From IMG/VR virus record IMGVR_UViG_2690316131_000008: a stretch of DNA of 16,062 nucleotides. The stretch is one strand, 5' to 3'. A model generated the notes under the pieces. The model searched no databases. It saw only the letters and a list, made by a program, of their open reading frames with translations, and was not told the origin of the DNA. Positions within the stretch are counted from its first letter, which is position 1. The number at the start of each line of letters is the position of its first letter. Source of the DNA: a virus (taxonomy: Duplodnaviria; Heunggongvirae; Uroviricota; Caudoviricetes). Both the position numbers and the translations under genes were made by a program. Shown here one piece after another: positions 1 through 16,062 of the stretch.

Positions 1-170
1 ACAACTGGATATTTTTACAGTATTAAGCATGGATCATTAAGCCTGTCTCTGATAGGCTCATTCTGCTTTTGCGCAAAGCAGTGGGCCTGAGGTTTGCTTG
101 TGAACCCAACGCATGAGCAGATGGCTGGTGGGTGCCCCTAACACCCACCAGCCGCCCATTTACCACAAAT

Positions 171-194
171 AAAAAAGCCTTCACTGCGGAAGGC
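171..194 (-). terminator. Rho-independent terminator (minus strand)
   Basis: Inverted repeat gccttc/gaaggc (177-182 / 189-194) with 6-nt loop; on the minus strand it is followed by TTTTTT (171-176). Overlaps the last codons of the 181-378 ORF. Confidence 0.5.
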
Positions 195-378
195 GTCTGT
201 AACAACCGAACTGATAGTCTGCCAGACCCGCCATAACCAGCTGGGTCAGTATTAACTGGCAGCGTTCGCGTGAAAGGTAAGTATTCTGCGCAATCTCCCC
301 GACTGTCGCCGGTTCGGTGACGCTCAATTCATTAAACACCACTCTGGCGGTTTCGGTCATATCTTGCTGTTTTAGCAT
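181..378 (-). CDS. Small hypothetical protein, possible winged-helix DNA-binding protein (~65 aa)
   Basis: ORF track 181-402; start chosen at the internal ATG (MLKQQDMTE...) preceded by AAGGGA with ~7-nt spacing. The segment TVGEIAQNTYLSRERCQLILTQLVMAGL looks like an HTH recognition region. Bracketed by minus-strand terminators at 501-523 and 171-194. Family not recognised. Confidence 0.35.
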   Translation of the reverse strand: MLKQQDMTETARVVFNELSVTEPATVGEIAQNTYLSRERCQLILTQLVMAGLADYQFGCYRRLPQ

Positions 379-500
379 GTCTTTTTCCCTTCTGGTTAAC
401 ATGACATACCAATAACTCTTGTCTAAAAAGCCAGCAAGATAAAAAGTCAGTATTCACGACCACCAGCGTGTTTACTGTACTGCACCAAGTTTACAGGTAC

Positions 501-523
501 AAAAAACCCGCTCAGTGGCGGGT
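501..523 (-). terminator. Rho-independent terminator downstream of the Q-proximal cargo gene
   Basis: Stem acccgc/gcgggt (506-511 / 518-523), loop tcagtg; on the minus strand followed by TTTTTT (complement of the A6 run at 501-506). Confidence 0.6.
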
Positions 524-654
524 TTAAGTTGTGTGGCGAAGTAACCACTCTTAACACACTAATAGCATTTTTGTTATAACACAAGTAGCTCATTCAGTAT
601 TTTTAGAATCTTGACTTTCTTAAGCACGGCGAACTCTGAATACCAAACATAAAA

Positions 655-1272
655 TCAATTATCTTCCAGGCCGGATGCTATCAACGAAAGCCTCTCAAAA
701 AACGCTGTAGCAGCCTTGTCCAAAGTTGAATAAGTACTGTATTCTCCGTGTTCGGGACCAACCACTACCCATGGTCGTCTTTTTGGGATTCGGGACTTCT
801 CAGAAATCACTGTTCCAGATATACCAATATCAATTGTTACACCTGTTATTATTTTCTCTTCATCTCTTTCCCTGAACTCAATTGCCATAAATGCCGTTTT
901 TTTTCGTTTCCCGTTTTTAAAAAAATCAAATAAAGCAAAGCGATGCTCATTAAAATCAACACCCCATCGTCCTTCAGGATAAAGGGCATGAAAGTTGTCA
1001 TTTACGCTCTGCATCGTCTCATAAGCTTTAACTTCTAAATCTCCATAGTGCATAGATACCGCGCAGGAGTCACTGGGTAACTGTATTTTCCCAAGATTGA
1101 AAACCTTTACTGCTCCAGAACTATGGCATCTTGCCCGCAATTTATCCCCATTTATACTAATCGGAGAAATATTCCTTAATGTTCCGGGCTGGCTCCCTCC
1201 TAAGTAAACGACTGTTAAAGATTGCTTATTTTCAATTGCATCAACTAATACATGCTCTACATTTTTATCCAT
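655..1272 (-). CDS. Hypothetical protein, AT-rich cargo (moron) gene immediately downstream of Q
   Basis: ORF track 655-1299; start refined to the ATG for MDKNVEHV (1272), preceded by GGGAGG at ~6 nt. Visibly AT-rich relative to neighbours. No recognisable domain by eye. Confidence 0.6.
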   Translation of the reverse strand: MDKNVEHVLVDAIENKQSLTVVYLGGSQPGTLRNISPISINGDKLRARCHSSGAVKVFNLGKIQLPSDSCAVSMHYGDLEVKAYETMQSVNDNFHALYPEGRWGVDFNEHRFALFDFFKNGKRKKTAFMAIEFRERDEEKIITGVTIDIGISGTVISEKSRIPKRRPWVVVGPEHGEYSTYSTLDKAATAFFERLSLIASGLEDN

Positions 1273-1299
1273 AATAACCTCCCAATGAACAGGTATCAT

Positions 1300-1347
1300 C
1301 AGGAGGTTATAATAAAATATGATTATTTACTTTGATTGAATTTATTA
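1300..1347 (-). promoter_or_regulatory. Putative late promoter / Q-utilisation region (pR'-like)
   Basis: Positional inference only: AT-rich ~48-bp gap directly downstream of the Q stop, containing TTGATT and TA-rich hexamers on the minus strand. In lambdoid phages pR' and qut lie immediately downstream of Q. Confidence 0.25.
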
Positions 1348-1719
1348 CTATATGTAACAATCAATTTCTAAAGATACCCCCAACATTGCCAGACAACCGT
1401 CAATAAACCCTTCAGCTTTCTGCAGTCTGATAACAACCTGATTAAGTGATATCCCCAGTTTTACCCCCAACACCCGTAATGTAACCCCATACACATAATA
1501 CATTTCCAGTAATTCGTATTGATACGGTTCCTTTTTCTTAAGAACTGTCATCGCAGAGCTAATGATCAGGCCATCGTCATCGCTACATTGCGGGCGGGAT
1601 TTTACTTTCGAAGGAATTAATCCCTTAAAACCTGCAGCAACAGATGACCATTCCACATCCTCGTGATTATTTGCCACCCATGCCCCCCAACGTTCAAGAA
1701 CCATTTGAATATCACGCAT
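1348..1719 (-). CDS. Late-gene antitermination protein Q (phage 82 / QuuD-type)
   Basis: Translation MRDIQMVLERWGAWVANNHEDVEWSSVAAGFKGLIPSKVKSRPQC...RLQKAEGFIDG matches the short Q antiterminator family as I recall it. Start at the ATG at 1719 (GGAG 7 nt upstream); the track's 1734 start is a TTG. Confidence 0.75.
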   Translation of the reverse strand: MRDIQMVLERWGAWVANNHEDVEWSSVAAGFKGLIPSKVKSRPQCSDDDGLIISSAMTVLKKKEPYQYELLEMYYVYGVTLRVLGVKLGISLNQVVIRLQKAEGFIDGCLAMLGVSLEIDCYI

Positions 1720-1736
1720 CAACTTTCTCCACAAAA

Positions 1737-2732
1737 TCAGGCCAGCACGCCTATTGCCAGCGCACGATCGATAAAACGAAATATCAGCTCCAGCTGGGAG
1801 CCATACTTCTCTTCAAATGCCACGGTATCCGCATGCAGCTCGTCGTGATGCTTTCTGCACAAAGGCAGCACGAAGAGGTCATGCGCTTTTGTACCCATTC
1901 CCCCCTGACCGTGGCCTATCAGGTGGTGGGGATCATCAGCAGGCTTTCCACAACATGCACACGGCTGCGTCTTAACCCAGCGCGTGTACTTTTCGTTAAC
2001 CCAGCGGCGACGTTTTGGGCGTAACATAAAAGACTCCGGCGACTCCGGATCCACTTTCAGCGCCAGCACCTTTTTCGCTTTATTCTGGATGATGCTGGTG
2101 GCCGGAACCGAAGGCACAAGGTCACTCTCCCGGGTGACAGACGGCACAACAGGCTTCGGTAATCTCAGTGCCTTACGGGCTGCACTTTCCGGTAAGGCAT
2201 CCGCCAGATCATTACGAACCAGCCACCAGCACAGTTCCGGCATTGTCACAACGTGACTGTCATCAAAACCGAGATCCCGACGCACAACAGACAACACCCA
2301 GCGGGCACAGTTATCCGTTGCCATTGATTCCAGCCGTTCCGTGAACTGATCGCGCAGCTGGTTATCGCAGTGCCAGCACAGACGGATTGCGCCCGGCGCG
2401 TGTCGCATTGTGGTCATGTTCTCGCTGTGCCAGTCGGAATGAGGCCACTGGCAACCTTTTTCACGAAGTAACCAGCTTTCAAGACATTCCACGCCACCAG
2501 CACGACGGATCACTGCCTCATTGCGGAACACGGCCCGAACGGCAGGATCATCCGCCAGCGGTTGTGATGCTGCCGGAACGGCACCACTGGCAAAAGATGA
2601 ATAACGTTCCGGCTCAGGCTCCAGCAGGACACGCCCCTGCATAAACAGGGGCATCAGCTCTGAACCGGGTCTGAACAATACGATCCCCATACGCGGGGCA
2701 ATTTCAGGGGTCAGTAGTGCTCTCACGGTCAC
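1737..2732 (-). CDS. DUF968-like protein with C-terminal HNH-type zinc-binding nuclease motif
   Basis: C-terminus CACCGKPADDPHHLIGHGQGGMGTKAHDLFVLPLCRKHHDELH carries a Cys/His HNH-like signature typical of prophage DUF968 (NinG/Rap-like) proteins. GTG start 1 nt after the KilA-N stop. Confidence 0.55.
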   Translation of the reverse strand: MTVRALLTPEIAPRMGIVLFRPGSELMPLFMQGRVLLEPEPERYSSFASGAVPAASQPLADDPAVRAVFRNEAVIRRAGGVECLESWLLREKGCQWPHSDWHSENMTTMRHAPGAIRLCWHCDNQLRDQFTERLESMATDNCARWVLSVVRRDLGFDDSHVVTMPELCWWLVRNDLADALPESAARKALRLPKPVVPSVTRESDLVPSVPATSIIQNKAKKVLALKVDPESPESFMLRPKRRRWVNEKYTRWVKTQPCACCGKPADDPHHLIGHGQGGMGTKAHDLFVLPLCRKHHDELHADTVAFEEKYGSQLELIFRFIDRALAIGVLA

Positions 2733-2733
2733 C

Positions 2734-3549
2734 TCAATGAACGGTATCGAGCAGCTTTAACAGCTCAGGGAATCGGGATTCGAAGAAATGCGGCTGCGTC
2801 TCGCGCGGATTTGCGGGACTGGTGATGTTCTTGCCGAACATGCAACCTTTCGCTGTCAGCGACCAGAATTTTTTGATGTTGTTAATCGCGGTACGGCTGT
2901 ATCGTTCGCGTTGTTCAACGATCCCCAGCTTCGCCATCTGGTGATATGCCTGATTAGCCGTCAGGCGGATACCATACTGCTTCAGCAGTGCACTCAGCGA
3001 CAGCGTAGGGCGGCTTGAACCATCTGGCGCATCAGCAGGTGCATCAATGGCATAGATCGGCATAAGTTCAGGAAGACCAGCTACCTTTGATAATTTCTGG
3101 TATGCACCAAGTTTCGAGGAGTTTGACAGATTTAGAGTCTTTGCTGCTGATTCAAGCAGAATGACCCCGGATTTAATTTTGTCGGATGTGGTTTCTTCTG
3201 GTGATGAATTATGAAGCGCATCAAAAGTACGTATCACTTTTAAGCTGAATGCCGGGCTGATCCACATTGCATATGCATAGACCAGCTCTTTACAGACATA
3301 CGTCCCACCATTGCGCCCCTGAATGGTGATGACAGGAATACTACGGGAATCTCCCGTAGTTTCTTCTTCCAGTAATTCCACAAGAGCCTTCGTTTCAGGA
3401 CGACGCATAAACTCGTGAACTTCCAGCGAACGGGAGGAGCGATTCTCACCAGCGGCAAGAAGAGCAGCTTTCTGAAGGTCGTTAAGACAGTAGTTAGATT
3501 CGAAGTACTGGCGCACAGAAACGCCATCAATTACAAGCAACTGATTCAT
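2734..3549 (-). CDS. KilA-N domain protein (antirepressor-like)
   Basis: N-terminal segment ...GRNGGTYVCKELVYAYAMWISPAFSLKVIRTFDAL fits the KilA-N signature. Start set at the ATG at 3549 (MNQLL, GGAG ~7 nt upstream); the track's 3561 start is a GTG. Confidence 0.65.
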   Translation of the reverse strand: MNQLLVIDGVSVRQYFESNYCLNDLQKAALLAAGENRSSRSLEVHEFMRRPETKALVELLEEETTGDSRSIPVITIQGRNGGTYVCKELVYAYAMWISPAFSLKVIRTFDALHNSSPEETTSDKIKSGVILLESAAKTLNLSNSSKLGAYQKLSKVAGLPELMPIYAIDAPADAPDGSSRPTLSLSALLKQYGIRLTANQAYHQMAKLGIVEQRERYSRTAINNIKKFWSLTAKGCMFGKNITSPANPRETQPHFFESRFPELLKLLDTVH

Positions 3550-3711
3550 TGGTTTCTCCACAAATTTTTATCCACGAGCGGGACTGCACTCCCTTTTCGT
3601 TGATGCAGGATGAACTTACTGCGATTTTTAATAGTTATCAAGGATACACTGTTCATAAATACAGTATCTTTAACGAGGTAATACCCAAATTTAGGGTGTT
3701 GCTCAATTCCG

Positions 3712-4107
3712 TTACCGAGTTGCTAATTTGCAACTCGCTTTTTCGTACTTACTGATAGTGATCTCGACCTTCCCCTCCGGGATAACCGGTCCCCACTCCA
3801 CCAGCATTCTTTTCACCTGTCTGTCGTCTTCCCACACACCCGCGTGGGTCAGGGCGTCAAACAGCGCCTTGTTATAGTTGTCCAGATCGCGGATCCGGTT
3901 ATCCGGAGGAAACAACACGATCTCCACTGAAGCAGGTGCCGACGTTGGTTTCGGCAGACGACGTAACTGCTCAACTATTGCTGCACACGCCGCGCTCTGG
4001 AATTTTCGCCCCGCCGCGCTTATCAGGCTCTTACCAGCAAACGCCCCTTTGTTGGGGTGTCGCCAGTACGTGTTCACGCTGGGCGGAAAAGGCAGTATTA
4101 GCTTCAT
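3712..4107 (-). CDS. rusA: RusA-family Holliday junction resolvase
   Basis: MKLILPFPPSVNTYWRH...DLDNYNKALFDALTHAGVWEDDRQV matches the RusA signature (LPxPPSxNxYxRH; DLDN; acidic catalytic residues). ATGA overlap with the upstream gene. Confidence 0.8.
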   Translation of the reverse strand: MKLILPFPPSVNTYWRHPNKGAFAGKSLISAAGRKFQSAACAAIVEQLRRLPKPTSAPASVEIVLFPPDNRIRDLDNYNKALFDALTHAGVWEDDRQVKRMLVEWGPVIPEGKVEITISKYEKASCKLATR

Positions 4108-4430
4108 ACTTTCAGGCCCCTCTCATGTAACCAGTGGGCTGCACGCAGCCTGGCGTTTGCCTCACCGGCAAGCAGGGCGCGGATAATCCCGACCGCCTCG
4201 CTGTCGTCGTCCTTCACCGCGGTATGAAGAGTGATACCCCGGGCCACGCCACGCTTTATCGTGATGACACCTTTTTTCTCCAGTGCGCGAAGATGCTCCA
4301 CCGCTGCATTCACCGAACGGTATCCCAGCATGGTTGCCACCTCCTGATTGGTTGGCGGGAAGCCACGTTCTTTCTGATAAGAAATCAGCATATCCAGCAC
4401 CTGCTGCTGGCATTGAGTTAATGTCGTCAT
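4104..4430 (-). CDS. LexA N-terminal DNA-binding domain protein, no peptidase domain
   Basis: MTTLTQCQQQVLDMLISYQKERGFPPTNQEVATMLGYRSVNAAVEHLRALEKKGVITIKRGVARGI parallels the LexA N-terminal winged-helix domain. Only 108 aa, so no S24 domain. ATGA overlaps at both ends. Confidence 0.65.
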   Translation of the reverse strand: MTTLTQCQQQVLDMLISYQKERGFPPTNQEVATMLGYRSVNAAVEHLRALEKKGVITIKRGVARGITLHTAVKDDDSEAVGIIRALLAGEANARLRAAHWLHERGLKV

Positions 4431-5080
4431 GCCGCCATCTCCCTGACCAGTTTTTCCGCCTGCTGGCGAACCTGCGCCAGAAACGCCTCACCACATACCT
4501 CAAGTTCATCGCGCCCGATGTAGCTGATTGCCGCTCCCTTCCAGGTCTTGTCGAAAACAGCAATAGCACCAGCGAAGAAAGCACCTGTTGGCACCTGCTT
4601 TTCGTCTTTCGGGATAAACCAGGCTGGCAGTTCAAAACCAATACGCCCGCGAATAAAAGCAATATGATCTGCATCTTCCGGCCACCATACTTCGCTGGTG
4701 GCCGCTTTGATCAGGAAAACATAGCGCCCGCCCTTATCACGCATGGCACTGGCATGTTTCATGATGTAACGCATGCCGGTGATGTATTGCCCCTCATGCT
4801 GACTGGCGCGGCTGTATGGGGGATTACCAAAGGCAGCACCTTTAAGCTCCGCAAGACGTTCTGACCAGTCATGCGCCAGCGCGTTGTCTTCCGCCGTGTA
4901 ATACGCGGCACATTTGGCGTTATCACCGTCAGTGAACAGATCCAGAACAAACGGACCAAACAAGGTGTTAATTCCCCAGAAAATGTTGTCCGGCGTGCGC
5001 CACTGATCGCCCACTTCCTTCAGTTCATGGGCTGGTTTGTTCCGCAGCTCCACCAGCGCCTGGCAATATTTATTACTCAT
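4427..5080 (-). CDS. Phage Dam-type DNA N6-adenine methyltransferase
   Basis: N-terminal DQWRTPDNIFW (DxWxTP-like) and catalytic GNPPYS (NPPY) motifs. Start refined to the ATG for MSNKYCQ at 5080, which shares one base with the upstream TAA stop. Confidence 0.8.
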   Translation of the reverse strand: MSNKYCQALVELRNKPAHELKEVGDQWRTPDNIFWGINTLFGPFVLDLFTDGDNAKCAAYYTAEDNALAHDWSERLAELKGAAFGNPPYSRASQHEGQYITGMRYIMKHASAMRDKGGRYVFLIKAATSEVWWPEDADHIAFIRGRIGFELPAWFIPKDEKQVPTGAFFAGAIAVFDKTWKGAAISYIGRDELEVCGEAFLAQVRQQAEKLVREMAA

Positions 5081-5571
5081 TAAGCCCCCACGTAATTCCC
5101 TGACAGATACCACTCTTCACCCGATGCAGCGCGCTTGCTGCTTTTCCGTAAGCACCGCTCACGATGCGCCAGAAAATTGTTTCGTTCTGGCTGGGAGTGG
5201 CTTTCACGGAATGCCGCCATCCACACCGTTGCAGCACGACGGTATAAGCCCCTGGACTCCAGTTCTTCCGCCTGGCGGGTCAACAAAATCACCCGGGGAT
5301 CGTTAGTGCCGACATAGAAATTGCGCACAGGTCTGGTTTCACGAACTGGTTGTGGTTCCGGCTCCTGCGCTCTCTCAGTCAGGCGTGGGAAATGTCTGCG
5401 TGTATCTCCTTCACAACGGTGAGCCACACGCCCACTCTGACGTAACTTGCTTGCTGACTGCAGAACGCGCTGCCGTGAGTAACCAGCAAAAGCATCCGCA
5501 ATGTCTCCGGAAGTACACCCCGGATGGGCTTCAATGAATTTCTGAACTTCATTCAAAAGACTCATGATCAC
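5080..5571 (-). CDS. PerC-like putative transcriptional regulator (prophage YfdN-like)
   Basis: Segment LTRQAEELESRGLYRRAATVWMAAF resembles the PerC-family core as I recall it; Arg-rich N-terminal half. GTG/ATG start overlaps the stop of the upstream replication gene. Confidence 0.45.
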   Translation of the reverse strand: MIMSLLNEVQKFIEAHPGCTSGDIADAFAGYSRQRVLQSASKLRQSGRVAHRCEGDTRRHFPRLTERAQEPEPQPVRETRPVRNFYVGTNDPRVILLTRQAEELESRGLYRRAATVWMAAFRESHSQPERNNFLAHRERCLRKSSKRAASGEEWYLSGNYVGA

Positions 5572-6560
5572 CCCCTGAATCCTGCCGGGATCTGGCTGTA
5601 GTCCACGTTGTCGTAACTGGATTTGAAGTACGGGTCTTCGCGTTTTTCGGTGTACGTGCTGACGGACGGCGATAAGCGCAGGGAAAGCTCATCCCATTTT
5701 TCCCGCAGCTTCGACGGGCTGAGCACGTTACGGCACCAGAACGGATCGCGGCTGACGCGGCAGTACATCTCGCAGATTTGTTTGTGAGTACGCCCATCCT
5801 GTACACACATCAGGCGAATTTCGTTTGCCCAGGCTGTCCAGTTCGGTTCTTTAGGACGTACCACTTCGCCGTCACATTCGGCGGCCTGCTCGTACAGAGC
5901 GATGATTTTTTTCCAGAGCCACTGTGCGCAGGTCAAATCATCCTGCGTTCCCCACTGGCGCTTTTTAGGGCTGAATACAACCGCATCAGGATGGCGAGTT
6001 AAAAAATCCTGTTCAGCCATCTGCGTGTCCGGTTGCGAAGCGTCCGGACGAGAAGAGGTTTTATTCTCTGTAGTAATCTCTGTTGTATTCTCTGTAAGAT
6101 CATTGGGCCATTTTGACCCGATGACAGCGTGTCGTTTTGAACCAATGGATCGTGTCATTTTGCGCCCATCCATCAGGTCACTTTGACCCGATGGAGAAGT
6201 GCATTTTGACCTAATGGATTCGTTCACTTTGACCTCTTCTAAAAGCTCACTTTCATAGTTGATCGTGTAGAAGTTGGTCATGTCACGCTTCGATTTATTG
6301 AGTTGCTCGCGACGCAAAACCCCAAGTGATTTCAGGCTTGCAAATGTGCGTTTCAGAGTGGACTCTGACCAGAACGGAAACTGCTCCAGCCACTGTTCTG
6401 TCGTGTTATAAACCCAGCGAATTCCGCCATGCTCAGTGCCGGAATTCGTTTCATTCAGCCAGTAATGAAGCTGCTGCAACACAATTGCCTCATTCAGACC
6501 AATACGGCATGCAAGATCACGATTTATCACAATGGGCTGGGATGTCATTAACAGGCTCAT
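5568..6560 (-). CDS. Phage replication initiation protein (lambda O analogue) with internal origin iterons
   Basis: 330-aa ORF with a helix-turn-helix-like N-terminus and a Cys/Trp-rich C-terminal domain. The central linker region is encoded by the iteron array at 6109-6240, as in lambda O/ori. AGAGGT RBS precedes the ATG at 6560. Confidence 0.65.
   Translation of the reverse strand: MSLLMTSQPIVINRDLACRIGLNEAIVLQQLHYWLNETNSGTEHGGIRWVYNTTEQWLEQFPFWSESTLKRTFASLKSLGVLRREQLNKSKRDMTNFYTINYESELLEEVKVNESIRSKCTSPSGQSDLMDGRKMTRSIGSKRHAVIGSKWPNDLTENTTEITTENKTSSRPDASQPDTQMAEQDFLTRHPDAVVFSPKKRQWGTQDDLTCAQWLWKKIIALYEQAAECDGEVVRPKEPNWTAWANEIRLMCVQDGRTHKQICEMYCRVSRDPFWCRNVLSPSKLREKWDELSLRLSPSVSTYTEKREDPYFKSSYDNVDYSQIPAGFRG
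6109..6240. repeat. Iteron array (putative origin of replication): six ~23-bp direct repeats
   Basis: Direct repeats starting at 6109, 6133, 6156, 6179, 6202 and 6225 (cattttgacccgatg / cgttttgaaccaatgg / cattttgcgcccatcc / cactttgacccgatgg / cattttgacctaatgg / cactttgacctc), period 23-24 bp. Flanked at 6061-6100 by three copies of TCTCTGT at 12-bp spacing. Confidence 0.7.
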
Positions 6561-6729
6561 GACCGACCTCTATTTCCCTGAATTTACGACGAAACTGTTC
6601 GAGCGGGCTGAAGCACTCATGTTCATAGCCTTCACGGAGGTAGATAACCCGTTGTGTTTCCGGCTCCCAACGAATGACTCTGACGGGCACTCCGTAGTGA
6701 TCTTTGAACCAGCGGTTAACTTGTCGCAA
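6517..6729 (-). CDS. Small hypothetical protein (possible DUF4222-like); frame ambiguous
   Basis: Frame encoding ...[47 protein letters not shown]... looks protein-like. A TTG start at 6729 is preceded by AAGGAG at ~8 nt; the track's 84-aa ORF begins at a GTG at 6771. Overlaps the O-like start by 44 nt. A competing 112-aa frame (6570-6908) is described in the findings. Confidence 0.35.
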
Positions 6730-6904
6730 AGGACTGTCTCCTTCTGCCGGTTGAAATCCCCCACAGCCCACTCTGCAAAGCTGTGGGTTACAATTTCCCT
6801 GTCACCTGGTACATTCACTGCATAGCAATACTCCACCTTCGCTTTTCCACCCGGTACAGGAAGCGCAATCAGTTGCGAGCGACGGTAGTGTGTTGTTAAA
6901 CTGT

Positions 6905-7546
6905 TCATGCGTTAGTTTCTCCACAACCAGAAGCAATCGACGCCACGACGCCCGGAGCTGCACACTCGCGGGCGTTACTCTTTTCCGGCGCACAAAAAAC
7001 ACGAAATAACAGTGTTAAATGCTCCTGCCACTTCGCCATTACTTGGTAGCTGTTCTCTTCGATTTGCTCACGCTCAGCTTGGTCAATAACTCCATCAGCA
7101 GTTGCCTTGCGTAAGTACTGGGAATGCTTGCCAATCCATTCTATTGACTCCATCAGCCGCTGATTAATGTCACCATTGTCAATGTCATCAATGACCACCA
7201 GCGGCACAAACACCCCATTACTACGACGGGCTATTGCATCCGTTACATGCCTGGTACCACTGGCATCCTGTAAAACCATGGCCCACTCAAGTGGAAAAAT
7301 TTGATCCCCACCGCTACGCAGTCTGTTATGCAATTGATCTTTTGCTGGGGTGATATCATCAGATTTATACAAACCAAGAATTTCTGCTGCTTCCTCATAG
7401 CCATGAGGTAAATCAGCAATCGTTCTTCGTATTGCTGCCACCAGCCATGCTGGTTGCTTATCAACTTTCCATTCAGGTTCTTTACCCACGTTTAAGCCCT
7501 CATATCTGTGGTTTCTGTAAATCGATTTATCCATTAGATTTTTCAT
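6905..7546 (-). CDS. YdaT/CII-like putative regulatory protein
   Basis: Sits directly downstream of the Cro/YdaS-like gene, where lambdoid and Rac-type prophages carry cII or ydaT. Start set at the ATG at 7546 (MKNLMDK...), since the track ORF (to 7603) would overlap cro by 77 nt. Functional assignment is positional. Confidence 0.45.
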
Positions 7547-7727
7547 AAAGCTCAGGTTTAAATGGCAACCGTCCGCAAGTTCTATATGCAGCCTCTGCTG
7601 CACGTCCTTTTGGAATTAACTGGCCAGGACGGTTTCGCCACTGATAAACGGCTTCAGTTGTTATGCCGAAAAAAGCAGCAACTTTCTCAATGCTGCCGAA
7701 GTAGCTTTCGATATCGTCAGTCGTCAT
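7527..7727 (-). CDS. Cro/YdaS-like HTH transcriptional regulator
   Basis: 66-aa protein; [46 protein letters not shown] fits the Cro/YdaS-type HTH pattern. Divergent from the CI-like repressor across a 97-bp operator region. Confidence 0.7.
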   Translation of the reverse strand: MTTDDIESYFGSIEKVAAFFGITTEAVYQWRNRPGQLIPKGRAAEAAYRTCGRLPFKPELYEKSNG

Positions 7728-7738
7728 ATGCCCTCCAA

Positions 7739-7803
7739 ACTAAGTTTTATTAGATGTTAATTATCAATCTATCTTAGGTCAATAAAAACTAAGATTACTT
7801 AGT
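7739..7803. promoter_or_regulatory. Divergent promoter/operator region (OR-like) with two 16-bp operator-like sites
   Basis: ACTAAGTTTTATTAGA (7739-7754) and ACTAAGATTACTTAGT (7788-7803) share the pattern ACTAAG-N4-nTTAGn with inverted half-sites, in the 97-bp gap between cro and cI. Confidence 0.5.
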
Positions 7804-7824
7804 AATTAAAGAAATGGTGCTCCT

Positions 7825-8451
7825 ATGGAAACGGTTGGTCAGCGTATAAAAGCTCTGAGAAGAGTTACCAGAACGTCCCAGAAAGAATTGGGTAAATTTT
7901 GTGGAGTAAGTGACGTTGCTGTGGGGTACTGGGAGAAAGACATCAATGTCCCTGGTGGGGAAGCACTTTCAAAATTAGCGAAGTTCTTCAATACGTCAAT
8001 AGATTACATTCTTTATGGTGCGGAGTTTGAAGGCAAACTCGTCACAAACATGCGCAGAGTTCCTGTAATCTCGTGGGTTCAGGCTGGGCAGTTTACTGAG
8101 TGCAGGACAGCAGAAGTGTTTAGTGAAGTAGACAAGTGGGTAGATACATCATTAAAGATTGGTGATAACTCATTTGCATTGGAGGTTAAAGGCGACTCCA
8201 TGACTAACCCTAACGGCCTCCCAACAATACCAGAAGGCGCAACAGTGATTGTAGATCCTGATGCAGAACCCCGGCATGGAAAAATAGTCATCGCTAGACT
8301 TGATGGAACAAACGAAGCCACAGTAAAAAAATTAGTTATCGATGGCCCTCAAAAGTTTTTAGTGCCATTAAATCCCCGGTACCCCAACATCCCGATCAAT
8401 GGTAATTGCCTCATCATTGGTGTAGTCAAAGGAGTTCAATACGAACTCTAG
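7825..8451 (+). CDS. CI-like phage repressor (N-terminal HTH, C-terminal S24 LexA-like peptidase)
   Basis: N-terminus QRIKALRRVTRTSQKELGKFCGVSDVAVGYWE is an XRE-type HTH. C-terminus carries GDSM (Ser nucleophile) and VKKL (Lys general base about 40 residues later), as in LexA/lambda CI. Confidence 0.85.
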   Translation: METVGQRIKALRRVTRTSQKELGKFCGVSDVAVGYWEKDINVPGGEALSKLAKFFNTSIDYILYGAEFEGKLVTNMRRVPVISWVQAGQFTECRTAEVFSEVDKWVDTSLKIGDNSFALEVKGDSMTNPNGLPTIPEGATVIVDPDAEPRHGKIVIARLDGTNEATVKKLVIDGPQKFLVPLNPRYPNIPINGNCLIIGVVKGVQYEL

Positions 8452-8470
8452 CCCCCCTTTTCTCTAACCA

Positions 8471-8508
8471 AAACACCGAACTAAGAAAAGTTTGGTGTTT
8501 TCTCTTGC
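8471..8508 (+). terminator. Putative terminator downstream of cI
   Basis: 11-bp stem (8471-8481 / 8490-8500, one G-U pair), 8-nt loop, followed by tctcttg. The U-tract is weak. Confidence 0.35.
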
Positions 8509-8540
8509 CATCAAAACTAAGTTAAGTTAGATTTTATATC
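8505..8540 (+). promoter_or_regulatory. Putative early-left promoter (pL-like) with operator-like site
   Basis: TTGCCA (8505-8510), 17-bp spacer, TAGATT (8528-8533). Overlaps a third copy of the operator motif, ACTAAGTTAAGTTAGA (8516-8531). Confidence 0.3.
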
Positions 8541-8628
8541 AAAGATAACGAACAGGCAGGACGCCCACGAAGTAGCCGACGGTGGCGTATGAATGACCGG
8601 ATGATTCGCAAATGGCAGGAGAGTGAAT

Positions 8629-9021
8629 ATGGATGGCAGTATCGACAACCAACGAGATGCCTGGCTTGTGGTGATTGAAGCAGCAAAAACTGCATTAAGC
8701 CAAGTTGAAAGCAGTAACTACAGAACAGTTAAACAAATGGCTTTGGGCTCTATTATCTATGCCTTTGAAAAGCTGGGCTTTGATTTTGAAGCAACGAGTA
8801 TTCTGTCAGAACAACATGAAAAAATGAATAGAGAAGACGCCGCAGCCTATATCGGCGTAGAAGCGCAAACCTTAGCTAATTGGGCTAGCACAGGAAAAGT
8901 TCGAATACCTTTTTTAAAAATCGGTAGAAAGGTTATTTACCTAAAAAGTGATCTTGAGCCTATCTTGCCTCATCGAAGGCAAATACCACCAAGTAGCTCA
9001 CGTACCTACCACCTCGCCTGA
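8629..9021 (+). CDS. HTH (excisionase/AlpA-type, HTH_17-like) DNA-binding protein
   Basis: C-terminal REDAAAYIGVEAQTLANWASTGKVRIPFLKIGRKVIYLKSDLE fits the excisionase/AlpA-type HTH pattern. ATG at 8629 with AGGAG 7 nt upstream (the track start at 8623 is a GTG). First gene after cI on the plus strand. Confidence 0.5.
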   Translation: MDGSIDNQRDAWLVVIEAAKTALSQVESSNYRTVKQMALGSIIYAFEKLGFDFEATSILSEQHEKMNREDAAAYIGVEAQTLANWASTGKVRIPFLKIGRKVIYLKSDLEPILPHRRQIPPSSSRTYHLA

Positions 9022-9227
9022 TGTGGCTAAAAGCAGGCACATAACAGCTAAGTATTTTCAACCAGAGAGAATCCTTAGCGTTGTGGTGAATGCGCAGGCT
9101 GATGCGCGAAAGACATTGCAGCTATTGCGGAAAAGAGCTGTTCGGCGGGGCAATTAAACGCCCGTGAGAGTCTGAAATAACCGCAAGCCGGAGATCAGCA
9201 CCGGTCACCACAACAGCCACTGCTTTG

Positions 9228-9275
9228 GCGGTACCAGTTTGTACACTTGCTTCCGGCTGGTACCGCTCTTTTTAC
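9228..9275 (+). terminator. Rho-independent terminator upstream of the rdgC-like gene
   Basis: Perfect 10-bp stem gcggtaccag / ctggtaccgc (9228-9237 / 9257-9266) with a 19-nt loop, followed by tcttttta (9267-9274). Confidence 0.5.
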
Positions 9276-9396
9276 AAAACAGAGAAGAGCATCACCGGCC
9301 GACGGGCTCATAACCCAATCCATCCGGGCGGCTGCCACCGCAGGTGTTCTTCTCTGTTTTGTGGAGAAACTAATATCTTGTGCAGAGGAAAATAGA

Positions 9397-10314
9397 ATGA
9401 AATTACCAAAATTTCGTAACGCAATTGTGTACCGAGCAACATTACCTAGTATACAGGCTATTGAAGGTCATCTTCTCGAACTCCCTTATTCTGAAATCGG
9501 GGAAACAGAATTTTCACGGTCCTCTTTTGTAGAGAATCCTGTCACTGGTGAACTGGTAACTCCGATATCTGGTGGGTACGCAATGGTAATCCGTCATGAT
9601 CAGAAAATAATTCCCCGACATGTCGTCATGAAAGAAGCTAATTCTCGAATCCAAACAATCGAAAATATGTCCGGGAATAAATTAAAGCGTGCCGAACGAC
9701 TGGCCATTATTGATAACGTACGAGTAGATCTATGCAAACAGGCATTTGTTAAGTCTACGCTGATTCTTGCATTGTACAGCACTGATGAGAAATTATTGGT
9801 AATCAACACAACCAATAAAATAATAGCCGGTATGGTATGCGCAATGCTGATTAAGGTTGTCGGTTCAGTGAAAACAGAAACAATCAACATCAGTGATATC
9901 AAGAATGGACTGACTACACGCCTGAATAACTACATCAATGGTGCAGCCAATGCATTTGAAGGATTCACTGTCGGAAATTATATTCAGCTATCACGCTACG
10001 CAGATCAAAAGGAAATTATTCGCTACTCAGCTGAGCATGAGTCAATTCAAAGCGAACTGGCCGATAGTCTTAGTAGTAGTTTCACTGCTGATAAAATGGA
10101 GTTATCCGGTTGCGGTGTGACCTTCATTCTTACCGAAAATTTCCATTTTTCGCGCATCAATACTCAATCTCAGACATTTAATGATGAAGATGATAAAGCA
10201 TTCCAGTGGCGTCATCAGACTGGCGCTGACCTTTTCCAATTCAGCAAGGTAGTTAATTTGATGTGTGACCTTCTTTCTTACAAAGAAGATAAAAGCCAAA
10301 ATCCAACAACTTAA
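9397..10314 (+). CDS. RdgC-like recombination-associated protein
   Basis: 305 aa from the ATG at 9397 (GAGGA 7 nt upstream). N-terminus MKLPKFRNAIVYR parallels E. coli RdgC (MLWFKNLMVYR), and length matches (~303 aa). AT-rich. Family call from memory. Confidence 0.5.
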   Translation: MKLPKFRNAIVYRATLPSIQAIEGHLLELPYSEIGETEFSRSSFVENPVTGELVTPISGGYAMVIRHDQKIIPRHVVMKEANSRIQTIENMSGNKLKRAERLAIIDNVRVDLCKQAFVKSTLILALYSTDEKLLVINTTNKIIAGMVCAMLIKVVGSVKTETINISDIKNGLTTRLNNYINGAANAFEGFTVGNYIQLSRYADQKEIIRYSAEHESIQSELADSLSSSFTADKMELSGCGVTFILTENFHFSRINTQSQTFNDEDDKAFQWRHQTGADLFQFSKVVNLMCDLLSYKEDKSQNPTT

Positions 10315-10404
10315 AAAAATTGCAGCAATCATCCCATGTCAAATGGGCTGGATTGCTGCAATCAAAATTCAGAGCGGTGCAGCGCATATAACGTGGAGAA
10401 CAAA

Positions 10405-10941
10405 ATGTCATTTATTAAAACTTTTTCCGGGAAGCATTTTTATTATGACAAGATAAATAAAGACGACATCGTGATTAACGATATCGCGGTTTCCCTTTCA
10501 AATATCTGCCGCTTTGCCGGTCATCTTTCTCACTTCTACAGTGTCGCCCAACATGCGGTGCTTTGCAGCCAGCTGGTGCCGCAGGAATTTGCTTTTGAAG
10601 CGTTAATGCATGATGCAACAGAAGCGTATTGCCAGGATATTCCCGCTCCACTGAAACGCCTTCTTCCTGACTATAAACGGATGGAAGAAAAAATAGACGC
10701 CGTAATCCGTGAGAAATACGGGTTACCCCCGGTTATGAGCACGCCTGTGAAATATGCCGATCTCATCATGCTGGCAACCGAACGCCGCGATCTCGGGCTT
10801 GATGATGGCTCTTTCTGGCCAGTACTGGAAGGTATCCCGGCAACAGAAATGTTCAAAGTTATTCCACTGGCTCCGAGCCATGCCTACGGGATGTTTATGG
10901 AGCGCTTTAACGAGTTATCGGAGTTACGCACATGCGCATGA
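10405..10941 (+). CDS. HD-domain phosphohydrolase (YfbR-like putative 5'-deoxynucleotidase)
   Basis: Motifs AGHLSHFYSVAQHAV ... ALMHDATEAY (His...His-Asp) fit the HD superfamily. Start at the ATG at 10405 (GGAG 6 nt upstream). Confidence 0.65.
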   Translation: MSFIKTFSGKHFYYDKINKDDIVINDIAVSLSNICRFAGHLSHFYSVAQHAVLCSQLVPQEFAFEALMHDATEAYCQDIPAPLKRLLPDYKRMEEKIDAVIREKYGLPPVMSTPVKYADLIMLATERRDLGLDDGSFWPVLEGIPATEMFKVIPLAPSHAYGMFMERFNELSELRTCA

Positions 10942-11543
10942 ATGTTTTCGAAATGGAAGGGTTTCTTCGCGGGAAATGTGTACCACGAGATCTGAAAGTG
11001 AATGAAACAAATGCTGAATATCTGGTGCGTAAATTTGCTGAAGCGGAGGCCAAGATTTTGGCTCTGTCCGAAGACCAACAGAAAGCGATTGAGTCAATTA
11101 AGCAGGCTGATGCAGCTGTTAAGTTGGCACACGAGAAGTTTTCGGTGCTGGCGGCGGAGAATGCGGGGCTGAAACACGCAATGGCCGTAACTCTTGAGCA
11201 TGTGTCGGTCACGGATGCAGGGCAGGCTGGTGTTGCTGCAATGATTATCAACGATGCCCTACACCACAGCGAAACTCCAGCCACCGATGCTTTCCTGGCT
11301 GAAATTCGTGCGGAAGCACGCAACGAGGGGATTAACTATACCGCAAGCCGTCTTGCTGCTGCTTTCAATCACGGATTTATCAATGAGTCTTTACGTGAAG
11401 TTTTCGACGTTACACGCATGATTCTGTCAGCGAAAGAAGAGTTGGCTAATGAACCACACCCGATTGATGGCCTGTCCGGTGAATATGCGGAGAAATCCCT
11501 AGAAGAATGGGCGGAACAGATTCGCAAAGGAGGCAACCAGTGA
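10932..11543 (+). CDS. Hypothetical protein (Ala/Glu-rich, probably helical)
   Basis: 203-aa ORF overlapping the HD gene stop by 10 nt; GGAG upstream. No recognisable domain. Confidence 0.55.
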   Translation: MRMNVFEMEGFLRGKCVPRDLKVNETNAEYLVRKFAEAEAKILALSEDQQKAIESIKQADAAVKLAHEKFSVLAAENAGLKHAMAVTLEHVSVTDAGQAGVAAMIINDALHHSETPATDAFLAEIRAEARNEGINYTASRLAAAFNHGFINESLREVFDVTRMILSAKEELANEPHPIDGLSGEYAEKSLEEWAEQIRKGGNQ

Positions 11544-11764
11544 GCGGAAAAAGAATGACTAACAGAGAGCTTGTTGATGCCGCGATTAAGCTTGCTGGTG
11601 ATTTTTATTCAATGATGGGGTACGCGCATCGCCCTGGATTCAAATATTGGGAATCACCGCATCCGCAAGAGCAACTGGTATTTCAAATGGCCTGCCGTGC
11701 TTTTGAGGTTATTCGCGGTTCTGATGTGATGGACGCCGTTGCCGACTTGGAGGATGAAGAGTGA
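11540..11764 (+). CDS. Small hypothetical protein
   Basis: GTG start at 11540 overlapping the upstream TGA stop (GTGA), with AAGGAGG 6 nt upstream; an ATG at 11555 is the alternative start. Confidence 0.45.
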   Translation: MSGKRMTNRELVDAAIKLAGDFYSMMGYAHRPGFKYWESPHPQEQLVFQMACRAFEVIRGSDVMDAVADLEDEE

Positions 11765-12309
11765 CCCAAATTAACTATCAGGCACTGCGTGAAAAGGCAG
11801 AGAAAGCAACTAAAGGAAGCTACATCGTAGGGCATACATCTGTTAACCAGCACGGCAATTTAACAGGAGTTTTTGTTTGCCAAAAATGGAAAGGAGAACC
11901 CGGTGGCGTGATTGCGGAATGTCATGTTAACTGCCTGATTGAATCAGATGCTCAGGCTTATGCAAACGCTGAATTCATAGCAGAGGCTAACCCGGCTACC
12001 GTGCTGGCACTGCTGGATGAACAGGAAAGAAACCTGCAATACATCAAAAGCCGCGATCAGGAGAACGAGGATATTGCGCTAACGGTAGGGAAGCTGCGCG
12101 TTGAGCTTGAAGCAGAAAAACAGCGGGCAAAAGTTCTATTTATGGAAAATGCTCGGCTTAAGTCAGGCATAGCCGGTCTGATACACCTCGGTATTCGATA
12201 TGCAGATGTTGAGGTCATGAAAATTGCTGGAGATGCCCAGCTTTCTACCCCATGCACTGACAGCATCATAAACAGCATTGCAACAGGCATTCGCATCAAA
12301 GGAGAGTGA
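11761..12309 (+). CDS. Ead/Ea22-like protein
   Basis: N-terminus ...INYQALREKAEKATKGSY resembles the conserved N-terminus of Ea22-like early-left proteins of lambdoid phages. GTG start with GTGA overlap and GGAGG RBS. Confidence 0.55.
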   Translation: MTQINYQALREKAEKATKGSYIVGHTSVNQHGNLTGVFVCQKWKGEPGGVIAECHVNCLIESDAQAYANAEFIAEANPATVLALLDEQERNLQYIKSRDQENEDIALTVGKLRVELEAEKQRAKVLFMENARLKSGIAGLIHLGIRYADVEVMKIAGDAQLSTPCTDSIINSIATGIRIKGE

Positions 12310-12310
12310 T

Positions 12311-12826
12311 ATGGCGTTAACACACCACGAACTCTGTCAGATTGCGTACAAGTTCCTTAAGCGCAACGGGTTCAAGGTTTGCTTTCATGACCGCTTTGTT
12401 GCTGTAACCAGTACCGGAGAACAGCCAGATGCTATGGGATTCAGAAATTCAGCATCATGCCTGATAGAGGCGAAGTGTTCTCGTGCTGACTTGTTGGCAG
12501 ATAGAAAAAAGCGTTTCCGTAAAAATCCCTCACTTGGCATGGGCGACTGGCGATTCTTTATTAGTGAGCCGGAAATTATTTCAGTTGAGGATTTACCTCC
12601 CGGCTGGGGATTACTTCACGTTGTTAACGGAAGAGTACGGAAAGTACATGGATGGCCCAGGGGTAATTGCTGTTGGGGTAATCCTGACGATAAGCCATTT
12701 ACTGGGAATAAGCAGGTTGAATGCGATTACATGTTATCTGCATTAAGGCGCATGGAGTTGAGAGGGCACCTTAATGAAATATATGACGGTGTGATTGTTA
12801 ATAAGAAAGAAGGAAACGCGGCATGA
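12311..12826 (+). CDS. Hypothetical protein with PD-(D/E)xK-like nuclease signature
   Basis: Start at the ATG at 12311 (AGGAG 6 nt upstream). Sequence ...GEQPDAMGF...SCLIEAKCSRADL contains a PD ... E-x-K arrangement. Inference only. Confidence 0.45.
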   Translation: MALTHHELCQIAYKFLKRNGFKVCFHDRFVAVTSTGEQPDAMGFRNSASCLIEAKCSRADLLADRKKRFRKNPSLGMGDWRFFISEPEIISVEDLPPGWGLLHVVNGRVRKVHGWPRGNCCWGNPDDKPFTGNKQVECDYMLSALRRMELRGHLNEIYDGVIVNKKEGNAA

Positions 12827-13389
12827 TCACTATTACCAAAGGGCGACTGCTGACAATCCAGCAGTGGCGCGAAACATACGGACCTGGCAGCAACGTTGTA
12901 CTGCCAGCAGAAGAAGCGGAAGAACTGGCACGAATTGCACTGGTATCGCTGGAAGCAGAGCCTGTAAGCCAAACTTACAACTTGCCAGAATTAATCGAAG
13001 GCATGGAAGTTTCCATTGATGTAAGCACTTGTGATGTTGATTTAGGTAATCGCTATTTCGGTACCGTCACCGAGGCGTTAGAACTTGATACAGCCAAAAA
13101 TGGTTACATCCTCCTAGTTCAGGACGCAGAGCCAAACTTCGATGTAAATGGCAACTCTCCGGGAACTCCGGATAGTTGGATAAGCTGTAGTGATCGAATG
13201 CCTGAAAAGGGCCAGAACGTGCTTATTTCGGTGAATTTCGATAGCTCTCAGGTTGAACCGCTAATATGCTCCGCACGCTATACCGGAAGCACCTTTCGGC
13301 GCGGAGATGCAACGATTAAGCCGGGTAATGGTATTGAGCAAGCAACTCACTGGATGCCGCTACCGGAACCGCCGCTGGAGGTGAAGTGA
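12823..13389 (+). CDS. DUF551-like phage protein
   Basis: C-terminal WISCSDRMPEKGQNVLI ... THWMPLPEPP resembles the DUF551 conserved block of enterobacterial prophage proteins. ATGA overlap with the upstream gene. Confidence 0.6.
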   Translation: MITITKGRLLTIQQWRETYGPGSNVVLPAEEAEELARIALVSLEAEPVSQTYNLPELIEGMEVSIDVSTCDVDLGNRYFGTVTEALELDTAKNGYILLVQDAEPNFDVNGNSPGTPDSWISCSDRMPEKGQNVLISVNFDSSQVEPLICSARYTGSTFRRGDATIKPGNGIEQATHWMPLPEPPLEVK

Positions 13390-13961
13390 TGAACAACTTA
13401 ATGATCGACCTTGAGACGATGGGGAAAAATAAGGATGCACCGATCGTTTCCATTGGCGCGGTGTTCTTCACTCCAGAAATCGGAGACATCGGACAAGAAT
13501 TCTATACGGTTGTTAGCCTGGAAAGTGCTATGGAGCAAGGAGCTACACCTGACGGCGATACCATCCTGTGGTGGTTGAAACAAAGCCCTGAAGCACGAGC
13601 TGCAATCTGTATTGATGATACTTTGTCGATCAGCGATGCTCTCTCAGAACTAAATCATTTCATTAACCGGCACGCAGACAATACGAAATATTTAAAAGTC
13701 TGGGGTAACGGAGCCACCTTCGACAACGTAATTTTACGTGGAGCTTATGAGCGAGCAGGACAAATCTGCCCGTGGGCATACTGGAATGACCACGATGTAC
13801 GCACGATCGTTACGCTTGGGCGTTCCATCGGATTCGACCCCAAAATGGACATGCCTTTCGATGGCGAACGGCACAACGCCCTGGCTGATGCCCGTCATCA
13901 GGCAAAATATGTTTCCGCTATCTGGCAGAAATTAATTCCTGCCACCAGCACAGAATTATGA
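13389..13961 (+). CDS. DEDDh-type 3'-5' exonuclease (DnaQ-like)
   Basis: Exo motifs IDLETMG (D-x-E), WGNGATFD and HNALADARH (H-x4-D). Start at the ATG at 13389, or the GTG at 13386 overlapping the upstream stop. Confidence 0.75.
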   Translation: MNNLMIDLETMGKNKDAPIVSIGAVFFTPEIGDIGQEFYTVVSLESAMEQGATPDGDTILWWLKQSPEARAAICIDDTLSISDALSELNHFINRHADNTKYLKVWGNGATFDNVILRGAYERAGQICPWAYWNDHDVRTIVTLGRSIGFDPKMDMPFDGERHNALADARHQAKYVSAIWQKLIPATSTEL

Positions 13962-13997
13962 TTTTCCCGGGTGCAGCCGGTTTTGATGGAGAAAATT

Positions 13998-14279
13998 ATG
14001 AACACCTTGTTTTTACTGATGGCTGAATTCAATACCCCAAACATTGAACTCTCAGCAGTTAGCCAAAAGTACTTTGGTATGAGTCCAGCCACGGCAGAAG
14101 CAAAAGCAAACGCTTGTAAGTTGCCCGTTCCAACATATCGCATCGGCACATCACAAAAAGCAAAACGTTGCATCAATATTCAGGATCTTGCGGAATACAT
14201 AGACAAAAGGCGAGAAGAAGGACGTATCGAGTGGGAACAGGTCAGAACAGTCAAACAGAAGGGCAAAGAAAATCACTAA
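13998..14279 (+). CDS. PrtN-family excisionase-like protein (putative Xis)
   Basis: MNTLFLLMAEFNTPNIELSAVSQKYFGMSPATAEAKANACKLPVPTYRIG...IQDLAEYID resembles PrtN/Xis-type small DNA-binding proteins. ATG at 13998 with GGAG upstream. Last gene of the plus-strand operon. Confidence 0.6.
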   Translation: MNTLFLLMAEFNTPNIELSAVSQKYFGMSPATAEAKANACKLPVPTYRIGTSQKAKRCINIQDLAEYIDKRREEGRIEWEQVRTVKQKGKENH

Positions 14280-14281
14280 AG

Positions 14282-14307
14282 AAAAAACCCGCCTGAAGGC
14301 GGGTTTT
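14282..14307. terminator. Bidirectional Rho-independent terminator between convergent operons
   Basis: A6-cccgcc-tgaa-ggcggg-T4: a 6-bp GC stem with tetraloop, flanked by an A-run on one side and a T-run on the other, so it can terminate both the plus-strand xis transcript and the minus-strand Panacea operon. Confidence 0.65.
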
Positions 14308-14326
14308 CAAAAAGCACCAGCTATGA

Positions 14327-14500
14327 TCATGCTGCTTTGAGACGACGAAGCTTACCCTGCTGCTCTTTACCAGAGACAGTAGCGTGAGTGAACGCATTAG
14401 GAGCAGCCTTCATCAGAACTTCAACAGCAGCACCCATACCTACGAATGCTTTCATTGTGTCGAACTTAACCTGTGGCTTGGTTGCTTTTTGATCTTCCAT
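14327..14500 (-). CDS. Small hypothetical protein (57 aa), possible third gene of the Panacea operon
   Basis: Not in the ORF track (under 60 aa). By hand: MEDQKATKPQVKFDTMKAFVGMGAAVEVLMKAAPNAFTHATVSGKEQQGKLRRLKAA. ATG at 14500 with GGAG ~6 nt upstream, 40 nt after the 139-aa gene stop, ending just before the terminator. Confidence 0.35.
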   Translation of the reverse strand: MEDQKATKPQVKFDTMKAFVGMGAAVEVLMKAAPNAFTHATVSGKEQQGKLRRLKAA

Positions 14501-14539
14501 AGAAAACTCCAGAAGTTATACCGAAACAATTCCTGTTGT

Positions 14540-14959
14540 TTACTCATCATCAATAGATGATACGCAATATTTATTTTTAAATTTAAGGTTCTTTGGCGTA
14601 ACTTCATCAGAGATATCAAAACCGTCCAGAATTCTATTGAATGTAGCTTCTGGCATATCATCATGAACAGAAATCTCACCCGATCGCTGCTTTCTAACCA
14701 TGTTATCCACTCGCCAAATTATAGCTTCAGCGTAAACAACATAACTTGGATGCTTGATAAAGCGATGATCACCAGAATTCAAGACGCAAGACGGATCGTG
14801 GGGGACACCATCCTTGATACTAGAAATATTAACAACTAAAACACAATAACAATCGTTAACGGGGTAATAAACAGGATCATTACAAATCACATGAAGATGA
14901 TTGCATGGTCCAGTTGGGGCAAGCACAGTTCCTTTCCTGTATGGCTGATAATCCGTCAT
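14540..14959 (-). CDS. Hypothetical protein; candidate toxin/effector partner of the Panacea-domain protein
   Basis: 139 aa, AT-rich, Cys/His-rich (CNHLHVICNDP...CYCVL...HDPSCVL). Start codon overlaps the stop of the upstream Panacea gene (ATGA at 14956-14959). No recognisable domain by eye. Confidence 0.55.
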   Translation of the reverse strand: MTDYQPYRKGTVLAPTGPCNHLHVICNDPVYYPVNDCYCVLVVNISSIKDGVPHDPSCVLNSGDHRFIKHPSYVVYAEAIIWRVDNMVRKQRSGEISVHDDMPEATFNRILDGFDISDEVTPKNLKFKNKYCVSSIDDE

Positions 14960-15528
14960 GATAATTGCAAAGAAAATTCCTTAAGTTTCTGAGATTCTTC
15001 CATTTTGCCAATTATGCGATTAGCCTCATCCTCGCTTTTACCCTCACTGATCAGCATTTCTTTCAGGTCTATAGGCTTACGAGAATTGCCAGGATCGTGC
15101 CACTCTGGACAAACGCTTTCTAAATGCGTCATATTTGCGAGATCAAATCGGTTCATATGCCCATACCGAGAATAGATTTCATCTAAAATCCGGATATCTG
15201 CACGACTCAATTCATCAAAGACCTCGTCTGCATCCATTTCCCTCGGATCTGAACGCAACGATACATTATGCCCGTTCGTCTCTATCAAGTTGTACCAGTA
15301 GTCACCAATGCCTTCAGCCTTACCGCGAATCAAGTTCAGCGTATTCGACATGACTGGTCCAAATTTCATAGAGTAAAGGCTATCTTCGCCGATCATCCTG
15401 CCATGCTTCAAAATCGACTGGCGGTTAGACAGATAGAGCAGCTTCATCAATTTCAGATATGCCATGCGCCCACCTCTCTTAAGAAGTAGGTATGCAGCCA
15501 TTTGAGCTACTTTTTCTTCGCAAAACAT
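14956..15528 (-). CDS. Panacea-domain (DUF4065) protein, PanA/SocA-like putative antitoxin
   Basis: MAYLKLMKLLYLSNRQSILKHGRMIGEDSLYSMKFGPV... parallels the Panacea core (MKLQKLLYFA ... W.YGPV) of SocA/PanA antitoxins. AT-rich; GAGG ~8 nt upstream of the ATG at 15528. Confidence 0.65.
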   Translation of the reverse strand: MFCEEKVAQMAAYLLLKRGGRMAYLKLMKLLYLSNRQSILKHGRMIGEDSLYSMKFGPVMSNTLNLIRGKAEGIGDYWYNLIETNGHNVSLRSDPREMDADEVFDELSRADIRILDEIYSRYGHMNRFDLANMTHLESVCPEWHDPGNSRKPIDLKEMLISEGKSEDEANRIIGKMEESQKLKEFSLQLS

Positions 15529-16062
15529 ATAAGAAACCTCAAAGATAGTGAACTTTATAATTATTCTCGATACTTCATGGGTTGCTTCATCACCAACATG
15601 AGCTTCTTATGGTGTGCCCACTTGGGCCTAAGCAACCAGTTACCTCGTTTGTCAAGTTTATAGCTGGCTTTAACCATGGTCAATTGAAGTGATGAGCAAA
15701 TGATGCTTTCTAAGAATAACAGGTTCCCAATAGGCTCCCACAAAGTGTATAACTACTTGTTTTTCAAAAACGGTACATCCTATCGAGCATTGGTGCAACG
15801 CTAAACCGACCACTCCAGTGAACGTCAGTTTTTTCAGGCATTGCGCTGGTTTGGTTGATTTTTTGCATTTCAGAATTACCGTGCATTTTCAAATGTAGAG
15901 ATTATTTTATCGATATATCAGGTAATGCTGCCAACTTACTGATTTAGTGTATGATGGTGATTTTAAGGTGCTTGCGTGGCTTCCATTTCCATCAGATGTC
16001 CTTCCTGCTCCGCTACTGAAGGCGTGGTGCGTAACGGCAAAAGCACTGCCGGACATCAGCGC

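What the first reader, a model, noticed from the sequence alone, without database searches (positions are those of the whole stretch)
655..1347. AT-rich 205-aa unknown gene directly downstream of Q, in the Q-dependent cargo position
In lambdoid phages the segment between Q and the lysis genes is transcribed from pR' only after Q antitermination, and it is where Stx phages carry stx and DLP12 carries nmpC. Here a strongly AT-rich gene with a strong GGGAGG RBS sits about 75 bp downstream of the Q stop and is followed by a clean terminator at 501-523. I recognise no domain in it. The placement predicts expression coupled to prophage induction, consistent with a toxin, an effector or an abortive-infection/defence protein.
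Basis: partly seen in the sequence, partly recalled or inferred. Interest (0 to 1): 0.65.

Follow-up and report, generated by a model that had tools for sequence, protein, structure and literature searches.

The report
Sensor-only WYL gene between Q and pR'
The gene is real and encodes a small nucleic-acid-sensing (WYL-domain) protein with no DNA-binding part, but it lies upstream of the site where the phage Q protein acts, so it is probably switched on together with Q, not by Q; its biological role is untested.

Summary
A 205-aa ORF lies on the minus strand (1272->658, stop 657-655), with a GGGAGG RBS, 75 nt after Q. Its GC is 39.7%, and dN/dS is 0.22 against a 72%-identical ortholog.

2. The terminator at 501-525 does not belong to this gene. 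It ends a late-operon leader found in 4360 of 5426 E. coli genomes. In Stx2c phages that leader starts 20 bp after Q.

3. In 12 loci, each of 6 Q helix-turn-helix classes has its own palindrome exactly 17 nt upstream of the leader, whatever lies in between. So Q most likely loads at about 584-556, downstream of this gene.

The gene is therefore cargo trapped between Q and Q's target. It is probably co-transcribed with Q, and a hairpin sequesters its RBS. The module occurs in about 75 E. coli genomes, always with this Q allele, including one Stx2 prophage. The role is unknown; ssDNA binding is the best guess.

The parts
655..1272 (-). CDS of the 205-aa stand-alone WYL-family protein (stop at 657-655). 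WYL barrel at aa 1-68, disordered linker at 69-78, alpha/beta C-terminal domain at 87-205.
1273..1312 (-). 5' leader of the gene. A 15-bp hairpin (UUAUAACCUCCUGAUGA...UCAUUGGGAGGUUAU) buries the GGGAGG Shine-Dalgarno sequence (1283-1278) and ends 4 nt before the AUG.
   Evidence: -23.3 kcal/mol, z = -4.4, 0 of 200 shuffles fold as well. The equivalent hairpin in L008 is kept, with C->U giving G-U pairs.
1348..1719 (-). Antiterminator Q, a distant relative of Q21. Its C-terminal helix-turn-helix allele ('class A') is found only together with the WYL gene.
   Evidence: PF06530, 1.3e-47; Q21 structure 6jnx, E 5.5e-10; the 3' half of Q plus the WYL 5' end occurs in 75 genomes, 74 of them with at least 80% coverage of the query.
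568..584 (-). TTGTGTTATAACAAAAA. It contains the palindrome TGTTATAACA (581-572) and is the candidate Q-binding element and -35 region of the late promoter for this Q class.
   Evidence: identical in the two diverged WYL-linked modules, and replaced by a different palindrome at the same distance (17 nt from the leader) in every other Q HTH class (12 loci, 6 classes). Single copy in the window.
556..561 (-). TAGTGT, a -10-like hexamer (TAnnnT in 10 of 12 loci, CAGTAT in the other two). It is either the -10 of pR' or the sigma-dependent pause element.
   Evidence: Which of the two it is remains an inference; consensus promoter scans were not decisive.
501..555 (-). Conserved late-operon leader (GTTAAGAGTGGTTACTTCGCCACACAAC) ending in the intrinsic terminator at 525-501 (tR'-equivalent).
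   Evidence: matches in 4360 of 5426 genomes; alignment with an Stx2c phage, DLP12 and BS90R-A; fold of -20.1 kcal/mol; single copy.
181..378 (-). 65-aa winged-helix-like protein (phrog_331). It is the first gene downstream of the terminator and so the first truly Q-dependent gene. A hairpin/U-tract follows at 194-177, and the 5' end of a DNA methyltransferase gene (start at about 30) runs off the window.
   Evidence: The same order (65 aa, methylase, tRNA Ile/Arg/Arg, then stx2 or nanS-like or DUF6645, then holin) is seen.

Best explanation
The ORF is a genuine accessory gene for a 'sensor-only' WYL protein. It has an N-terminal WYL (Sm-like) ligand-binding barrel and an uncharacterised alpha/beta C-terminal domain, and it lacks the winged-helix DNA-binding domain that all characterised WYL regulators carry.

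Shown: the gene sits between Q and a downstream cassette made of a Q-class-specific palindrome, a -10-like hexamer, a conserved leader and a terminator. It is inherited as one block with that Q allele.

Inferred: the cassette is Q's own late promoter and loading site. On that reading the gene is not part of the Q-antiterminated late transcript. With no terminator between Q and the gene, it would be transcribed with Q on the delayed-early (pR-type) transcript. Translation would be throttled by a conserved hairpin that buries its Shine-Dalgarno sequence.

Inferred: the strict linkage to Q is most simply explained by position. Anything lying between Q and its cognate binding site cannot be recombined away without breaking the Q/site pair.

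Inferred from conserved pocket residues, untested: the protein binds single-stranded DNA (or a similar phosphate-backbone ligand) as DriD, CapW and BrxR do. Lacking a DNA-binding output, it would act by sequestering or reporting that ligand through protein contacts during induction and replication.
For: Position:
- The leader/terminator block at 555-501 is present in 4360 of 5426 E. coli genomes.
- In an Stx2c prophage and in PPyecE_EH1910 the homologous region begins 20 bp after the Q stop, and the leader itself 41 nt after the last Q codon.
- In 12 loci the interval between Q and the leader ranges from 41 to 2886 nt with different contents, yet each of 6 Q HTH classes keeps its own 8-9-bp palindrome exactly 17 nt upstream of the leader.
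- The window holds one copy of the palindrome and one of the leader, both downstream of the gene.
- No terminator-like site lies between Q and the gene.

Linkage:
- 74 of the 75 genomes with this Q 3' half also carry the WYL 5' end.
- dS is 0.80 for Q and 0.82 for the WYL gene between the two module variants.

Hairpin.

Protein:
- AF2 model with pLDDT 86.
- The family profile hits the DriD WYL domain at E 1e-4, aligning Y23, S27 and R33 with DriD Y168, S172 and R178. PMC10853764 reports these as ssDNA phosphate contacts; in that paper Y168A, and a double mutant that includes R178A, abolish DriD activity. The equivalent Ser is essential in CapW (PMC11662680).
- Y23 and R33 are invariant and S27 nearly so in 96 diverse homologs.
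- 34 of 96 members hit Pfam WYL.
- No HTH in the protein or in longer relatives.
Against: - No transcription start has been mapped. Consensus sigma-70 scans find no strong promoter in the proposed pR' region or in the Q-WYL gap.
- The palindromes are called Q-binding elements only because they covary with Q. The one solved relative, Q21, binds a direct repeat (bioRxiv 10.1101/651190).
- A promoter overlapping the Q 3' end cannot be formally excluded. Even then the gene would precede the first terminator and would still not depend on Q.
- The window protein alone scores below Pfam's WYL cutoff (16.5 vs 21.8 bits).
- The canonical W-Y-L strand motif could not be aligned. The correspondence K56/F58 = DriD R204/W206 rests on spacing only.
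- Homologs occur in very different places: after a CI-like repressor, next to Rha, and isolated in chromosomes. So the biological role may not be tied to lytic growth at all.
Confidence: 0.55

Rival explanations
1. The gene is the first gene of the Q-antiterminated late operon: pR' lies in the 75-nt Q-WYL gap, and the gene is expressed only after Q acts, like stx.
For: The gene is immediately downstream of Q on the same strand, in an AT-rich intergenic region with weak -10-like hexamers. In lambda itself pR' directly follows Q (established knowledge).
Against: The element that covaries with Q specificity, and the leader shared with Stx phages, lie downstream of the gene. No terminator separates Q from the gene. 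Even a promoter in the gap would therefore give Q-independent expression up to the terminator at 525-501. The gap is poorly conserved between the two module variants apart from the RBS hairpin.
Confidence: 0.08
2. Anti-defence decoy. During induction the sensor-only WYL protein soaks up the ssDNA signal, or heterodimerises with host wHTH-WYL-WCX repressors (CapW, BrxR). This would prevent de-repression of CBASS, BREX and similar systems that otherwise cut phage yield.
For: The protein keeps the ssDNA-contact residues but has lost the output domain. It is placed to be co-expressed with Q at the time of replication. CapW-driven CBASS induction lowers lambda yield about 100-fold on prophage induction (PMC11662680). 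The papers read on WYL regulators report no phage-encoded WYL decoy.
Against: Entirely inferential. Relatives sit in lysogenically expressed positions, downstream of CI-like repressors, and as isolated chromosomal genes. A lytic-phase counter-defence would not be expected in either place. An IS-disrupted copy exists in a resident prophage.
Confidence: 0.17
3. Lysogen-protecting defence or exclusion factor (abortive infection or superinfection exclusion), or an ssDNA-triggered sensor that works with a host or prophage partner.
For: It has a moron-type position and AT-rich composition. Relatives lie directly after the CI-like repressor, as rexAB does in lambda, or next to the integrase/repressor region. 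WYL domains are frequent in defence loci (PMC9122601, PADLOC WYL models).
Against: There is no effector or enzymatic domain, and no conserved acidic, His or Cys catalytic positions among the invariant residues. There is no conserved partner gene. PADLOC gives only weak hits to Cas-associated WYL models (E 1e-3). In this prophage the gene has no evident own promoter and its RBS is sequestered.
Confidence: 0.15
4. Dedicated cofactor or modulator of this Q allele, for example one that times Q loading or binds the short leader RNA through its Sm-like barrel.
Against: Linkage is expected anyway for anything trapped between Q and its site. Other Q classes work with an empty slot or with unrelated cargo. 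Distant homologs are not next to Q genes.
Confidence: 0.05

Closest known systems
DriD sensor half (WYL + WCX, residues 126-327; PDB 7tzv) of the Caulobacter ssDNA-activated regulator
CapW / BrxR (wHTH-WYL-WCX repressors of CBASS and BREX)
   Different: CapW and BrxR are operator-binding repressors encoded next to the systems they control. This protein has no HTH, no adjacent regulated operon, and is phage-borne.
WYL1 (Cas13d accessory protein)
   Different: WYL1 has an N-terminal ribbon-helix-helix domain and is CRISPR-linked. No such context exists here.
Cargo between Q and the lysis genes of lambdoid phages (nmpC in DLP12, lc in PA-2, stx in Stx phages)
   Same: The same genome neighbourhood and the same moron logic. 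The identical flanking backbone carries stx2 in strain 2015C-3905.
   Different: stx lies downstream of the leader/terminator and the tRNAs, so it depends on Q. This gene, like nmpC in DLP12, lies upstream of that cassette.
Lambda rexAB / sieB-type immunity-region morons
   Same: Distant homologs of this gene lie directly downstream of a CI-like repressor gene.
   Different: The E. coli copy is not in the immunity region, and no exclusion phenotype is known.

Membership tests
WYL domain (Pfam PF13280) | Five-stranded Sm/SH3-like beta-barrel preceded by a helix | tested here: met
WYL domain (Pfam PF13280) | Sequence match to the Pfam model above the gathering score | tested here: inconclusive
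   The window protein scores 16.5 bits against a cutoff of 21.8 (E 0.0085). Of 96 family members, 34 match at E <= 0.01, the best at 4.8e-8. The family profile hits DriD WYL at E 1e-4.
WYL domain (Pfam PF13280) | Conserved ligand-pocket residues (DriD Y168, S172, R178; CapW S144/S158) | tested here: met
   Y23, S27 and R33 align to these residues. Y23 and R33 are invariant and S27 is >=90% conserved in 96 homologs. Their roles are taken from PMC10853764 and PMC11662680.
WYL domain (Pfam PF13280) | The eponymous W-Y-L (or RWHVR) strand motif | tested here: inconclusive
   The candidate strand is K44-L-R-A-R-C49. The HMM alignment stops at residue 38, so the correspondence is not established.
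wHTH-WYL-WCX transcription regulators (PafBC, DriD, CapW, BrxR) | N-terminal winged helix-turn-helix DNA-binding domain | tested here: not met
   The WYL barrel starts at residue about 15, after a single helix. No HTH was found by Pfam in this protein or in longer relatives.
wHTH-WYL-WCX transcription regulators (PafBC, DriD, CapW, BrxR) | C-terminal WCX domain that completes the ssDNA pocket and the dimer | tested here: inconclusive
Q-dependent late-operon cargo (stx-type position) | Lies downstream of the Q loading site/pR' and of the leader terminator | tested here: not met
   The Q-class-specific palindrome, the leader and the terminator are at 584-501, downstream of the gene's stop at 655. 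There is a single copy in the window.
Q-dependent late-operon cargo (stx-type position) | Transcript appears only when Q is active | not testable with these tools
   Needs RNA mapping or reporters with and without Q.
Phage moron / variable accessory slot | Presence or absence and replacement by unrelated genes between conserved flanks | tested here: met
   The same flanks (Q, and the leader with the 65-aa gene and methylase) hold nothing, this gene, a 409-aa gene, one or two opposite-strand genes, or nmpC plus IS5.
Known anti-phage defence proteins (PADLOC-DB 2.0) | Significant match to a defence-system model | tested here: not met
   Only Cas-associated WYL models matched, at E 1.4e-3 and 6.6e-3, covering the barrel alone.

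The most novel reading that the evidence does not exclude
Temperate phages carry a widespread family of 'decapitated' WYL sensors: the ssDNA-binding barrel plus a new C-terminal domain, with no DNA-binding output. These would act as sponges or dominant-negative partners for the ssDNA alarm signal that host WYL repressors (CapW, BrxR and relatives) use to switch on CBASS, BREX and other defences. That would be a counter-defence aimed at the regulators of immunity and not at its effectors. Here the gene is parked in the one place on a lambdoid genome where recombination cannot remove it without breaking late-gene control.
Probability: 0.15. Interest if true: 0.75.

Novelty: new variant of a known kind. 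Interest (0 to 1): 0.4.

Why it matters
For this finding, the correction matters most. In this large group of Q21-related lambdoid and Stx prophages, 'next to Q' does not mean 'controlled by Q'. The Q target sits behind a hypervariable cargo slot, and genes in that slot (this one, nmpC-type porins, several opposite-strand cassettes) follow different expression rules from stx.

The class-specific palindromes give testable candidate Q-binding elements for at least six Q specificity classes, including those that drive Stx2c, Stx2e and some Stx2a phages.

The protein itself defines a sizeable uncharacterised family (954 clusters at 50% identity) of WYL sensors without an output domain. If it binds ssDNA, it offers a simple handle on how phages or lysogens manipulate the ssDNA signal now known to regulate CBASS, BREX and DNA-damage responses.

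Tried and rejected
- Rfam scan of 1-1800 at E <= 1: nothing above any gathering score.
- Sequence search of the single protein against the PDB: no hit at E <= 10.
- NCBIfam: no family for the protein or for other slot occupants.
- PADLOC: only weak WYL hits.
- BFVD Foldseek: nothing at E <= 1e-3. The afdb50 library was unavailable.
- Word-indexed homolog search gave only 9 proteins. The exhaustive profile search was needed.
- The genome-contig scan returned only 7 loci, and two long ones showed no conserved neighbour.
- Fusion analysis of longer relatives found no informative domains apart from one zinc-ribbon tail.
- Literature search for a published pR' sequence of this Q group failed. The Q21 structure paper keeps its sequences in figures. 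The Stx pR' comparison paper gives no coordinates for this class. A full-text search for the leader sequence found nothing relevant.
- Mapping the DLP12 promoter-fusion primers: only the forward primer maps (inside nmpC), so the published start site could not be placed.
- Consensus -35/-10 scans were uninformative in every region tested.
- The RBS hairpin was considered as a Q-distal intrinsic terminator and rejected. Its 3' tail is UUAUUAUGG, it is not U-rich enough, and the scan did not flag it.
- The 214-aa upstream start was rejected because its frame is not conserved.

Full report
**1. The observation**

The minus strand carries an ORF with ATG at 1272, last codon at 660-658 and TGA at 657-655, giving 205 aa. 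GGGAGG lies at 1283-1278, 5 nt before the ATG. The upstream gene (1719->1351, stop 1350-1348) is an antiterminator Q. It matches PF06530 at E 1.3e-47 and is a distant relative of the structurally solved Q21 (6jnx, E 5.5e-10).

The ORF has 39.7% GC, against 46.9% for the window and 52-58% for the adjacent early genes.

A hairpin followed by six U lies on the minus strand at 525-501. The terminator scan did not list it.

The gene is under purifying selection. Against the 72%-identical ortholog in L008/L009, dN/dS is 0.22 with dS 0.82. The alternative 214-aa start at 1299 is out of frame in that ortholog, so the 205-aa product is the real one.

**2. Where the window comes from**

In those genomes the order on the coding strand is: DUF968/HNH, Q, this ORF, a 65-aa gene, a DNA methyltransferase, tRNA Ile (or Met)/Arg/Arg, a large cargo gene (DUF6645 or SASA/NanS-like esterase), holin, lysozyme.

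This is the Stx-phage layout. In strain 2015C-3905 the same backbone, including a 72%-identical copy of this ORF, carries stx2A after the tRNAs.

**3. Where Q acts**

The segment 573-420, which includes the terminator, matches 4360 of 5426 complete E. coli genomes.

In an O157:H7 Stx2c prophage the homologous segment begins only 20 bp after the Q stop. In DLP12 it lies 120 bp upstream of essD, separated from quuD by IS5 and the opposite-strand porin gene nmpC.

Alignment of four contexts shows an invariant leader, GTTAAGAGTGGTTACTTCGCCACACAAC, followed by the terminator. It is preceded by a variable stretch.

I then collected 12 loci in which the interval between Q and the leader ranges from 41 to 2886 nt. 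The contents of that interval were:
- nothing
- this ORF
- a 409-aa same-strand gene (phiP27)
- one or two opposite-strand genes (BS90R-A, Stx2a_1447, cdtI, PhiR40_1, mEp460_4F5)
- nmpC plus IS5

Sorting the loci by the Q helix-turn-helix region gives six classes. Each class has its own 8-9-bp palindrome exactly 17 nt upstream of the leader:

| Q HTH class | Palindrome | Loci |
|---|---|---|
| A | GTTATAAC | this window and its 79%-identical variants |
| B | GCGGTCCGC | four loci with intervals of 41, 41, 1179 and 1517 nt |
| C | GCGTACGC | two loci |
| D | ACGTACGT / ACAATCGT | DLP12 and PhiR40_1 |
| E | GGAATTCC | phiP27 |

Each palindrome is followed by an A-tract and a TAnnnT hexamer.

A specificity element that tracks the Q DNA-binding region, sits at a fixed distance from a shared leader and terminator, and is indifferent to what lies between it and Q, is what a Q-binding element next to pR' should look like. 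This rests on established knowledge of lambda, 82 and 21, and on the cassette description in bioRxiv 10.1101/651190.

In the window the palindrome (581-572), the hexamer TAGTGT (561-556), the leader (555-526) and the terminator (525-501) each occur once, all downstream of the ORF.

I conclude, with about 0.8 confidence, that the ORF lies upstream of Q's site of action.

The exact start site is not established. Consensus promoter scans are uninformative here and in the Q-ORF gap. I could not find a published sequence for this Q group.

**4. How the gene is probably expressed**

No terminator-like site lies between Q and the ORF. The default is therefore co-transcription with Q on the delayed-early transcript.

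The 5' leader of the ORF forms a 15-bp hairpin that buries the Shine-Dalgarno sequence. Its energy is -23.3 kcal/mol (z = -4.4), and none of 200 shuffles fold as well. The diverged variant keeps the pairing through C->U changes that give G-U pairs. Translation is therefore likely to be restricted or conditional.

This step is inferred, not shown.

**5. Linkage with Q**

The 3' half of this Q allele plus the start of the ORF occurs in 75 genomes. In 74 of them the match covers at least 80% of the query. There are two variants: >=99% identity (52 genomes) and about 79% (22 genomes).

Synonymous divergence between the variants is the same for Q (0.80) and the ORF (0.82), so the two genes have travelled together for a long time.

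The simplest explanation is positional. A gene lying between Q and its cognate binding site cannot be exchanged by recombination without separating a co-adapted pair. A functional tie to Q is possible but not needed. Other Q classes work with an empty or differently filled slot.

**6. The protein**

Pfam gives a sub-threshold WYL match at residues 8-64 (16.5 bits, cutoff 21.8). RefSeq already labels some copies 'WYL domain-containing protein'.

PHROGs places the protein in phrog_8498, function unknown.

An exhaustive profile search finds 954 cluster representatives at E <= 1e-3. Nearly all are stand-alone proteins of 187-210 aa. Longer relatives carry no HTH.

With a 96-sequence alignment, AlphaFold2 gives pLDDT 86. 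The model has a helix plus five-stranded barrel (1-68), a disordered linker (69-78), and an alpha/beta domain with a long C-terminal helix (87-205).

The family profile hits the DriD WYL domain by sequence (E 1e-4). It aligns VVYLGGSQPGTLRNISP with FRYEGGSTPGRTREVTP. This puts Y23, S27 and R33 on DriD Y168, S172 and R178. These residues contact the ssDNA backbone, and Y168A, or a double mutant that includes R178A, abolishes DriD activity (PMC10853764). The equivalent Ser is essential for ssDNA binding by CapW and BrxR (PMC11662680, PMC13622015).

Y23, G26, R33 and K56 are invariant, and S27 is nearly so, across the 96 homologs. Of the 96, 34 hit Pfam WYL individually.

The protein is best described as a WYL sensor without an output domain. 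ssDNA (or related ligand) binding is likely but untested.

**7. Context of relatives**

- In Pseudoalteromonas phage PY3 the homologous region is the N-terminal half of a 369-aa protein encoded between the integrase and the repressor.
- In two marine viral contigs the gene follows a CI-like repressor on the same strand.
- In two other phage contexts it lies next to a Rha-type regulator.
- In a Vreelandella genome and an alphaproteobacterial genome it is isolated among housekeeping genes.

There is no conserved partner. These are typical moron positions, several of them lysogenically expressed. For that reason I do not commit to a lytic-phase role.

**8. Comparison with what is known**

- It works like the sensor half of DriD, CapW or BrxR. 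It is not a member of the wHTH-WYL-WCX regulator family, because the defining HTH was tested for and is absent.
- It is not in the stx-type Q-dependent position, because the defining placement downstream of the Q site and terminator was tested and not met.
- It is a member of the WYL-domain superfamily by fold and pocket residues.
- It is not in PADLOC as a defence protein.

**9. Verdict**

This is a real accessory gene in a genuinely variable slot, but the slot is upstream of Q's target, not downstream.

What is new is modest. It comprises an uncharacterised architecture within a known superfamily, plus a clear comparative picture of the Q/late-promoter cassette in Q21-related prophages.

The most novel reading that the evidence does not exclude is a phage decoy for the ssDNA alarm sensed by host WYL repressors. 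It is attractive but speculative (probability about 0.15).

Interest is 0.4.

Noticed in passing
window 501-584 (minus strand); loci L004, L005, L014, L023, L024, L078-L081: A late-leader cassette is shared by 4360 of 5426 E. coli genomes. A different 8-9-bp palindrome sits 17 nt upstream of the invariant leader for each of six Q helix-turn-helix classes. These are candidate Q-binding elements for Stx2c, Stx2e, some Stx2a, cdtI and DLP12-type phages.
   Followed up: partly
loci L005 1847-2866, L023 878-2441, L024 1017-2405, L078 1351-2580, L079 2062-2508, L081 1108-2514: The Q-to-leader slot holds at least seven other unrelated cargo sets, mostly on the opposite strand. Examples are 339 aa; 179+343 aa; 147+313 aa; 148 aa; 56+308 aa; and a 409-aa same-strand gene in the Stx2e phage phiP27. 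Six of them (those in L005, L023 and L024, plus a 141-aa ORF in the corresponding slot of phage Ayreon, L022) were scanned against NCBIfam and none had a credible match.
   Followed up: partly
window 1286-1313 (plus strand): A promoter-like site, TGAACA-16-TATAAT (10 of 12 matches), lies antisense to the ORF start and points into the 3' end of Q. It recalls lambda's anti-Q promoter paQ. The L008 variant keeps it only partly (TGAACG-16-TACTGT), and it overlaps the RBS hairpin.
   Followed up: no
window 181-378 (minus strand) and 177-194: A 65-aa winged-helix-like protein (phrog_331; weak TrmB/MarR-type hits) is the first gene after the late-leader terminator. It is conserved in Stx phages ahead of the methylase and the tRNAs, and it has its own hairpin/U-tract just after its stop.
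   Followed up: no
L009 (E. coli 2015C-3905, NZ_CP027371.1) 2833-6364: An Stx2 prophage carries the diverged variant of the Q-WYL module directly upstream of the 65-aa gene, methylase, tRNAs and stx2A. This Q class therefore drives Shiga toxin expression in some strains.
   Followed up: partly
L006 (E. coli 266917_2) 6292-8247: An IS4-like ISVsa5 element has inserted into the WYL gene of a resident prophage and split it into 98-aa and 119-aa remnants. The gene is therefore dispensable for maintaining the lysogen.
   Followed up: no
L075 3529-4579, L076 3576-4576; L011 6001-7667, L077 3998-5687: In distant phages the family gene lies immediately downstream of a CI-like repressor on the same strand, or is paired with a Rha-type regulator in two otherwise different neighbourhoods.
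   Followed up: partly
window 1737-5113 (minus strand): The early genes upstream of Q are a DUF968/HNH nuclease (331 aa), a KilA-N/Ant-like protein (275 aa), RusA, a short LexA-like protein (108 aa) and an N6-adenine methyltransferase. This is a typical mosaic lambdoid nin region. No single E. coli genome matches more than about 80% of 2000-16062.
   Followed up: no

Follow-up and report, generated by a model that had tools for sequence, protein, structure and literature searches.

A position-fixed palindrome within kilA-N as a candidate cognate DNA site in a conserved prophage module upstream of Q

Few DNA-binding domains of phages and large DNA viruses are as widespread, or as little understood, as KilA-N, and we know of no target site for a phage KilA-N protein. 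The founder of the domain is KilA of phage P1, whose gene belongs to the kilA-repL operon of the lytic replicon. HK022 roi is a DNA-binding protein gene that lies between the nin region and Q, and Roi reportedly binds a site inside its own gene. BstA, a KilA-N-like prophage protein, has its cognate counterpart in aba, an allele-specific element that acts as DNA, overlaps the bstA gene and neutralises the protein (PMC8585504). DUF968/YdfU proteins have been placed in group 7 of the His-Me finger proteins (DUF968 + DUF1364), with a recombination role that is hypothesised only and a published neighbourhood of RusA, Q and an antirepressor-type gene (PMC5714182). Our search of the literature on that group found no biochemically tested member, in keeping with the remark in a first-pass annotation of the present DNA that both of its families are poorly characterised. 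Finally, the Gifsy/Fels prophages carry LexA-controlled antirepressor genes, and their non-cleavable repressors need an antirepressor (Lemire et al., 2011; PMC3121763).

Within the window, which is the whole stretch of 16,062 nucleotides that was analysed, all genes of the module lie on the minus strand. Their order is rusA (a Holliday-junction resolvase gene annotated in RefSeq; 3712–4107; PF05866, E=1.3e-14), a 162-bp spacer (3550–3711, counted from the kilA-N ATG), kilA-N (2734–3549; PF04383), DUF968 (1737–2726; PF06147) and the Q antiterminator gene (1348–1719; PF06530, E=1.5e-47; 123 aa in RefSeq). Upstream of rusA, as in most related loci, is a gene for a 108-aa protein (4104–4430, minus strand; PF01726, E=2.9e-19) that comprises a LexA DNA-binding domain only, is 43% identical to residues 1–87 of E. 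coli LexA and has no peptidase domain. The kilA-N reading frame extends over 2734–3561 from its first GTG; the RefSeq start is the ATG at 3549, which is preceded by a GGAG ribosome-binding site and yields 271 aa. That of DUF968 (1737–2732) encodes 331 aa from its first GTG and 329 aa from the GTG at 2726 that RefSeq and the databases use. Translational coupling of the two genes is indicated by an overlap between the TGA stop codon of kilA-N (2734–2736) and the GAGG ribosome-binding site of DUF968, and Q starts 17 nt after DUF968 stops. The two genes are intact, translationally coupled and directly upstream of Q, and the locus is best explained as the final delayed-early module in a lambdoid prophage.

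The first-pass annotation placed this pair between rusA and Q, as the coordinates confirm, and regarded it as inserted there, a view that the conservation of the module contradicts. Part of the module is matched in 3764 of 5426 complete E. coli genomes. Among 78 unique loci, DUF968 follows kilA-N by no more than ~10 nt in 57, reaching Gilliamella, and RusA lies upstream of kilA-N in 58, with DUF968 identity falling to 36% among the kilA-N-adjacent loci. The kilA-N–DUF968 pair has been kept across Enterobacterales, from E. coli to Gilliamella, and rare fused products (KilA-N+DUF968 and RusA+KilA-N) occur. Coupled translation and these fusions suggest that the KilA-N and DUF968 proteins may form a complex. 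The rusA–kilA-N–DUF968–Q arrangement is a conserved, widespread syntenic module and not an insertion. The gene pair alone is ordinary: both genes are already annotated in RefSeq, the pair is annotated in thousands of genomes and its families are catalogued. By itself it adds nothing new, and what could matter is the palindrome embedded in it.

Profile searches bear out the family of the first gene. Its product matches PF04383 over residues 14–118 (profile positions 8–106 of 107) at 57.6 bits (cutoff 23.8; E=1.3e-15) and the PHROGs family phrog_129, ‘transcriptional regulator’ (4e-109). The N-terminal KilA-N domain is followed by a helical linker and a conserved C-terminal module (~residues 175–271), which is a separate unnamed family (phrog_6486) that also occurs fused to Rha and other N-domains; an identical protein, P0121, belongs to a cluster with 674 members. 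A PDB fold search with the whole AF2 model (pLDDT 73) gave no significant match, with PCG2 (4ux5) and Mbp1 (1bm8, 1mb1, 1l3g) among the top matches at E=0.5–2.5 only. PDB sequence searches with this protein and the DUF968 protein found no match, and NCBIfam holds no model for either. The kilA-N product has a predicted APSES-like DNA-binding domain joined by helices to a conserved, shuffled C-terminal module. Its designation as antirepressor-type turned out to be a label only, since Pfam gave no match to KilA-C/ANT (PF03374) or Bro-N at E≤0.01 and the prophage repressor (7825–8451) has a Peptidase_S24 domain. A repressor of this kind is self-cleavable and does not need an antirepressor, which sets the present phage apart from Gifsy/Fels (PMC3121763).

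The N-domain of P1 KilA is 37% identical to the present one over residues 4–109, whereas the C-terminal half of the P1 protein is of the KilA-C/ANT type. P1 kilA is, moreover, under a C1-controlled promoter upstream of repL and has neither DUF968 nor Q beside it. HK022 Roi, as it is reportedly described, shares with the present gene its slot just upstream of Q, DNA binding and an intragenic site, but its similarity to P1 Ant1 and KilA is said to lie in the C-terminal half, giving another domain combination. BstA is likewise encoded by a prophage and combines a KilA-N(-like) domain at its N-terminus with another domain at its C-terminus, but there is no detectable sequence similarity: BLASTP of KilA-N against BTP1 BstA gave nothing better than E=0.2, and PADLOC returned only a partial PDC-S22 match (E=8e-10, residues 67–122) and no BstA model. 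The bstA gene, a neighbour of cI, is also expressed in lysogens, whereas the present kilA-N precedes Q.

The family assigned to the second gene is confirmed as well. The DUF968 protein matches PF06147 over residues 162–328 (profile positions 2–171 of 171) at 272.9 bits (cutoff 27.8; E=1.5e-81), HNHc_6 (PF16784) at 26.8 bits (cutoff 26.6; E=4.4e-6) and phrog_96, ‘HNH endonuclease’ (2e-177). The Cys/His motif noted earlier (CACCGK...HHLIGHGQGG...CRKHHDELH) is present in the translation, and the C-terminal domain is a His-Me finger (HNH) domain of the form CxxC…HH…C…H…H, with C256, C259, H267, H268, H282, D283, C290, H294 and H298 invariant in 28 sequences. The AF2 model (pLDDT 74.6; 85–95 in the N-domain) shows strands followed by helix 291–299. 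The best fold matches in BFVD were a DUF968 protein (E=1.9e-6) and HNH, EndoVII and NinG proteins, and HNH nucleases head the PDB fold list at E~0.3; a profile search of PDB sequences did not reach YbcO (3g27), and PADLOC had no match. With YdfU (Qin), YbcO (DLP12; PDB 3g27) and group 7 the protein shares a strong PF06147 match and the neighbourhood of RusA, Q and an antirepressor-type gene (PMC5714182), and its best fold matches are DUF968/HNH proteins. It differs in that the 329-aa product here adds a ~160-aa N-terminal half with a second conserved, ββα-like Cys/His motif, C…H…CWH(C/H)DN, that Pfam leaves unassigned. The protein is predicted to contain a His-Me finger (HNH) zinc nuclease domain and a second HNH-like ββα module in its N-half. 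An internal duplication was considered and dropped: when aligned by hhalign, the N-half and the C-half fell into the expected register, but at no better than E=0.047. Most likely the protein, like its neighbours RusA and NinG, serves phage recombination or replication, as a DNase directed by DNA structure or damage.

Inside kilA-N, at 3340–3360, lies a perfect palindrome with arms of 9+9 bp (ACTACGGGA-GAT-TCCCGTAGT), which codes for loop residues 64–70 (TTGDSRS). No second copy exists in the window or in the entire genome of SfIV, which, like PhiR49_1, is an isolated phage with the identical allele; SfIV and SfII each carry the dyad of their own kilA-N once per genome, and no additional operator copies were found elsewhere in either at ≤5 mismatches. 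A perfect stem of at least 8 bp is present in 61 of 78 unique kilA-N genes, as against 6.8% of codon shuffles, and in 57 of these 61 the stem starts at nt 150–239. Clustering the N-domains at <70% identity gives 22 clusters; stems reach 8 bp or more in 14 of them, where 0.21 would be expected, and 7 bp or more in 18, where 0.85 would be expected. At this conserved position, more than 15 unrelated arm sequences are found across alleles. The loop-position dyad extends to P1 kilA (11–14 bp arms), Ralstonia phage Heva, Emek ant and APSE-2 and, in Stx phage 1717, to the KilA-N gene of the late region. The sets of P1-type and of 1717-type loci are each nearly clonal, so their members count as extra copies and not as independent lineages. 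The dyad is absent from the ‘FTEGGIPP…’ allele group (Salmonella phage 118970_sal3 type) and a few other alleles. The residues that it encodes vary freely and sit in a low-confidence loop between helix 51–63 and strand 73–76 of the AF2 model, which makes the peptide look like a passenger. We found no published description of an allele-specific, position-fixed palindrome in kilA-N.

In P1 kilA, the dyad is likewise perfect, with 11-bp arms (GAAACTATGCA-GAAT-TGCATAGTTTC), and occupies the equivalent codons just before the GGGTF motif, but its sequence is unrelated to that at 3340–3360; the detailed P1 annotation has no feature there. The resemblance to aba lies in a short, allele-specific DNA element overlapping its own gene. 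The two elements differ in form, in that aba spans 63 bp across the start codon and has terminal direct CCCGCC repeats instead of a loop dyad (PMC8585504). No palindrome occupies the corresponding place in bstA, and the present kilA-N has no direct-repeat element of the aba type at its start.

Palindromes of this kind also occur outside the gene. The spacer begins with two copies that belong to other kilA-N alleles. Cassette 1 (3716–3737; CGAGTTGCAAATTAGCAACTCG, 8+8 bp arms) is identical to the intragenic dyad of kilA-N alleles at Phytobacter, Enterobacter and Superficieibacter loci and nearly identical to that of SfII and Stx2a phages; the surrounding 31 nt (3710–3740) are 93–100% identical to nt 150–180 of class-B kilA-N in a different reading frame, and 33 spacer copies of this type were found in viral contigs. 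Cassette 2 (3679–3710; GGAATTGAGCAACACCCTAAATTTGGGTATTA) is degenerate and similar to the dyad region within P0206-type alleles (CAACACCCAGAATTTGGGTGTTG), with 86–89% identity over 27–28 nt to nt 165–192 of those genes. A spacer variant of 93% identity is uninformative on the cassettes because only an 11-bp deletion and one substitution distinguish it. In P0164-type alleles the dyad cassette is duplicated in frame, and 665 of 5426 E. coli genomes contain satellite elements with non-coding arrays of at least five heterologous dyads, nested and overlapping, past the last gene of an operon. From spacer cassettes, in-frame duplication and satellite arrays together, the dyads behave as autonomous modules.

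The remainder of the spacer resembles a regulatory region. A LexA-type SOS box at 3647–3666 (TACTGTATTTATGAACAGTG; CTGT-N8-ACAG) is the sole match without mismatch in the window to TACTGTAT-N6-ACAGT, a pattern taken from the established E. coli SOS-box consensus. It lies 5–6 nt upstream of the −35-like hexamer of a putative sigma-70 promoter on the minus strand (3613–3641; TTGATA at 3636–3641, 17 nt, TAAGTT at 3613–3618). A 5′-UTR stem-loop with an invariant TGCAG loop lies at 3575–3599 on the same strand (core GGGA-GTGCAG-TCCC at 3580–3593). Twelve long-spacer loci have in common TTGAnA-17 nt-TAnnnT, with a LexA-box-like dyad in front and a conserved hairpin and a ribosome-binding site behind. 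In their alignment, nTGnAT…CAG is near-invariant at the LexA-type box, 10 of the 12 loci have the −35-like box and none departs from T1, A2 and T6 of the −10. RNAalifold on 19 loci gave a 4-bp UTR stem with compensatory changes in all pairs, G·U pairs among them; the hairpin is also found in the short-gap SfII type, within the 3′ end of rusA, and Rfam had no match in 1300–4200 at E≤1. The 150-bp gap described in the first-pass annotation exists, although it measures 162 bp from the ATG. The separate promoter suggested there finds a counterpart in the conserved hexamers, LexA-type box and hairpin of the 12 loci, but a consensus scan found no minus-strand promoter in the rusA–kilA-N gap, having missed the putative one because its −10 matches at only 3 of 6 positions, and the spacer is a minority variant. 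The long spacer occurs in 186 of 5426 E. coli genomes, and the gap is just 19 bp in the versions most common in E. coli, Shigella and Stx phages. A weak −10, a box upstream of the −35-like hexamer and not over it, and the missing spacer in most E. coli relatives count against the promoter. The locus resembles the Gifsy/Fels genes in having a prophage regulatory gene behind an SOS-type box; it differs in the position of the box and in that the phage encodes its own LexA-DBD-only protein, a possible second binder of that box. We found neither this box–promoter–hairpin arrangement nor the heterologous cassettes and satellite arrays reported before.

Taken as a whole, we consider the locus best explained, with a confidence that stays a little short of even, as a delayed-early module in which the dyad would be a cognate cis site of its own KilA-N. 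We propose that transcription of kilA-N and DUF968 comes from the early rightward (pR-type) operon and, in the long-spacer variant, additionally from a promoter of their own, which would be guarded by the LexA-type box, with host LexA and/or the phage’s non-cleavable LexA-DBD protein as occupants, and followed by a structured 5′ UTR. The intragenic palindrome would be recognised as double-stranded DNA by a dimer of the KilA-N domain encoded around it. Because the site is embedded in the coding sequence of the domain, protein and site could stay linked during mosaic recombination. Once bound, the protein may exert negative feedback or form a roadblock in front of DUF968 and Q, and it may also, or instead, label the phage’s own DNA as self; spacer copies of foreign dyads may make a phage responsive or immune to the KilA-N proteins of co-resident phages. 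Precedents for a cognate site of this kind are aba and the reported site of Roi within its own gene. Counting against such a site are the fold search with the KilA-N model, which fell short of significance, the KilA-N alleles without a dyad, the lack of an equivalent in bstA together with the direct-repeat form of aba at the start codon, and a flipped centre in Proteus that is a signature of hairpin template-switching.

That last observation also speaks for a different explanation, which we judge improbable: an ancestral inverted repeat in an unconstrained loop segment, without function, kept perfect by intrastrand template-switching in ordinary accessory genes. Such switching is gene conversion between the arms and could keep them identical with no need for selection, so that the arms would drift in concert and their apparent covariation would be mutational. 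The dyad centre is indeed inverted between close Proteus alleles (GAGATCAC versus GTGATCTC; L335 versus L350, L113 versus L112), as hairpin-mediated spacer flipping predicts; the coded peptide lies in a variable, low-confidence loop, and some lineages have lost or degraded the dyad. Yet unselected palindromes are prone to deletion, whereas this one has held its codon position all the way from P1 to the phages of Ralstonia and has a total length of mostly ~20–24 bp with an A/T-rich centre. Short cassettes comprising little but the dyad have, in addition, been copied into non-coding DNA, and multi-class arrays are conserved in hundreds of genomes. It would also be conceivable, but we think very unlikely, that the palindrome works as RNA, folding into a hairpin of the early mRNA and tuning KilA-N, DUF968 and Q through processing or stability, a translational pause or an RNA-binding protein. 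The dyad does lie on a transcribed strand upstream of Q and has strong stems, a covarying RNA-type hairpin is in use in the 5′ UTR of these loci, and the KilA-N fold has reportedly been compared with nucleic-acid-binding modules of nucleases. The arms, however, are strictly Watson-Crick: G·T pairs at stem ends are not enriched (1/26) and internal mismatches are T·T, whereas the UTR hairpin has G·U pairs in several sequences. No U-tract follows the intragenic dyad on the sense strand, and satellite arrays lie past the last operon gene with dyads nested and overlapping. The pairing pattern, set against that of the UTR hairpin, suggests that the intragenic dyad operates at the DNA level rather than the RNA level.

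A description along the lines of the first-pass annotation, in which the genes of a moron-like antirepressor and HNH nuclease, both poorly characterised, entered together with a promoter of their own and no other cis features of note, we hold to be decidedly unlikely. Both family matches hold, and the conserved promoter-like arrangement with its LexA-type box recalls the LexA-controlled antirepressor genes of Gifsy (PMC3121763). Such a description is nevertheless at odds with a module that is conserved and syntenic, with a spacer and promoter missing from most E. coli and Stx-phage versions and with a repressor of the self-cleaving S24 type, and it leaves out the intragenic dyad and the spacer cassettes.

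An extension of the cognate-site proposal, speculative and in our estimate rather unlikely, is that KilA-N genes with their allele-specific dyads serve self-marking in phage–phage and phage–satellite conflicts. KilA-N might act on DNA without a cognate dyad, or DNA bearing the cognate dyad might neutralise KilA-N, as in the case of aba and BstA. Phages would gain foreign dyads in the rusA–kilA-N spacer and P4/PICI-like satellites would build multi-class arrays, which may be decoys or sensors for many helper or competitor phages. If so, cognate self-immunity of the BstA/aba kind would extend to a far larger family and reach phage–satellite interactions. Whichever form the cognate-site model takes, the dyad offers a concrete candidate binding site for each KilA-N allele, so that KilA-N targets and mosaicism become directly testable. 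In Stx-converting phages the module is immediately upstream of Q, and any roadblock or SOS-linked promoter would for that reason bear on the timing of late genes and toxin.

Some other assignments for the dyads were rejected. Two plus-strand ‘terminators’ returned by the consensus scan at 3340–3360 and 3716–3737 are the two dyads read antisense, and their flanking T-richness stems from Glu/Leu codons and is not conserved. CII-type and LexA-type sites misfit the intragenic dyads in spacing and half-sites. The idea that the dyad is targeted by the DUF968 or RusA nuclease encoded nearby was set aside as a general explanation because P1, phage 1717, Emek and Heva have the dyad without those neighbours. 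The present rusA allele has a C-terminal extension (…ASCKLATR*) that overlaps cassette 1, and homology to SfII-type rusA stops at ~3735.

The kilA-N gene of the window (2734–3549, minus strand; 271 aa; PF04383, E=1.3e-15) contains a perfect dyad, ACTACGGGA-GAT-TCCCGTAGT, at 3340–3360. The SfII and Stx2a alleles carry another perfect dyad at the homologous position, CGAGTTGC-AGATTT-GCAACTCG, and a survey of 134 homologous genes, comprising 78 unique 5' parts, found one in almost every allele. These dyads have arms of 7–11 bp around an A/T-rich centre (~20–24 bp in total), lie 43–67 nt upstream of the conserved GGTY codons, and include more than 15 unrelated arm sequences. Stems of at least 8 bp are present in 61/78 genes compared with 6.8% of codon-order shuffles, and 57 of these 61 stems start at nt 150–239. 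When each N-domain cluster (<70% identity; 22 in all, distant genes among them) was represented by a single gene and a 90-nt region was searched, stems of at least 8 bp were found in 14 clusters (0.21 expected) and stems of at least 7 bp in 18 (0.85 expected). The dyad arms measure 11 bp in P1 kilA (14 bp in one variant), 9 bp in Ralstonia phage Heva and in the late-region KilA-N gene of Stx2 phage 1717 (80/80 copies), and 7 bp in Salmonella phage Emek ant and in APSE-2. The dyad is absent from one allele group (…FTEGGIPP…; Salmonella phage 118970_sal3), and no second copy of their own dyad was found in the complete SfIV and SfII genomes at up to 5 mismatches.

The residues that the dyad encodes (64–70, TTGDSRS in the window) vary freely and belong to a loop, modelled with low confidence, that connects a helix to a strand, which argues that the constraint at this site is on the nucleic acid and not on the peptide. 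A literature search combining KilA-N with palindrome returned no paper, no description of an intragenic dyad was found, and the detailed annotation of P1 marks nothing at the kilA dyad site. As a cis feature of KilA-N genes, the intragenic dyad is statistically robust and seems not to have been described before.

Dyads of this kind also occur outside the gene. In the window, the spacer between rusA and kilA-N begins with two cassettes, and little besides their dyads has been kept. Cassette 1 (3710–3740) is 93–100% identical to nt 150–180 of class-B kilA-N genes, an allele group that includes Phytobacter, Enterobacter and Superficieibacter loci; it holds the perfect dyad at 3716–3737, and in another reading frame it encodes the tail of RusA. 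Cassette 2 (3679–3710) is 86–89% identical to the dyad region of a second allele group, the P0206-type, and alleles of a third, the P0164-type, have a 12-codon in-frame duplication that carries a second dyad. In viral contigs the class-B dyad was located 80 times within kilA-N, 33 times in window-type spacers and a few times elsewhere; three of these last cases correspond to a non-coding array in which at least five heterologous dyads of the KilA-N type are gathered. This array or its variants, among which the last position is occupied by three different dyads, is present in 665/5426 complete E. coli genomes and is located at one extremity of a P4/PICI-like satellite encoding a primase, DUF4222, an Icd-like protein, DUF1441 and a ClpP-protease/capsid fusion (loci L411:5520–5670, L409:4960–5135, L482:890–1065, L519:7001–7191 and L520:6001–6188). 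Given the spacer cassettes, the P0164-type duplication and the satellite arrays, the dyads behave as autonomous DNA modules.

The composition of the dyads bears on whether DNA or RNA is the relevant form. Their arms are strictly Watson-Crick, just 1 of the 26 distinct dyads has G·T as the next pair past the end of its perfect stem (~4 expected by chance), and in alleles with one internal mismatch this mismatch is T·T, whereas the 5'-UTR hairpin of the same loci does contain G·U pairs. An RNA hairpin of the sense strand is therefore less favoured than a dyad in double-stranded DNA or hairpins required on both strands. The sense strand has no U-tract after the dyad.

In HK022 the same position upstream of Q encodes Roi, which reportedly binds a site within the roi gene. 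The prophage defence protein BstA, which is KilA-N-like, is neutralised by the aba element; aba acts as DNA, is allele-specific and overlaps the bstA gene (PMC8585504). Given these two precedents, the most natural reading of the dyad is a cognate cis site. We propose, at slightly less than even confidence and by analogy, that the target of each KilA-N N-domain is the dyad carried within the domain's own coding sequence, an arrangement in which mosaic recombination could not separate site from domain. KilA-N bound there would act in autoregulation or as a roadblock placed before DUF968 and Q, and/or would serve in self-marking. BstA is an analogue only, as it has no sequence similarity to the KilA-N protein of the window; unlike the kilA-N dyad, aba is built from direct repeats located at the start codon, and bstA has no loop dyad. 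The main rival is a self-homogenising palindrome that is kept by hairpin template-switching. In pairs of closely related Proteus kilA-N alleles (loci L335 and L350; L113 and L112), the dyad centre is inverted (GAGATCAC versus GTGATCTC) while the arms are unchanged, which is a signature of such template switching and points towards this rival. The exported cassettes and satellite arrays speak against a purely mutational origin, and we rate this rival as less probable than cognate recognition.

In the left part of the window the genes are read on the minus strand, in the order Dam methyltransferase (ORF 4427–5113; RefSeq CDS 4427–5080), a 108-aa protein made up solely of a LexA DNA-binding domain (4104–4430), rusA (3712–4107), a 162-bp non-coding spacer (3550–3711), kilA-N, DUF968 (1737–2726; 329 aa; PF06147, E=1.5e-81; HNHc_6, E=4e-6) and Q (1348–1719; PF06530, E=1.5e-47). 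Pfam and, in agreement, PHROGs thus bear out the first-pass annotation in placing KilA-N and DUF968 genes just before Q, and the Cys/His motif it quoted is found in the DUF968 translation. The kilA-N stop TGA (2734–2736) overlaps the GAGG ribosome-binding site of the DUF968 GTG start at 2726, and 17 nt separate the DUF968 stop from the Q start, so that the three genes are tightly packed and kilA-N and DUF968 look translationally coupled. The pair had been described as inserted between rusA and Q, a framing that synteny does not support: DUF968 starts within ~10 nt of the kilA-N stop in 57/78 unique loci drawn from viral and genome collections, out to Gilliamella (DUF968 identity down to 36–38%), and RusA lies upstream in 58/78. 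Rare fused products join KilA-N to DUF968 or RusA to KilA-N. On this comparative evidence, rusA–kilA-N–DUF968–Q is a conserved syntenic module.

As a gene finding the pair is already known; the original report was correct but ordinary and partly mis-framed. A 2.9-kb query from Q to rusA matched 74 phage records, including SfIV (98%), PhiR49_1, SfII, mEp460 and many Stx2a and Stx2c phages, and 3764/5426 complete E. coli genomes. RefSeq labels the products 'KilA-N domain-containing protein' (271 aa), 'DUF968 domain-containing protein' (329 aa) and 'antiterminator Q family protein', and the protein collection already holds an identical KilA-N protein (674 cluster members). Group 7 of the His-Me finger classification unites DUF968 and DUF1364, naming YdfU (Qin) and YbcO (DLP12, PDB 3g27); RusA, Q and an antirepressor are listed there as usual neighbours, and a recombination/repair nuclease is the hypothesised role (PMC5714182). 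In Gram-positive DUF968 proteins, an HNH zinc finger goes together with an N-domain that is Orf-like (Curtis et al., PMC4118853).

The KilA-N N-domain is 37% identical to P1 KilA, and the C-terminal module is elsewhere joined to Rha-type and other N-domains, a domain shuffling known for this family; the label 'antirepressor' is unproven. An AF2 model (pLDDT 73) predicts a β/α N-domain joined through long linker helices to an α/β C-domain, with the APSES domains of Mbp1 and PCG2 among the top, non-significant PDB fold matches. In DUF968, C256, C259, H267, H268, H282, D283, C290, H294 and H298 are invariant in 28 sequences; the fold search ranks best a small DUF968 protein (E=1.9e-6) together with HNH, EndoVII and NinG proteins, and the top PDB matches, all HNH nucleases, are weak. 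Its N-terminal ~160 residues, which have no Pfam match, contain a second conserved motif, C92-Q…H100…C117-W-H-(C/H)-D-N…N139, modelled as a β-hairpin and helix (residues 60–150, pLDDT 85–95). This motif aligns in register with the C-terminal HNH motif at only E=0.047 (hhalign, profile–profile), suggesting a tandem HNH-like architecture in which the second module is possibly a degenerate HNH. Sequence search of the PDB detected no solved relative of either protein.

Between the window and SfII/Stx2a phages, homology ends at the rusA 3' end and returns ~500 nt into kilA-N; the C-terminal ~100 KilA-N residues and DUF968 are near-identical. This pattern indicates an allele swap, with the spacer and the N-domain half as one replaced block. 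The rusA–kilA-N gap is 19 bp in SfII-type phages, and the 162-bp spacer type occurs in only 186/5426 E. coli genomes and five phage records. In SfIV (32201–32756), which has the identical kilA-N allele and spacer, no rusA is annotated between the LexA-like gene and kilA-N, and the class-B palindrome is nonetheless present at 32568; rusA may be disrupted there or simply unannotated.

Twelve long-spacer loci from different genera share one order of elements: a box nTGnAT…CAG, TTGAnA (10/12), 17 nt, TAnnnT (T, A and T invariant in 12/12), ~12 nt, a stem-loop, an A-rich stretch, then GTGGAGAA and ATG. The stem-loop has an invariant TGCAG loop motif and compensatory changes in all four stem pairs. 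In the window these correspond to a LexA-type box (3647–3666), −35-like (3636–3641) and −10-like (3613–3618) hexamers and a 5'-UTR hairpin (3575–3599, minus). The box reads TACTGTATTTATGAACAGTG; no other site in the window matches TACTGTAT-N6-ACAGT with 0 mismatches, and the box agrees with the E. coli SOS-box consensus at 16/20 positions. Two genes upstream of kilA-N, the 108-aa protein is 43% identical to residues 1–87 of E. coli LexA, the DNA-binding domain, and without a protease domain it could be a non-cleavable LexA mimic; the prophage repressor (7825–8451) has HTH_3 and Peptidase_S24 domains. Together, the conserved hexamers, the box and the LexA-like protein make a LexA-type-controlled internal promoter plausible. 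The suggestion that kilA-N has its own promoter in this gap is thus partly supported by the conserved element order, with the caveats of a weak −10, a box located upstream of the −35, and a consensus promoter scan that did not call it. The spacer with this putative promoter is missing from most E. coli relatives. The dyad and this plausibly SOS-linked region raise the interest of an otherwise ordinary kilA-N–DUF968 module and bring the function of KilA-N, a very widespread phage domain, within reach of experiment.

The stem-loop lies ~25–40 nt upstream of the kilA-N start, matches no Rfam family, and is present even in SfII-type phages with their short gap, where it falls within the 3' end of rusA. 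Downstream of Q, in the slot before the late genes, a 214-aa protein (655–1299, minus) matches phrog_8498 (unknown function), with a weak, sub-threshold WYL-domain match (E=0.01). In the early region, a homologue of PerC-family transcriptional activators (5080–5571, minus; yfdN in relatives) lies between the replication genes and the Dam methylase.

Follow-up and report, generated by a model that had tools for sequence, protein, structure and literature searches.

The window (the whole 16,062-nucleotide stretch of DNA analysed here, IMG/VR record IMGVR_UViG_2690316131_000008) comes from a lambdoid prophage, of which it spans the immunity, replication and nin-like region; the prophage is of the SfV/CPS-53 kind and belongs to E. 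coli or Shigella. The plus strand carries a cI-type repressor gene with HTH and S24 peptidase domains (7825-8451). Running the other way, on the minus strand, are a cro-like gene (7527-7727), a cII-like gene (6905-7603), an O-like replication gene (5568-6560), a gene for a PerC/YfdN-like regulator (5080..5571), a methyltransferase gene (4427..5080), a gene for a 108-aa protein with a LexA DNA-binding domain (4104..4430), and genes for RusA (3712-4107), a KilA-N protein (2734-3561), a DUF968/HNH-like protein (1737-2732) and antiterminator Q (1348-1734). The PerC/YfdN-like protein, encoded directly upstream of the methyltransferase, matched PF06069 (E 1.3e-8) and phrog_1324, and the equivalent gene of a related prophage is named yfdN by PGAP. 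The downstream neighbour matched PF01726 over residues 1-65 and was assigned to phrog_362; no Pfam match to Peptidase_S24 was found in this 108-aa protein. Both junctions are overlaps on the minus strand: at TAATG (5078..5082) the PerC/YfdN-like gene ends on a stop codon that shares one base with the methyltransferase ATG, and at ATGA (4427..4430) the ATG of the LexA-domain gene overlaps the methyltransferase TGA stop.

A preliminary description of this DNA had placed the methyltransferase gene in an early operon. Its position 3' of the cro-like gene and of a PR-like promoter, opposite the cI-type repressor, bears this out, and gene order and orientation support its assignment to the lambdoid early (PR) operon. 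The promoter in question is a sigma-70 match 5' of the cro-like gene (7754..7782, minus strand; TTGACC-17-TAACAT, 9/12, a consensus match only), from which early transcription through the methyltransferase gene may start. The SfV record annotates a dedicated dam promoter; in the window its hexamers correspond to the weak sequences TGGCGC and TACGGA, which the promoter scan missed, and this candidate was rejected.

The methyltransferase reading frame is intact and runs on the minus strand from an ATG at 5080-5078 to a TGA stop at 4429-4427, encoding a phage N6-adenine methyltransferase of 217 aa with the stop codon included in the interval 4427..5080. These coordinates had been given exactly, with the strand left unstated. 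An in-frame 5' extension to a GTG at 5113 (5081..5113, minus strand) would add 11 residues. This extension probably lies outside the translated protein, because the ATG at 5080 is favoured by the PGAP start call in a related prophage, by the start in the SfV GenBank record and by homologues from Cronobacter, Enterobacter and Atlantibacter, whose N-termini begin at the equivalent position.

The encoded protein is a member of the PF05869/TIGR01712 phage N6-adenine methyltransferase family. It matched the Pfam family PF05869, 'DNA N-6-adenine-methyltransferase (Dam)', with an E value of 1.1e-44 and 152.5 bits against a cut-off of 28.1, and this was the sole Pfam family found at E values up to 0.01. 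The NCBIfam equivalog TIGR01712, 'phage N-6-adenine-methyltransferase' (phage_N6A_met), scored 251.9 bits against a cut-off of 97.05 (E 1.9e-75), with the profile covered from position 1 to 165 of 165. PHROGs assigned the protein to phrog_111, DNA methyltransferase, and the PADLOC MTase_II model PDLC03263 (217 positions) was matched from end to end with 518 bits. When homologues were searched again with a mixed profile, most hits were close relatives already found, and little was gained.

Two motifs had originally suggested a phage N6-adenine methyltransferase, and both are present in the protein. Their conservation was judged in family alignments of 3, 20 and 104 sequences. DQWRTP (4991..5008, minus strand; residues 25-30) corresponds to the N-terminal family motif DxWxTP, in which D25, W27 and T29 are invariant and P30 is invariant or nearly so in family alignments that include the T1, HP1 and VT2-Sa Dam proteins. 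NPPY (4814..4825, minus strand; residues 86-89) is the catalytic motif IV of amino-methyltransferases. The assignment had been considered open to refutation by loss of the catalytic motif on careful alignment; NPPY is retained, and in the 104-sequence alignment N86, P87 and P88 are invariant and Y89 is nearly so. Asp47 (codon 4940..4942, minus strand), at the C-terminal end of the first beta-strand (FVLDL), is invariant in all alignments and, from the general class-I methyltransferase fold, would be a residue that binds the cofactor AdoMet. All invariant family positions are retained in the window copy.

The term 'Dam-type', used in the preliminary description, holds as a functional label but not as a statement of homology, since the protein belongs to PF05869 instead of PF02086. 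E. coli Dam and T4 Dam (PF02086, MethyltransfD12, alpha class) have the same N6-adenine chemistry, a (D/N)PPY motif and the 'Dam' label, but they form another family with another motif order, in which motif I precedes and DPPY follows the target-recognition domain. No Pfam match to PF02086 was found in the window protein at E values up to 0.01, and sequence and profile searches with it left the solved Dam structures unmatched. Several other adenine methyltransferases were considered as possible identities and rejected: M.EcoGIX is plasmid-borne, single-strand specific and of a different family; M.EcoMIV belongs to PF02086; M.EcoGV/M.EcoPA8orf6770P belongs to the MT-A70 family; Hia5/Hin1523 is EcoDam-like, with DPPY; and phiP27 L24/PhiOS31_p25 is of the PF01555 type. 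The last two resemble the window gene in that they are also orphan, phage-borne and thought to act against restriction.

An AlphaFold model built from the 104-sequence alignment, which included classical family members, reached a pLDDT of 93.3 and a pTM of 0.90; with only 30 close homologues (at least 76% identical) as input the pLDDT was 41.6. In the model Asp47 ends the first strand (44-48), NPPY directly follows strand 82-85 (beta-4), the canonical place of motif IV, and a long C-terminal helix (190-216) closes the domain. The model thus confidently predicts a class-I AdoMet methyltransferase fold with motif IV after beta-4. Sequence and profile searches of the PDB gave no match, and no solved family member was found. 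When the model was compared with solved structures using Foldseek, the top match was the cap m6Am enzyme CAPAM/PCIF1 (E 3.7e-4, TM 0.44-0.47, 10% identity), followed by HsdM of EcoR124I, DrdV, CamA and METTL3/14, all distant with TM <0.5; the METTL3/14 matches were weak, with a probability of about 0.1. The best viral predicted-structure matches were models of phage DNA N-6-adenine-methyltransferases (E 1e-11, TM about 0.6).

The rank of an RNA cap methyltransferase among these matches is compatible with an enzyme that methylates RNA or depends on a partner, for which the LexA-domain and PerC-like proteins would be candidates in view of the start/stop codon overlaps with both neighbours. There is a precedent in M.EcoPA8orf6770P/M.EcoGV, likewise a prophage gene (of an Stx prophage) annotated as a DNA adenine methyltransferase, whose product requires PNB-2, forms with it a two-subunit methyltransferase and prefers 16S rRNA (PMC10810198); M.EcoGV methylates GATC upon overproduction (PMC10810198). 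That case is a reason not to take an annotation as proof. The rRNA-methyltransferase result does not transfer to the window gene, however, because the families differ: M.EcoPA8orf6770P is an MT-A70 protein with DPPW, whereas the window protein has NPPY, belongs to PF05869 only and gave no Pfam match to MT-A70. The CAPAM match is itself weak, with DNA methyltransferases close behind, and members of the PF05869 family methylate DNA if expressed alone (PMC4996451). In P0133, P0129 and P0126, domains from this subfamily (67-74% identical) are joined in one protein to a complete or partial C5-cytosine DNA methylase domain, and a C5-methylase-like gene lies directly 3' of the methyltransferase in Cronobacter prophages and in phage Eeyore. 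Because the subfamily is fused or adjacent to C5 DNA methylases, the substrate is likely to be DNA rather than RNA, and we regard an RNA-directed or partner-dependent enzyme as improbable. The LexA-domain protein was also rejected as an obligatory partner: in Cronobacter a 660-aa gene intervenes before the methyltransferase, and among the matches listed for several E. coli genomes the gene given next to the methyltransferase is RusA and not a LexA-family gene.

We also considered whether the gene might be a prophage relic that is decaying or inactive and serves no function today. In lysogens, prophage methyltransferases are often not transcribed (PMC4659465), truncated copies of this gene are common, and many of its database entries are partial. 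One such truncation is YfdM of E. coli K-12 (b2356, in the cryptic prophage CPS-53), which is 100% identical to the window protein over residues 1-89 and shares with it the upstream yfdN, but is a remnant whose 91 residues end just past NPPY, so that the C-terminal 60% of the fold is absent. In a preprint from the Wood laboratory, yfdM was reportedly required for the propagation of the T1-like phage SW1, and methylation of a pac-like site was put forward as a speculation (bioRxiv 10.1101/413146). This tells little about the intact enzyme, because methylation was not measured and the whole part of the protein beyond NPPY is absent from YfdM. In contrast to such remnants, the window copy is full length with every invariant residue. 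The dN/dS ratio was 0.07 against the SfV copy, 0.04 against the E. coli CAU16175 copy and 0.04-0.06 against Cronobacter and Enterobacter copies, for which synonymous sites are saturated. These values, low even where synonymous divergence is saturated, are evidence of strong purifying selection on the gene, which moreover resides in phages that are functional and inducible, among them SfV and Stx2 phages. A relic is accordingly very improbable.

The absence of an adjacent restriction endonuclease, remarked on at the outset, was confirmed by two scans of the window. None of the 20 ORFs of at least 70 aa from the 16 kb that were searched against Pfam (the remaining ORFs overlap in alternative frames) matched a restriction-endonuclease family, and a PADLOC scan of the methyltransferase and nine other ORFs revealed no defence partner. 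Because neither a restriction-endonuclease family nor a PADLOC defence partner was matched in the scanned ORFs, the description of the gene as an orphan, or solitary, methyltransferase is supported. One could still suppose that it encodes the methylase of a restriction-modification system and that the nuclease escaped notice, given that the best PADLOC model is labelled 'Type II methyltransferase' and that three genes downstream lies the gene for a DUF968 protein whose match to HNH-type nucleases is weak. The PADLOC label, however, denotes the class of the model and not the presence of a system. The DUF968 gene is a standard pre-Q gene of such prophages, found also in relatives with other gene orders, and the genes nearest to the methyltransferase encode the PerC-like regulator, the LexA-domain protein and RusA. 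With no restriction-endonuclease family or defence partner matched in the scanned ORFs, the chance that half of such a system is present here is very slight.

The preliminary description held that target specificity could not be read from the sequence, and this was a fair judgement. Reported targets are available for more distant members of the family. T1, HP1, VT2-Sa and M.Btr190III have been reported as GATC methylators (PMC6602927, PMC4996451, PMC7556043): the target of M.EcoVT2Dam is GATC (PMC6602927), VT-2 and HP1 are among the phages with Dam-like genes (PMC7556043), and M.EcoT1Dam modifies GATC, as does its relative M.Btr190III, the latter with notable off-target activity (PMC4996451). 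We confirmed PF05869 membership for T1 Dam, HP1 Dam and VT2-Sakai orf32 (M.EcoVT2Dam). All four are orphan phage or prophage genes, as in the window, and VT2 orf32 likewise lies between replication genes and Q. In a comparison covering T1, HP1 and VT2-Sa, the window protein was 24% identical to T1 Dam, 26% to HP1 Dam and 31% to VT2-Sa Dam, and it shares with them the invariant DxWxTP, Asp47, NPPYS and GR-x-x-F positions.

The window protein nevertheless falls into a separate subfamily (about 97 representatives when clustered at 50%, with E <1e-30), which differs from these three enzymes in two segments. Directly after NPPYSR lies an insertion with a conserved TGM (4775..4807, minus strand; residues 92-102), 10-14 residues long in the subfamily and missing from the T1, HP1 and VT2-Sa Dam proteins in the alignment. 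AlphaFold models it as a beta-hairpin with strands 93-95 and 98-101 and a pLDDT of about 90. The second segment is the loop between the two long C-terminal strands (139-148 and 168-176 in the model), which is longer and differently composed in the window protein (4580..4633, minus strand; residues 150-167) than the shorter loop that precedes the last strands of T1, HP1 and VT2-Sa Dam. Judging from general methyltransferase architecture, both the insertion and this loop would sit where contacts with the target are expected, and the predicted placement of loop 150-167 makes it a candidate DNA-recognition element. GATC sites are neither avoided nor enriched in the window, where 62 were counted and 62-74 would be expected, so that their frequency is uninformative about the target.

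By analogy with the characterised enzymes, GATC is the most likely target, with a somewhat better than even chance, but it is not established, because identity to the compared GATC enzymes is only 24-31% and the subfamily carries segments of its own near NPPY. The same low identity and the same two segments suit an active DNA adenine methyltransferase that is not directed to GATC and instead recognises another short motif or modifies nearly any adenine, as a broad anti-restriction device. M.Btr190III, of the same family, has marked off-target activity (PMC4996451), and some enterobacterial phages carry non-specific prophage adenine methyltransferases (PMC3299994, PMC7556043). Where the host is dam+, an enzyme for GATC seems superfluous, an apparent redundancy that would vanish if the target were different. 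On the other hand, all four of the characterised PF05869 members are reported to methylate GATC, and the known non-specific enzymes are found in other families, Hia5 being EcoDam-like and phiP27 L24/PhiOS31_p25 belonging to PF01555. We therefore treat a target other than GATC as a possibility of the minority kind. In its most specific form, in which the insertion-bearing subfamily as a whole consists of enzymes that are not GATC methylators and the hairpin and loop 150-167 confer a different or relaxed adenine target, the proposal is offered tentatively. If it were true, induction would activate an uncharted methylation from the lambdoid prophages that about 39% of complete E. coli genomes contain, which would bear on restriction evasion and on how methylomes of induced cultures are read.

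Taken together, these results point to an intact, functional, stand-alone AdoMet-dependent N6-adenine DNA methyltransferase in a lambdoid prophage, with GATC as its most likely target, a reading to which we assign a probability of roughly 0.8. That the protein is an active DNA m6A methyltransferase, whatever its target, is very probable. In the lysogen the gene would be silent, because its operon is under a cI-type repressor. Upon induction or infection it would be transcribed from PR, a timing suggested by gene order alone, and translated in step with its neighbours through the overlapping stop and start codons. The enzyme would then flip target adenines into the NPPY pocket and methylate them at N6, acting on replicating phage DNA and incidentally on host DNA. 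The target would be GATC, by analogy with the characterised members, perhaps with relaxed fidelity. Fast-replicating phage genomes could in this way be kept fully methylated, and they would be protected from methylation-sensitive restriction in the next host.

The gene is already known: it is named by curated models, its exact protein is deposited and it is very common in E. coli prophages. NCBI lists the identical 217-aa sequence under the name 'phage N-6-adenine-methyltransferase [Escherichia coli]' (CTV92835.1 and others). Nucleotide identity is 97-98% both with dam (orf41) of the Shigella flexneri phage SfV and with the equivalent genes of Stx2a/Stx2c-converting phages, mEp460 and ECOR13 phages. 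The proteins of these phages are 97-99% identical to the window protein, their genes have the same 654 nt with a handful of substitutions, and the neighbours are shared with the window in the order orf40/YfdN-like, dam, orf42/LexA-like, RusA. At a threshold of at least 90% identity the gene was matched in 2120 of 5426 complete E. coli genomes (about 39%); all but one of these matches were at least 95% identical, and 1725 of the 2120 genomes retain at least 80% of the gene. In the literature accessible to us we found no measured specificity or activity for a close homologue (>50% identical), and no measured specificity for the SfV, Stx2a/Stx2c, mEp460 or ECOR13 copies. Specificity has apparently not been measured in any close relative, so a single experiment of cloning and methylome sequencing would serve to annotate genomes by the thousand.

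The label dam has been given to near-identical genes ever since the SfV genome record appeared. Several RefSeq phage records instead name the gene 'phosphoadenosine phosphosulfate reductase', a name that suits fused relatives only and should not be propagated.

Several phage records name the methyltransferase a 'phosphoadenosine phosphosulfate (PAPS) reductase', among them the RefSeq entries for SfV (NC_003444) and Stx2a_WGPS2 (NC_049941), and the same name is carried by the phage Eeyore gene (L010:3492-4826). The label is also borne by the protein family phrog_33262, whose profile matches the window methyltransferase only at positions 283-492 of 495; phrog_33262 is a fused family, and this segment corresponds to its Dam portion. 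Genuine fusions to a PAPS-reductase domain exist (P0130 and P0143), and the domain is absent from both the window methyltransferase and SfV dam.

A second kind of association involves C5-cytosine methylases. In some relatives, a C5-cytosine methylase-like gene encoding 645-660 aa sits between dam and the LexA-like gene, as in a Cronobacter prophage (L005:4001-6843) and in phage Eeyore (L010:3492-6756). The two methylase domains are also found joined in single proteins (P0133, P0129 and P0126). The arrangement of dam with the C5-methylase resembles a mobile double-methylase cassette.

The gene directly upstream of the methyltransferase encodes a PerC/YfdN-like regulator (5080-5571, minus strand). 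PerC-Dam fusion proteins of 380-382 aa are present in databases (P0011, on 12 contigs, and P0271, on 28 contigs) and arise from a frameshift close to the TAATG junction. The frameshift could be genuine variation or an error made in sequencing. The SfV GenBank record places a -35/-10 promoter for dam inside this upstream gene (L012:3719-3745). The equivalent window segment (5145-5171, minus strand) carries the hexamers TGGCGC and TACGGA, each with three of six consensus matches, and these hexamers were not reported by the promoter scan of the window.

On the downstream side, the methyltransferase stop is overlapped by the start of a gene for a 108-aa protein with a LexA DNA-binding domain (4104-4430, minus strand; PF01726 at residues 1-65). 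Because this protein lacks the S24 peptidase domain, RecA-stimulated self-cleavage should not remove it, and SOS boxes could be among its binding targets in lytic growth. Cronobacter and Enterobacter prophages also keep the LexA-domain gene; in several E. coli genomes among the matches, RusA rather than a LexA-family gene adjoins the methyltransferase.

Truncated and duplicated relatives were also observed. E. coli K-12 yfdM (L011:6113-6388) is a 91-aa stump of the methyltransferase gene that ends directly after NPPY and is devoid of most of the fold; even so, a preprint (10.1101/413146) reports that the T1-like phage SW1 depends on yfdM to propagate. In the 252-aa Salmonella enterica protein P0001, 35 residues within the methyltransferase core, IMKHASAMRDKGGRYVFLIKAATSEVWWPEDADHI, are present twice as an exact internal tandem duplication, a variant represented by one deposited sequence.

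Sequence and profile searches of the PDB found no solved structure for any PF05869 member. Among solved folds, CAPAM/PCIF1, a cap m6Am methyltransferase of eukaryotes, is closest to the AlphaFold model of the methyltransferase (m7cb672b35509; window 4430-5080), and the viral matches of the model include giant-virus PCIF1 homologues. These fold matches to a predicted model hint at a remote link between the PF05869 and PCIF1 families.

Elsewhere in the window, a SocA/Panacea antitoxin-domain protein (14956-15528, minus strand) is encoded directly upstream of a 139-aa ORF without a family match (14540-14959, minus strand), and the two are a possible toxin-antitoxin pair located at the prophage edge. 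The DUF968 protein encoded between the KilA-N gene and Q (1737-2732, minus strand) weakly matches the HNH-type nuclease family PF16784 (26.8 bits versus a cut-off of 26.6), and related prophages keep its gene at the same place.

Follow-up and report, generated by a model that had tools for sequence, protein, structure and literature searches.

The O protein of phage lambda binds the iterons of the lambda origin with its N-terminal domain and the P protein with its C-terminal domain. The origin itself, ori-lambda, lies within gene O at the joint between these two domains. RepA_N plasmid replicons of Gram-positive bacteria (pSK41 RepA, for example) also have their origin repeats within the initiator gene, repA, and their initiators join a winged-helix N-terminal domain to a host-specific C-terminal domain. 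Among phages, iteron origins inside a gene have been established for lambda, P22, L and the Stx phages, and inferred for SPP1 and 80alpha (PMC7466680, PMC8022706, PMC5499656). The in-gene position is kept in the Stx phages 933W and P27, which have six lambda-type iterons, and in gene 18 of P22 and L, which contains iterons of its own, while the number and sequence of the repeats vary with the initiator (PMC7466680, PMC8022706).

Here we describe a locus that shares the in-gene position with all of these systems. The window, by which we mean the whole 16,062-nucleotide stretch of DNA that was analysed, contains an array of direct repeats that, judging from sequence, very probably serves a lambda-like temperate phage or prophage, one of the mEp460 / SfII / SfIV group, as its origin of vegetative replication. 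The array lies inside the phage's own initiator gene, where the coding regions of the N- and C-terminal domains meet, as in lambda. We regard it as a further, uncharacterised case of the textbook in-gene initiator origin, which is the ordinary arrangement for such phages. The literature we searched, which included a full-text search for the repeat sequences, held no experimental evidence for this origin type, and no database annotates the origin, which a preliminary description of the window had called, we believe correctly.

An O-like initiator gene in a lambda-like early region

Escherichia virus mEp460_4F5 matches the window at 99.9% identity, and the window is organised as a lambda-like early region. 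A cI-like repressor is encoded on the plus strand (7825-8451); on the minus strand lie a cII-like gene (6905-7603), a 112-aa gene (6570-6908) and, next to the latter, an open reading frame of 330 aa (5568-6560) that contains the entire array. As in lambda, this initiator gene is placed after the cro and cII-like genes. Downstream of it we find PerC-like, Dam, small LexA-like and RusA genes, with Q-like genes also in the region; a P-, DnaB- or DnaC-like helicase loader gene is absent downstream of the initiator.

The preliminary description had placed the repeats in the gene of an O-like protein, an assignment that the profile and homology searches bear out. The initiator matches PHROG family phrog_391 ('replication initiation O-like') from end to end (E 2.4e-101, residues 1-330 against profile positions 1-298 of 298). 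Its gene is 99.9% identical to the coding sequence annotated as 'Primosomal protein I' in mEp460_4F5; the RefSeq label is 'hypothetical protein', and no Pfam or NCBIfam family matched the protein. The C-terminal domain (residues ~185-294; 5679-6008, minus strand) is homologous to that of lambda O, with BLASTP aligning initiator residues 147-294 to lambda O residues 135-270 at 34% identity over 148 aa (E 4e-27). The last nine codons (5571-5597, minus strand) spell SQIPAGFRG, a peptide sharing eight of its nine residues with SQIPPGFRG, the C-terminal end of E. coli DnaT. This DnaT-like tail and the missing downstream P gene set the locus apart from lambda.

The N-terminal domain (residues 1-107; 6240-6560, minus strand) is predicted to be an origin-binding winged helix. 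An AlphaFold2 model, computed with 34 database homologues, has a pLDDT of 85 and the order of helices and strands typical of that fold. The best Foldseek matches are winged-helix regulators together with PDB entries 4pql ('N-terminal domain of DNA binding protein') and 5kbj ('Rep-DNA complex'), at TM scores of ~0.45-0.5 and E-values of 3e-3 to 2e-2. We take 4pql and 5kbj to be RepA_N plasmid initiator domains, though this fold match is weak and no better than that to ordinary winged-helix regulators, and the protein has no RepA_N Pfam match, which distinguishes it from those replicons. A profile search of the domain against PDB sequences returned marginal winged-helix matches only (E at least 0.1). 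PHROG family phrog_6493 ('DnaD-like helicase loader') matches the N-terminal domain alone (E 2.7e-35); Pfam detected neither Phage_rep_org_N nor a DnaD (DnaB_2) domain in the initiator. Nor did Pfam find Phage_rep_O, the N-terminal domain of the lambda O type, and hhalign found no relation to residues 1-138 of lambda O (probability 0.04).

Six iterons between the two domains

The array comprises six head-to-tail repeats of about 18 bp (6103-6241), which we number U1 to U6 along the coding strand. Their TTTG motifs start, on the plus strand, at 6112, 6136, 6159, 6182, 6205 and 6228, giving spacings of 24, 23, 23, 23 and 23 bp; the single 24-bp gap separates U5 and U6, the last two units on the coding strand. 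Six direct repeats recurring every 23-24 bp had been reported at 6109-6225, and we confirm them; the earlier register begins 3 nt before the TTTG starts. On the coding (minus) strand the iteron core is AGGTCAAAATGAC, within a family consensus T..A..AGGTCAAAATGAC... U1 (6219-6241) has the weak core AGGTCAAAGTGAA (6223-6235), U2 (6196-6218) the core AGGTCAAAATGCA (6200-6212), U3 (6173-6195) the core GGGTCAAAGTGAC (6177-6189), U5 (6127-6149) the core GGTTCAAAACGAC (6131-6143) and U6 (6103-6126), 24 nt from U5, the core GGGTCAAAATGGC (6107-6119). U4 (6150-6172), the unit whose TTTG falls at 6159, is degenerate in this phage (GGCGCAAAATGAC, 6154-6166) and well formed in relatives (GAGGTCAAAGTGA). 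A degenerate seventh iteron-like site lies at 6251. Because U4 is degenerate and U1 weak, fewer than six iterons may be used; in Stx phages, good binding was seen at only four of six (PMC7466680).

Self-alignment bears out the periodicity. Over 6100-6260, the most periodic stretch in the entire 16-kb window, identity reaches 0.565 at lag 23, whereas none of 5000 shuffles exceeded 0.43 at any lag. The motif TTTGACCNRATGGA, allowing up to two mismatches, has five matches in the window, all within the 107 bp from 6112 to 6218. Tandem Repeats Finder detected both the iteron array and the adjoining array of 10-mers described below, and no further periodic array or motif cluster was found elsewhere in the window. 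A scan for promoters and terminators found none within the iteron array, an Rfam scan of the whole window gave no match, and DnaA boxes (TTWTNCACA) are absent from the window.

All six direct repeats lie between the two domains of the initiator, and the array shows dyad symmetry within its units. The best palindrome of the array is U3, where CCATCGGGTCA-AAG-TGACCTGATGG (6170-6194) forms an inverted repeat and the core pattern matches on both strands; on single-strand folding this palindrome, CCATCGGGTCAAAGTGACCTGATGG, makes a 12-bp stem. U6 is clearly palindromic as well (CATCGGGTCAAAATGGCCCAATG). Across the iteron cores, dyad symmetry about the centre of the A-tract is weak (score 0.39), and another, shorter centre scores 0.41.

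A tract of 10-mers beside the iterons

The promoter-distal side of the array is abutted by a low-stability, A+T-rich tract with three CAGAGAWTAC 10-mers (6061-6094, minus strand) spaced by 12 nt: CAGAGAATAC at 6085-6094, CAGAGATTAC at 6073-6082 and CAGAGAATAA at 6061-6070. On the plus strand they overlap the three copies of TCTCTGT at 12-bp spacing (6065, 6077 and 6089) that the preliminary description had picked out. Its statement that these precede the repeats is right for the plus strand only; read along the gene, they come after the repeats, as the AT-rich tract comes after the iterons in lambda. Exact CAGAGAWTAC occurs twice in the window, both times in this tract, which also holds three of the window's six copies when one mismatch is allowed; six such matches were reached in none of 200 shuffles.

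At 30% G+C (6060-6099) the tract is only moderately A+T-rich, and its Gram-positive counterparts have ~40% G+C. The least stable 40-bp duplex of the initiator gene starts at 6059, with -44.6 kcal/mol against a window-wide mean of -54.0 kcal/mol (sd 4.3), several intergenic stretches of the window being less stable still. Single-strand secondary structure is absent from both strands. Low stability and lack of single-strand structure would be expected of an unwinding and loading tract.

Comparison with lambda

When the initiator is aligned with lambda O, IGSKWPNDLTENTTEITTENK stands opposite lambda LGDCYPSKQGDTKDTITKEKRK, a peptide whose coding sequence comprises iteron 4 and the AT-rich tract of ori-lambda; U6 and the 10-mers are thereby aligned opposite lambda iteron 4 and the lambda AT-rich tract. 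It follows that the two origins occupy homologous positions and have the same polarity relative to transcription. Further points of agreement are dyad-symmetric iterons with an A-tract at the centre (lambda TCCCTCAAAACGAGGGA; here GGGTCAAAATGACC), a promoter-distal low-stability tract that is purine-rich on the coding strand, and the homologous C-terminal domain. The resemblance to ori-in-O noted earlier stands, each of its sequence-level predictions that could be examined having been borne out, and it is strengthened by the predicted winged helix, the low-stability tract after the repeats and, as set out below, constraint at the DNA level and co-variation with the N-terminal domain. So does the observation that repeat sequence and number are unlike those of lambda, where four 18-bp iterons (according to the lambda record) are spaced at 20-24 bp, whereas here six iterons of about 18 bp keep a strict 23-bp period. 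Lambda also has a generic AT-rich tract where this phage has conserved CAGAGAWTAC 10-mers: scanning lambda ori for the 10-mer turned up one 9/10 copy (CAGAGAATTC), which is not above chance. The Stx phages, P22 and L differ in having other types of repeat and N-domain sequence, and a CAGAGAYTAC tract does not figure in their descriptions.

Constraint on DNA rather than on peptide

Since 23 is not a multiple of three, the iteron core is translated in all three frames and yields no peptide repeat; its translations are IRSK, SGQS, GRK, IGSK and IGSK. We compared conservation by codon position among 17 enterobacterial homologues that are mutually less than 97% identical. For positions 1, 2 and 3, conservation is 0.93, 0.97 and 0.74 in the N-terminal domain, the normal coding pattern, compared with 0.91, 0.93 and 0.90 in the iterons, 1.00, 0.86 and 0.99 in the 10-mers, and 0.77, 0.74 and 0.71 in the linker 3' of the 10-mers, bearing in mind that these statistics are drawn from related sequences so that their independence is overstated. 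The variable base of the 10-mer is a second codon position, so the residue is free to change (N, I or S) while synonymous sites are fixed. This pattern indicates that iterons and 10-mers are both selected as DNA.

Codon choice in the linker points the same way. When the linker is defined at the peptide level, Glu is encoded by GAG 114 times and by GAA twice, compared with 697 and 1266 elsewhere in the same genes, and Thr by ACA/ACT 225 times and never by ACC/ACG (elsewhere 910 and 726). The preliminary description had read this stretch as coding for a repetitive linker. A repetitive peptide is indeed encoded, although it reads LTENTTEITTENKT and not ITTEN...; the TENTTEITTENK tract, there treated as a peptide linker, is marked by codon bias, the use of two frames and synonymous conservation as an element at the DNA level too. 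On this comparative evidence the "TEITTE linker" is constrained as DNA.

Repeats and N-terminal domain are exchanged together

SfII, SfIV and other phages (about 15 besides SfII) share the C-terminal half of the initiator gene with this phage at 96-97% DNA identity (5568-6070). The similarity to phages of the SfII type ends at ~6070, the SfII alignment beginning directly after the last 10-mer. On the other side of the joint, SfII has an N-terminal domain unrelated to that of this phage, unrelated 15-bp repeats (GATTTTGACGGGTCA) at the same place, and no 10-mers; the 112-aa gene upstream of the initiator is again 98% identical between the two phages. HannyBb, conversely, has the same N-terminal domain at 78% identity and keeps both the 23-bp repeats and the 10-mers. 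Taken together, the two comparisons show that the repeats travel with the N-terminal domain and with nothing else. By this sequence record, the iteron array and the predicted winged-helix domain are exchanged between phages as one module.

The same anatomy in distant hosts

Homologues of the N-terminal domain, at 43-82% identity, come from genome and viral contigs as well as annotated phages, the latter being Staphylococcus phage 96, Bacillus TP21-L, Lactobacillus mv4, a Listeria phage, Pseudomonas AF and Erwinia PEp14. Homologues also come from Citrobacter and from genomes labelled Taibaiella and Caulobacteraceae. In most homologues periodicity within the gene peaks just past the N-terminal domain, with a period of 22-24 nt or double that. 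The iteron core is usually centred on CAAAATG, and CAGAGAYTAC copies then follow. Relatives in which the 10-mer recurs come from phages of Staphylococcus, Bacillus, Listeria and Lactobacillus and from genomes assigned to Bacteroidota and Proteobacteria. Allowing one mismatch, 10-mers occur in nt 280-700 of 74 out of 75 distinct non-enteric genes, 70 of which have two or more; all 168 copies in these genes fall within that interval and none outside it. They are spaced by 11 nt (35 cases) or 12 nt (49 cases), and in 37 of the 75 genes copies are read in two frames, for example as TRDY and as TETT.

The C-terminal domains joined to this N-terminal family vary and include lambda-O-like, Phg_2220_C, DnaA_N, DnaD-like and DUF6017 types, DnaB_2 being confined to the C-terminal part of the Staphylococcus phage 96 relative. 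Judging by sequence families, such variety is what one would look for if an origin-binding module were combined with exchangeable recruitment modules. The genes downstream differ too: DnaB and a loader in phage 96, primase/helicase in AF and neither in the phage studied here.

We had considered that the 10-mers might be limited to a narrow N-domain family. That idea is rejected by a reverse search of viral contigs for the double 10-mer, in which this N-terminal domain accounts for 43 of 123 cases and most of the remainder are more distant N-terminal domains of similar pattern, with the 10-mers at aa ~140-210 of initiator-sized proteins. Some of these share the lambda-O-like C-terminal domain; a handful of matches are unrelated low-complexity proteins. 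No Pfam or NCBIfam model was found for this winged-helix initiator superfamily.

Alternative explanations

Lying as they do between two protein domains, the repeats could be a mere by-product of a repetitive, low-complexity linker, with no role as DNA. The 12-nt repeat, a multiple of three that encodes TENTTEITTENK, is what such a linker would produce, and the double 10-mer does occur in a few unrelated low-complexity proteins (L290, L309, L294 and L210). We nevertheless find this extremely improbable, as a pure peptide-linker reading is contradicted by the three frames in which the 23-nt iteron core is translated, by third codon positions that match the other two in conservation within the iterons and hardly vary within the 10-mers although the encoded residue does, by the two-frame copies in 37 of 75 distinct relatives, and by skewed Glu and Thr codon choice. 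A role as DNA need not be initiation, of course. Plasmid iterons also mediate copy control and incompatibility. Cloned lambda ori fragments, for their part, inhibit related phages (PMC3349717, PMC4488673). One could imagine accordingly that the iterons are regulatory sites only, serving autoregulation, copy control, exclusion of related phages or the binding of another phage protein, while initiation occurs elsewhere. This is very unlikely in our judgement: at the domain joint, the order of iterons and then a tract of low stability and without single-strand structure reproduces the lambda layout position for position, the 16-kb window offers no other periodic array or motif cluster, and the array co-varies with the initiator's N-terminal domain, not with the neighbouring gene, and is kept in relatives whose other genes differ.

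A last alternative concerns the 10-mers, which might mainly be a shared 'linker' for homologous recombination that swaps N-terminal (origin-specificity) and C-terminal (recruitment) modules. The mosaic joint with SfII-type phages does fall exactly at the end of the 10-mer tract, and the same 10-mers stand between diverse N- and C-terminal domains. Yet SfII lacks them, 20-40 bp is short for efficient homologous exchange, and selection for future recombination is weak measured against near-invariance across phyla; copy number (usually 2-4) and one-turn spacing moreover resemble a binding or unwinding array. We rate this as very unlikely to be their main role, and recombination at the tract could in any case be a side effect of an origin rather than a rival to it.

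A possible mechanism and its implications

If the array is the origin, as we favour, initiation might proceed as follows. Rightward early transcription from the cro side would express the 330-aa initiator, whose N-terminal winged-helix domain would bind the six 23-bp-spaced iterons, probably as dimers, each iteron being an imperfect palindrome around a central A-tract (core GGTCA-AAA-TGAC). The resulting nucleoprotein complex would distort the DNA so that the adjoining low-stability tract opens at its three CAGAGAWTAC 10-mers, which lie about one helical turn apart, and the lambda-O-like C-terminal domain would then recruit the host helicase machinery.

Conservation of the 10-mers extends to their sequence rather than just to richness in A+T. 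This suggests sequence-specific reading and makes them a putative sequence-specific unwinding element. Short repeated elements are known from other unwinding regions, namely the 13-mers of E. coli oriC and RK2 oriV and the DnaA-trios beside DnaA boxes. The 10-mers resemble these in being a short motif present in 2-4 copies, spaced by roughly a helical turn, right next to the double-stranded sites of the initiator; they differ in sequence, in their only moderately low G+C content and in their conservation across phyla, which is unusual. Rep proteins and DnaA bind one melted strand at their own unwinding elements. Lambda O binds AT-rich single strands (PMC7466680). By analogy with these proteins, there is a roughly even chance that an initiator acting on melted DNA reads the 10-mers. 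More broadly, and with somewhat more doubt than confidence, we propose that the 10-mers, instead of forming a peptide linker, serve origin opening or loading in a sequence-specific way. The element would as a rule comprise 2-4 copies at a spacing of 11-12 nt, in every case immediately beyond the iterons; it would be common to a large superfamily of winged-helix phage initiators, in phages of Proteobacteria and Firmicutes and in genomes assigned to Bacteroidota, and be read by some shared factor. Under this same tentative proposal, the common reader could be the initiator itself, attached to one strand of the melted duplex, or else a replisome component universal among hosts. The literature we searched contained no description of such an element; priority is uncertain.

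What emerges across distant hosts is one anatomy: a predicted winged-helix domain, iterons at 22-24 bp, CAGAGAYTAC 10-mers and a variable recruitment domain. The 10-mer would be one of the few origin sub-elements whose conservation at the DNA level spans phyla and, if functional, a simple sequence handle for finding phage origins as well as a testable model for DNA opening by winged-helix initiators. Knowing the origin and its specificity module would further allow prediction of replication compatibility or exclusion among co-resident prophages, the construction of derived replicons and the annotation of thousands of genomes. Of 5426 complete E. coli genomes, 1840 (about one third) carry the initiator module, O157:H7 and O111 strains among them.

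Modular exchange around the probable origin

The N-domain of the initiator, together with the iterons and 10-mers encoded within the same gene, is found fused to very dissimilar C-domains across relatives. These C-domains comprise DnaA domain I (DnaA_N) in a contig labelled Janthinobacterium lividum (L018, gene from 482), a DnaD-like domain (DnaB_2) in Staphylococcus phage 96 (L110, 1992-2747), Phg_2220_C at a Citrobacter locus and again in Lactobacillus phage mv4 (L005 and L112), and DUF6017 in a further locus, L022. The reciprocal arrangement is found in Shigella phage SfII, whose C-domain and neighbouring gene scarcely differ from those of the window but accompany an N-domain unlike that of the window. 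At the position equivalent to the window iterons, SfII carries an array of 15-bp repeats, GATTTTGACGGGTCA (L003 3499-3646), which differ from the iterons, are palindromic (TGACnnGTCA) and code for DPSKSDASKS. Judged by sequence comparison, the two phages represent a natural exchange of putative origin specificity.

Within the window array, unit U4 (6154-6166) is degenerate, reading GGCGCAAAATGAC where relatives have GAGGTCAAAGTGA, and close variants among the viral contigs vary here at the protein level (MDGRK, MDERK, MDARK). This single unit may be under relaxed constraint.

Distribution of the module and of the 10-mer

In E. coli, the N-domain plus origin module (window 6040-6560) is present in 1840 of 5426 complete genomes, with ~220 matches at ≥95% identity and ~1600 at 80-90%; RefSeq labels the gene 'hypothetical protein', and it adjoins a DUF4222 gene. 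CAGAGAYTACNNCAGAGAYTAC occurs in viral contigs (L197-L316) and, beyond the narrow family of initiators with a homologous N-domain, lies mostly mid-protein in other initiator-sized proteins. These proteins share a distantly similar N-terminal pattern, ..A..LSQ..YW....DGWFYKS..EW..ETG.TR.EQ..AR..L, and no Pfam model exists for them. The narrow family and these distant carriers look like parts of one broad phage initiator superfamily that lacks a Pfam model. The lambda origin contains one 9/10 copy of the 10-mer, CAGAGAATTC (L004 1365-1374; lambda 39164-39173), which includes an EcoRI site and directly follows the AT-rich tract; taken by itself, this lone copy is no excess over chance.

Possible host contacts and transcription

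Downstream of the initiator (window 4427-5571, minus strand, and further downstream) we find no P-, DnaB- or DnaC-like gene. The initiator is followed there by genes for a PerC-like 'transcriptional activator' (163 aa) and a Dam methylase, by a small LexA-like gene and by RusA. On its own, the initiator seems to make up the whole replication module. Because a helicase loader gene is missing downstream, we propose that the C-terminal tail of the initiator, SQIPAGFRG (5571-5597, minus strand), may act as a DnaT mimic for reaching the host DnaB/DnaC or PriA/PriB machinery. The tail matches the end of the E. coli primosomal protein DnaT, SQIPPGFRG, at 8 of 9 residues; compared with E. coli DnaT, the remainder of the initiator shows no likeness. 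This tail is probably the source of the database label 'Primosomal protein I'.

A promoter scan of 5400-8000 returned a sole sigma-70-like match, TTGACC-17-TAACAT (7754-7782, minus strand), in the gap beside the cI-like gene and directed leftward, facing the early genes as well as the gene of the initiator. This candidate, a consensus match only, sits where a pR-like promoter would be expected, and its transcripts would cross the origin.

Follow-up and report, generated by a model that had tools for sequence, protein, structure and literature searches.

Putative CTAAG operators of a P22/phage 21-type immunity switch in a tailed phage

Introduction

What is the role of a short dyad motif that recurs on both sides of a CI-like repressor gene, and which protein reads it? 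The question is raised by a 16,062-nt stretch of DNA (hereafter the window) of a virus belonging to the Caudoviricetes (IMG/VR record IMGVR_UViG_2690316131_000008). A preliminary description had pointed out three 16-bp copies of this motif, two between cro and cI and one downstream of cI at a putative early-left promoter, together with two partial copies. It had read them as the OR/OL layout of a lambdoid switch, and had proposed a genome-wide motif search and a comparison with the operators of known immunity groups. Here we report the computational analysis of this locus.

Results

The repressor and Cro genes

The cI gene (7825–8451, plus strand) encodes a repressor of 208 aa with an N-terminal helix-turn-helix domain and a C-terminal LexA-like self-cleaving domain (Pfam HTH_3 and Peptidase_S24). 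Its closest characterised relatives are the P22 c2 and phage 21 cI repressors (47–49% identity), with 47% identity and an E-value of 3e-66 for c2. In the PDB it matches the N-terminal domain of P22 c2 (2r1j, E 7e-10) and the C-terminal domain of lambda CI (2ho0, E 4e-28), and also 3bdn (lambda CI). Ala87-Gly88, Ser125 and Lys168 are invariant among its homologues. As in a lambdoid switch, a cro gene is transcribed divergently, leftward in the window (7527–7727, minus strand). The 66-aa Cro protein belongs to Pfam family P22_Cro (E 4.4e-11) and shares 30% identity with P22 Cro (E 4e-9). It is the first product of a rightward-type lytic operon, and further left the minus strand carries a CII-like gene after cro, replication genes and Q. 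The early-left genes are found on the plus strand to the right. The layout of the switch is that of lambda OR/OL, mirrored.

Occurrence of the motif

The three 16-mers were all found where they had been described, at 7739–7754, 7788–7803 and 8516–8531. Scanning both strands of the window for ACTAAG-N5-TTAG gave four matches, which represent three sites because the palindromic one counts once per strand, and the motif occurs nowhere else in the 16,062 nt. The chance expectation in dinucleotide-preserving shuffles is 0.01 ± 0.10, and none of 200 shuffles reached four matches. A weight matrix was built from the three strong sites and used to score the window. These sites score 23.6–25.5 and a further site at 8479 scores 15.8, whereas 10.6 is the highest value of any unrelated position in the window. 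The proposed genome-wide search was made in the 99.8%-identical genome of mEp460_4F5 (42,927 bp), in which the motif is present only at these same three sites. Inverted-repeat and matrix scans of the cI-cro and cI-PL intergenic regions gave no further repeated dyads, and a literature search found no paper containing the operator strings of this phage.

The functional unit is better described as an 18-bp site of the P22 type with a 4-bp A/T centre. The invariant core of the sites is CTAA(G)...TTAG, with the innermost base of the second half-site being variable. The centres of all sites contain A/T only, the preference reported for the P22 and 434 repressors (PMC3317979). A likeness over 31 nt between the flanks of OR1 and OL1 (repeat family D1, see below for the sites) was judged to be a coincidence because relatives do not conserve it.

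Sites between cI and cro

A consensus promoter scan of 7500–8800 gave two hits only, PR and PL, each of which overlaps a strong site (operator coordinates are given without strand). The predicted PR (7754–7782, minus strand) consists of a -35 TTGACC (7782–7777), a 17-nt spacer and a -10 TAACAT (7759–7754). In relatives its -35 is invariant and its -10 is retained as TAnnAT. OR1 (7738–7755, AACTAAGTTTTATTAGAT; core 7739–7754, ACTAAGTTTTATTAGA), one of the strong sites, takes in the final 2 nt of the -10 hexamer of PR as well as the position at which transcription is predicted to start. Its segments CTAAGTT (7740–7746) and TTAGAT (7750–7755) are invariant across 11 diverse relatives; its centre and the cro leader vary.

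OR3 (7787–7804, AACTAAGATTACTTAGTA) adjoins cI. Its core (7788–7803, ACTAAGATTACTTAGT) is a perfect palindrome, and positions 7785–7795 and 7799–7802 are invariant in relatives. Within OR3 lies TAAGAT (7790–7795, plus strand), a candidate -10 of the cI maintenance promoter PRM, and comparison of the sequences shows the identical hexamer in the same place in P22 OR3. The spacer bases AT (7794–7795) are invariant, although OR1 has TT at that place. The consensus scan gave no convincing match for a PRM -35; an overlap of the dyads with PRM, in addition to that with PR, is inferred.

A weak candidate for OR2 (7762–7777, ATCAATCTATCTTAGG) lies within the PR spacer and abuts the -35. The first of the two partial copies mentioned previously, ATCTTAG at 7771–7777, is real and forms its right half. 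OR2 is assigned mainly by position, because its matrix score of 5.9 is low and the half CTTAG is CTTTG in most relatives, which carry ACCAAT-N4-CTTTGG overall. Its centre is 23 bp from that of OR1 and 26 bp from that of OR3, the corresponding OR spacings in phage 21 being 22.5 and 25.5 bp. OR is a candidate tripartite operator with a weak central site. The best palindrome is OR3, not OR1, and a naive reading would have CI repress its own promoter first, so that the order of occupancy is not deducible from sequence.

Sites downstream of cI

The third strong copy indeed overlaps a predicted early-left promoter. PL (8505–8533, plus strand) has a -35 TTGCCA, where relatives carry TTGACC, a 17-nt spacer and a -10 TAGATT. 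OL1 (8515–8532, AACTAAGTTAAGTTAGAT; core 8516–8531, ACTAAGTTAAGTTAGA) begins 4 nt past the -35 and covers 5 nt of the -10. The CTAAGTTAAGTTAGA core is constant in all relatives whose CI is at least 81% identical, and the outer A alone varies. Of 120 exact OL1 matches in IMG/VR, 104 lie 64–153 bp downstream of a same-strand cI homologue, all except one of them at 64–76 bp.

The second partial copy (8480–8495, ACTAAGAAAAGTTTGG) is the inner part of a candidate OL2 (8479–8496, AACTAAGAAAAGTTTGGT), the site with the intermediate matrix score. The OL2-OL1 distance is 36 bp (35 bp in phage 21), and CTAAG-N4-GTTTG is conserved in relatives. The intrinsic terminator of cI is a hairpin (8470–8501, plus strand; inverted repeat I7) that carries OL2 at its apex, the dyad centre of OL2 being 2 bp off the hairpin centre. 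This hairpin has a 13-bp stem and a 6-nt loop, with a folding energy of -15.6 kcal/mol (z = -4.74 versus shuffles), and relatives keep it but make it from different stem sequences. The conservation of the OL2 half-sites could partly come from terminator constraints. Upstream of OL2, nothing convincing as a third OL site was found in the window; some relatives show one lone extra CTAAG half-site.

Conservation and co-variation in relatives

Phylogenetic footprinting was done with 11 diverse relatives from Escherichia, Enterobacter, Kosakonia, Kluyvera, Rahnella, Serratia and Gilliamella. The half-sites and promoter hexamers are invariant (entropy 0–0.3), versus an entropy of 0.95 in the cro leader and 1.18 in the cI leader. 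The centres and flanks of the sites drift, and the cI leader after OR3 is the most variable stretch. Since promoter hexamers make up part of the conserved blocks, conservation alone cannot separate operator from promoter function.

The comparison of repressors and sites covered CI homologues (57–100% identity) of about ten enterobacterial genera. The CI helix VSDVAVGYWE is invariant in every homologue with at least 81% identity. The homologue with 57% identity has two substitutions (VSDVTVGFWE), and CTAAG...TTAG sites are still present. In two homologues with 38% identity the helix is a different one, GWGYQSRVGNYE, and repeats of the type ACAC..GTGT are found instead. The motif accompanies one cI/cro pair through about ten host genera, and in relatives the Cro recognition helix EAVYQW is kept. 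By contrast, e14, SfV and ST64B have neighbouring DNA in common with this phage but another immunity, and in these the motif is replaced by other repeats. The annotation of neighbouring genes as YmfL had prompted us to consider e14 as having the same immunity, a possibility that was rejected. The e14 ymfK and ymfT products are unrelated proteins, the e14 repeats are of the TGTACC type, and only the PL-leader element is in common. The immunity module itself is present in 513 of 5,426 complete E. coli genomes, with homologues in Salmonella, Citrobacter, Enterobacter, Klebsiella and other genera.

Comparison with known switches

In the comparison with known immunity groups, the operators of P22 and phage 21 turned out to share the register of those described here and to differ in the half-site. 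Their consensus, ATTTAAGATATCTTAAAT, has TTAAG half-sites and a 4-bp centre (PMC5175364); the phage 21 operators were taken as annotated in OL657228. The P22 repressor is homologous over its full length, and P22 Cro is in the same Pfam family. Like this phage, P22 has 18-bp dyad operators with a 4-bp A/T centre, a tripartite OR with a weak middle site, and an OR1 whose first two bases are also the final two of the PR -10. In phage 21, whose repressor is 48.8% identical, as well as in P22, OL1 is placed exactly as here, beginning 4 nt past the PL -35 and sharing 5 nt with the -10. Homologous repressor and Cro proteins and 18-bp dyads that keep a fixed register to the hexamers of PR and PL support the view that the module is a diverged member of the P22/phage 21 immunity family.

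The half-site, however, is CTAAG and not the TTAAG that marks P22/phage 21 specificity, position 3 of the 18-mer being C:G here and T:A in P22. This difference points to a separate immunity specificity. No site with one mismatch or less to the P22 consensus is present in the window, and matches with two mismatches occur at chance level. The recognition helix is SDVAVGYW here versus SNVAISQW in P22 (N32D, I35V, S36G, Q37Y). Val33 of P22, which occupies the thymine-methyl pocket (PMC5175364), is Val31 in the present CI. We propose that one T-to-C change per half-site, in the thymine-methyl pocket read by the valine, has been matched by CI changes of the N32D/S36G/Q37Y type. A parallel Ser-to-Tyr change in Cro may accompany it. 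Other features also distinguish this phage from P22. About 21 nt of leader, including a Shine-Dalgarno sequence, precede the cI gene, whereas the P22 repressor gene begins immediately behind OR3. OL2 and the cI terminator are fused, no OL3 is evident, and there is no N/gene-24 antiterminator downstream of PL. Phage 21 has nutL/boxA and N after PL; here N is missing and the leader RNA is another one. Since phage 21 uses the P22 half-site, heteroimmunity between the two phages is predicted.

Lambda follows the same overall logic. Its cI and cro genes diverge from a tripartite OR that overlaps PR and PRM, a second set of operators lies beyond cI at PL, and its CI ends in a cleavable domain of the LexA type. 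Unlike in this phage, its operators are 17 bp long and of unrelated sequence, and the N-terminal domain of its repressor is of a different sub-family. The OL-OR distance of about 0.78 kb is shorter than that of lambda (2.4 kb).

Phages LLS (PQ299149) and mEp460_4F5 (LR595868), with CI proteins 89% and 100% identical, respectively, belong to the same immunity group. They have the same OR3 and OL1 as this phage, while their OR1 departs from the present one in the outer base and the centre alone. Both are predicted to be homoimmune with it. In a 2025 paper the operator specificity of this repressor group was stated to be unknown and probably novel (PMC12315714).

A structured RNA in the PL leader

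Next to the operators, and outside their set, the PL leader contains a structured RNA of 73 nt (8543–8615, plus strand; covariance model hit of 83.5 bits). Compensatory changes are seen in 11 of its 14 pairs, and 95.7% of cells are paired versus 74.7% in shuffles. Folded from a single sequence it is no better than shuffles (z = 0.13), and the structure emerged only via covariation. It consists of a closing helix around two hairpins and occurs in one copy per phage. Phages of other immunities carry it too, behind their repressor gene. It is conserved in e14, ST64B, SfV/SfII/SfIV, ZF40, Yersinia, Aeromonas and even T5-like Providencia phages; the PL leader of LLS is a different one and lacks the element. 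No Rfam family reached its gathering score in the whole window, a permissive E-value search of 8440–8700 gave chance-level matches only, and the core of the RNA was found in no paper by a literature search.

The put RNAs of HK022 and HK639 are likewise cis RNAs just downstream of PL in lambdoid phages without N. They form two side-by-side stems, in contrast to the closing helix around two hairpins found here. An identity with the put antiterminator was rejected: the covariance model (R1) finds no match in the whole HK639 genome or in the immunity/early region of HK022, and the annotated HK639 putL resembles HK022 putL and not the leader RNA. A simple scan detected no strong plus-strand terminator downstream of the RNA in the window. 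As a tentative and rather doubtful proposal, it could represent a new class of cis-acting early-transcript element in N-less phages, for example a processive antiterminator unrelated to put.

Discussion

What the sequence analysis shows directly is the sites with their uniqueness and conservation, the register in which they stand to the promoter hexamers, and the homology of the proteins. Gene calls, promoter overlap, footprinting and the comparison with P22 and phage 21 support the OR/OL layout first proposed for this region. We consider it highly probable that OR1, OR3 and OL1, together with the weaker OR2 and OL2, are the operators of the immunity switch of this phage. The repeated motif very probably represents the sites through which CI (and Cro) control the choice between lysis and lysogeny. 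Very probably, too, the switch is an ordinary one of the P22/phage 21 type with a previously undescribed CTAAG operator sequence.

Other readings of the motif have to be weighed against this one. The conserved blocks could simply be elements of PR, PRM and PL (-10 hexamers, spacer, UP-like A/T tracts), the repeat being a by-product. Part of the conservation is indeed explained by promoter function, since TAGATT (the PL -10), the AT of TAACAT (the PR -10) and the candidate PRM hexamer TAAGAT all lie inside the sites. However, the left half of OL1 (ACTAAG) falls in the PL spacer, where its CTAAG is nevertheless invariant, and sigma-70 promoter spacers require no specific sequence. In OR1, the outer half falls beyond the transcription start, and the sites are symmetric dyads whose centre varies. 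Sites of equal geometry in P22 and phage 21 are experimentally established as operators. A pure promoter origin is therefore very unlikely. An accidental recurrence of a short A/T-rich word is effectively refuted by three sites observed against 0.01 expected and by their placement on promoters and conservation across genera. Lone chance or convergent copies do occur, as shown by an unrelated metagenomic phage lineage in which the exact OL1 18-mer was found once in each of 12 related contigs.

It is also conceivable that the sites are read mainly by Cro or another phage regulator and that CI has a different, unnoticed target. The Cro protein belongs to the P22 family and its recognition helix has been conserved together with the sites; from sequence alone one cannot tell which protein binds. 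This reading, too, is very unlikely. To our knowledge, CI and Cro have common operators in every characterised lambdoid switch. Moreover, the intergenic regions on both sides of cI hold no other repeated dyad, and the CI helix is invariant where the sites are kept and changed where they change. The A/T-richness of the region and the A/T tracts in the site centres could suggest binding of a host nucleoid or regulatory protein, or structural DNA. This has only a very faint probability, as the motif follows one cI/cro pair over about ten host genera and gives way to other repeats in e14, SfV and ST64B, in which neighbouring DNA is common and immunity different.

If the sites are the operators of the switch, CI dimers would bind each dyad, perhaps cooperatively, the helix-turn-helix reading CTAA(G) in both half-sites while the 4-bp A/T centre between them is not contacted. 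Occupation of OR1 and OR2 would cover the -10 and start site of PR and its spacer and -35, and OL1, once occupied, would fill the PL spacer and -10. RNA polymerase would thereby be sterically excluded and both early lytic operons shut off. OR3 overlaps the likely cI maintenance promoter and could mediate negative autoregulation by CI. Cro, expected to read the same sites, would shut off cI via OR3. Self-cleavage of CI stimulated by RecA (at Ala87-Gly88, with Ser125/Lys168) would release repression.

These operators add nothing conceptually new to the lambdoid paradigm. Among the relatives of P22 c2, they probably mark an immunity specificity that had not been described before. A common immunity module thereby gains exact predicted operator sites and promoters for experiments, with homoimmunity towards LLS and heteroimmunity towards P22 and phage 21 as predictions. 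The natural pair formed by TTAAG with SNVAISQW and CTAAG with SDVAVGYW would provide material for studying how the specificity of a helix-turn-helix protein shifts by one base pair.

Operator-like repeats on both sides of cI

The window covers the early region of a lambdoid phage. The product of cI (7825-8451, plus strand; 208 aa) combines an HTH_3 with a Peptidase_S24 domain, and on the minus strand lie cro (7527-7727, P22_Cro family) and a gene for a CII/CP76-like protein (6905-7603). Further left on this strand are replication genes and genes for Dam, RusA, KilA-N, DUF968 and the Q antiterminator, and every gene to the right of cI is on the plus strand. A consensus promoter scan of 7500-8800 gave two matches only, the predicted PR (TTGACC-17-TAACAT, 7782-7754, minus strand) and the predicted PL (TTGCCA-17-TAGATT, 8505-8533, plus strand). 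The OR/OL layout proposed in the preliminary description from repeats flanking cI agrees with the gene order, which is the lambda arrangement mirrored, and with the location of both predicted promoters. In the nin-like region, a 108-aa protein (4104-4430, minus strand) has a LexA DNA-binding domain only (PF01726, E 2.9e-19), without an S24 protease domain. It is possibly a phage-encoded non-cleavable LexA mimic.

The three 16-mers of this layout are all present: the cores of the proposed operators OR1 (ACTAAGTTTTATTAGA, 7739-7754) and OR3 (ACTAAGATTACTTAGT, 7788-7803) between cro and cI, and of OL1 (ACTAAGTTAAGTTAGA, 8516-8531) 3' of cI. A weight matrix derived from these three sites themselves scores them at 23.6-25.5, a partial copy at 8479 at 15.8 and the top unrelated window position at 10.6. 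The pentamer CTAAG/CTTAG is strongly under-represented relative to random sequence, with 13 copies in the window versus about 31 expected and 18 in the whole phage mEp460_4F5 (LR595868) versus about 84; the OR/OL region holds 6 of the 13 window copies, about one third of the phage total. The perfect palindrome occupies the OR3 position, adjoining cI over the likely PRM, and OR1 is not perfect. With a symmetric matrix OR1, OR3 and OL1 score nearly equally; the sequence does not tell in what order CI and Cro occupy them, and that order may differ from the one in lambda. OR1 and OL1 are also 81% identical over 31 nt including flanks (7729-7759 versus 8506-8536; TGCC.TC.AAACTAAGTT...), a likeness that looks coincidental since it is not kept in relatives.

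Both partial copies reported previously were found as well. A weak site at 7762-7777, whose right half is the copy at 7771-7777, lies where P22 has OR2, within the PR spacer and abutting the -35 hexamer. Most relatives read ACCAAT-N4-CTTTGG there, so the CTTAG at 7771-7777 is peculiar to this allele, and by position and analogy the site could be OR2. Relatives keep the copy at 8480-8495 as CTAAG-N4-GTTTG(G/A); it occupies the top of the cI terminator, a strong hairpin at the end of cI (8470-8501, -15.6 kcal/mol, z = -4.7). The hairpin stems differ among relatives while CTAAG-N4-GTTTG stays, and the dyad is centred 2 bp away from the middle of the hairpin, so that the hairpin palindrome alone does not account for this copy, a plausible OL2. 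With this OL2-like site (8479-8496) at the hairpin apex, the same stretch seemingly serves as terminator when RNA and as operator when DNA. No OL3 is evident in the window.

Comparison with P22 and phage 21

Among repressors of known specificity, those of phage 21 (cI, 48.8% identity) and P22 (c2, 47.3%) are the closest. The N-terminal domain of CI matches the structure of the P22 c2 DNA-binding domain (2r1j, E 7e-10), and its C-terminal domain that of lambda CI. In P22 and phage 21 each operator is an 18-bp dyad; the consensus is ATTTAAGATATCTTAAAT, in which TTAAG half-sites flank a non-contacted 4-bp centre (PMC5175364), and the phage 21 record has the sites annotated. Placed side by side, the P22 and window sequences match in architecture position for position. 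P22 has TTGACT-16-TATAAT followed by OR1 starting at the final two -10 bases, and the window has, in the same register, TTGACC-17-TAACAT followed by OR1 ATCTAATAAAACTTAGTT. At PL/OL1, TTGACC-ATTT-[AATTAAGAAGTCTTAAAT]T in P22 corresponds to TTGCCA-TCAA-[AACTAAGTTAAGTTAGAT]T here. The OR centre-to-centre spacings are 23 and 26 bp versus 22.5 and 25.5 in phage 21, and the OL1-OL2 spacing is 36 versus 35 bp.

The sole systematic operator difference is at position 3 of the 18-mer, C in the window versus T in P22 and phage 21; a search of the window for the P22 operator consensus found no copy. The recognition helix has changed correspondingly, reading V-S-D-V-A-V-G-Y-W here and V-S-N-V-A-I-S-Q-W in P22. 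In P22, the four methyl groups of the TTAA thymines form a pocket that holds Val33 (PMC5175364). This valine is retained in our CI. The T-to-C change takes away one of the four methyls. The CI residues D30, G34 and Y35 are candidates for reading the C:G pair. Cro has changed in parallel, from Ser to Tyr (AVSQW in P22, AVYQW in the window).

Conservation of the sites and alternative explanations

CI homologues occur in Escherichia, Citrobacter, Salmonella, Enterobacter, Leclercia, Klebsiella, Raoultella, Kluyvera and other genera. Relatives were gathered from 12 loci of species-representative genomes, phage LLS and 80 IMG/VR contigs, and 11 diverse sequences (CI 57-100% identical) formed the footprinting set. 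In these 11 sequences CTAAGTT and TTAGAT of OR1, the PR -35, and AAAACTAAGAT and TTAG of OR3 are invariant; the site centres and the innermost base of the second half-site vary. The cro leader and the cI leader are variable too, with mean entropies of 0.95 and 1.18.

Chance recurrence is a weak explanation for the repeats: ACTAAG-N5-TTAG occurs at 3 sites versus 0.01 matches expected from dinucleotide-preserving shuffles of the window. A genome-wide search, suggested at the outset, found the strict motif confined to these sites in the complete, 99.8%-identical 42.9-kb mEp460_4F5. Of the 120 exact OL1 18-mers in IMG/VR, 104 lie 64-153 bp 3' of a same-strand cI homologue (64-76 bp in all but one) and 4 are truncated by contig ends. 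The other 12 (AACTAAGTTAAGTTAGAT, once per contig) belong to one unrelated metagenomic phage lineage (loci L113, L137, L150, L152, L155, L157, L172, L185, L189, L196, L228 and L230), about 47 bp upstream of a divergent 115-aa ORF (MRTLNDYFLT...), where no cI homologue was found near the 18-mer. They are probably a single chance or convergent event inherited by related contigs; given the length of the site and the size of the collection, one such lineage is roughly what chance would yield, with about 2 expected by our own estimate.

That the repeats are promoter elements only, or sites for Cro only or for a host factor, are likewise weak proposals. The OL1 core CTAAGTTAAGTTAGA is identical in all relatives with CI at least 81% identical, in which the helix VSDVAVGYWE is also invariant; the outer A of the 18-mer varies. 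In the 57% relative (Gilliamella) a CTAAGATAACTTAG site again comes right after a TTGACT hexamer, farther downstream; its helix is VSDVTVGFWE, and CTAA...TTAG sites are retained. Two loci with 38% overall CI identity match our CI only in its first eight residues and have a different helix, with ACAC..GTGT repeats in place of the CTAAG sites.

The best-supported reading, and on sequence grounds a very probable one, is an ordinary P22/21-family lambdoid switch. CI dimers on OR1 and OR2 would block PR, and CI on OL1, with help from OL2, would block PL; the OL and OR sets are about 0.78 kb apart. OR3 overlaps the probable PRM. The candidate PRM hexamer TAAGAT (7790-7795) is identical to the hexamer in P22 OR3, and its final two bases are invariant despite their position in the operator centre. 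Cro is expected on the same sites as CI. The invariant Ala87-Gly88, Ser125 and Lys168 of CI indicate RecA-dependent self-cleavage at induction, as judged from sequence.

A conserved RNA structure downstream of the predicted PL

Homology with phages of other immunity starts just past PL and stops about 60 nt on. The PL leader contains a 73-nt structured RNA (8543-8615, plus strand; covariance model match, 83.5 bits) common to e14, ST64B, SfV, SfII, SfIV, ZF40, YeP1, SPN3UB and mEp237, and found also in an Aeromonas phage, T5-like Providencia phages and more than 1,300 E. coli genomes. A repressor gene and a strong promoter precede it in those temperate phages that were examined; in a T5-like Providencia phage it is preceded by a promoter-like sequence, and no repressor gene is annotated in the vicinity. 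The structure, based on 15 diverse copies (alignment A2), consists of a closing helix, a GGC-AGGAC-GCC hairpin and a single-stranded CACGAAGUAGCC, both invariant, and a second hairpin whose 12-nt loop is conserved. Compensatory changes affect 11 of the 14 pairs; 95.7% of cells are paired versus 74.7% in shuffles (0/500 reach the observed value), falling to 23-46% when partners are slid. The likeness to other prophages ends at about 8608, at the 3' strand of the closing helix, and past this mosaic boundary the first gene differs from phage to phage. The e14 prophage (E. coli K-12, locus L007) has this leader RNA in common, with an unrelated repressor, YmfK, and TGTACC-type repeats.

The covariance model finds a single copy in the window and in the whole phage genome, and no match in the whole HK639 genome or in the parts of HK022, P22, phage 21 and LLS that were scanned. 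The lack of a match in the HK022 region and in HK639 argues that the element is not put RNA; the annotated HK639 putL resembles HK022 putL and is unlike the leader RNA. It is not among the Rfam 15 families, and our literature search for its core sequence found no paper with it. A boxA-like CGCTCTTTAAC follows several of the copies. The element might act in antitermination, stabilise the transcript or be processed into a small RNA. A simple scan downstream in the window gave no strong plus-strand terminators.

A predicted new specificity in a known system

The module is common, at least 80% of 7500-8650 being present in 513 of 5,426 complete E. coli genomes. CI and Cro of mEp460_4F5, whose CI is identical to that studied here, have been reported as the closest relatives of those of phage LLS, and the nearest repressor of known specificity to LLS CI is that of P22, at 47% identity (PMC12315714; Genome Research, August 2025). 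The same paper regards the operator specificity as probably novel. Our literature search for the operator site sequences found no paper containing them. Together with the published statements, this points to a new specificity in a thoroughly known kind of system, a finding that is useful and testable but unsurprising.

Follow-up and report, generated by a model that had tools for sequence, protein, structure and literature searches.

RdfS of ICEMlSym R7A and the Xis of mycobacteriophage Pukovnik are HTH_17/excisionase proteins with the same MerR-like fold. Both are single-domain proteins of 55-70 aa, and each is encoded beside its own integrase. P2 Cox and 186 Apl are also small winged-helix proteins, encoded by the first genes of the early lytic operon. 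These genes lie at the switch itself, in the cro position, and their products are the sole excisionases of their phages. The fold recurs in BldC and RacA, which are cellular developmental regulators and small proteins that act as DNA-binding multimers.

Lambda N, like P22 gp24 and phage 21 N, is encoded first from PL, upstream of a terminator-like hairpin, and is a disordered Arg-rich RNA-binding peptide that comes with a nut site. Nun is an Arg-rich RNA-binding protein encoded in the N position of HK022. SfII, SfV and SfIV are reported to lack homologues of N, cII and cIII (PMC3851460). Pseudomonas aeruginosa AlpA, which is switched on after DNA damage (PMC9371919, PMC7969949), is an antiterminator with an N-terminal RNAP-binding part and a C-terminal HTH (PMC9371919).

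The window analysed here, 16,062 nucleotides long, spans the early region of a prophage, a lambdoid one of the SfV / CPS-53 (KplE1) / mEp460 type. Its minus strand encodes Q (1348-1734), an O-like replication protein (5568-6560), a CII-like protein (6905-7603) and Cro (7527-7727), along with Dam, a LexA-DNA-binding-domain protein, RusA, a KilA-N protein and a DUF968 protein. On the plus strand, a cI-type repressor with HTH_3 and Peptidase_S24 domains (7825-8451) is encoded upstream of the ORF under study (8629-9021), which is followed by the gene for an RdgC-like protein (9397-10314). The plus strand also carries genes for a YfdR-like HD phosphatase, Ead/Ea22, DUF551 and an Rv2179c-like exonuclease. 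A PrtN-type excisionase gene (13971-14279, plus strand) marks the prophage end; the att sites lie outside the window.

The cI gene is followed by an intrinsic terminator (8470-8510, plus strand), an inverted repeat that forms a 13-bp hairpin at 8470-8501 and runs into UUUUCUCUU. The RNA folds with -15.6 kcal/mol (z -4.35), and none of 200 shuffles is as stable. This terminator would separate the lysogenic cI transcript from the target gene. A promoter scan places a PL-like sigma-70 promoter immediately behind it, at 8505-8536 on the plus strand, with TTGCCA (8505-8510) and TAGATT (8528-8533) spaced by 17 nt. An operator-like site at 8516-8532 (ACTAAGTTAAGTTAGAT) overlaps this promoter, and the 31 nt at 8506-8536 are 81% identical to 7729-7759, a repeat in the cI-cro intergenic region. 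Since the promoter lies inside an operator-like repeat, it looks like a PL with its operator. The Citrobacter homologue is preceded by TTGACA-17-TAAATT, flanked by that phage's own, different operator repeats.

The transcript would begin with a conserved 5' leader (8547-8608, plus strand; 85-88% identity by blastn). SfV and vB_EcoS-569R4 have the same PL leader, yet a different first gene behind it. The leader region 8541-8628 contains no nut-like boxA (CGCTCTT(T)A) or boxB, and its fold does not stand out from shuffles (z -0.11). The earlier note had placed the ORF as the first plus-strand gene after cI, where lambda carries N, and this placement holds: no other plus-strand ORF of at least 40 aa lies between the cI stop (8451) and 8623, the ORF has a good Shine-Dalgarno sequence (AGGAG at 8617-8621, 7 nt 5' of the ATG), and it is the first gene behind a PL-like promoter overlapping a cI-type operator. 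Promoter, operator and position together suggest that the gene is immediate-early and repressor-controlled, in the place of lambda N. Judged from consensus and repeat matches, the repressor would be cI.

The ORF runs from ATG at 8629 to TGA at 9021 on the plus strand and encodes 130 aa in this allele; an alternative start, GTG at 8623, would give 132 aa. The earlier note had described a 130-aa protein, which is how the ORF reads, but this length is an artefact of a 1-nt deletion. DNA alignment with an E. coli contig and phage mEp460_4F5 shows that one T is missing between 8957 and 8958 relative to the common allele (CTTGA/GCC here, CTTGATGCC in the common allele). The deletion alters codon 110 and puts residues 111-130 out of frame. 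The ancestral frame is lost from the deletion to 9018; its stop was the TAG at 8994-8996. Homologues have 120-125 aa, and the normal product is a protein of 122 aa with the C-terminus ...SDLDAYLASSKANTTK. In all eight complete E. coli genomes with the gene, the match spans 394 bases against the 393-base query, consistent with one extra base relative to the window allele.

The deletion costs the DNA-binding domain its last helix (H106-117 in the AlphaFold model), with 20 unrelated residues in its stead, so this copy is probably weakened or inactive. A word-indexed protein search finds the frameshifted product on record from five contigs, which points to a real minority allele, probably an impaired one. 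Being frameshifted, the window allele is unsuitable for experiments; phage mEp460_4F5 carries an intact gene for the 122-aa protein.

Annotation pipelines differ on the start of the gene, giving 57 or 122 aa, and RefSeq WP_032174256.1 is the short 57-aa form, which RefSeq gives for some genomes. This short form, which consists of the last 57 codons only, was rejected in view of the coding signature of the N-terminal half and of homologues without an internal Met; the Ewingella-type proteins have a Leu where the short annotation requires Met. Relatives of only ~50% identity keep the long frame open. When E. coli and Ewingella-type genes are compared, the differences at codon positions 1/2/3 number 27/18/32 in the N-terminal half and 25/17/38 in the HTH half. 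The long ORF thus appears to be the correct one, with an N-terminal half that is translated and under purifying selection.

The C-terminal half of the protein is a predicted MerR-like, excisionase-type winged helix-turn-helix of the HTH_17 class (residues 66-110, 8824-8958, plus strand), as seen with Pfam, AlphaFold and Foldseek. The Pfam match to HTH_17 (PF12728, residues 69-110, E 1.8e-6) is marginal, with 28.5 bits against a gathering cut-off of 27. Precomputed annotations place the same domain in 14 of the 18 proteins that the window protein retrieved, and in all three that were retrieved with P0019, a related cluster described below. AlphaFold with a 135-sequence alignment gives pLDDT above 90 for residues 65-117, in the order strand-helix-helix-strand-strand-helix (E65-67, H68-75, H79-88, E96-98, E101-105, H106-117). 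A 9-sequence alignment had given an unusable model (pLDDT 48), and it was the 135 sequences that repaired the HTH half. Foldseek retrieves MerR-like winged helices: RdfS, the DNA-binding domains of small terminases, BldC, RacA, Pukovnik Xis, P2 Cox and MtaN. The probability is 1.00 for RdfS, BldC and RacA and 0.99-1.00 for Pukovnik Xis, and viral models labelled HTH, excisionase or AlpA are matched as well. All of these matches are confined to the C-terminal half.

The domain had been called excisionase/AlpA-type in the earlier note, and the helix-turn-helix itself stands, as HTH_17. The AlpA label is unsupported, as Phage_AlpA (PF05930, the family of E. coli AlpA and TorI) gives no match at E ≤0.01. 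The excisionase model TIGR01764 ('excise', NCBIfam) gives the intact 122-aa protein 22.1 bits, below its cut-off of 28.8, and the window allele no match at E ≤0.01. PHROG phrog_66, 'excisionase and transcriptional regulator', is matched at E 2.6e-6. The earlier note would have given way to a clear homology to a characterised excisionase, and none was found: the best match in a sequence search of the PDB is Pukovnik Xis at E 0.75, the Foldseek likeness is at the level of the fold only, and the prophage has its separate PrtN-type gene. The defence-system HTH protein MAD1 is a weak domain-level match, with 24.7 bits against a cut-off of 80.

The N-terminal half is an orphan domain (residues 1-62, 8629-8814, plus strand) predicted to form a two-helix hairpin (H3-24, H31-48), at moderate confidence (pLDDT 58-75). 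The earlier note found this half unrecognisable and the protein unlike an Arg-rich N, and we agree on both counts. Neither Pfam nor PHROG matches the first 65 residues, even with E relaxed to 10, and an exhaustive HMM search finds the N-terminal half only in P0019 and the fragment P0021. As read from the sequence, the 122-aa protein has five Arg, none of them clustered, and a net charge near zero.

RdfS (PDB 8dgl) is the best structural match, with E 3.4e-3, a TM-score of 0.72 (normalised to the target of the Foldseek search) and 28% identity over 65 columns. Unlike RdfS and Pukovnik Xis (PDB 4j2n), the target protein has an additional N-terminal domain of 62 residues and is encoded ~5 kb from a separate excisionase gene. 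The likeness to P2 Cox (PDB 4lhf) is at fold level (probability 0.97, E 0.11). In contrast to the Cox and Apl loci, Cro and a PrtN-type excisionase are both separate here, and the order of the DNA-binding and oligomerisation parts is reversed. BldC and RacA match in fold (TM-score, normalised in the same way, 0.54-0.75), but at 18-24% identity there is no homology beyond the fold, and their mode of oligomerisation differs. Lambda N and its counterparts resemble the target gene in genomic position only, since the target protein has a folded DNA-binding domain and no Arg-rich motif, and its gene comes with no nut-like boxA/boxB and is dispensable in relatives. Nun offers an analogy, as it too is the product of an N-position gene in an N-less lambdoid phage and has a role other than the antitermination of its own phage. 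Nun and the target protein have no relation in sequence or fold, and the HK022 genome lacks the RNA module that neighbours the target gene. P. aeruginosa AlpA and phage Q proteins have a like domain logic, in which an N-terminal part that may touch another macromolecule is joined to a C-terminal HTH (PMC9371919, PMC7969949). AlpA has an eight-helix Q-like fold, however, and neither sequence nor fold searches link it to the target protein.

The family is small. A word-indexed search of 5.8 billion proteins returns 18 matches to the window protein. The exhaustive HMM search, over 1.84 billion cluster representatives, adds one other full-length cluster (P0019, E 3e-35) and the one fragment; its remaining 2581 matches (E ≤0.001) cover the HTH half only. 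The gene is present in 8 of 5426 complete E. coli genomes, in one of 50,697 phage records (mEp460_4F5) and in one of 185,579 species-representative genomes (Ewingella). P0018, encoded in a Rac-like prophage, has an HTH that is 74-76% identical, with the GVEAQTLANWA segment unchanged, and an unrelated N-terminal domain. Its TIGR01764 score of 29.3 bits just reaches the cut-off.

The gene occurs in E. coli, Citrobacter, Ewingella and a metagenomic phage, and in each of them no forward gene comes between it and PL; the yfdP/yfdQ or rdgC operon follows downstream. The repressors of these four contexts are mutually at most 30% identical or have the peptidase domain alone in common, and two of the contexts have demonstrably different operators. 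Presence of the gene thus does not follow the immunity type. An excisionase gene adjoins the integrase gene or lies at the far prophage end in every context. It is of the PrtN type (PF11112, phrog_1300) in the E. coli and Citrobacter contexts, and of the lambda Exc type, with an Arm-DNA-bind_1 integrase, in the Ewingella and metagenomic-phage contexts; overall the gene is found with integrases of either the Arm-DNA-bind_1 or the Arm-DNA-bind_2 type. The flanks of five homologue contexts have no k-mer of 8 nt or longer in common and offer no shared candidate binding site. The only long words (9-12 nt) common to the window and the Ewingella-type loci belong to the core of the RNA module.

Phages with the window's cI carry other genes in this slot, and those with either this cI or the window's downstream DNA never have the HTH_17 gene there. 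The slot holds orf33 in SfV, a 73-aa ORF with a reverse gene in vB_EcoS-569R4 and solely reverse genes in mEp460, and is without annotation in Stx2a_WGPS2. The DNA downstream of the slot is common to all four and the window, which argues that the gene is accessory. The slot ORFs of the relatives belong to PHROGs of unknown function (3195, 1744, 5286). The slot is thus hypervariable, and the HTH_17 gene appears dispensable for this type of phage.

Three elements lie between the gene and rdgC, in a stretch (9022-9396) whose predicted fold is much stronger than that of shuffles (z -4.9). The terminator-like hairpin (9227-9275, plus strand; -21.2 kcal/mol, z -3.9) has a 13-bp stem and a large loop followed by UCUUUUU, and is identical in the E. 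coli contig and mEp460_4F5. The long hairpin (9269-9367; -49 kcal/mol, z -5.6) has a stem of ~25 bp. It is kept in ST64B-like Salmonella and Klebsiella phages and, by eye, shows compensatory changes relative to the Citrobacter copy.

The third element is a tRNA-shaped RNA module (9080-9214, plus strand) that would lie on the same transcript as the target gene, outside the protein. A closing helix P1 (9080-9088 paired with 9206-9214) holds a P2 hairpin (9092-9107), a hypervariable insert (9108-9186) and a P3 hairpin (9187-9205), and the loops of P2 and P3 are complementary. Phage P1 has an unannotated stretch, directly behind two tRNA genes, that is 98% identical to the segment 9073-9215, and very different phages repeat the first 35 nt of this segment at 94-100% identity. 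When IMG/VR is scanned for exact matches, each of the two conserved cores gives at least 120. At least 178 unique instances were collected from IMG/VR, with one architecture in all: helix P1, of free, covarying sequence; then a hairpin of 4 bp whose loop, AGGCUGAU, is invariant; then an insert that ranges from 6 to 166 nt and has 161 distinct versions in 122 clusters; and lastly a 5-bp hairpin whose loop, AGAUCAGCA, contains an AUCAGC able to pair with GCUGAU in the first loop. Over 83 diverse sequences, pairing holds in 94% of cells, and both sides have changed in 14 of the 24 pairs. None of 500 shuffles reaches the observed level, and slid controls reach 28-50%.

Neither the window nor any of 12 other loci is matched by Rfam 15, and the core sequences appear in none of the papers searched. 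The module belongs to a large, widespread family of phage RNAs that has apparently not been described. Of the 178 copies collected, 28 have a tRNA gene within 500 nt, in each case on their own strand; in lambdoid phages the module has two recurrent sites, one behind cI and the other between Q and the lysis genes. None of the ~215 module-bearing IMG/VR loci encodes the protein studied here, so the module is independent of the HTH_17 gene.

Several other identities for this region were rejected. An Arg-rich N-like frame from 9084/9087 ((M/V)NAQADARKTLQLLRKRAVRRGN), or extended from 9022, has no Pfam or PHROG match and only eight codons in Citrobacter; its conservation is accounted for by RNA pairing with compensatory changes. 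The CA-rich motif CACCACAAC, which recalls an AgvB-type anti-sRNA, is the 3' strand of helix P1, and AgvB is a 51-60-nt RNA downstream of PR'. The put RNA of HK022 does not apply, as the HK022 genome has neither core within 6 mismatches, bar two chance matches in unrelated regions. The Pas sRNAs are a different thing: Hfq-type RNAs from near structural genes, confined to Escherichia/Shigella. A search of the window for an antisense target of the insert gave only chance-level matches of 9-11 nt.

The preferred reading, to which we give a probability of about one half, is that this SfV/CPS-53-like lambdoid prophage carries the ORF as a moron-like, immediate-early accessory gene for a small DNA-binding regulator. 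Behind a cI-controlled early-left promoter the gene would be silent in the lysogen and among the first to be transcribed after induction or infection. The N-terminal two-helix hairpin may be a dimerisation or partner-binding module, and the C-terminal winged helix of the MerR superfamily would bind DNA. The protein's most likely activity would be to bind DNA at specific sequences and thereby modulate a promoter, or a few, of the phage or the host during early lytic growth, in a mode akin to the small architectural regulators BldC, Cox/Apl and RdfS. As modelled, the protein is very probably of the DNA-binding regulator type, and it is probably oligomeric through its N-terminal hairpin. The gene is probably not needed for the basic early programme, since close relatives lack it. 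The protein may instead take part in some other DNA transaction, such as recombination directionality, replication, packaging interference or defence. It appears to be neither an N analogue nor the excisionase of this prophage, and nothing supports an antirepressor role.

It is possible, though doubtful, that the protein is a weapon directed at the host or at other phages, made to shut down a promoter of host defence or metabolism or to hinder a competing element, like other cargo of hypervariable early slots. In relatives this hypervariable slot holds unrelated genes of unknown function, the HTH of P0018 is conserved in a Rac-like prophage with no flanking DNA motif in common, which hints at a target outside the phage, and there is the domain-level similarity to MAD1. 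That similarity stays far below the MAD1 cut-off, however, and such a weapon differs from the accessory regulator preferred here solely in the location of its DNA target. An auxiliary recombination directionality factor, or a dual-function protein like Cox and Apl that bends att DNA for excision and represses a promoter, is unlikely. The fold class is that of excisionases, with RdfS, Pukovnik Xis and P2 Cox among the Foldseek matches; phrog_66 is matched, P0018 just attains the TIGR01764 cut-off, and the Cox and Apl genes likewise come first in the early lytic operons of P2 and 186. Yet a dedicated excisionase is present in every context, of two unrelated types (PrtN-like and lambda Exc) and alongside two arm-binding types of integrase, and one excisionase specificity is not expected to serve different integrases. 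Since each prophage has its own excisionase, the HTH_17 protein is probably not the cognate one. The HTH_17 gene also lies ~5 kb from the PrtN-type gene at the prophage end, and the window-type protein, unlike P0018, stays under the TIGR01764 cut-off.

A replacement for N, that is, a DNA-loaded (Q-like or AlpA-like) or novel antiterminator that takes PL transcription past the 9227-9275 hairpin to the early-left genes, is very unlikely. Like N, the gene is first after PL; the terminator-like hairpin 3' of it leaves room for an antitermination role, the second long hairpin also lies before rdgC/yfdP, SfV-type phages are reported to lack N (PMC3851460), and Pseudomonas AlpA is a precedent for an antiterminator built from an N-terminal RNAP-binding part and a C-terminal HTH (PMC9371919). 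The gene is missing, however, from relatives that have these hairpins and this downstream operon, some of them without any slot ORF, and the family is too rare for a core function. The protein has no Arg-rich motif, boxA and boxB are absent and the leader is unstructured. Sequence and fold searches give no match to N, Q or AlpA; structures of AlpA and Q are in the PDB and yet none is among the best 50 Foldseek matches, a negative that is not strong given the moderate confidence of the N-terminal model. A particular form of this idea is slimmer still: a new early antiterminator or anti-attenuator of N-less SfV-type phages, whose HTH_17 domain would load near PL and whose N-terminal hairpin would drive RNAP through both hairpins (9227-9275 and 9269-9367) into the recombination and early-left genes. 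If true, the slot ORFs of relatives, SfV orf33 and others, would be non-homologous functional analogues. Least likely of all is the suggestion of the earlier note that the protein is a second immunity-region regulator or an antirepressor, acting at the immunity operators or inactivating cI. The gene does lie beside the immunity region and is linked to one cI allele within E. coli. It occurs, however, with four unrelated repressors, phages with the window's cI carry other slot genes in its place, and its promoter would be shut off by the same repressor. The fold is a DNA-binding one, with no match to the KilA-N, AntA and ANT domains seen elsewhere in these loci, and Pfam, PHROG and PADLOC searches with the protein give no match to any antirepressor family.

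The protein is then one more small DNA-binding cargo gene in a hypervariable slot behind PL, and the stakes are modest. As this case shows, the 'N position' of N-less SfV/CPS-53-type phages is a slot for accessory cargo and not the seat of a conserved regulator. With N reported absent from SfII, SfV and SfIV, PL transcription would have to reach the early-left genes by other means, and so rare a gene cannot be the general solution. Obvious candidates for the N-less passage from PL are the conserved structured RNAs that separate the HTH_17 gene from rdgC/yfdP, and the RNA module is more interesting than the HTH_17 protein.

The region at 9080-9214 on the plus strand holds a tRNA-shaped, structured RNA module of four parts. 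Its closing helix pairs GUUGUGGUG (9080-9088) with CACCACAAC (9206-9214). The 5' strand of this helix is followed by the first conserved hairpin (GCGC-AGGCUGAU-GCGC), an insert of 79 nt in the window that is hypervariable between phages, and the last conserved hairpin (GCCGG-AGAUCAGCA-CCGGC), whose loop can form a kissing interaction with the loop of the first. The covariation is strong: 94% of the cells are paired, 14 of the 24 pairs show compensatory changes, and none of 500 shuffles did as well. A 23-codon Arg-rich reading frame lies inside the module, and it is probably not a gene.

The module has at least 178 unique copies in scans of IMG/VR, and among these the insert ranges from 6 to 166 nt, with 161 distinct inserts falling into 122 clusters. 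It is found repeatedly at two sites, one behind cI and the other between Q and the lysis genes. Where a tRNA gene lies within 500 nt, the module has the same orientation as the tRNA (28/28 cases). Phage P1 carries an unannotated stretch beside its tRNA genes that is 98% identical to the window module; no copy was found in HK022. No match to the module was found in Rfam 15, and its core sequences were not found in the literature searched. One insert cluster, from five of the loci carrying the module (L112, L122, L142, L222 and L228), resembles positions 254-282 of E. coli 16S rRNA, with 86-90% identity over 29 nt and a best E value of 1.6e-5 against one rrn operon. Only four of the remaining inserts gave matches, and these were short (13-17 nt, E 0.003-0.004).

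Two further structures lie downstream on the plus strand, just 5' of the RdgC-like gene. A 13-bp hairpin followed by UCUUUUU (9227-9275) looks like a terminator. The second is a long hairpin at 9269-9367, whose stem has about 25 bp and whose folding energy is -49 kcal/mol (z -5.6); it is 83-85% conserved in ST64B-like Salmonella and Klebsiella phages, and comparison by eye with the copy in a Citrobacter prophage (L013, 6745-6885) shows compensatory changes. The early-left operon behind these structures is N-less. SfV and vB_EcoS-569R4 share the PL leader (8547-8608, plus strand) at 85-88% conservation, despite a different first gene in those phages, and a heteroimmune Citrobacter prophage shares it at 94%; no RNA structure was found in the leader (fold z -0.11).

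A SocA/Panacea-domain protein (PF13274, E 2e-19) is encoded at 14956-15528 on the minus strand, and its gene overlaps by 4 nt a 139-aa ORF without a family match (14540-14959, minus strand). Related prophages have this pair too, and here it lies directly past the excisionase gene that marks the prophage end; it resembles a PanA-type antitoxin accompanied by an unknown toxin. Downstream of Q, the minus strand carries a 214-aa ORF (655-1299) with only a weak WYL-domain match in PADLOC (E 1.2e-3) and no match found in Pfam.

The HTH_17 gene, the first after cI, is annotated by RefSeq in some complete genomes as its last 57 codons only (WP_032174256.1; in E. coli 2009C-3675, L023 9196-9369, equivalent to window 8824-8996) and in others as a 122-aa form. 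The long form is favoured by the way differences fall on codon positions and by the homologues. In the E. coli protein P0017 (176 aa) the first ~50 residues of the HTH_17 protein are fused to a DUF2303 (YfdQ-like) protein, a fusion that presumably arose by deletion. P0018 (160 aa; L010 8001-8483) has an HTH 74-76% identical to that of the HTH_17 protein and an unrelated N-terminal domain, and is encoded by a Rac-like prophage with RecE and lambda-type Xis and Int. Together, the two relatives look like the result of domain shuffling around one DNA-binding module.

Follow-up and report, generated by a model that had tools for sequence, protein, structure and literature searches.

The 375 non-coding bases between the stop codon of an HTH_17 gene and the start codon of an RdgC-family gene (positions 9022-9396 of the window, by which we mean the whole 16,062-nt stretch of phage DNA analysed here) are a chain of four conserved RNA structures, here called modules A, B, C and D, and not two tandem terminators. 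We give a roughly even chance (about 0.5) to the reading that A, B and C form a structured small RNA of the STnc100 type, ended by C and gating read-through from the promoter PL, and that D heads the read-through mRNA. The modules, whose borders are based on inverted repeats, MFE folds and shuffle z-scores, all show compensatory base changes. The first-pass annotation had delimited the same non-coding stretch between the HTH gene and the rdgC-like gene, had placed two terminator-like hairpins in it and had proposed RNA folding as a check. From the HTH_17 stop to the RdgC start at 9397, the plus strand folds at -141.4 kcal/mol and is structured beyond its shuffles (z = -4.9; 0 of 100 shuffles), and the minus strand folds more weakly (z = -2.65).

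The leader in its prophage setting

Judged by its genes, the window represents the immunity and early region of an SfV/mEp460/e14-type lambdoid prophage. The minus strand carries a P22-Cro-like gene (7527-7727) and a Q antiterminator gene (1348-1734), with CII-like and replication genes between them. On the plus strand, a cI-type repressor gene (7825-8451; Pfam domains HTH_3 and Peptidase_S24) is followed by a terminator-like hairpin and then by a promoter-like site that was found in a promoter scan, TTGCCA-17-TAGATT (8505-8533). An operator, AACTAAGTTAAGTTAGAT (8515-8532), overlaps the -10 region of this site, and a copy of the same type, AACTAAGTTTTATTAGAT (7738-7755), lies in the cro/cI intergenic region. 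Since the site shares its operator type with the cro/cI region and comes just after the cI-type gene, we take it as the probable PL promoter. The HTH_17 gene (8623-9021, plus strand; MerR/excisionase-type, Pfam HTH_17, E = 1.9e-6) would then be the first PL gene, and the 375-nt stretch would be an untranslated part of the PL transcript. The first early-left gene past this leader is the RdgC-family gene (9397-10314, plus strand; Pfam RdgC, E = 5.4e-31), which is followed on the same strand by a YfdR-like gene. Escherichia coli SCU-482 has a matching layout, in which rdgC is annotated and which continues to xis and int. At the position of the HTH_17 gene, mEp460, SfIV, cdtI and SCU-482 have other genes or genes on the opposite strand; given this lack of conservation in relatives, we read the HTH_17 gene as cargo inserted upstream of the leader. 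We agree with the earlier remark that no N-like antiterminator is recognisable: the predicted first PL gene encodes the HTH_17 protein, which is absent in relatives.

BLAST comparisons showed the stretch to be mosaic, with separate matches for 9007-9073 (A) and 9073-9215 (B). The segment 9206-9373 (C and D) matches cdtI and Stx2c phages, and 9268-9373 (D) is 84% identical in Salmonella phage ST64B. Homology with relatives begins at about 9007 and always stops near 9373. Of 5426 complete E. coli genomes, 2932 (about half) contain sequence from the leader, and the leader matched 104 phage records, among the best 60 of which lambda does not appear. The CPS-53 prophage of E. coli K-12 lacks the leader, so K-12 transcript data are not applicable to it. 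Searches of Rfam 15, both at the gathering threshold and at E <= 10, returned nothing real in the window for any of the four modules, and neither ARAGORN (0 genes) nor the Rfam tRNA model found a tRNA in it.

The stretch also contains small ORFs of 47-69 codons (9225-9395 and 8948-9157 on the plus strand, 9195-9338 on the minus strand), and similar ones are annotated in mEp460, SfIV and cdtI. That the stretch encodes small proteins is nevertheless very improbable: variation follows base-pairing and not codons, homologues differ by 1-27-nt insertions and by whole-core replacement within the ORFs, and the strand of the annotated ORFs changes from record to record. In reference phage genomes, several of the small ORFs that have been called across these RNAs are likely artefacts of annotation.

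Modules A and B: an outer hairpin and a widespread RNA junction

Module A is a plus-strand hairpin (9047-9079) formed by the inverted repeat GCUAAGUAUUUUC/GAGAAUCCUUAGC, with a fold of -11.8 kcal/mol (z = -5.2). It is identical in SfIV, where it aligns within positions 1-40 of the STnc100 model; its counterpart there is the outer part on the 5' side. It also corresponds to a "unit 1" found 5' of B copies in phage P1, Taipeivirus and T1-like phages; the version in phage P1 has a compensatory stem, GGTAAGGG/CCCTTACC.

Module B (9080-9214, plus strand) is a closed four-way junction, delimited by a perfect 10-bp inverted repeat and by its MFE fold. The repeat forms the closing helix, which we label P1 (9080-9089/9205-9214). 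Inside it follow hairpin H1 with the loop GGCUGA (9092-9107), a variable insert folded as a long irregular arm (9108-9186) and hairpin H3 with the loop AGAUCAGCA (9187-9205), all on the plus strand. The family signature consists of a closing helix, the bases GAAU before H1 (loop GGCUGA), a variable insert, H3 (loop AGAUCAGCA) followed by CC, and complementary loops, and the window copy has every one of these elements. In sequence, the copies share GAAU-GCGCAGGCUGAUGCGC ... GCCGGAGAUCAGCACCGGCC; their closing helices are quite different and their inserts span about 30-200 nt, some of them with tRNA-like T-arm motifs (GGTTCGA).

Members of the family came from two independent motif scans of IMG/VR, one with the H1 sequence and one with the H3 sequence, which gave at least 120 loci each, and the family statistics are derived from these scans and from pair counting in 56 diverse cores. 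In these cores 96.6% of cells are paired and both sides change in 15 of 24 pairs; the extraction of cores required pairing, which inflates the percentage paired and not the number of pair types at fixed positions. As controls, 0 of 500 shuffles reached the observed values, and sliding the partners left about 30% paired. The loops of H1 (GCUGA) and H3 (UCAGC) are complementary and invariant except for G-U changes, so a kissing contact between them is plausible. The G-U pairs of both B and D fit the plus strand only.

The family extends well beyond the relatives of this prophage. Module B is 98% identical in phage P1 and others, BLAST detected B-like matches in 284 GenBank phage records, whose hosts include Escherichia, Klebsiella, Pseudomonas, Burkholderia and Erwinia, and genomes labelled Alpha-, Beta- and Gammaproteobacteria, as well as some others, contain exact copies of the 20-nt H1 motif. 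As modelled, the B core represents a tRNA-shaped family of four-way junctions that is absent from Rfam 15 and very widespread among phages and prophages. The breadth of its conservation argues for a conserved host component as a possible partner. Our incomplete search of the full-text literature returned nothing relevant on the H1 and H3 sequences, on "Proteo-phage-1" or on tRNA-like kissing-loop phage RNAs, and the B RNA is not described in the Minerva preprint. Within Rfam 15 and the literature covered by that incomplete search, the core family and module D appear undescribed; a prophage small RNA with a terminator in a lambdoid leader is already known in kind. A bolder claim, which we hold tentatively and at somewhat less than even odds, is that B represents an undescribed, widespread class of phage RNA, with arms (GCGCAGGCUGAUGCGC and GCCGGAGAUCAGCACCGGC) that are near-invariant between Rhizobium, Pseudomonas and E. 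coli phages and with exchangeable inserts, which either acts on a universally conserved host machine (RNA polymerase, the ribosome or tRNA-processing enzymes) or is catalytic, and that D is an undescribed mimic of the initiator-tRNA anticodon arm, coupled to a terminator and heading early-left operons.

The genomic contexts of B are diverse. Phage P1 has two copies just after tRNA-Asn/tRNA-Thr, under an ORF that other records call "plp"; in D3, B lies inside a tRNA cluster, and in both phages it is on the same strand as the tRNA arrays. Altogether, 21 of 125 copies have tRNA genes no more than about 1 kb away, almost always on the strand of B itself. In HK633, B occupies the leader between PR'/qut and the holin gene, and in Taipeivirus it sits in a gene-free stretch. 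Six IMG/VR prophages have an operator-flanked promoter, TTGACA-17-TACATT, with B starting 11 nt past the -10 element. In the virulent T1-like phage Bas77, a promoter is followed after about 350 nt by unit 1 and B and then by a terminator, the whole unit being antisense to tail genes. Across 161 unique contexts, downstream ORFs are co-oriented with B in a ratio of 105:29 and upstream ORFs in a ratio of 80:62, and of 151 contexts, 53 have a terminator on the same strand within 250 nt downstream and 16 have one on the opposite strand. From these orientation ratios and the enrichment of terminators, B would usually lie near the start of a transcription unit and often end the transcript, and it could also be a stand-alone gene. 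Speaking against the small-RNA reading of A-B-C, roughly two thirds of the B copies lack a terminator in the 250 nt that follow, a pattern that, together with the 105:29 co-orientation with downstream genes, would also fit a cis-acting leader element.

The terminator and the junction upstream of rdgC

Module C (9227-9273, plus strand) is an intrinsic terminator, with a 13-bp stem (9227-9239/9255-9267) followed by UCUUUUU (9267-9273). The stem comprises a perfect 10-bp core (9228-9237/9257-9266), extended to 13 bp by G-U pairs, and folds at -21.2 kcal/mol (z = -4.7), which bears out the first hairpin of the first-pass annotation, a perfect 10-bp stem with a U-tract. Its loop measures 15-19 nt, longer than is usual for efficient terminators, and only this length made a simple terminator scan miss it. 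In SfIV, module C aligns to the terminator stem of STnc100, and in ST64B a different, compensatory stem (GUCGGCGUC...GACGCCGAC) precedes the same tail, CUUUUUAC. In 130 of 136 unique contexts, a hairpin that closes within 3 nt of a T-run stands just before D, with 42 different 3' stem arms. The GC-rich stem with its U-tract is therefore a signature that is kept while the stem itself varies. An alternative pairing of the 3' arm of C with the 5' arm of D was dismissed as chance, as ST64B does not preserve it. Between 10300 and 16062 the plus strand shows no further strong terminator, so that C would be the single gate of the early-left operon; it is likely the 3' end of the A-B RNA.

Module D (9274-9362, plus strand) is a three-way-junction RNA of about 90 nt, identified by its fold and by RNAalifold. 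It consists of a long helix (9274-9298/9338-9362), an arm a (9299-9327) with the apex GGG-CUCAUAA-CCC (9304-9316) and an arm b, a variable hairpin (9328-9341), and it is followed by a conserved tail, GGAGAAAC(U/C)AA (9363-9373), at which the family-wide homology ends. The element 9268-9372 folds at -49.2 kcal/mol (z = -7.25), and RNAalifold of 24 diverse D copies gave 35 pairs, of which 7 are compensatory, for example a change from C-G to G-C in 11 of the 24. The GGAGA of the tail pairs with the U-tract of C in RNAalifold through U-A and U-G pairs that show no covariation. Downstream of the tail, different phages have different first genes.

This structure accounts for the second hairpin of the first-pass annotation, a GC hairpin followed by a T-rich run. 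The sequence is present, and it is conserved in relatives as part of D with a variable arm b; its reading as a terminator does not stand. GCGG/CCGC (9328-9331/9338-9341) is a 4-bp side hairpin, and the T-rich run (9347-9362) belongs to the 3' arm of the long helix, where it is paired, with covariation, to the A/G-rich strand 9274-9298, leaving no free U-tract. The stretch thus holds one terminator, C. Neither did we find the separate promoter that had been considered for the downstream genes: the promoter scan gave no promoter-like site in 9022-9396, there is no conserved -35 or -10 element near the 9373 end, and a candidate within D (TTTACA at 9271) was dropped for want of a -10 partner. We accordingly regard it as most unlikely that two tandem Rho-independent terminators insulate early-left genes with a promoter of their own. 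The first hairpin is indeed a good terminator, as insulation would need, but the stem of the second is 4 bp long and a 25-bp helix takes up its T-run, the promoter is missing from 9022-9396, and insulation does not need the strong conservation of sequence and structure seen in B and D.

The apex of arm a (CGGGCUCAUAACCC) has three G-C pairs and the loop CUCAUAA, as in the anticodon arm of E. coli metZ tRNA-fMet, with which it shares 14 contiguous nucleotides (CGGGCTCATAACCC). Among 72 GGG-N7-CCC apices, from D copies retrieved through their 3' tail and thus not biased towards the apex motif, the loop is CUCAUAA in 34, CUCAUUC in 22, UUCAUAA in 7, CCCAUAA in 3 and others in 6, so that variants keeping CAU make up 66 of 72. 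Several further copies have CUCAUAA on a GG/CC stem only.

These features raise the possibility, which we consider rather unlikely, that A, B and D act as tRNA-like decoys or processing elements, cut from the PL transcript by tRNA-processing enzymes, and that as stable mimics they occupy a tRNA-binding host factor or a defence nuclease, D mimicking the initiator-tRNA anticodon arm. The outline of B is cloverleaf-like, with a closing helix, two loop-joined arms and a variable arm. The positions of B in the tRNA arrays of P1 and D3 and near tRNA genes elsewhere (21 of 125 copies) point the same way, as do the T-arm-like GGTTCGA of some inserts and the 14 nt that D shares with the tRNA-fMet anticodon arm, of which the loop bases CUCAU are best kept. 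VapC toxins of Shigella and Salmonella reportedly cut initiator tRNA in its anticodon arm, and phages SfIV, SfV, SfII and ST64B have their hosts in these genera. On the other hand, neither ARAGORN nor the Rfam tRNA model detects a tRNA, a CCA end and a T-loop are missing, and the three G-C pairs of the D apex are not universal, given the copies with GG/CC only. In comparison with the tRNAs of phage clusters, B has a similar outline and, in P1 and D3, a similar location and orientation; unlike a tRNA, it has no T-loop, D-loop or CCA, and its elbow would consist of Watson-Crick loop-loop pairing. This tRNA-like reading overlaps with the small-RNA explanation of A-B-C rather than excluding it.

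A predicted STnc100-type small RNA and its known counterparts

The small-RNA reading, which we prefer, draws on the comparison with STnc100, a small RNA of Salmonella and E. coli prophages. The A-B'-C unit of SfIV aligned to the Rfam STnc100 model (RF02076) over model positions 1-206 with 38.4 bits (E = 7e-7), a score below the gathering cut-off of 47 bits. The outer pairing and the terminator are part of this alignment, as are the last hairpin (CCGGGAGGCACCCGG) and the closing helix with its GAAU. Together with the compensatory changes, this full-length alignment supports one of the options raised at first pass, that a small RNA is encoded in the region. Along A, the closing helix and C, the window and SfIV are collinear; their cores differ. 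SfIV and ST64B have the same A hairpin, closing helix (GUUGUGGUGAAU...CACCACAAC), C and D around another core, B'. In cdtI the same frame surrounds a third core; a clear PL promoter lies about 280 nt upstream of it, and the untranslated leader has the same closing helix, C and D. In phage P1, an STnc100-like unit (33.9 bits) lies in the same array as the B copies. The window itself has no match to the STnc100 model at the gathering threshold or at E <= 10 and hence is not a member by the Rfam criterion; through its collinearity with SfIV, on which the link rests, we read it as an STnc100-type locus with a swapped core.

STnc100 itself is present in about 11 transcribed copies in EHEC EDL933, one of them confirmed by Northern blot (PMC5331693), sits 75 nt downstream of stx2 in Stx2 phages (PMC12370729) and is related to PasD (bioRxiv 10.64898/2026.05.13.724894). 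The window shares with it an outer 5' hairpin, a closing helix with GAAU, inner hairpins, a last hairpin that abuts the 3' strand, a terminator and a place in the untranslated leader of a lambdoid operon. Unlike in STnc100, the core of the window (H1, insert and H3) is unrelated in sequence, and the family of this core reaches far beyond Gammaproteobacteria. The finding links STnc100 to a larger set of "cassette" RNAs that have the closing helix in common and that sit where phages also keep tRNAs, namely in untranslated PL and PR' leaders and in tRNA arrays.

Under the proposed mechanism, transcription from PL (8505-8533) would cross the HTH_17 gene and produce the A-B RNA. In this RNA a member of the widespread phage family takes the place of the usual STnc100 core inside an unchanged closing helix (GUUGUGGUGAAU...CACCACAAC); its two almost invariant hairpins are presumably held together by their complementary loops and carry a variable arm. 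Most polymerases would stop at C, releasing A-B-C as a putatively stable small RNA, and C would thereby attenuate the early-left operon. The fraction that reads through would enter D, whose long helix and initiator-tRNA-like arm would head the mRNA of rdgC and the other early-left genes. The occurrence of B as an RNA gene on its own in the T1-like phage, in the tRNA arrays of P1 and D3 and in the HK633 leader is in favour of this reading. It offers two testable objects, a terminator that would gate int, xis and recombination genes without an N protein, and an initiator-tRNA look-alike.

Read-through by an RNA-based mechanism, nut-like or put-like, had also been suggested at first pass. A nut-like mechanism finds no footing, with no boxA in the leader and a sole boxA-like match (YGCUCUUWA) in the window, at 14361, which is at chance level. 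A put-like mechanism deserves more attention: module B could be a processive antiterminator whose nascent RNA binds RNA polymerase after PL and, with no phage protein needed, lets it pass C and the signals beyond. HK022 put measures about 70 nt, its two stem-loops form an open V, and each early operon has one copy (PMC9378689); module B resembles putL and putR in being a protein-free RNA structure just past PL and before a terminator. B is placed after PL and ahead of the one strong terminator in the operon, in some prophages it begins a few nucleotides past the PL start site, as putL does (PMC9378689), and its co-orientation with downstream ORFs (105:29, against 80:62 upstream) is expected of an element at operon starts. 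Its presence in tRNA arrays and the PR' leader, which are examples of long stretches without translation, fits as well, and near-invariant hairpins across Proteobacteria suggest a conserved host partner. Several findings nevertheless make the put-like reading improbable. A blastn comparison with 20-30 kb of HK022 (the nun/PL/cI region) gave chance matches only, and the hairpin pair of the B family is absent there; the window has no second copy of B on its PR side; and B is a single, closed junction of 135 nt with a variable insert (30-200 nt in the family), in contrast to the open two-stem V of about 70 nt (PMC9378689). Moreover, related phages hold unrelated cores before the same C-D (B' in SfIV and ST64B, another in cdtI), and in virulent Bas77 antitermination would have no target, since a terminator and genes on the other strand come after the stand-alone B RNA.

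Further candidates were set aside during the analysis. The svsR/co293 element (PMC12803456) is a different one, located at the 3' end of cI, and the Pas small RNAs belong to another locus, near Q and the lysis genes. Hammerhead and HDV-like ribozymes, a riboswitch, a CRISPR-repeat mimic, an integron attC site and a retron msr were dropped, as no defining motifs or partner genes were found.

Two further lambdoid leader RNAs invite comparison. PreS is a small RNA that is produced from the PL operon during lytic growth and has a poly-U 3' tail (bioRxiv 10.1101/2024.10.31.621285). The RNA predicted here would likewise be a small RNA from a PL operon; unlike PreS, which is a simple base-pairing small RNA, it contains a closed multi-helix junction. 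The N leader of lambda reportedly contains an RNase III hairpin. Module D is similar to that hairpin in being a long, near-perfect helix in a PL leader, directly 5' of the ribosome-binding site of the first early-left gene, and differs from it in its conserved three-way junction, its anticodon-arm look-alike and the terminator that almost always lies upstream.

Closing helix around unrelated cores

Sequence comparison of the related phages revealed that they have in common the closing helix GTTGTGGTGAAT...CACCACAAC, which encloses three mutually unrelated cores. The kissing-hairpin core is found within this helix both in the window (9080-9089/9205-9214) and in phage P1 (L005 3008-3146), an STnc100-like core in SfIV (L003 4072-4195) and likewise in ST64B, and a third core type in cdtI (L565 1396-1509). 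Furthermore, GTTGTG alternates with CACAAC along the length of the P1 array of units, leaving two possible partners for each strand. The shared helix around different cores and the alternation in P1 look like a cassette-exchange or alternative-pairing system.

RNA arrays and overlying annotations

After its tRNA-Asn/Thr, phage P1 carries a second copy of the kissing-hairpin module (first conserved hairpin GCACAGGCUGAUGUGC) and an STnc100-like unit scoring 33.9 bits (L005 3448-3600 and 3700-3820), bringing the P1 tRNA operon to at least three such RNAs. A further locus, L018, encodes a Proteo-phage-1 RNA (Rfam RF03044; 3205-3282 (-), 76.8 bits) with a copy of the kissing-hairpin module about 130 nt downstream in the same orientation, a pair which suggests that different structured RNAs are grouped in arrays. 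Reference phage genomes have annotated ORFs lying across these conserved RNA modules, with the strand differing from case to case, namely mEp460 gp36 (L001 5122-5265), SfIV gp34/gp35 (L003 3850-4762), cdtI orf40 (L565 1439-1894) and P1 'plp'; these are probably not genes.

Surroundings of the leader

Directly after the repressor stop lies a terminator-like hairpin, AACACCGAACTAAGAAAAGTTTGGTGTT followed by TTCTCTT (window 8452-8505), with an operator-like half site inside it. A published prophage sRNA, svsR (co293-like), is located at the cI 3' end in a related prophage (PMC12803456). The first gene after PL (8623-9021), for which relatives have no counterpart, encodes an HTH_17 protein (MerR/excisionase/AlpA-like) and occupies the position of N in lambda. 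In Pseudomonas, AlpA-type proteins can act as antiterminators. On the PR side of relatives, a C4 antisense RNA adjoins isrK (related loci L069 2748-2936 (-) and L006 188-376 (-)); an Rfam search of the window found neither. A strong intrinsic terminator, GAAAACCCGCC TTCA GGCGGGTTTTT plus a T-run, is located within the early-left region of the window and points the opposite way (14283-14308 (-)).

Leader loss and a stray anticodon-arm look-alike

The CPS-53 cryptic prophage of E. coli K-12 has lost the entire leader from its yfdO-yfdP spacer (L336 5248-5604), and short tandem repeats resembling GATTTTGACGGGTCA stand in its place upstream of yfdP. At a further locus, L261, the anticodon-arm look-alike GGACGGGCTCATAACCCAATCC is present without the long helix of module D and between quite different flanks (about 10400-10520).

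Follow-up and report, generated by a model that had tools for sequence, protein, structure and literature searches.

Three consecutive genes that overlap at their stop and start codons, two of them nuclease-like and the one between them with a DUF551 domain, raise the question of whether a phage here encodes a dedicated nuclease complex or only three neighboring genes. An earlier note on this DNA had favored the former, taking the tight coupling as a sign that the three proteins form a stoichiometric assembly. The window, by which we mean the whole stretch of 16,062 nucleotides that was analyzed, is a prophage of E. coli O103 RM8385, namely the Stx1a-converting phage Lys8385Vzw, which lies in dusA. 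In a comparison with genomes, the stretch holding the three genes showed 100% identity both to RM8385 and to the Lys8385Vzw sequence. This phage has been induced and sequenced, and its integration site was reported as dusA (PMC7946995). All three genes belong to large families, and because each does so we regard the three ORFs as real genes and not as chance reading frames. The finding as a whole is largely ordinary: the nuclease identifications stand and the idea of a complex is unsupported. In the explanation that we consider probable, the trio comprises three independently exchangeable accessory modules rather than a dedicated complex, and these close the accessory part of the early-left operon of this inducible Stx1a phage, with the excisionase gene next.

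On the 5' side of the trio an Ead/Ea22-like gene (11761..12309, plus strand; PF13935, E 2.3e-34; annotated ead/Ea22-like) has its stop 1 nt before the start of gene 1. The last gene of the operon encodes a PrtN-family, excisionase-like protein (13971..14279, plus strand; PF11112, E 4e-23; phrog_1300 'excisionase'), and an excisionase-like gene lies directly 3' of the exonuclease gene in 43 of 43 near-identical viral loci. Beyond it stands a GC-rich hairpin, CCCGCC-TGAA-GGCGGG, flanked by runs of A and T (14283..14308, no strand assigned), which was found by a terminator scan and by direct reading of the sequence and is likely a bidirectional terminator that closes the operon on the plus strand as well as the genes converging on it from the minus strand. 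An Rfam search of the whole window returned no RNA families, and no promoter-like site was found in the trio or just upstream of it. Ea22 and DUF551 genes are known to be mosaic in Stx phages (PMC10834534); they have also been described as portable.

Gene 1 (12311..12826, plus strand) is an intact ORF of 171 amino acids that starts with ATG and is preceded by the Shine-Dalgarno sequence AGGAG at 12298-12302. Its product has the arrangement QPD(40)...IE(53)AK(55). The PD...E-x-K pattern noticed earlier from the letters is upheld by the invariance of D40, E53 and K55, the putative catalytic residues, in 32 homologues sharing 59-96% identity with gene 1. Structure prediction likewise recovered the PD-(D/E)xK fold that had been proposed for the 171-residue protein: the AF2 model, with a pLDDT of 85, contains the alpha-beta-beta-beta-alpha-beta core of the superfamily. 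Among its Foldseek matches are phage proteins that carry the name 'MmcB-like DNA repair protein', and the closest structural similarity was to the solved member of the MmcB-like family (3dnx), with whose D...E-C-K residues D40, E53 and K55 align.

Pfam gave no match to gene 1 at E-values up to 10, and PF06319 (MmcB-like) was matched neither by gene 1 within that limit nor by the 32 family members. A Pfam scan of these 32 proteins returned only sub-threshold matches to Hjc, in 16 of them and with a best E of 0.0012, which fit the PD-(D/E)xK superfamily but do not establish membership. Six of ten distant relatives scored 12.8-18.4 bits on PF06319, below its cut-off of 22, and because PF06319 scores below threshold we file gene 1 in a sister family rather than as a member. 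Gene 1 thus encodes a protein of PD-(D/E)xK fold whose D-ExK site is intact and whose family is the sister of the MmcB-like PF06319. Its own family is large, with 3274 clusters at 50% identity, and the close relatives have no Pfam match; NCBIfam was uninformative for all three genes, and PADLOC gave no match for genes 1 and 2. The gene 1 product would be a Mg2+-dependent endonuclease, most probably structure- or lesion-specific, with replication or recombination intermediates as its substrate. The gene in other genera follows replication genes and is not beside an excisionase; in other phages it was seen among nin-type genes, again after replication genes. RefSeq labels gene 1 a frameshifted pseudogene, and we reject this label: the ORF is full-length and keeps all the family-invariant residues, and both the phage record and other genomes annotate it as intact.

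Gene 2 (12823..13389, plus strand; ATG start, 188 aa) is a shuffled DUF551 protein. The earlier identification of a DUF551 domain, a domain of unknown function, holds: PF04448 matches amino acids 118-184 (nucleotides 13174-13374) with an E of 1.7e-21 and 77.3 bits against a cut-off of 22, over profile positions 1-67 of 68. The alignment varies block by block, and distinguishes a variable N-terminal module (~aa 1-47), a middle module (~aa 48-112) and the C-terminal DUF551 domain. There are more than 8000 relatives, and the 120 listed range from 160 to 319 aa, some of them fused to Ead/Ea22. A sequence search against the PDB gave no match for gene 2. Its AF2 model is unusable (pLDDT 34); the alignment behind it was shallow and had 16 near-identical sequences.

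Gene 3 (13389..13961, plus strand; 190 aa from the ATG at 13389) is, by its sequence, a DEDDh 3'-5' exonuclease of the Rv2179c-like/T4 DexA family (PF16473). It matches PF16473 with 250 bits (E 1.4e-74, cut-off 27), residues 3-180 covering profile positions 1-177 of 177, and phrog_255 'exonuclease' with an E of 3e-93. The Exo I-III motifs are present as they had been quoted, namely IDLETMG (D7, E9), WGNGATFD (D112) and HNALADARH (H162, D167), and these five residues are invariant in 24 homologues. The alignment of the DEDD motifs to exonuclease models, whose failure the earlier note had named as one possible refutation, was obtained both with PF16473 and with T4 DexA (8KEL; E 1e-10 with the single sequence, 2e-15 with a profile).

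PF16473 takes its name from Rv2179c, an exoribonuclease, and many database copies of gene 3 carry the label '3'-5' exoribonuclease', so that gene 3 might be suspected of acting on RNA, trimming or degrading host or phage transcripts in the manner of M. tuberculosis Rv2179c/RNase AS. We consider this quite improbable. The only solved structures detectable from the sequence are those of the DNase T4 DexA, with no Rv2179c chain at E ≤0.01; the NCBIfam model for RNase AS gives gene 3 16.5 bits against a cut-off of 200; and the characterized E. coli relative, EcD, acts on DNA. Sequence similarity favors the DNase DexA over RNase AS as the guide to gene 3.

How the second overlap is read depends on the start codon of gene 3. 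A GTG at 13386, which would give the GTGA junction, does exist, but was rejected in favor of the ATG at 13389. Gene 3 almost certainly starts at the latter, so that the junction is TGATG with a 1-nt overlap with gene 2. Nearly all of 120 listed homologues have the N-terminus MN(H/N)LMIDL or a close variant (exactly MNHLMIDL or MNNLMIDL in 74), and both RefSeq and GenBank annotate gene 3 from ATG 13389. The GGAGG at 13377-13381 lies 7 nt before this ATG and only 4 nt before the GTG, and the related loci L107 and L136 read GTAATG at this point, losing the GTG and keeping the ATG. Of the earlier description of three consecutive overlapping genes, the ORFs and the ATGA of the first junction (12823-12826, a true overlap of genes 1 and 2) were right, and the GTGA of the second has to be replaced by TGATG.

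The conserved junction GGAGGTGAAGTGATG (13377..13391, plus strand) combines the Shine-Dalgarno sequence and ATG of gene 3 with the stop codon of the gene before it. In loci L110 and L107, whose unrelated upstream proteins likewise end in ...QEVK, similarity to the window starts only ~15-18 nt before the gene 3 ATG. The overlap is retained behind unrelated upstream proteins of 103 aa or 269 aa. On the evidence of these alignments, the second overlap is the exonuclease's own Shine-Dalgarno/stop/start junction, which serves as a module or recombination boundary.

The overlaps are also not peculiar to the trio. In the phage record the tight spacing reaches the four genes upstream of the trio: each of six consecutive junctions, beginning at yfdR and ending at the exonuclease, is an overlap or a 1-nt gap. 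The opposite-strand operon has a 1- or 4-nt overlap at 7 of its 12 junctions. The 4-nt and 1-nt overlaps of the trio are the generic compact spacing of this phage and are not distinctive.

Whether the three genes travel together was assessed from their distribution. In a survey of 5426 complete E. coli genomes, 910 had gene 1 and 407 had gene 3, and the three-gene stretch as a whole was found in 7. At 25 gene 1 loci from other species, a full-length exonuclease was found near or after gene 1 at one, and DUF551 proteins at only a few, as judged with an iterated local HMM. Among 80 viral contigs with a near-identical gene 1, genes 2 and 3 accompanied it in 5. Viewed from the exonuclease, gene 1 lies within 2.5 kb upstream at 4 of 80 loci and a DUF551 gene is near at 26 of 80; the gene directly upstream encodes a DUF551 protein in 25 of 79 exonuclease-centered viral loci, and in none of the ~82%-identical group. 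Copies that share the whole arrangement are 96.4-100% identical in DNA, and therefore represent one lineage and not independent retention. Joint retention of the trio across lineages, by which an operon-encoded nuclease complex would be recognized, was not observed. We also scanned ten longer relatives of gene 1 and found none fused to an exonuclease or to DUF551; the domains that they do contain are TniB, Ead/Ea22 and dATP/dGTP pyrophosphohydrolase, and some of these proteins are perhaps merged gene calls.

These distributions bear directly on a stoichiometric complex for processing DNA ends, in which the PD-(D/E)xK protein would cut or nick, the DEDDh exonuclease resect and the DUF551 protein act as adaptor, with translational coupling setting their ratio. 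The proposal has the merits that the active sites of both enzymes are intact, that an endonuclease and an exonuclease make a biochemically sensible pair, and that the three genes are contiguous and overlapping in an exact arrangement that recurs in at least 7 complete E. coli genomes and 5 viral contigs. Against these merits stand a co-occurrence about as frequent as mosaic shuffling would give, the descent of all copies of the arrangement from one lineage, the persistence of the overlap junction behind unrelated genes, the equally tight spacing of the four preceding genes, and the lack of fusions among the ten proteins scanned. We hold such a complex to be very improbable indeed, and the step from tight coupling to a three-protein assembly is not supported, given the scatter of the genes, the overlap kept with other partners and overlaps being the default in this prophage. 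Two pairings, gene 1 with the N-terminus of gene 2 and DUF551 with the exonuclease, are both met fairly often in E. coli prophages that are close relatives; a pairwise interaction is conceivable, and common descent explains the pairings equally well. It is also very unlikely that, in this phage lineage, gene 1, from its large sister family without Pfam coverage, and the DexA-like exonuclease form a two-step cut-and-resect system against modified superinfecting phage DNA or against host DNA in lytic growth.

With the three genes taken as separate modules, the role of gene 3 can be considered alone. A view of the exonuclease family as having no established role would be out of date, since T4 DexA and its E. 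coli homologue EcD were characterized in 2025 (PMC12153337). The gene 3 protein would remove nucleotides 3'->5' from DNA ends by two-metal catalysis. Its likelier role may be the trimming or degradation of DNA ends in lytic growth, for recombination or nucleotide salvage, as for DexA, and a less likely one the exclusion of phages with modified DNA, as for EcD. The lytic role appears more likely because the gene is co-transcribed with early lytic genes; operon position and the lack of a promoter-like site are what point, weakly, to lytic growth over defense.

EcD ('HREX', a 5hmC-recognizing exonuclease) acts on DNA, and its expression from a plasmid gives E. coli protection against T4 (PMC12153337). 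Gene 3 shares its Pfam and PHROG family with this protein, and is 37% identical over 183 residues (E 7e-38) to an EcD sequence that we rebuilt from the published primer with a check of A78, not from an accession. It also keeps, as W132, the tryptophan equivalent to DexA W152, and is close to the attachment-site end of the prophage, beside a Panacea-domain gene pair, in the type of region where defense genes are frequent. Gene 3 could on these grounds be a superinfection-exclusion exonuclease of the HREX type, degrading incoming 5hmC-containing or otherwise modified DNA of T-even phages and sparing that of the host, with genes 1 and 2 as unrelated passengers. We regard this as unlikely. The defining feature of the defense type is the loss of DexA D90, which is A78 in EcD (PMC12153337). 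This loss is absent in gene 3, where S80 and D83 align with the tetramer-interface residues S87 and D90 of DexA; EcD A78 aligns at S82/D83 of gene 3, a position that is variable across the gene 3 subfamily. As to the residues of 5hmC recognition other than W152, DexA D169 falls on S146 in a low-confidence part of the alignment. PADLOC (2023) gives gene 3 only a weak generic DEDDh match (E 2e-5). Expression of gene 3 in the uninduced lysogen is in addition doubtful, because the gene stands in line in an early operon under repressor control, and neither the trio nor the DNA just before it shows a promoter-like site.

A protein complex should accordingly not be deduced from start/stop overlaps in the early operons of lambdoid phages. 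The analysis provides better labels for three Stx-phage genes, one of which is a 'frameshifted pseudogene' in RefSeq and one a 'valyl-tRNA synthetase' in GenBank, and it draws attention to the gene 1 family, which is large and widespread, has an intact nuclease active site, and is without name or study. DexA-like exonucleases, recently proposed as an anti-T4 defense, are common prophage genes whose neighbors and expression state have so far received no attention. Should the Stx-prophage copy prove active in lysogens, the use of T-even phages against STEC, in phage therapy or in biocontrol, could be affected.

Among known systems, the lambda exo-xis region and the yfdP-yfdT cluster of CPS-53 share the niche of the trio, an early-left operon between recombination or yfdQ/yfdR-type genes and xis. 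The gene families common to the window and these regions are yfdP, yfdQ, yfdR, Ead/Ea22 and DUF551 (in CPS-53, Ea22, YfdS/DUF551 and YfdR). Unlike the window, the lambda exo-xis region itself has neither an MmcB-like nor a DexA-like gene, and the phenotypes published for the lambda and CPS-53 regions (lysis-lysogeny bias, oxidative-stress tolerance, DnaA binding by YfdR) belong to genes other than the trio.

Gene 1 has the motif D...E-x-K-SR-x-DF-x-AD-x-K in common with SPO1766 (PDB 3dnx; PF06319 'MmcB-like', DUF1052, COG5321) and with Caulobacter MmcB. The 3dnx structure is catalogued among the PD-(D/E)xK families (PMC3424549), and MmcB has been described as a PD-(D/E)xK endonuclease with a protective role against mitomycin C (PMC9578287). 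Gene 1 differs from both proteins in a further helical portion at its C-terminus; it is carried by phages of Enterobacterales, whereas MmcB-like proteins are chromosomal in α-proteobacteria, and unlike MmcB it has no known link to SOS or crosslink repair.

EcD, a phrog_255/PF16473 protein of 189 aa, has the same catalytic residues as gene 3 but belongs to a different subfamily. Its neighbors are a DNA methyltransferase gene and small unknown genes, in contrast to the DUF551 and excisionase genes beside gene 3, and the EcD-type gene is also found in viral contigs near an integrase. T4 DexA (exonuclease A; PDB 8KEL/8KEN) is 227 aa long and has extra loops that gene 3 lacks. The phage that carries gene 3 is temperate and lambdoid and its DNA is unmodified, which leaves DexA's 5hmC/intron-homing role without an obvious counterpart there. 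Both proteins are phage-encoded and share the Pfam family and the DEDDh set, D7, D119, H186 and D191 of DexA corresponding to D7, D112, H162 and D167 of gene 3. The two are ~28-30% identical over ~140 residues, and the conserved segments are the N-terminal MxxIDxETMG, the WW(x)QSxEAR helix, and FWN(x)RD(I/V)RT with W152 in DexA and W132 in gene 3.

All three open reading frames described in the earlier note are present on the plus strand: gene 1 (12311-12826, 171 aa), gene 2 (12823-13389, 188 aa), which carries DUF551, and gene 3 (13389-13961, 190 aa), an exonuclease in which we found every one of the motifs quoted. The ATGA overlap of genes 1 and 2 is genuine (12823-12826). At the second junction the GTG of the proposed GTGA overlap does exist (13386), but gene 3 almost certainly starts with the ATG at 13389, judging from sequence comparison. 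Nearly all of the 120 homologues listed begin with MN(H/N)LMIDL or a close variant (exactly MNHLMIDL or MNNLMIDL in 74), RefSeq and GenBank both annotate the ATG, a GGAGG at 13377-13381 leaves a 7-nt spacer to it, and related loci read GTAATG at this point, where the GTG is lost and the ATG retained; together these speak strongly against the GTG. Counted from the ATG, genes 2 and 3 share a single nucleotide (TGATG).

The claim that gene 1 encodes a PD-(D/E)xK-like protein is borne out by an AlphaFold2 model (pLDDT 85, pTM 0.80) with the alpha-beta-beta-beta-alpha-beta core of that fold, in which D40 opens strand 2 and E53 and K55 lie within strand 3. These three residues are invariant in the family, as are H5 and an SR-x-D-x3-D-x2-K motif. 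Gene 1 has no match in Pfam or NCBIfam, and phrog_16308 spans only its residues 1-55. There are 308 close relatives of ∼170 aa, those named being from Enterobacterales genera; the genome loci reach Shewanella and Alteromonas, and an exhaustive profile search (E <= 0.001) gave 3274 clusters at 50% identity. Foldseek against viral models returned several phage proteins labelled MmcB-like, the current Pfam name of PF06319 (DUF1052), whose structure is 3dnx and which is listed among the PD-(D/E)xK families (PMC3424549). Because gene 1 resembles the MmcB-like fold but its distant relatives fall short of the PF06319 cut-off (13-18 bits, with 22 required), we file it as a PD-(D/E)xK protein of a sister family outside PF06319. 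The Hjc model gave weak matches in half of the close relatives. Gene 1 is probably a Mg2+-dependent endonuclease, which would be structure- or lesion-specific. The fold assignment and the size of this unnamed family are mildly new. RefSeq (PGAP) lists gene 1 as a 179-nt 'frameshifted' pseudogene (13112-13290 in the genome locus L001). We reject this call, which appears to be an annotation artefact since the 171-aa reading frame is complete and conserved, with all family-invariant residues present; it probably stems from alignment to a reference protein of different mosaic structure. The phage record annotates the gene as intact, and 30 of 30 records sampled from the 910 E. coli genomes with gene 1 likewise have it intact, under the name 'hypothetical protein'.

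In gene 2, DUF551 occupies residues 118-184. More than 8000 relatives were found, ranging from 160 to 319 aa among the 120 listed, and they vary block-wise: the N-terminal stretch is variable, a middle part and the DUF551 end make up the other blocks, and insertions are optional. A number of them are fusions with Ead/Ea22. The mosaicism of such genes is already published, with DUF551 as a portable domain of unknown function (PMC10834534), in agreement with the earlier note. The GenBank label of gene 2 in MT225100.1 (Lys8385Vzw_33) is 'valyl-tRNA synthetase', a name without support in Pfam, PHROGs or NCBIfam. The several annotation corrections reported here are also mildly new, although all three genes are of known kinds and the phage has already been sequenced and published.

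The observation behind the earlier note is correct and its nuclease identifications hold, but the three-protein complex argued there from the start/stop overlaps is not supported; the distribution of the genes is mosaic, the junction is independent of the upstream gene, tight spacing is generic and no fusions were found in ten longer relatives of gene 1. Of 5426 complete E. coli genomes, 910 carry gene 1 and 407 carry gene 3 (at least 80% coverage), and only 7 have the joint stretch, whose copies are 96.4-100% identical and therefore of one lineage. Among 25 loci from other species found via gene 1, a full-length exonuclease lay nearby in one and a 33-residue remnant in another, and an iterated local HMM revealed DUF551 proteins in just a few; in most of these genomes gene 1 follows replication genes in a nin-like position and is not beside the excisionase. 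The complete trio is present in 5 of 80 viral contigs with near-identical gene 1, where the commonest layout is an Ea22-like gene, gene 1 and a gene sharing only the N-terminal part of gene 2. Viewed from the exonuclease, the immediate upstream gene encodes a DUF551 protein in 25 of 79 loci (never in the ∼82%-identical exonuclease group) and an unrelated protein in most others, and in 4 of 80 gene 1 is found no more than 2.5 kb away. In all 43 near-identical loci the next gene after the exonuclease is the excisionase.

The -4/-1 junction is kept even where the gene upstream of the exonuclease is unrelated. In aligned junctions, similarity starts 15-18 nt ahead of the ATG, at GGAGGTGAAGT(G/A)ATG, so that differing upstream proteins all end in ...QEVK. 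The overlap thus belongs to the exonuclease itself, as its translation-initiation region, and has been reused as a boundary for recombination. Between yfdR and the exonuclease, all six consecutive junctions in the phage record are equally tight, and so are 7 of 12 in the opposite-strand operon. None of ten longer gene 1 relatives is fused to an exonuclease or DUF551. Pairwise interactions, between gene 1 and the N-terminus of gene 2 or between DUF551 and the exonuclease, are conceivable, as both pairs are fairly frequent in closely related E. coli prophages; shared descent accounts for these pairings equally well. Over 80 viral loci (L107-L185), the gene most regularly found with the exonuclease was neither gene 1 nor DUF551 but a homologue of the HD-domain 5'-deoxynucleotidase YfdR (10336-10941 in the window), found within 2.5 kb upstream in 56. 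A dNMP-producing exonuclease and YfdR would make a plausible nucleotide-salvage pair, although shared ancestry of the operon could also be the source of the linkage. The YfdR of CPS-53 has been reported to bind DnaA.

A 1.9-kb stretch around the trio has 100% identical counterparts in the E. coli O103 RM8385 chromosome and in two other STEC genomes; the annotation around it is that of a Stx1a prophage. After the Q antiterminator come its replication and regulatory genes and a cI/LexA-like repressor, then a rightward operon of yfdP, yfdQ, yfdR, Ead/Ea22-like genes, genes 1-3 and a PrtN-family excisionase (13971-14279, +). Beyond the operon lies the convergent Panacea gene pair, and a fragment of dusA marks the attachment site. 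The gene 3 protein is 100% identical to the exonuclease of Escherichia phage Lys8385Vzw (MT225100.1); this phage is the prophage itself, which had been induced and then sequenced in circular form (PMC7946995). The trio thus sits distally in the early-left operon of a functional Shiga-toxin phage, and its region corresponds to exo-xis in lambda and to the yfdP-T cluster in CPS-53. Between the excisionase and the convergent minus-strand genes, a strong GC hairpin (14283-14308) flanked by an A-run on one side and a T-run on the other is likely a bidirectional terminator closing the operon. The window contains no integrase because this gene sits past the Panacea pair in the circular phage genome. 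The pair itself (14540-15528, -), placed between excisionase and attachment site, consists of a Panacea/SocA-like antitoxin-domain gene (190 aa, PF13274, E 2e-19) and a 139-aa gene of no known family, overlapping by 4 nt; it resembles toxin-antitoxin pairs or morons of the defence type and had no PADLOC 2023 match. The window (10932-11543) and MT225100.1 both contain an intact reading frame of 203 aa (phrog_14548/614), which the phage record names 'Eae protein'; RefSeq has only a 135-nt partial pseudogene there and leaves the remainder unannotated. The YfdQ homologue (9247-10314) gave sub-threshold matches to NCBIfam models of RdgC, a recombination-associated protein (E 1e-25), and matches phrog_724, 'exonuclease recombination-associated'. 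By its published gene content Lys8385Vzw is without lambda Red genes (PMC7946995).

Gene 3 matches Pfam PF16473 (Rv2179c-like 3'-5' exoribonuclease domain) end to end with 250 bits, and also phrog_255 'exonuclease'; the NCBIfam RNase AS model scored far under threshold. D7, E9, D112, H162 and D167 are invariant across 24 homologues at 64-97% identity. Sequence searches detected solved structures of one protein only, exonuclease A of T4, DexA (8KEL/8KEN; E 1e-10 with the single sequence, 2e-15 with the family profile). In a 2025 study that characterised DexA and an E. coli homologue, EcD, the latter degraded T4 DNA containing 5hmC and protected cells from T4, a strategy named HREX (PMC12153337). 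For comparison, an EcD-type sequence was reconstructed via viral contigs from the published forward primer (PMC12153337); seven contigs contain a 189-aa reading frame starting MIDTETLGNG, with the TTPFLNI end in six and alanine at 78 in all seven, matching the paper. The published reverse primer has one extra A relative to the contigs. EcD-type genes occur in IMG/VR viral contigs (at 6401-6970, -, in locus L209; also in loci L188, L193, L203, L204 and L206) beside a DNA methyltransferase, a nucleoside 2-deoxyribosyltransferase-like gene, regulators and an integrase, and are therefore prophage-borne. The EcD paper makes no mention of prophages (PMC12153337), and recognising such DexA/EcD-type 'bacterial' exonucleases as prophage genes is mildly new.

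The data establish family and fold assignments, intact active sites, operon position and mosaic distribution; beyond these, gene 3 would shorten DNA ends in the 3'->5' direction, removing nucleotides by a two-metal DEDDh mechanism. We favour a role in lytic growth, which could be DexA-like nucleotide salvage or the trimming of ends for recombination, because the gene is predicted to be co-transcribed with early lytic genes, a scan gave no promoter-like site inside the trio or just upstream, and the likely terminator hairpin follows the excisionase. The main alternative, an HREX-like exclusion role, would fit the kinship with EcD but seems unlikely to us, as gene 3 keeps S80 and D83, at the positions of DexA S87 and D90, whereas EcD has A78. 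It also keeps the tryptophan equivalent to DexA W152; DexA D169 aligns with a serine, in a poorly aligned stretch. Across phage records, gene 3 is ∼28% identical to T-even DexA genes. Its identity to the reconstructed EcD-type sequence is 37%; it is assigned by sequence to EcD's family but to another subfamily, and by the criteria of PMC12153337 it would not be of the defence type.

Follow-up and report, generated by a model that had tools for sequence, protein, structure and literature searches.

A probable Panacea toxin-antitoxin pair of the PanAT class at the dusA end of an Escherichia coli/Shigella prophage

Organisation of the cassette and its prophage setting

The window considered in the current analysis is a stretch of 16,062 nucleotides of viral DNA (Caudoviricetes; IMG/VR record IMGVR_UViG_2690316131_000008). 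A check of its open reading frames places on the minus strand a gene for a 190-aa Panacea protein, followed by a 139-aa ORF, a 57-aa ORF and a terminator. The features of the region are listed below.

14283..14308, minus strand: intrinsic terminator of the panA-panT-57-aa unit (hairpin and T-run), lying back to back with the end of xis
14327..14500, minus strand: 57-aa ORF with a GGAG ribosome binding site, 39 nt 3' of panT (phrog_2741)
14540..14959, minus strand: panT, a 139-aa MazF-fold toxin candidate of PanT cluster T6
14956..14959, minus strand: ATGA stop/start overlap coupling panA and panT (read directly in the sequence)
14956..15528, minus strand: panA, a 190-aa stand-alone Panacea-domain antitoxin (Pfam PF13274, phrog_1281, RefSeq name, full-length conservation)
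15655..15683, minus strand: weak candidate for a sigma-70-like promoter, TTGACC-17-TAAACT, about 125 nt upstream of panA (consensus scan)
15782..15886, minus strand: 5' fragment of dusA, 35 codons, at the attachment-site end of the prophage (RefSeq, genome matches)

The stop codon of panA and the start codon of panT share the four letters ATGA, as an earlier reading made from the sequence alone (the sequence-only reading) had described, and the GGAG that it assigned to the 57-aa ORF is found 7 nt upstream of the ATG. Residues 1-11 of the 139-aa ORF are conserved in its homologues, which supports the ATG as its start. RefSeq often calls a shorter, 128-aa form of this ORF with a GTG start.

The terminator scan reveals an 11-bp GC-rich hairpin, with 6 GC pairs in the stem, and a T-run on the minus strand. 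This element had been proposed to be a bidirectional terminator shared with xis. The hairpin and T-run bear this out for the minus strand; on the plus strand, following xis, the hairpin at 14283-14308 is trailed by only four T, and the label 'bidirectional' is therefore generous.

The proposal of an AT-rich cassette at the integration-proximal end of a prophage agrees with the composition and position of the genes. The GC content of the cassette is 39-44%, against 47-50% for the neighbouring phage genes, and the cassette abuts the 35-codon remnant of dusA that forms the end of a dusA-integrating lambdoid prophage of E. coli/Shigella. The dusA part is matched by 4380 of 5426 E. coli genomes, RefSeq labels the equivalent position as 'tRNA-dihydrouridine synthase, incomplete', and the integrase of the free phage Lys8385Vzw is encoded just past the position of the dusA fragment.

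The dusA fragment and panAT have the same orientation, and the terminator scan predicts no terminator between them. Promoter-like sites in a consensus scan of the region are no more frequent than in shuffled sequences, so that the promoter call given above is no better than chance. A search for operator-like repeats upstream of panA returned only short and unconvincing inverted repeats, and Rfam and tRNA scans detected no RNA genes in the window. Expression of panAT may come from a weak promoter of its own together with read-through from the dusA promoter.

The Panacea protein and its 139-aa partner

The 190-aa protein matches the Pfam family SocA_Panacea (PF13274) with an E-value of 2.2e-19 and 70.9 bits, above the gathering cut-off of 25.7, which confirms its earlier identification as a Panacea protein of the PanA type. 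The match spans residues 27-137 and covers positions 1-109 of the 113 in the profile. PanA also matches phrog_1281 and is named 'Panacea domain-containing protein' in RefSeq. Its N-terminus (MFxEEKVAQMAAY) and its charged C-terminal tail, about 50 aa long, are both conserved, and the similarity to the PanA proteins encoded upstream of homologous toxins extends through the whole protein.

The founding Panacea protein is SocA of the type VI toxin-antitoxin system SocAB of Caulobacter crescentus. The present antitoxin shares the SocA_Panacea domain with it; however, its partner is not SocB-like, and PanA scores only 14.4 bits against the SocA equivalog model of NCBIfam (NF047745), for which the cut-off is 190. 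SocA is an adaptor of ClpXP, whereas neutralisation in PanAT pairs proceeds by direct binding (PMC8832971).

The partner protein contains the motifs CNHLHVIC, CYCVL and HDPSC that had been pointed out earlier, with 6 Cys and 6 His in its 139 residues. The sequence-only reading regarded it as unrecognisable and the pair as a candidate for a new module. Comparison of the predicted structure does assign it to a known fold, the SH3-like barrel of the MazF/Kid/CcdB type. The structures of MazF and Kid score above that of CcdB, and the best 48 matches in Foldseek are all MazF. An EndoA/PemK/MazF-like predicted structure of this kind is also the one described for PanT cluster T6.

Membership of this cluster is supported by two anchor sequences. 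In a row of Dataset S1 of PMC8832971, WP_101821906.1 is listed as 'pT6 T6' and is paired with the PanA WP_101821908.1; it shares 57% identity with the 139-aa protein over 93% of the latter. The second anchor is the locus of Pantoea septica LMG 5345, which a row of the same dataset gives as a T6 strain and whose toxin is 56% identical to the 139-aa protein. On these similarities the 139-aa protein belongs to the published PanT cluster T6. The coupled, TA-like arrangement claimed earlier thus stands, and the novelty does not, the toxin type being already catalogued. Among the rows of Dataset S1 that were covered, two are from E. coli, one T1 and one T3, with no T6.

The validated pair of cluster T6 is PanA/PanT of Pseudomonas moraviensis LMG 24280 (WP_083354365.1 / WP_083201923.1), described by Kurata et al. 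(2022, PNAS, PMC8832971). This PanT halts growth in E. coli by a selective block of protein synthesis, is neutralised by its PanA and co-purified with it, and was assigned by HHpred to EndoA/PemK/MazF. The tie between the window protein and this validated toxin consists of the clustering by the PanAT authors and the two anchor sequences. The N-termini of the two antitoxins are also alike (MIFSEQKVAQ in the corrected P. moraviensis PanA, MFCEEKVAQ in the window). The same study reports eight predicted toxins without toxicity in E. coli and some toxic ones that were not neutralised (PMC8832971), and activity is therefore not guaranteed by membership of the family.

The window pair resembles the T6 pairs in having a Panacea antitoxin upstream and a toxin of about 135 aa downstream with an overlap of -1 to -4 bases, and in a toxin that combines a MazF/PemK-like fold with the lack of a CDD or Pfam match. 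Unlike the P. moraviensis pair, which its row in Dataset S1 marks as 'NotPhage' (PMC8832971), it resides on a dusA-integrating lambdoid prophage of E. coli/Shigella and is known from its sequence.

The similarity to MazF does not extend to the level of sequence. PemK_toxin (Pfam PF02452) gives no match to the 139-aa protein at E ≤ 1, and a Pfam scan of 72 diverse members of the T6 family found no family, a single member reaching E=0.11 for PemK_toxin. Comparison of the family by hhalign with E. coli MazF alone, and with a five-sequence alignment of MazF/ChpBK/Kid/EndoA in which E. coli MazF was checked against the PDB, gave non-significant probabilities of 0.4-0.5%. A sequence search of the PDB with the family profile yielded chance matches only (E > 0.3). 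The 139-aa and 57-aa proteins gave nothing meaningful in Pfam, NCBIfam and PADLOC, where ICMT and DapC were far below the cut-offs.

Residues conserved across the T6 family are H21, L22, S/T46-47, D55, C58, G63, H65, F67, S72, Y76, G113 and S117, and the window copy keeps all the family-invariant ones. The catalytic residues of MazF are an arginine (R29 in the E. coli protein) and a threonine (T52). In two low-confidence hhalign alignments R29 is aligned with the near-invariant Leu22, and T52/T53 of MazF with Ser/Thr46-47 of the T6 toxins, positions occupied by S or T in 92% and 99% of the members. As judged from these alignments, the conserved H21, D55, C58 and H65 differ from the Arg/Thr pair of MazF. 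A few members have Val in place of C58, and a catalytic role of this cysteine is therefore less likely.

A structural zinc site or a Cys-His-Asp triad was also considered as the reason for the Cys/His richness. Both are doubtful, as only H21, C58 and H65 of the 12 Cys and His residues are family-wide and C58 is Val in a few members.

In the absence of significant profile similarity to MazF, the assignment of the toxin as an RNase draws on its fold and on the translation phenotype of the homologue. The window toxin is like MazF, Kid (PemK) and EndoA in being small and the toxin of a two-gene module, and its T6 homologue inhibits translation as MazF does. It is unlike these PF02452 proteins in its lack of significant sequence or profile similarity, and its antitoxin is a Panacea protein and not of the MazE/Kis/PemI type. 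It is also about 25 residues longer than MazF and has two C-terminal helices.

The unconserved MazF arginine, a set of H21, D55, C58 and H65 unlike that of MazF and the lack of sequence-level similarity to PemK/MazF would all suit a protein that poisons DNA gyrase or another non-RNA target in the manner of CcdB, or a non-nuclease enzyme using its His, Asp and Cys residues. We consider such an action improbable, since the MazF and Kid structures outscore that of CcdB, the best 48 Foldseek matches are all MazF, the validated T6 homologue acts specifically on translation and not on replication, and Val for C58 in a few members argues against a catalytic cysteine. The antitoxin also differs in type from that of CcdB.

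Conservation of the pair and its genomic contexts

The T6 PanT family comprises 2677 representatives at 50% identity and has no model in Pfam, PADLOC or NCBIfam. A cognate PanA is found directly upstream of the toxin in all 36 testable loci: the 6 loci sampled and the 30 species-representative genomes in which the neighbourhood could be tested. The sampled loci derive from Shewanella, Pantoea, Vibrio, a Bdellovibrionales MAG, a metagenome contig and a phage-like element of E. coli. The two genes are separated by a gap of few bases or show the same 4-base overlap. The pair is kept as a unit across several proteobacterial classes as well as in the Bdellovibrionales MAG, and it occurs on prophages, genomic islands and chromosomes.

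Kurata et al. consider as TA-like those two-gene arrangements in which the partner lies within 100 nt, is conserved in at least two species and is not part of a longer conserved operon. The present pair shows this arrangement, with flanking genes that vary between loci. We regard panA and panT as a genuine toxin-antitoxin cassette of two genes, carried at the end of a prophage of E. coli/Shigella.

The genetic neighbourhoods of the family are diverse. In prophages of Pantoea the pair separates the cI repressor gene from N, where lambda carries rexAB, and in the Vibrio locus it adjoins an S24 repressor. Relatives are carried by 143 viral contigs of IMG/VR, and the pair is also found on integrative islands and a large phage-like element. 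Some members of the family lie in ordinary chromosomal surroundings, where genes of mobile elements are not seen close by.

Among 5426 complete E. coli genomes, 206 (about 4%) encode the pair, including strains of O103, O121 and O157. The same phage backbone is present in 550 genomes, roughly 340 of which (550 minus 206) are without the pair. A 177-aa gene takes the place of the pair in mEp460 and in O157:H7 prophages. In E. coli the slot that separates the phage backbone from the dusA attachment site holds either of two cargoes, of which the pair is one.

The sequence-only reading listed the 57-aa ORF along with the pair. It lies 39 nt downstream of panT on the same strand and has its own ribosome binding site, no terminator is predicted before it, and the one at 14283-14308 is common to all three genes; it is probably co-transcribed with panAT. 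That the 57-aa protein works with the pair as a third functional component is however highly improbable and is rejected on gene order. None of the sampled loci outside E. coli has this gene downstream of the pair, and the gene stays beside xis in mEp460 and in the O157:H7 prophages that carry the 177-aa gene instead. The protein matches phrog_2741 (E=1e-34), and within the deposited phage genomes the gene is confined to this group of E. coli phages. From its gene order the 57-aa ORF belongs to the phage backbone and does not form part of the module.

Proposed mode of action and role in the lysogen

The observations described above are best explained if the cassette is a type II toxin-antitoxin pair of the PanAT class described in the literature, formed by a stand-alone PanA and a toxin of cluster T6, a reading to which we give a probability of about 0.8. 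PanA would bind the 139-aa toxin directly and hold it inactive in the lysogen. The freed toxin would cut RNA as other toxins of the MazF fold do; its chemistry is probably unlike that of MazF and may involve the invariant His21, Asp55 and His65 with Ser/Thr46-47, Leu22 taking the position of the MazF arginine. The role would most likely be a benefit to the lysogen, either in abortive-infection defence against other phages or in stabilisation of the prophage, and Panacea may be the sensing part.

Type II toxin-antitoxin pairs on mobile elements classically act as addiction or stabilisation modules. Loss of the element would remove the labile antitoxin, and the stable toxin would arrest the cell, with no role in phage defence. 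This classical behaviour, the position of the pair at the very end of the element beside the attachment site and its occurrence on integrative islands and the large phage-like element are in keeping with such a function. However, stabilisation is of little benefit to an inducible phage because excision of the prophage normally leads to lysis. The same backbone lacks the pair in roughly 340 of 550 genomes, and neutralisation by direct binding has been described for PanAT (PMC8832971). A pure addiction module is on balance unlikely.

A defence role of the pair is plausible, and a dedicated anti-phage system acting by abortive infection is a somewhat better, still tentative, possibility. In such a system Panacea would sense a product or process of the infecting phage, the toxin would be freed, translation would stop and the infection would abort. 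This is a biological role compatible with the toxin-antitoxin mechanism and not opposed to it. It agrees with the location of the pair in variable cargo slots of temperate phages (attP/int in E. coli, cI-N in Pantoea, the S24 repressor in Vibrio), with its alternation with another gene in the same slot and with the relatives on the 143 IMG/VR viral contigs. The authors of NetFlax have put forward the hypothesis that Panacea is a sensor, and other toxin-antitoxin families, such as the toxSAS CapRel, have been shown to defend against phages. On the other hand, the search of PADLOC-DB v2 proposed along with the defence claim gave no match at E ≤ 1 for either protein of the pair, nor for the 57-aa protein; the published literature searched holds no phage-challenge result for any T6 pair; and the family members in chromosomal contexts away from mobile-element genes fit this role less well.

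A more specific proposal, which we regard as doubtful in its entirety, extends the PanAT reading. The T6 PanT candidate may be a MazF-fold nuclease in which a His-Asp-His site, with two-histidine chemistry like that of RNase A, replaces the Arg/Thr pair, and the cassette may be an abortive-infection module in which Panacea senses the incoming phage and whose expression comes under the host dusA promoter only once the phage has integrated.

The recognition of the 'unrecognisable' partner as a catalogued toxin type with one validated member removes a false lead. The T6 family is large (2677 clusters at 50% identity) and has a Panacea antitoxin beside it at each of the loci examined, and the copy on the E. 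coli/Shigella prophage offers a convenient system in a native host for asking whether PanAT pairs defend lysogens and what Panacea senses.

Cassette and its position in the prophage

The window is the early region of a lambdoid prophage, and the features referred to in the analysis are listed below.

Features of the window
7825-8451, strand not given: S24/HTH repressor (annotation of window genes)
13971/13998..14279, plus: PrtN-type excisionase, xis (Pfam PF11112; phrog_1300 'excisionase')
14283-14308, minus: hairpin terminator of 11 pairs, 6 of them GC, then a T-run (terminator scan)
14500..14327, minus: 57-aa ORF (ORF reading)
14959..14540, minus: 139-aa ORF, panT (ORF reading)
14956-14959, minus: ATGA overlap of the panA stop and the 139-aa start (read from sequence)
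15528..14956, minus: 190-aa ORF, panA (ORF reading)
15886..15782, minus: dusA 5' fragment of 35 codons (RefSeq truncated 'tRNA-dihydrouridine synthase' at the equivalent site)

Genes for a CII-like protein, Dam, RusA, a KilA-N protein and a DUF968 protein lie on the minus strand to the left of the repressor, and the plus strand to its right encodes RdgC, a YfdR-like nucleotidase, a DUF551 protein, a 3'-5' exonuclease and xis. The layout described in the sequence-only reading is confirmed. All three minus-strand ORFs are present with the ATGA coupling of the first two, a GGAG is located 7 nt ahead of the ATG of the 57-aa ORF as its own ribosome binding site, the cassette is AT-rich (39-44% GC against 47-50% in the phage genes on its left) and the strong hairpin, with its T-run on the minus strand, is back to back with the end of xis.

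E. coli MSB1_9I matches the cassette region with 100% identity, and RefSeq annotates there a Panacea-domain protein and two hypothetical proteins and, just past them, a truncated 'tRNA-dihydrouridine synthase' and then yjbM-like genes, zur and lexA. This succession of truncated dusA and host genes indicates integration of the prophage in the dusA 5' end. The cassette adjoins the truncated gene and is the final cargo ahead of the attachment site, in agreement with the integration-proximal location proposed earlier. The free phage Lys8385Vzw shares 98.4% identity, and its integrase gene begins about 450 bp past panA.

The dusA fragment has the orientation of panAT and points into it, and no terminator is predicted between the two (15529-15781) by the terminator scan, so that read-through from the dusA promoter into panAT is possible. 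A single sigma-70-like site precedes panA (15683..15655), and it does not rise above chance. The free phage also has the dusA 5' segment (98% identical) beside attP, which fits dusA-targeting elements that supply a replacement 5' end, and the layout suggests transcription of the cargo from the dusA promoter once integrated. An IS1-family left end (15921-16062, plus), about 94% identical to IS1 copies of E. coli, is located 35 bp upstream of the start codon of the dusA fragment; it begins with GGTAATGCTGCCAACTTACTG and has an InsA-like reading frame from 15975. The exact IS1/dusA junction is absent from all the complete E. coli genomes in the collection searched. This insertion may separate the host dusA promoter from the dusA fragment and panAT.

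Identity of the antitoxin and the candidate toxin

The 190-aa protein matches the Pfam family SocA_Panacea over residues 27-137 (70.9 bits, E=2e-19), well above threshold, which bears out the Panacea core recognised earlier; neither a DNA-binding domain nor any further domain was found in the Pfam scan. Its assignment as a SocA orthologue was rejected, the NCBIfam equivalog scoring 14.4 bits against a cut-off of 190. In the PanAs preceding homologous toxins of other taxa, both the N-terminus of PanA (MFCEEKVAQMAAY) and the charged tail of about 50 residues at its C-terminus are conserved.

The 139-aa protein has no match in Pfam, NCBIfam or PADLOC, nor by sequence in the PDB, and its only family membership in these scans is the unnamed phage family phrog_19071. 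A survey of Panacea neighbourhoods has numbered the clusters of partner toxins (Kurata et al. 2022, PMC8832971), and on sequence similarity the window pair is assigned to the PanAT class T6 of this catalogue. The homologue WP_101821906.1 of Chimaeribacter coloradensis 2016-Iso4 (match P0270) shares 57% identity over 93% of the window protein, and its entry in Dataset S1 reads 'pT6 T6', with the PanA WP_101821908.1 in antitoxin-toxin order (PMC8832971). An independently recovered locus with 56% identity (L027) is that of Pantoea septica LMG 5345, a second T6 entry of that dataset (PMC8832971). The toxin WP_083201923.1 of P. moraviensis, also in T6, is toxic in E. coli, is neutralised by and co-purifies with its own PanA, inhibits protein synthesis specifically and is assigned to EndoA/PemK/MazF by HHpred (PMC8832971); the last step from the window toxin to this validated one rests on the authors' T6 clustering. 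The N-terminus of the window PanA, MFCEEKVAQ, resembles MIFSEQKVAQ, which the authors restored for the P. moraviensis PanA (PMC8832971). The 139-aa protein, earlier held to match no toxin family, is therefore not a new one, and of the candidate new module the Panacea-type pair on prophage cargo stands and the novelty does not.

Many RefSeq/PGAP records give the toxin as 128 aa, starting with the GTG at 14926 (14540-14926, minus; WP_014640052.1), which breaks the ATGA coupling. Residues 1-11 of the longer protein, including P6, K9, G10 and T11, are kept in homologues, so the ATG start (139 aa, 14540-14959) is the better call and the GTG start is probably too short. A 100%-identical toxin fragment carries the name of Shigella flexneri; together with the IS1/dusA junction not found in complete E. 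coli genomes, this suggests that the window may derive from Shigella.

An AlphaFold model of the 139-aa protein built on 55 homologues is confident (pLDDT 89.7, pTM 0.83), and its best 48 Foldseek matches in the PDB are all MazF (probability about 1, TM 0.44-0.61). By these matches the protein has the MazF/Kid/CcdB barrel fold, with two extra C-terminal helices. A CcdB-like target of such a barrel is less likely, since MazF and Kid score above CcdB in the structure comparison and the validated T6 homologue acts on translation (PMC8832971).

Conservation was computed over 292 distinct family members. H21 is present in all aligned sequences, S/T47, C58 (else Val), H65 and Y76 in 99%, D55 (else Glu) and F67 in 98%, G113 in 97%, L22 and S72 (else Thr) in 96%, S117 in 95%, G63 in 93% and S/T46 in 92%; every family-conserved residue is intact in the window copy. 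The Cys/His-richness noted earlier is real, but most of these residues (C19, C37, C39, H54, H99 and C132) are unconserved in the family. Comparison of the family with MazF by hhalign is not significant; both alignments are colinear, with H21-L22 opposite MazF H28-R29 and S46-S47 opposite T52-T53. If the alignment holds, the catalytic Arg of MazF (R29) is absent, L22 standing opposite to it, and we propose that the family probably uses His/Asp/His chemistry.

Distribution of the pair and the cargo slot

Among 1.84 billion cluster representatives searched with a family profile, 2677 score E<=0.001, and 910 reach E<=1e-10. The sampled loci include an integrative island of Shewanella, lambdoid prophages of Pantoea (L005-L008, 3435-4405) with the pair flanked by the genes of the cI-type repressor and the N antiterminator, a Vibrio prophage with the pair adjoining an S24 repressor, a Bdellovibrionales MAG with the pair amid housekeeping genes, a metagenome contig and an E. 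coli phage-like element. Every one has a PanA-type gene immediately upstream in the same orientation, with a 4-base overlap or a gap of a few bases, as have 30 of 30 testable loci of species-representative genomes, two others being cut by contig ends. The Pantoea position is that of rexAB in lambda; some copies have a 32-aa YoaK-like ORF immediately upstream of the pair. In the E. coli phage-like element (L016/L018), which is another mobile context for the module, a homologue of the pair (52% identity) directly follows a 2791-aa polyvalent protein (1-2311; LPD5/LPD1/MuF_C/LPD38). Relatives occur in 143 viral contigs of IMG/VR, and many of the prophage predictions stop at the pair.

The 57-aa protein (phrog_2741), which starts MEDQKATKPQVKFDTMKAFVGMGAAVEVLMKAAPNAF, is confined, as far as deposited phage genomes go, to this E. 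coli phage group and occurs in >1000 contigs of E. coli, Shigella and E. albertii, its gene always adjoining and convergent with the PrtN-type excisionase. The label 'phage tail protein' that it bears in some sources finds no support in its position and size. The gene is kept beside xis in mEp460, O157:H7 and other prophages that have a 177-aa gene instead of the pair, and is absent from all other loci carrying the pair. This makes it a backbone gene that may be co-transcribed, and no third component of the cassette in which it had been included.

Among 5426 complete E. coli genomes the xis-57-aa backbone is present in 550 and the pair in 206, chromosomal in all of them, leaving about 340 of the 550 without it. 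The slot corresponding to 14540-15528 is filled by the 177-aa WP_000956557.1 (L019 3727-4260, minus) in the three loci inspected, namely mEp460 (gp23; L011 2948-3481, minus), O157:H7 MB41-1 and strain AH02. At least two alleles of the slot therefore exist. The 177-aa protein, which has no match in Pfam or PADLOC, is alternative cargo and a possible defence candidate.

Proposed action and role in the lysogen

What the evidence supports best is a type II PanAT module, in which PanA would bind and silence a MazF-fold toxin and the freed toxin would block translation, most likely by cutting RNA. In the lysogen the module could serve abortive-infection defence or prophage stabilisation, alone or together. 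Defence is favoured by where the module lies in temperate phages and by the published proposal of Panacea as a sensor, though the cassette proteins have no PADLOC match and no phage challenge of a T6 pair came up in the literature searched.

The cassette was thus rightly recognised as a genuine Panacea-type toxin-antitoxin pair carried as prophage cargo, with a candidate toxin of an already published type. The interest that remains lies in the chemistry and the trigger of a large family without a curated model.
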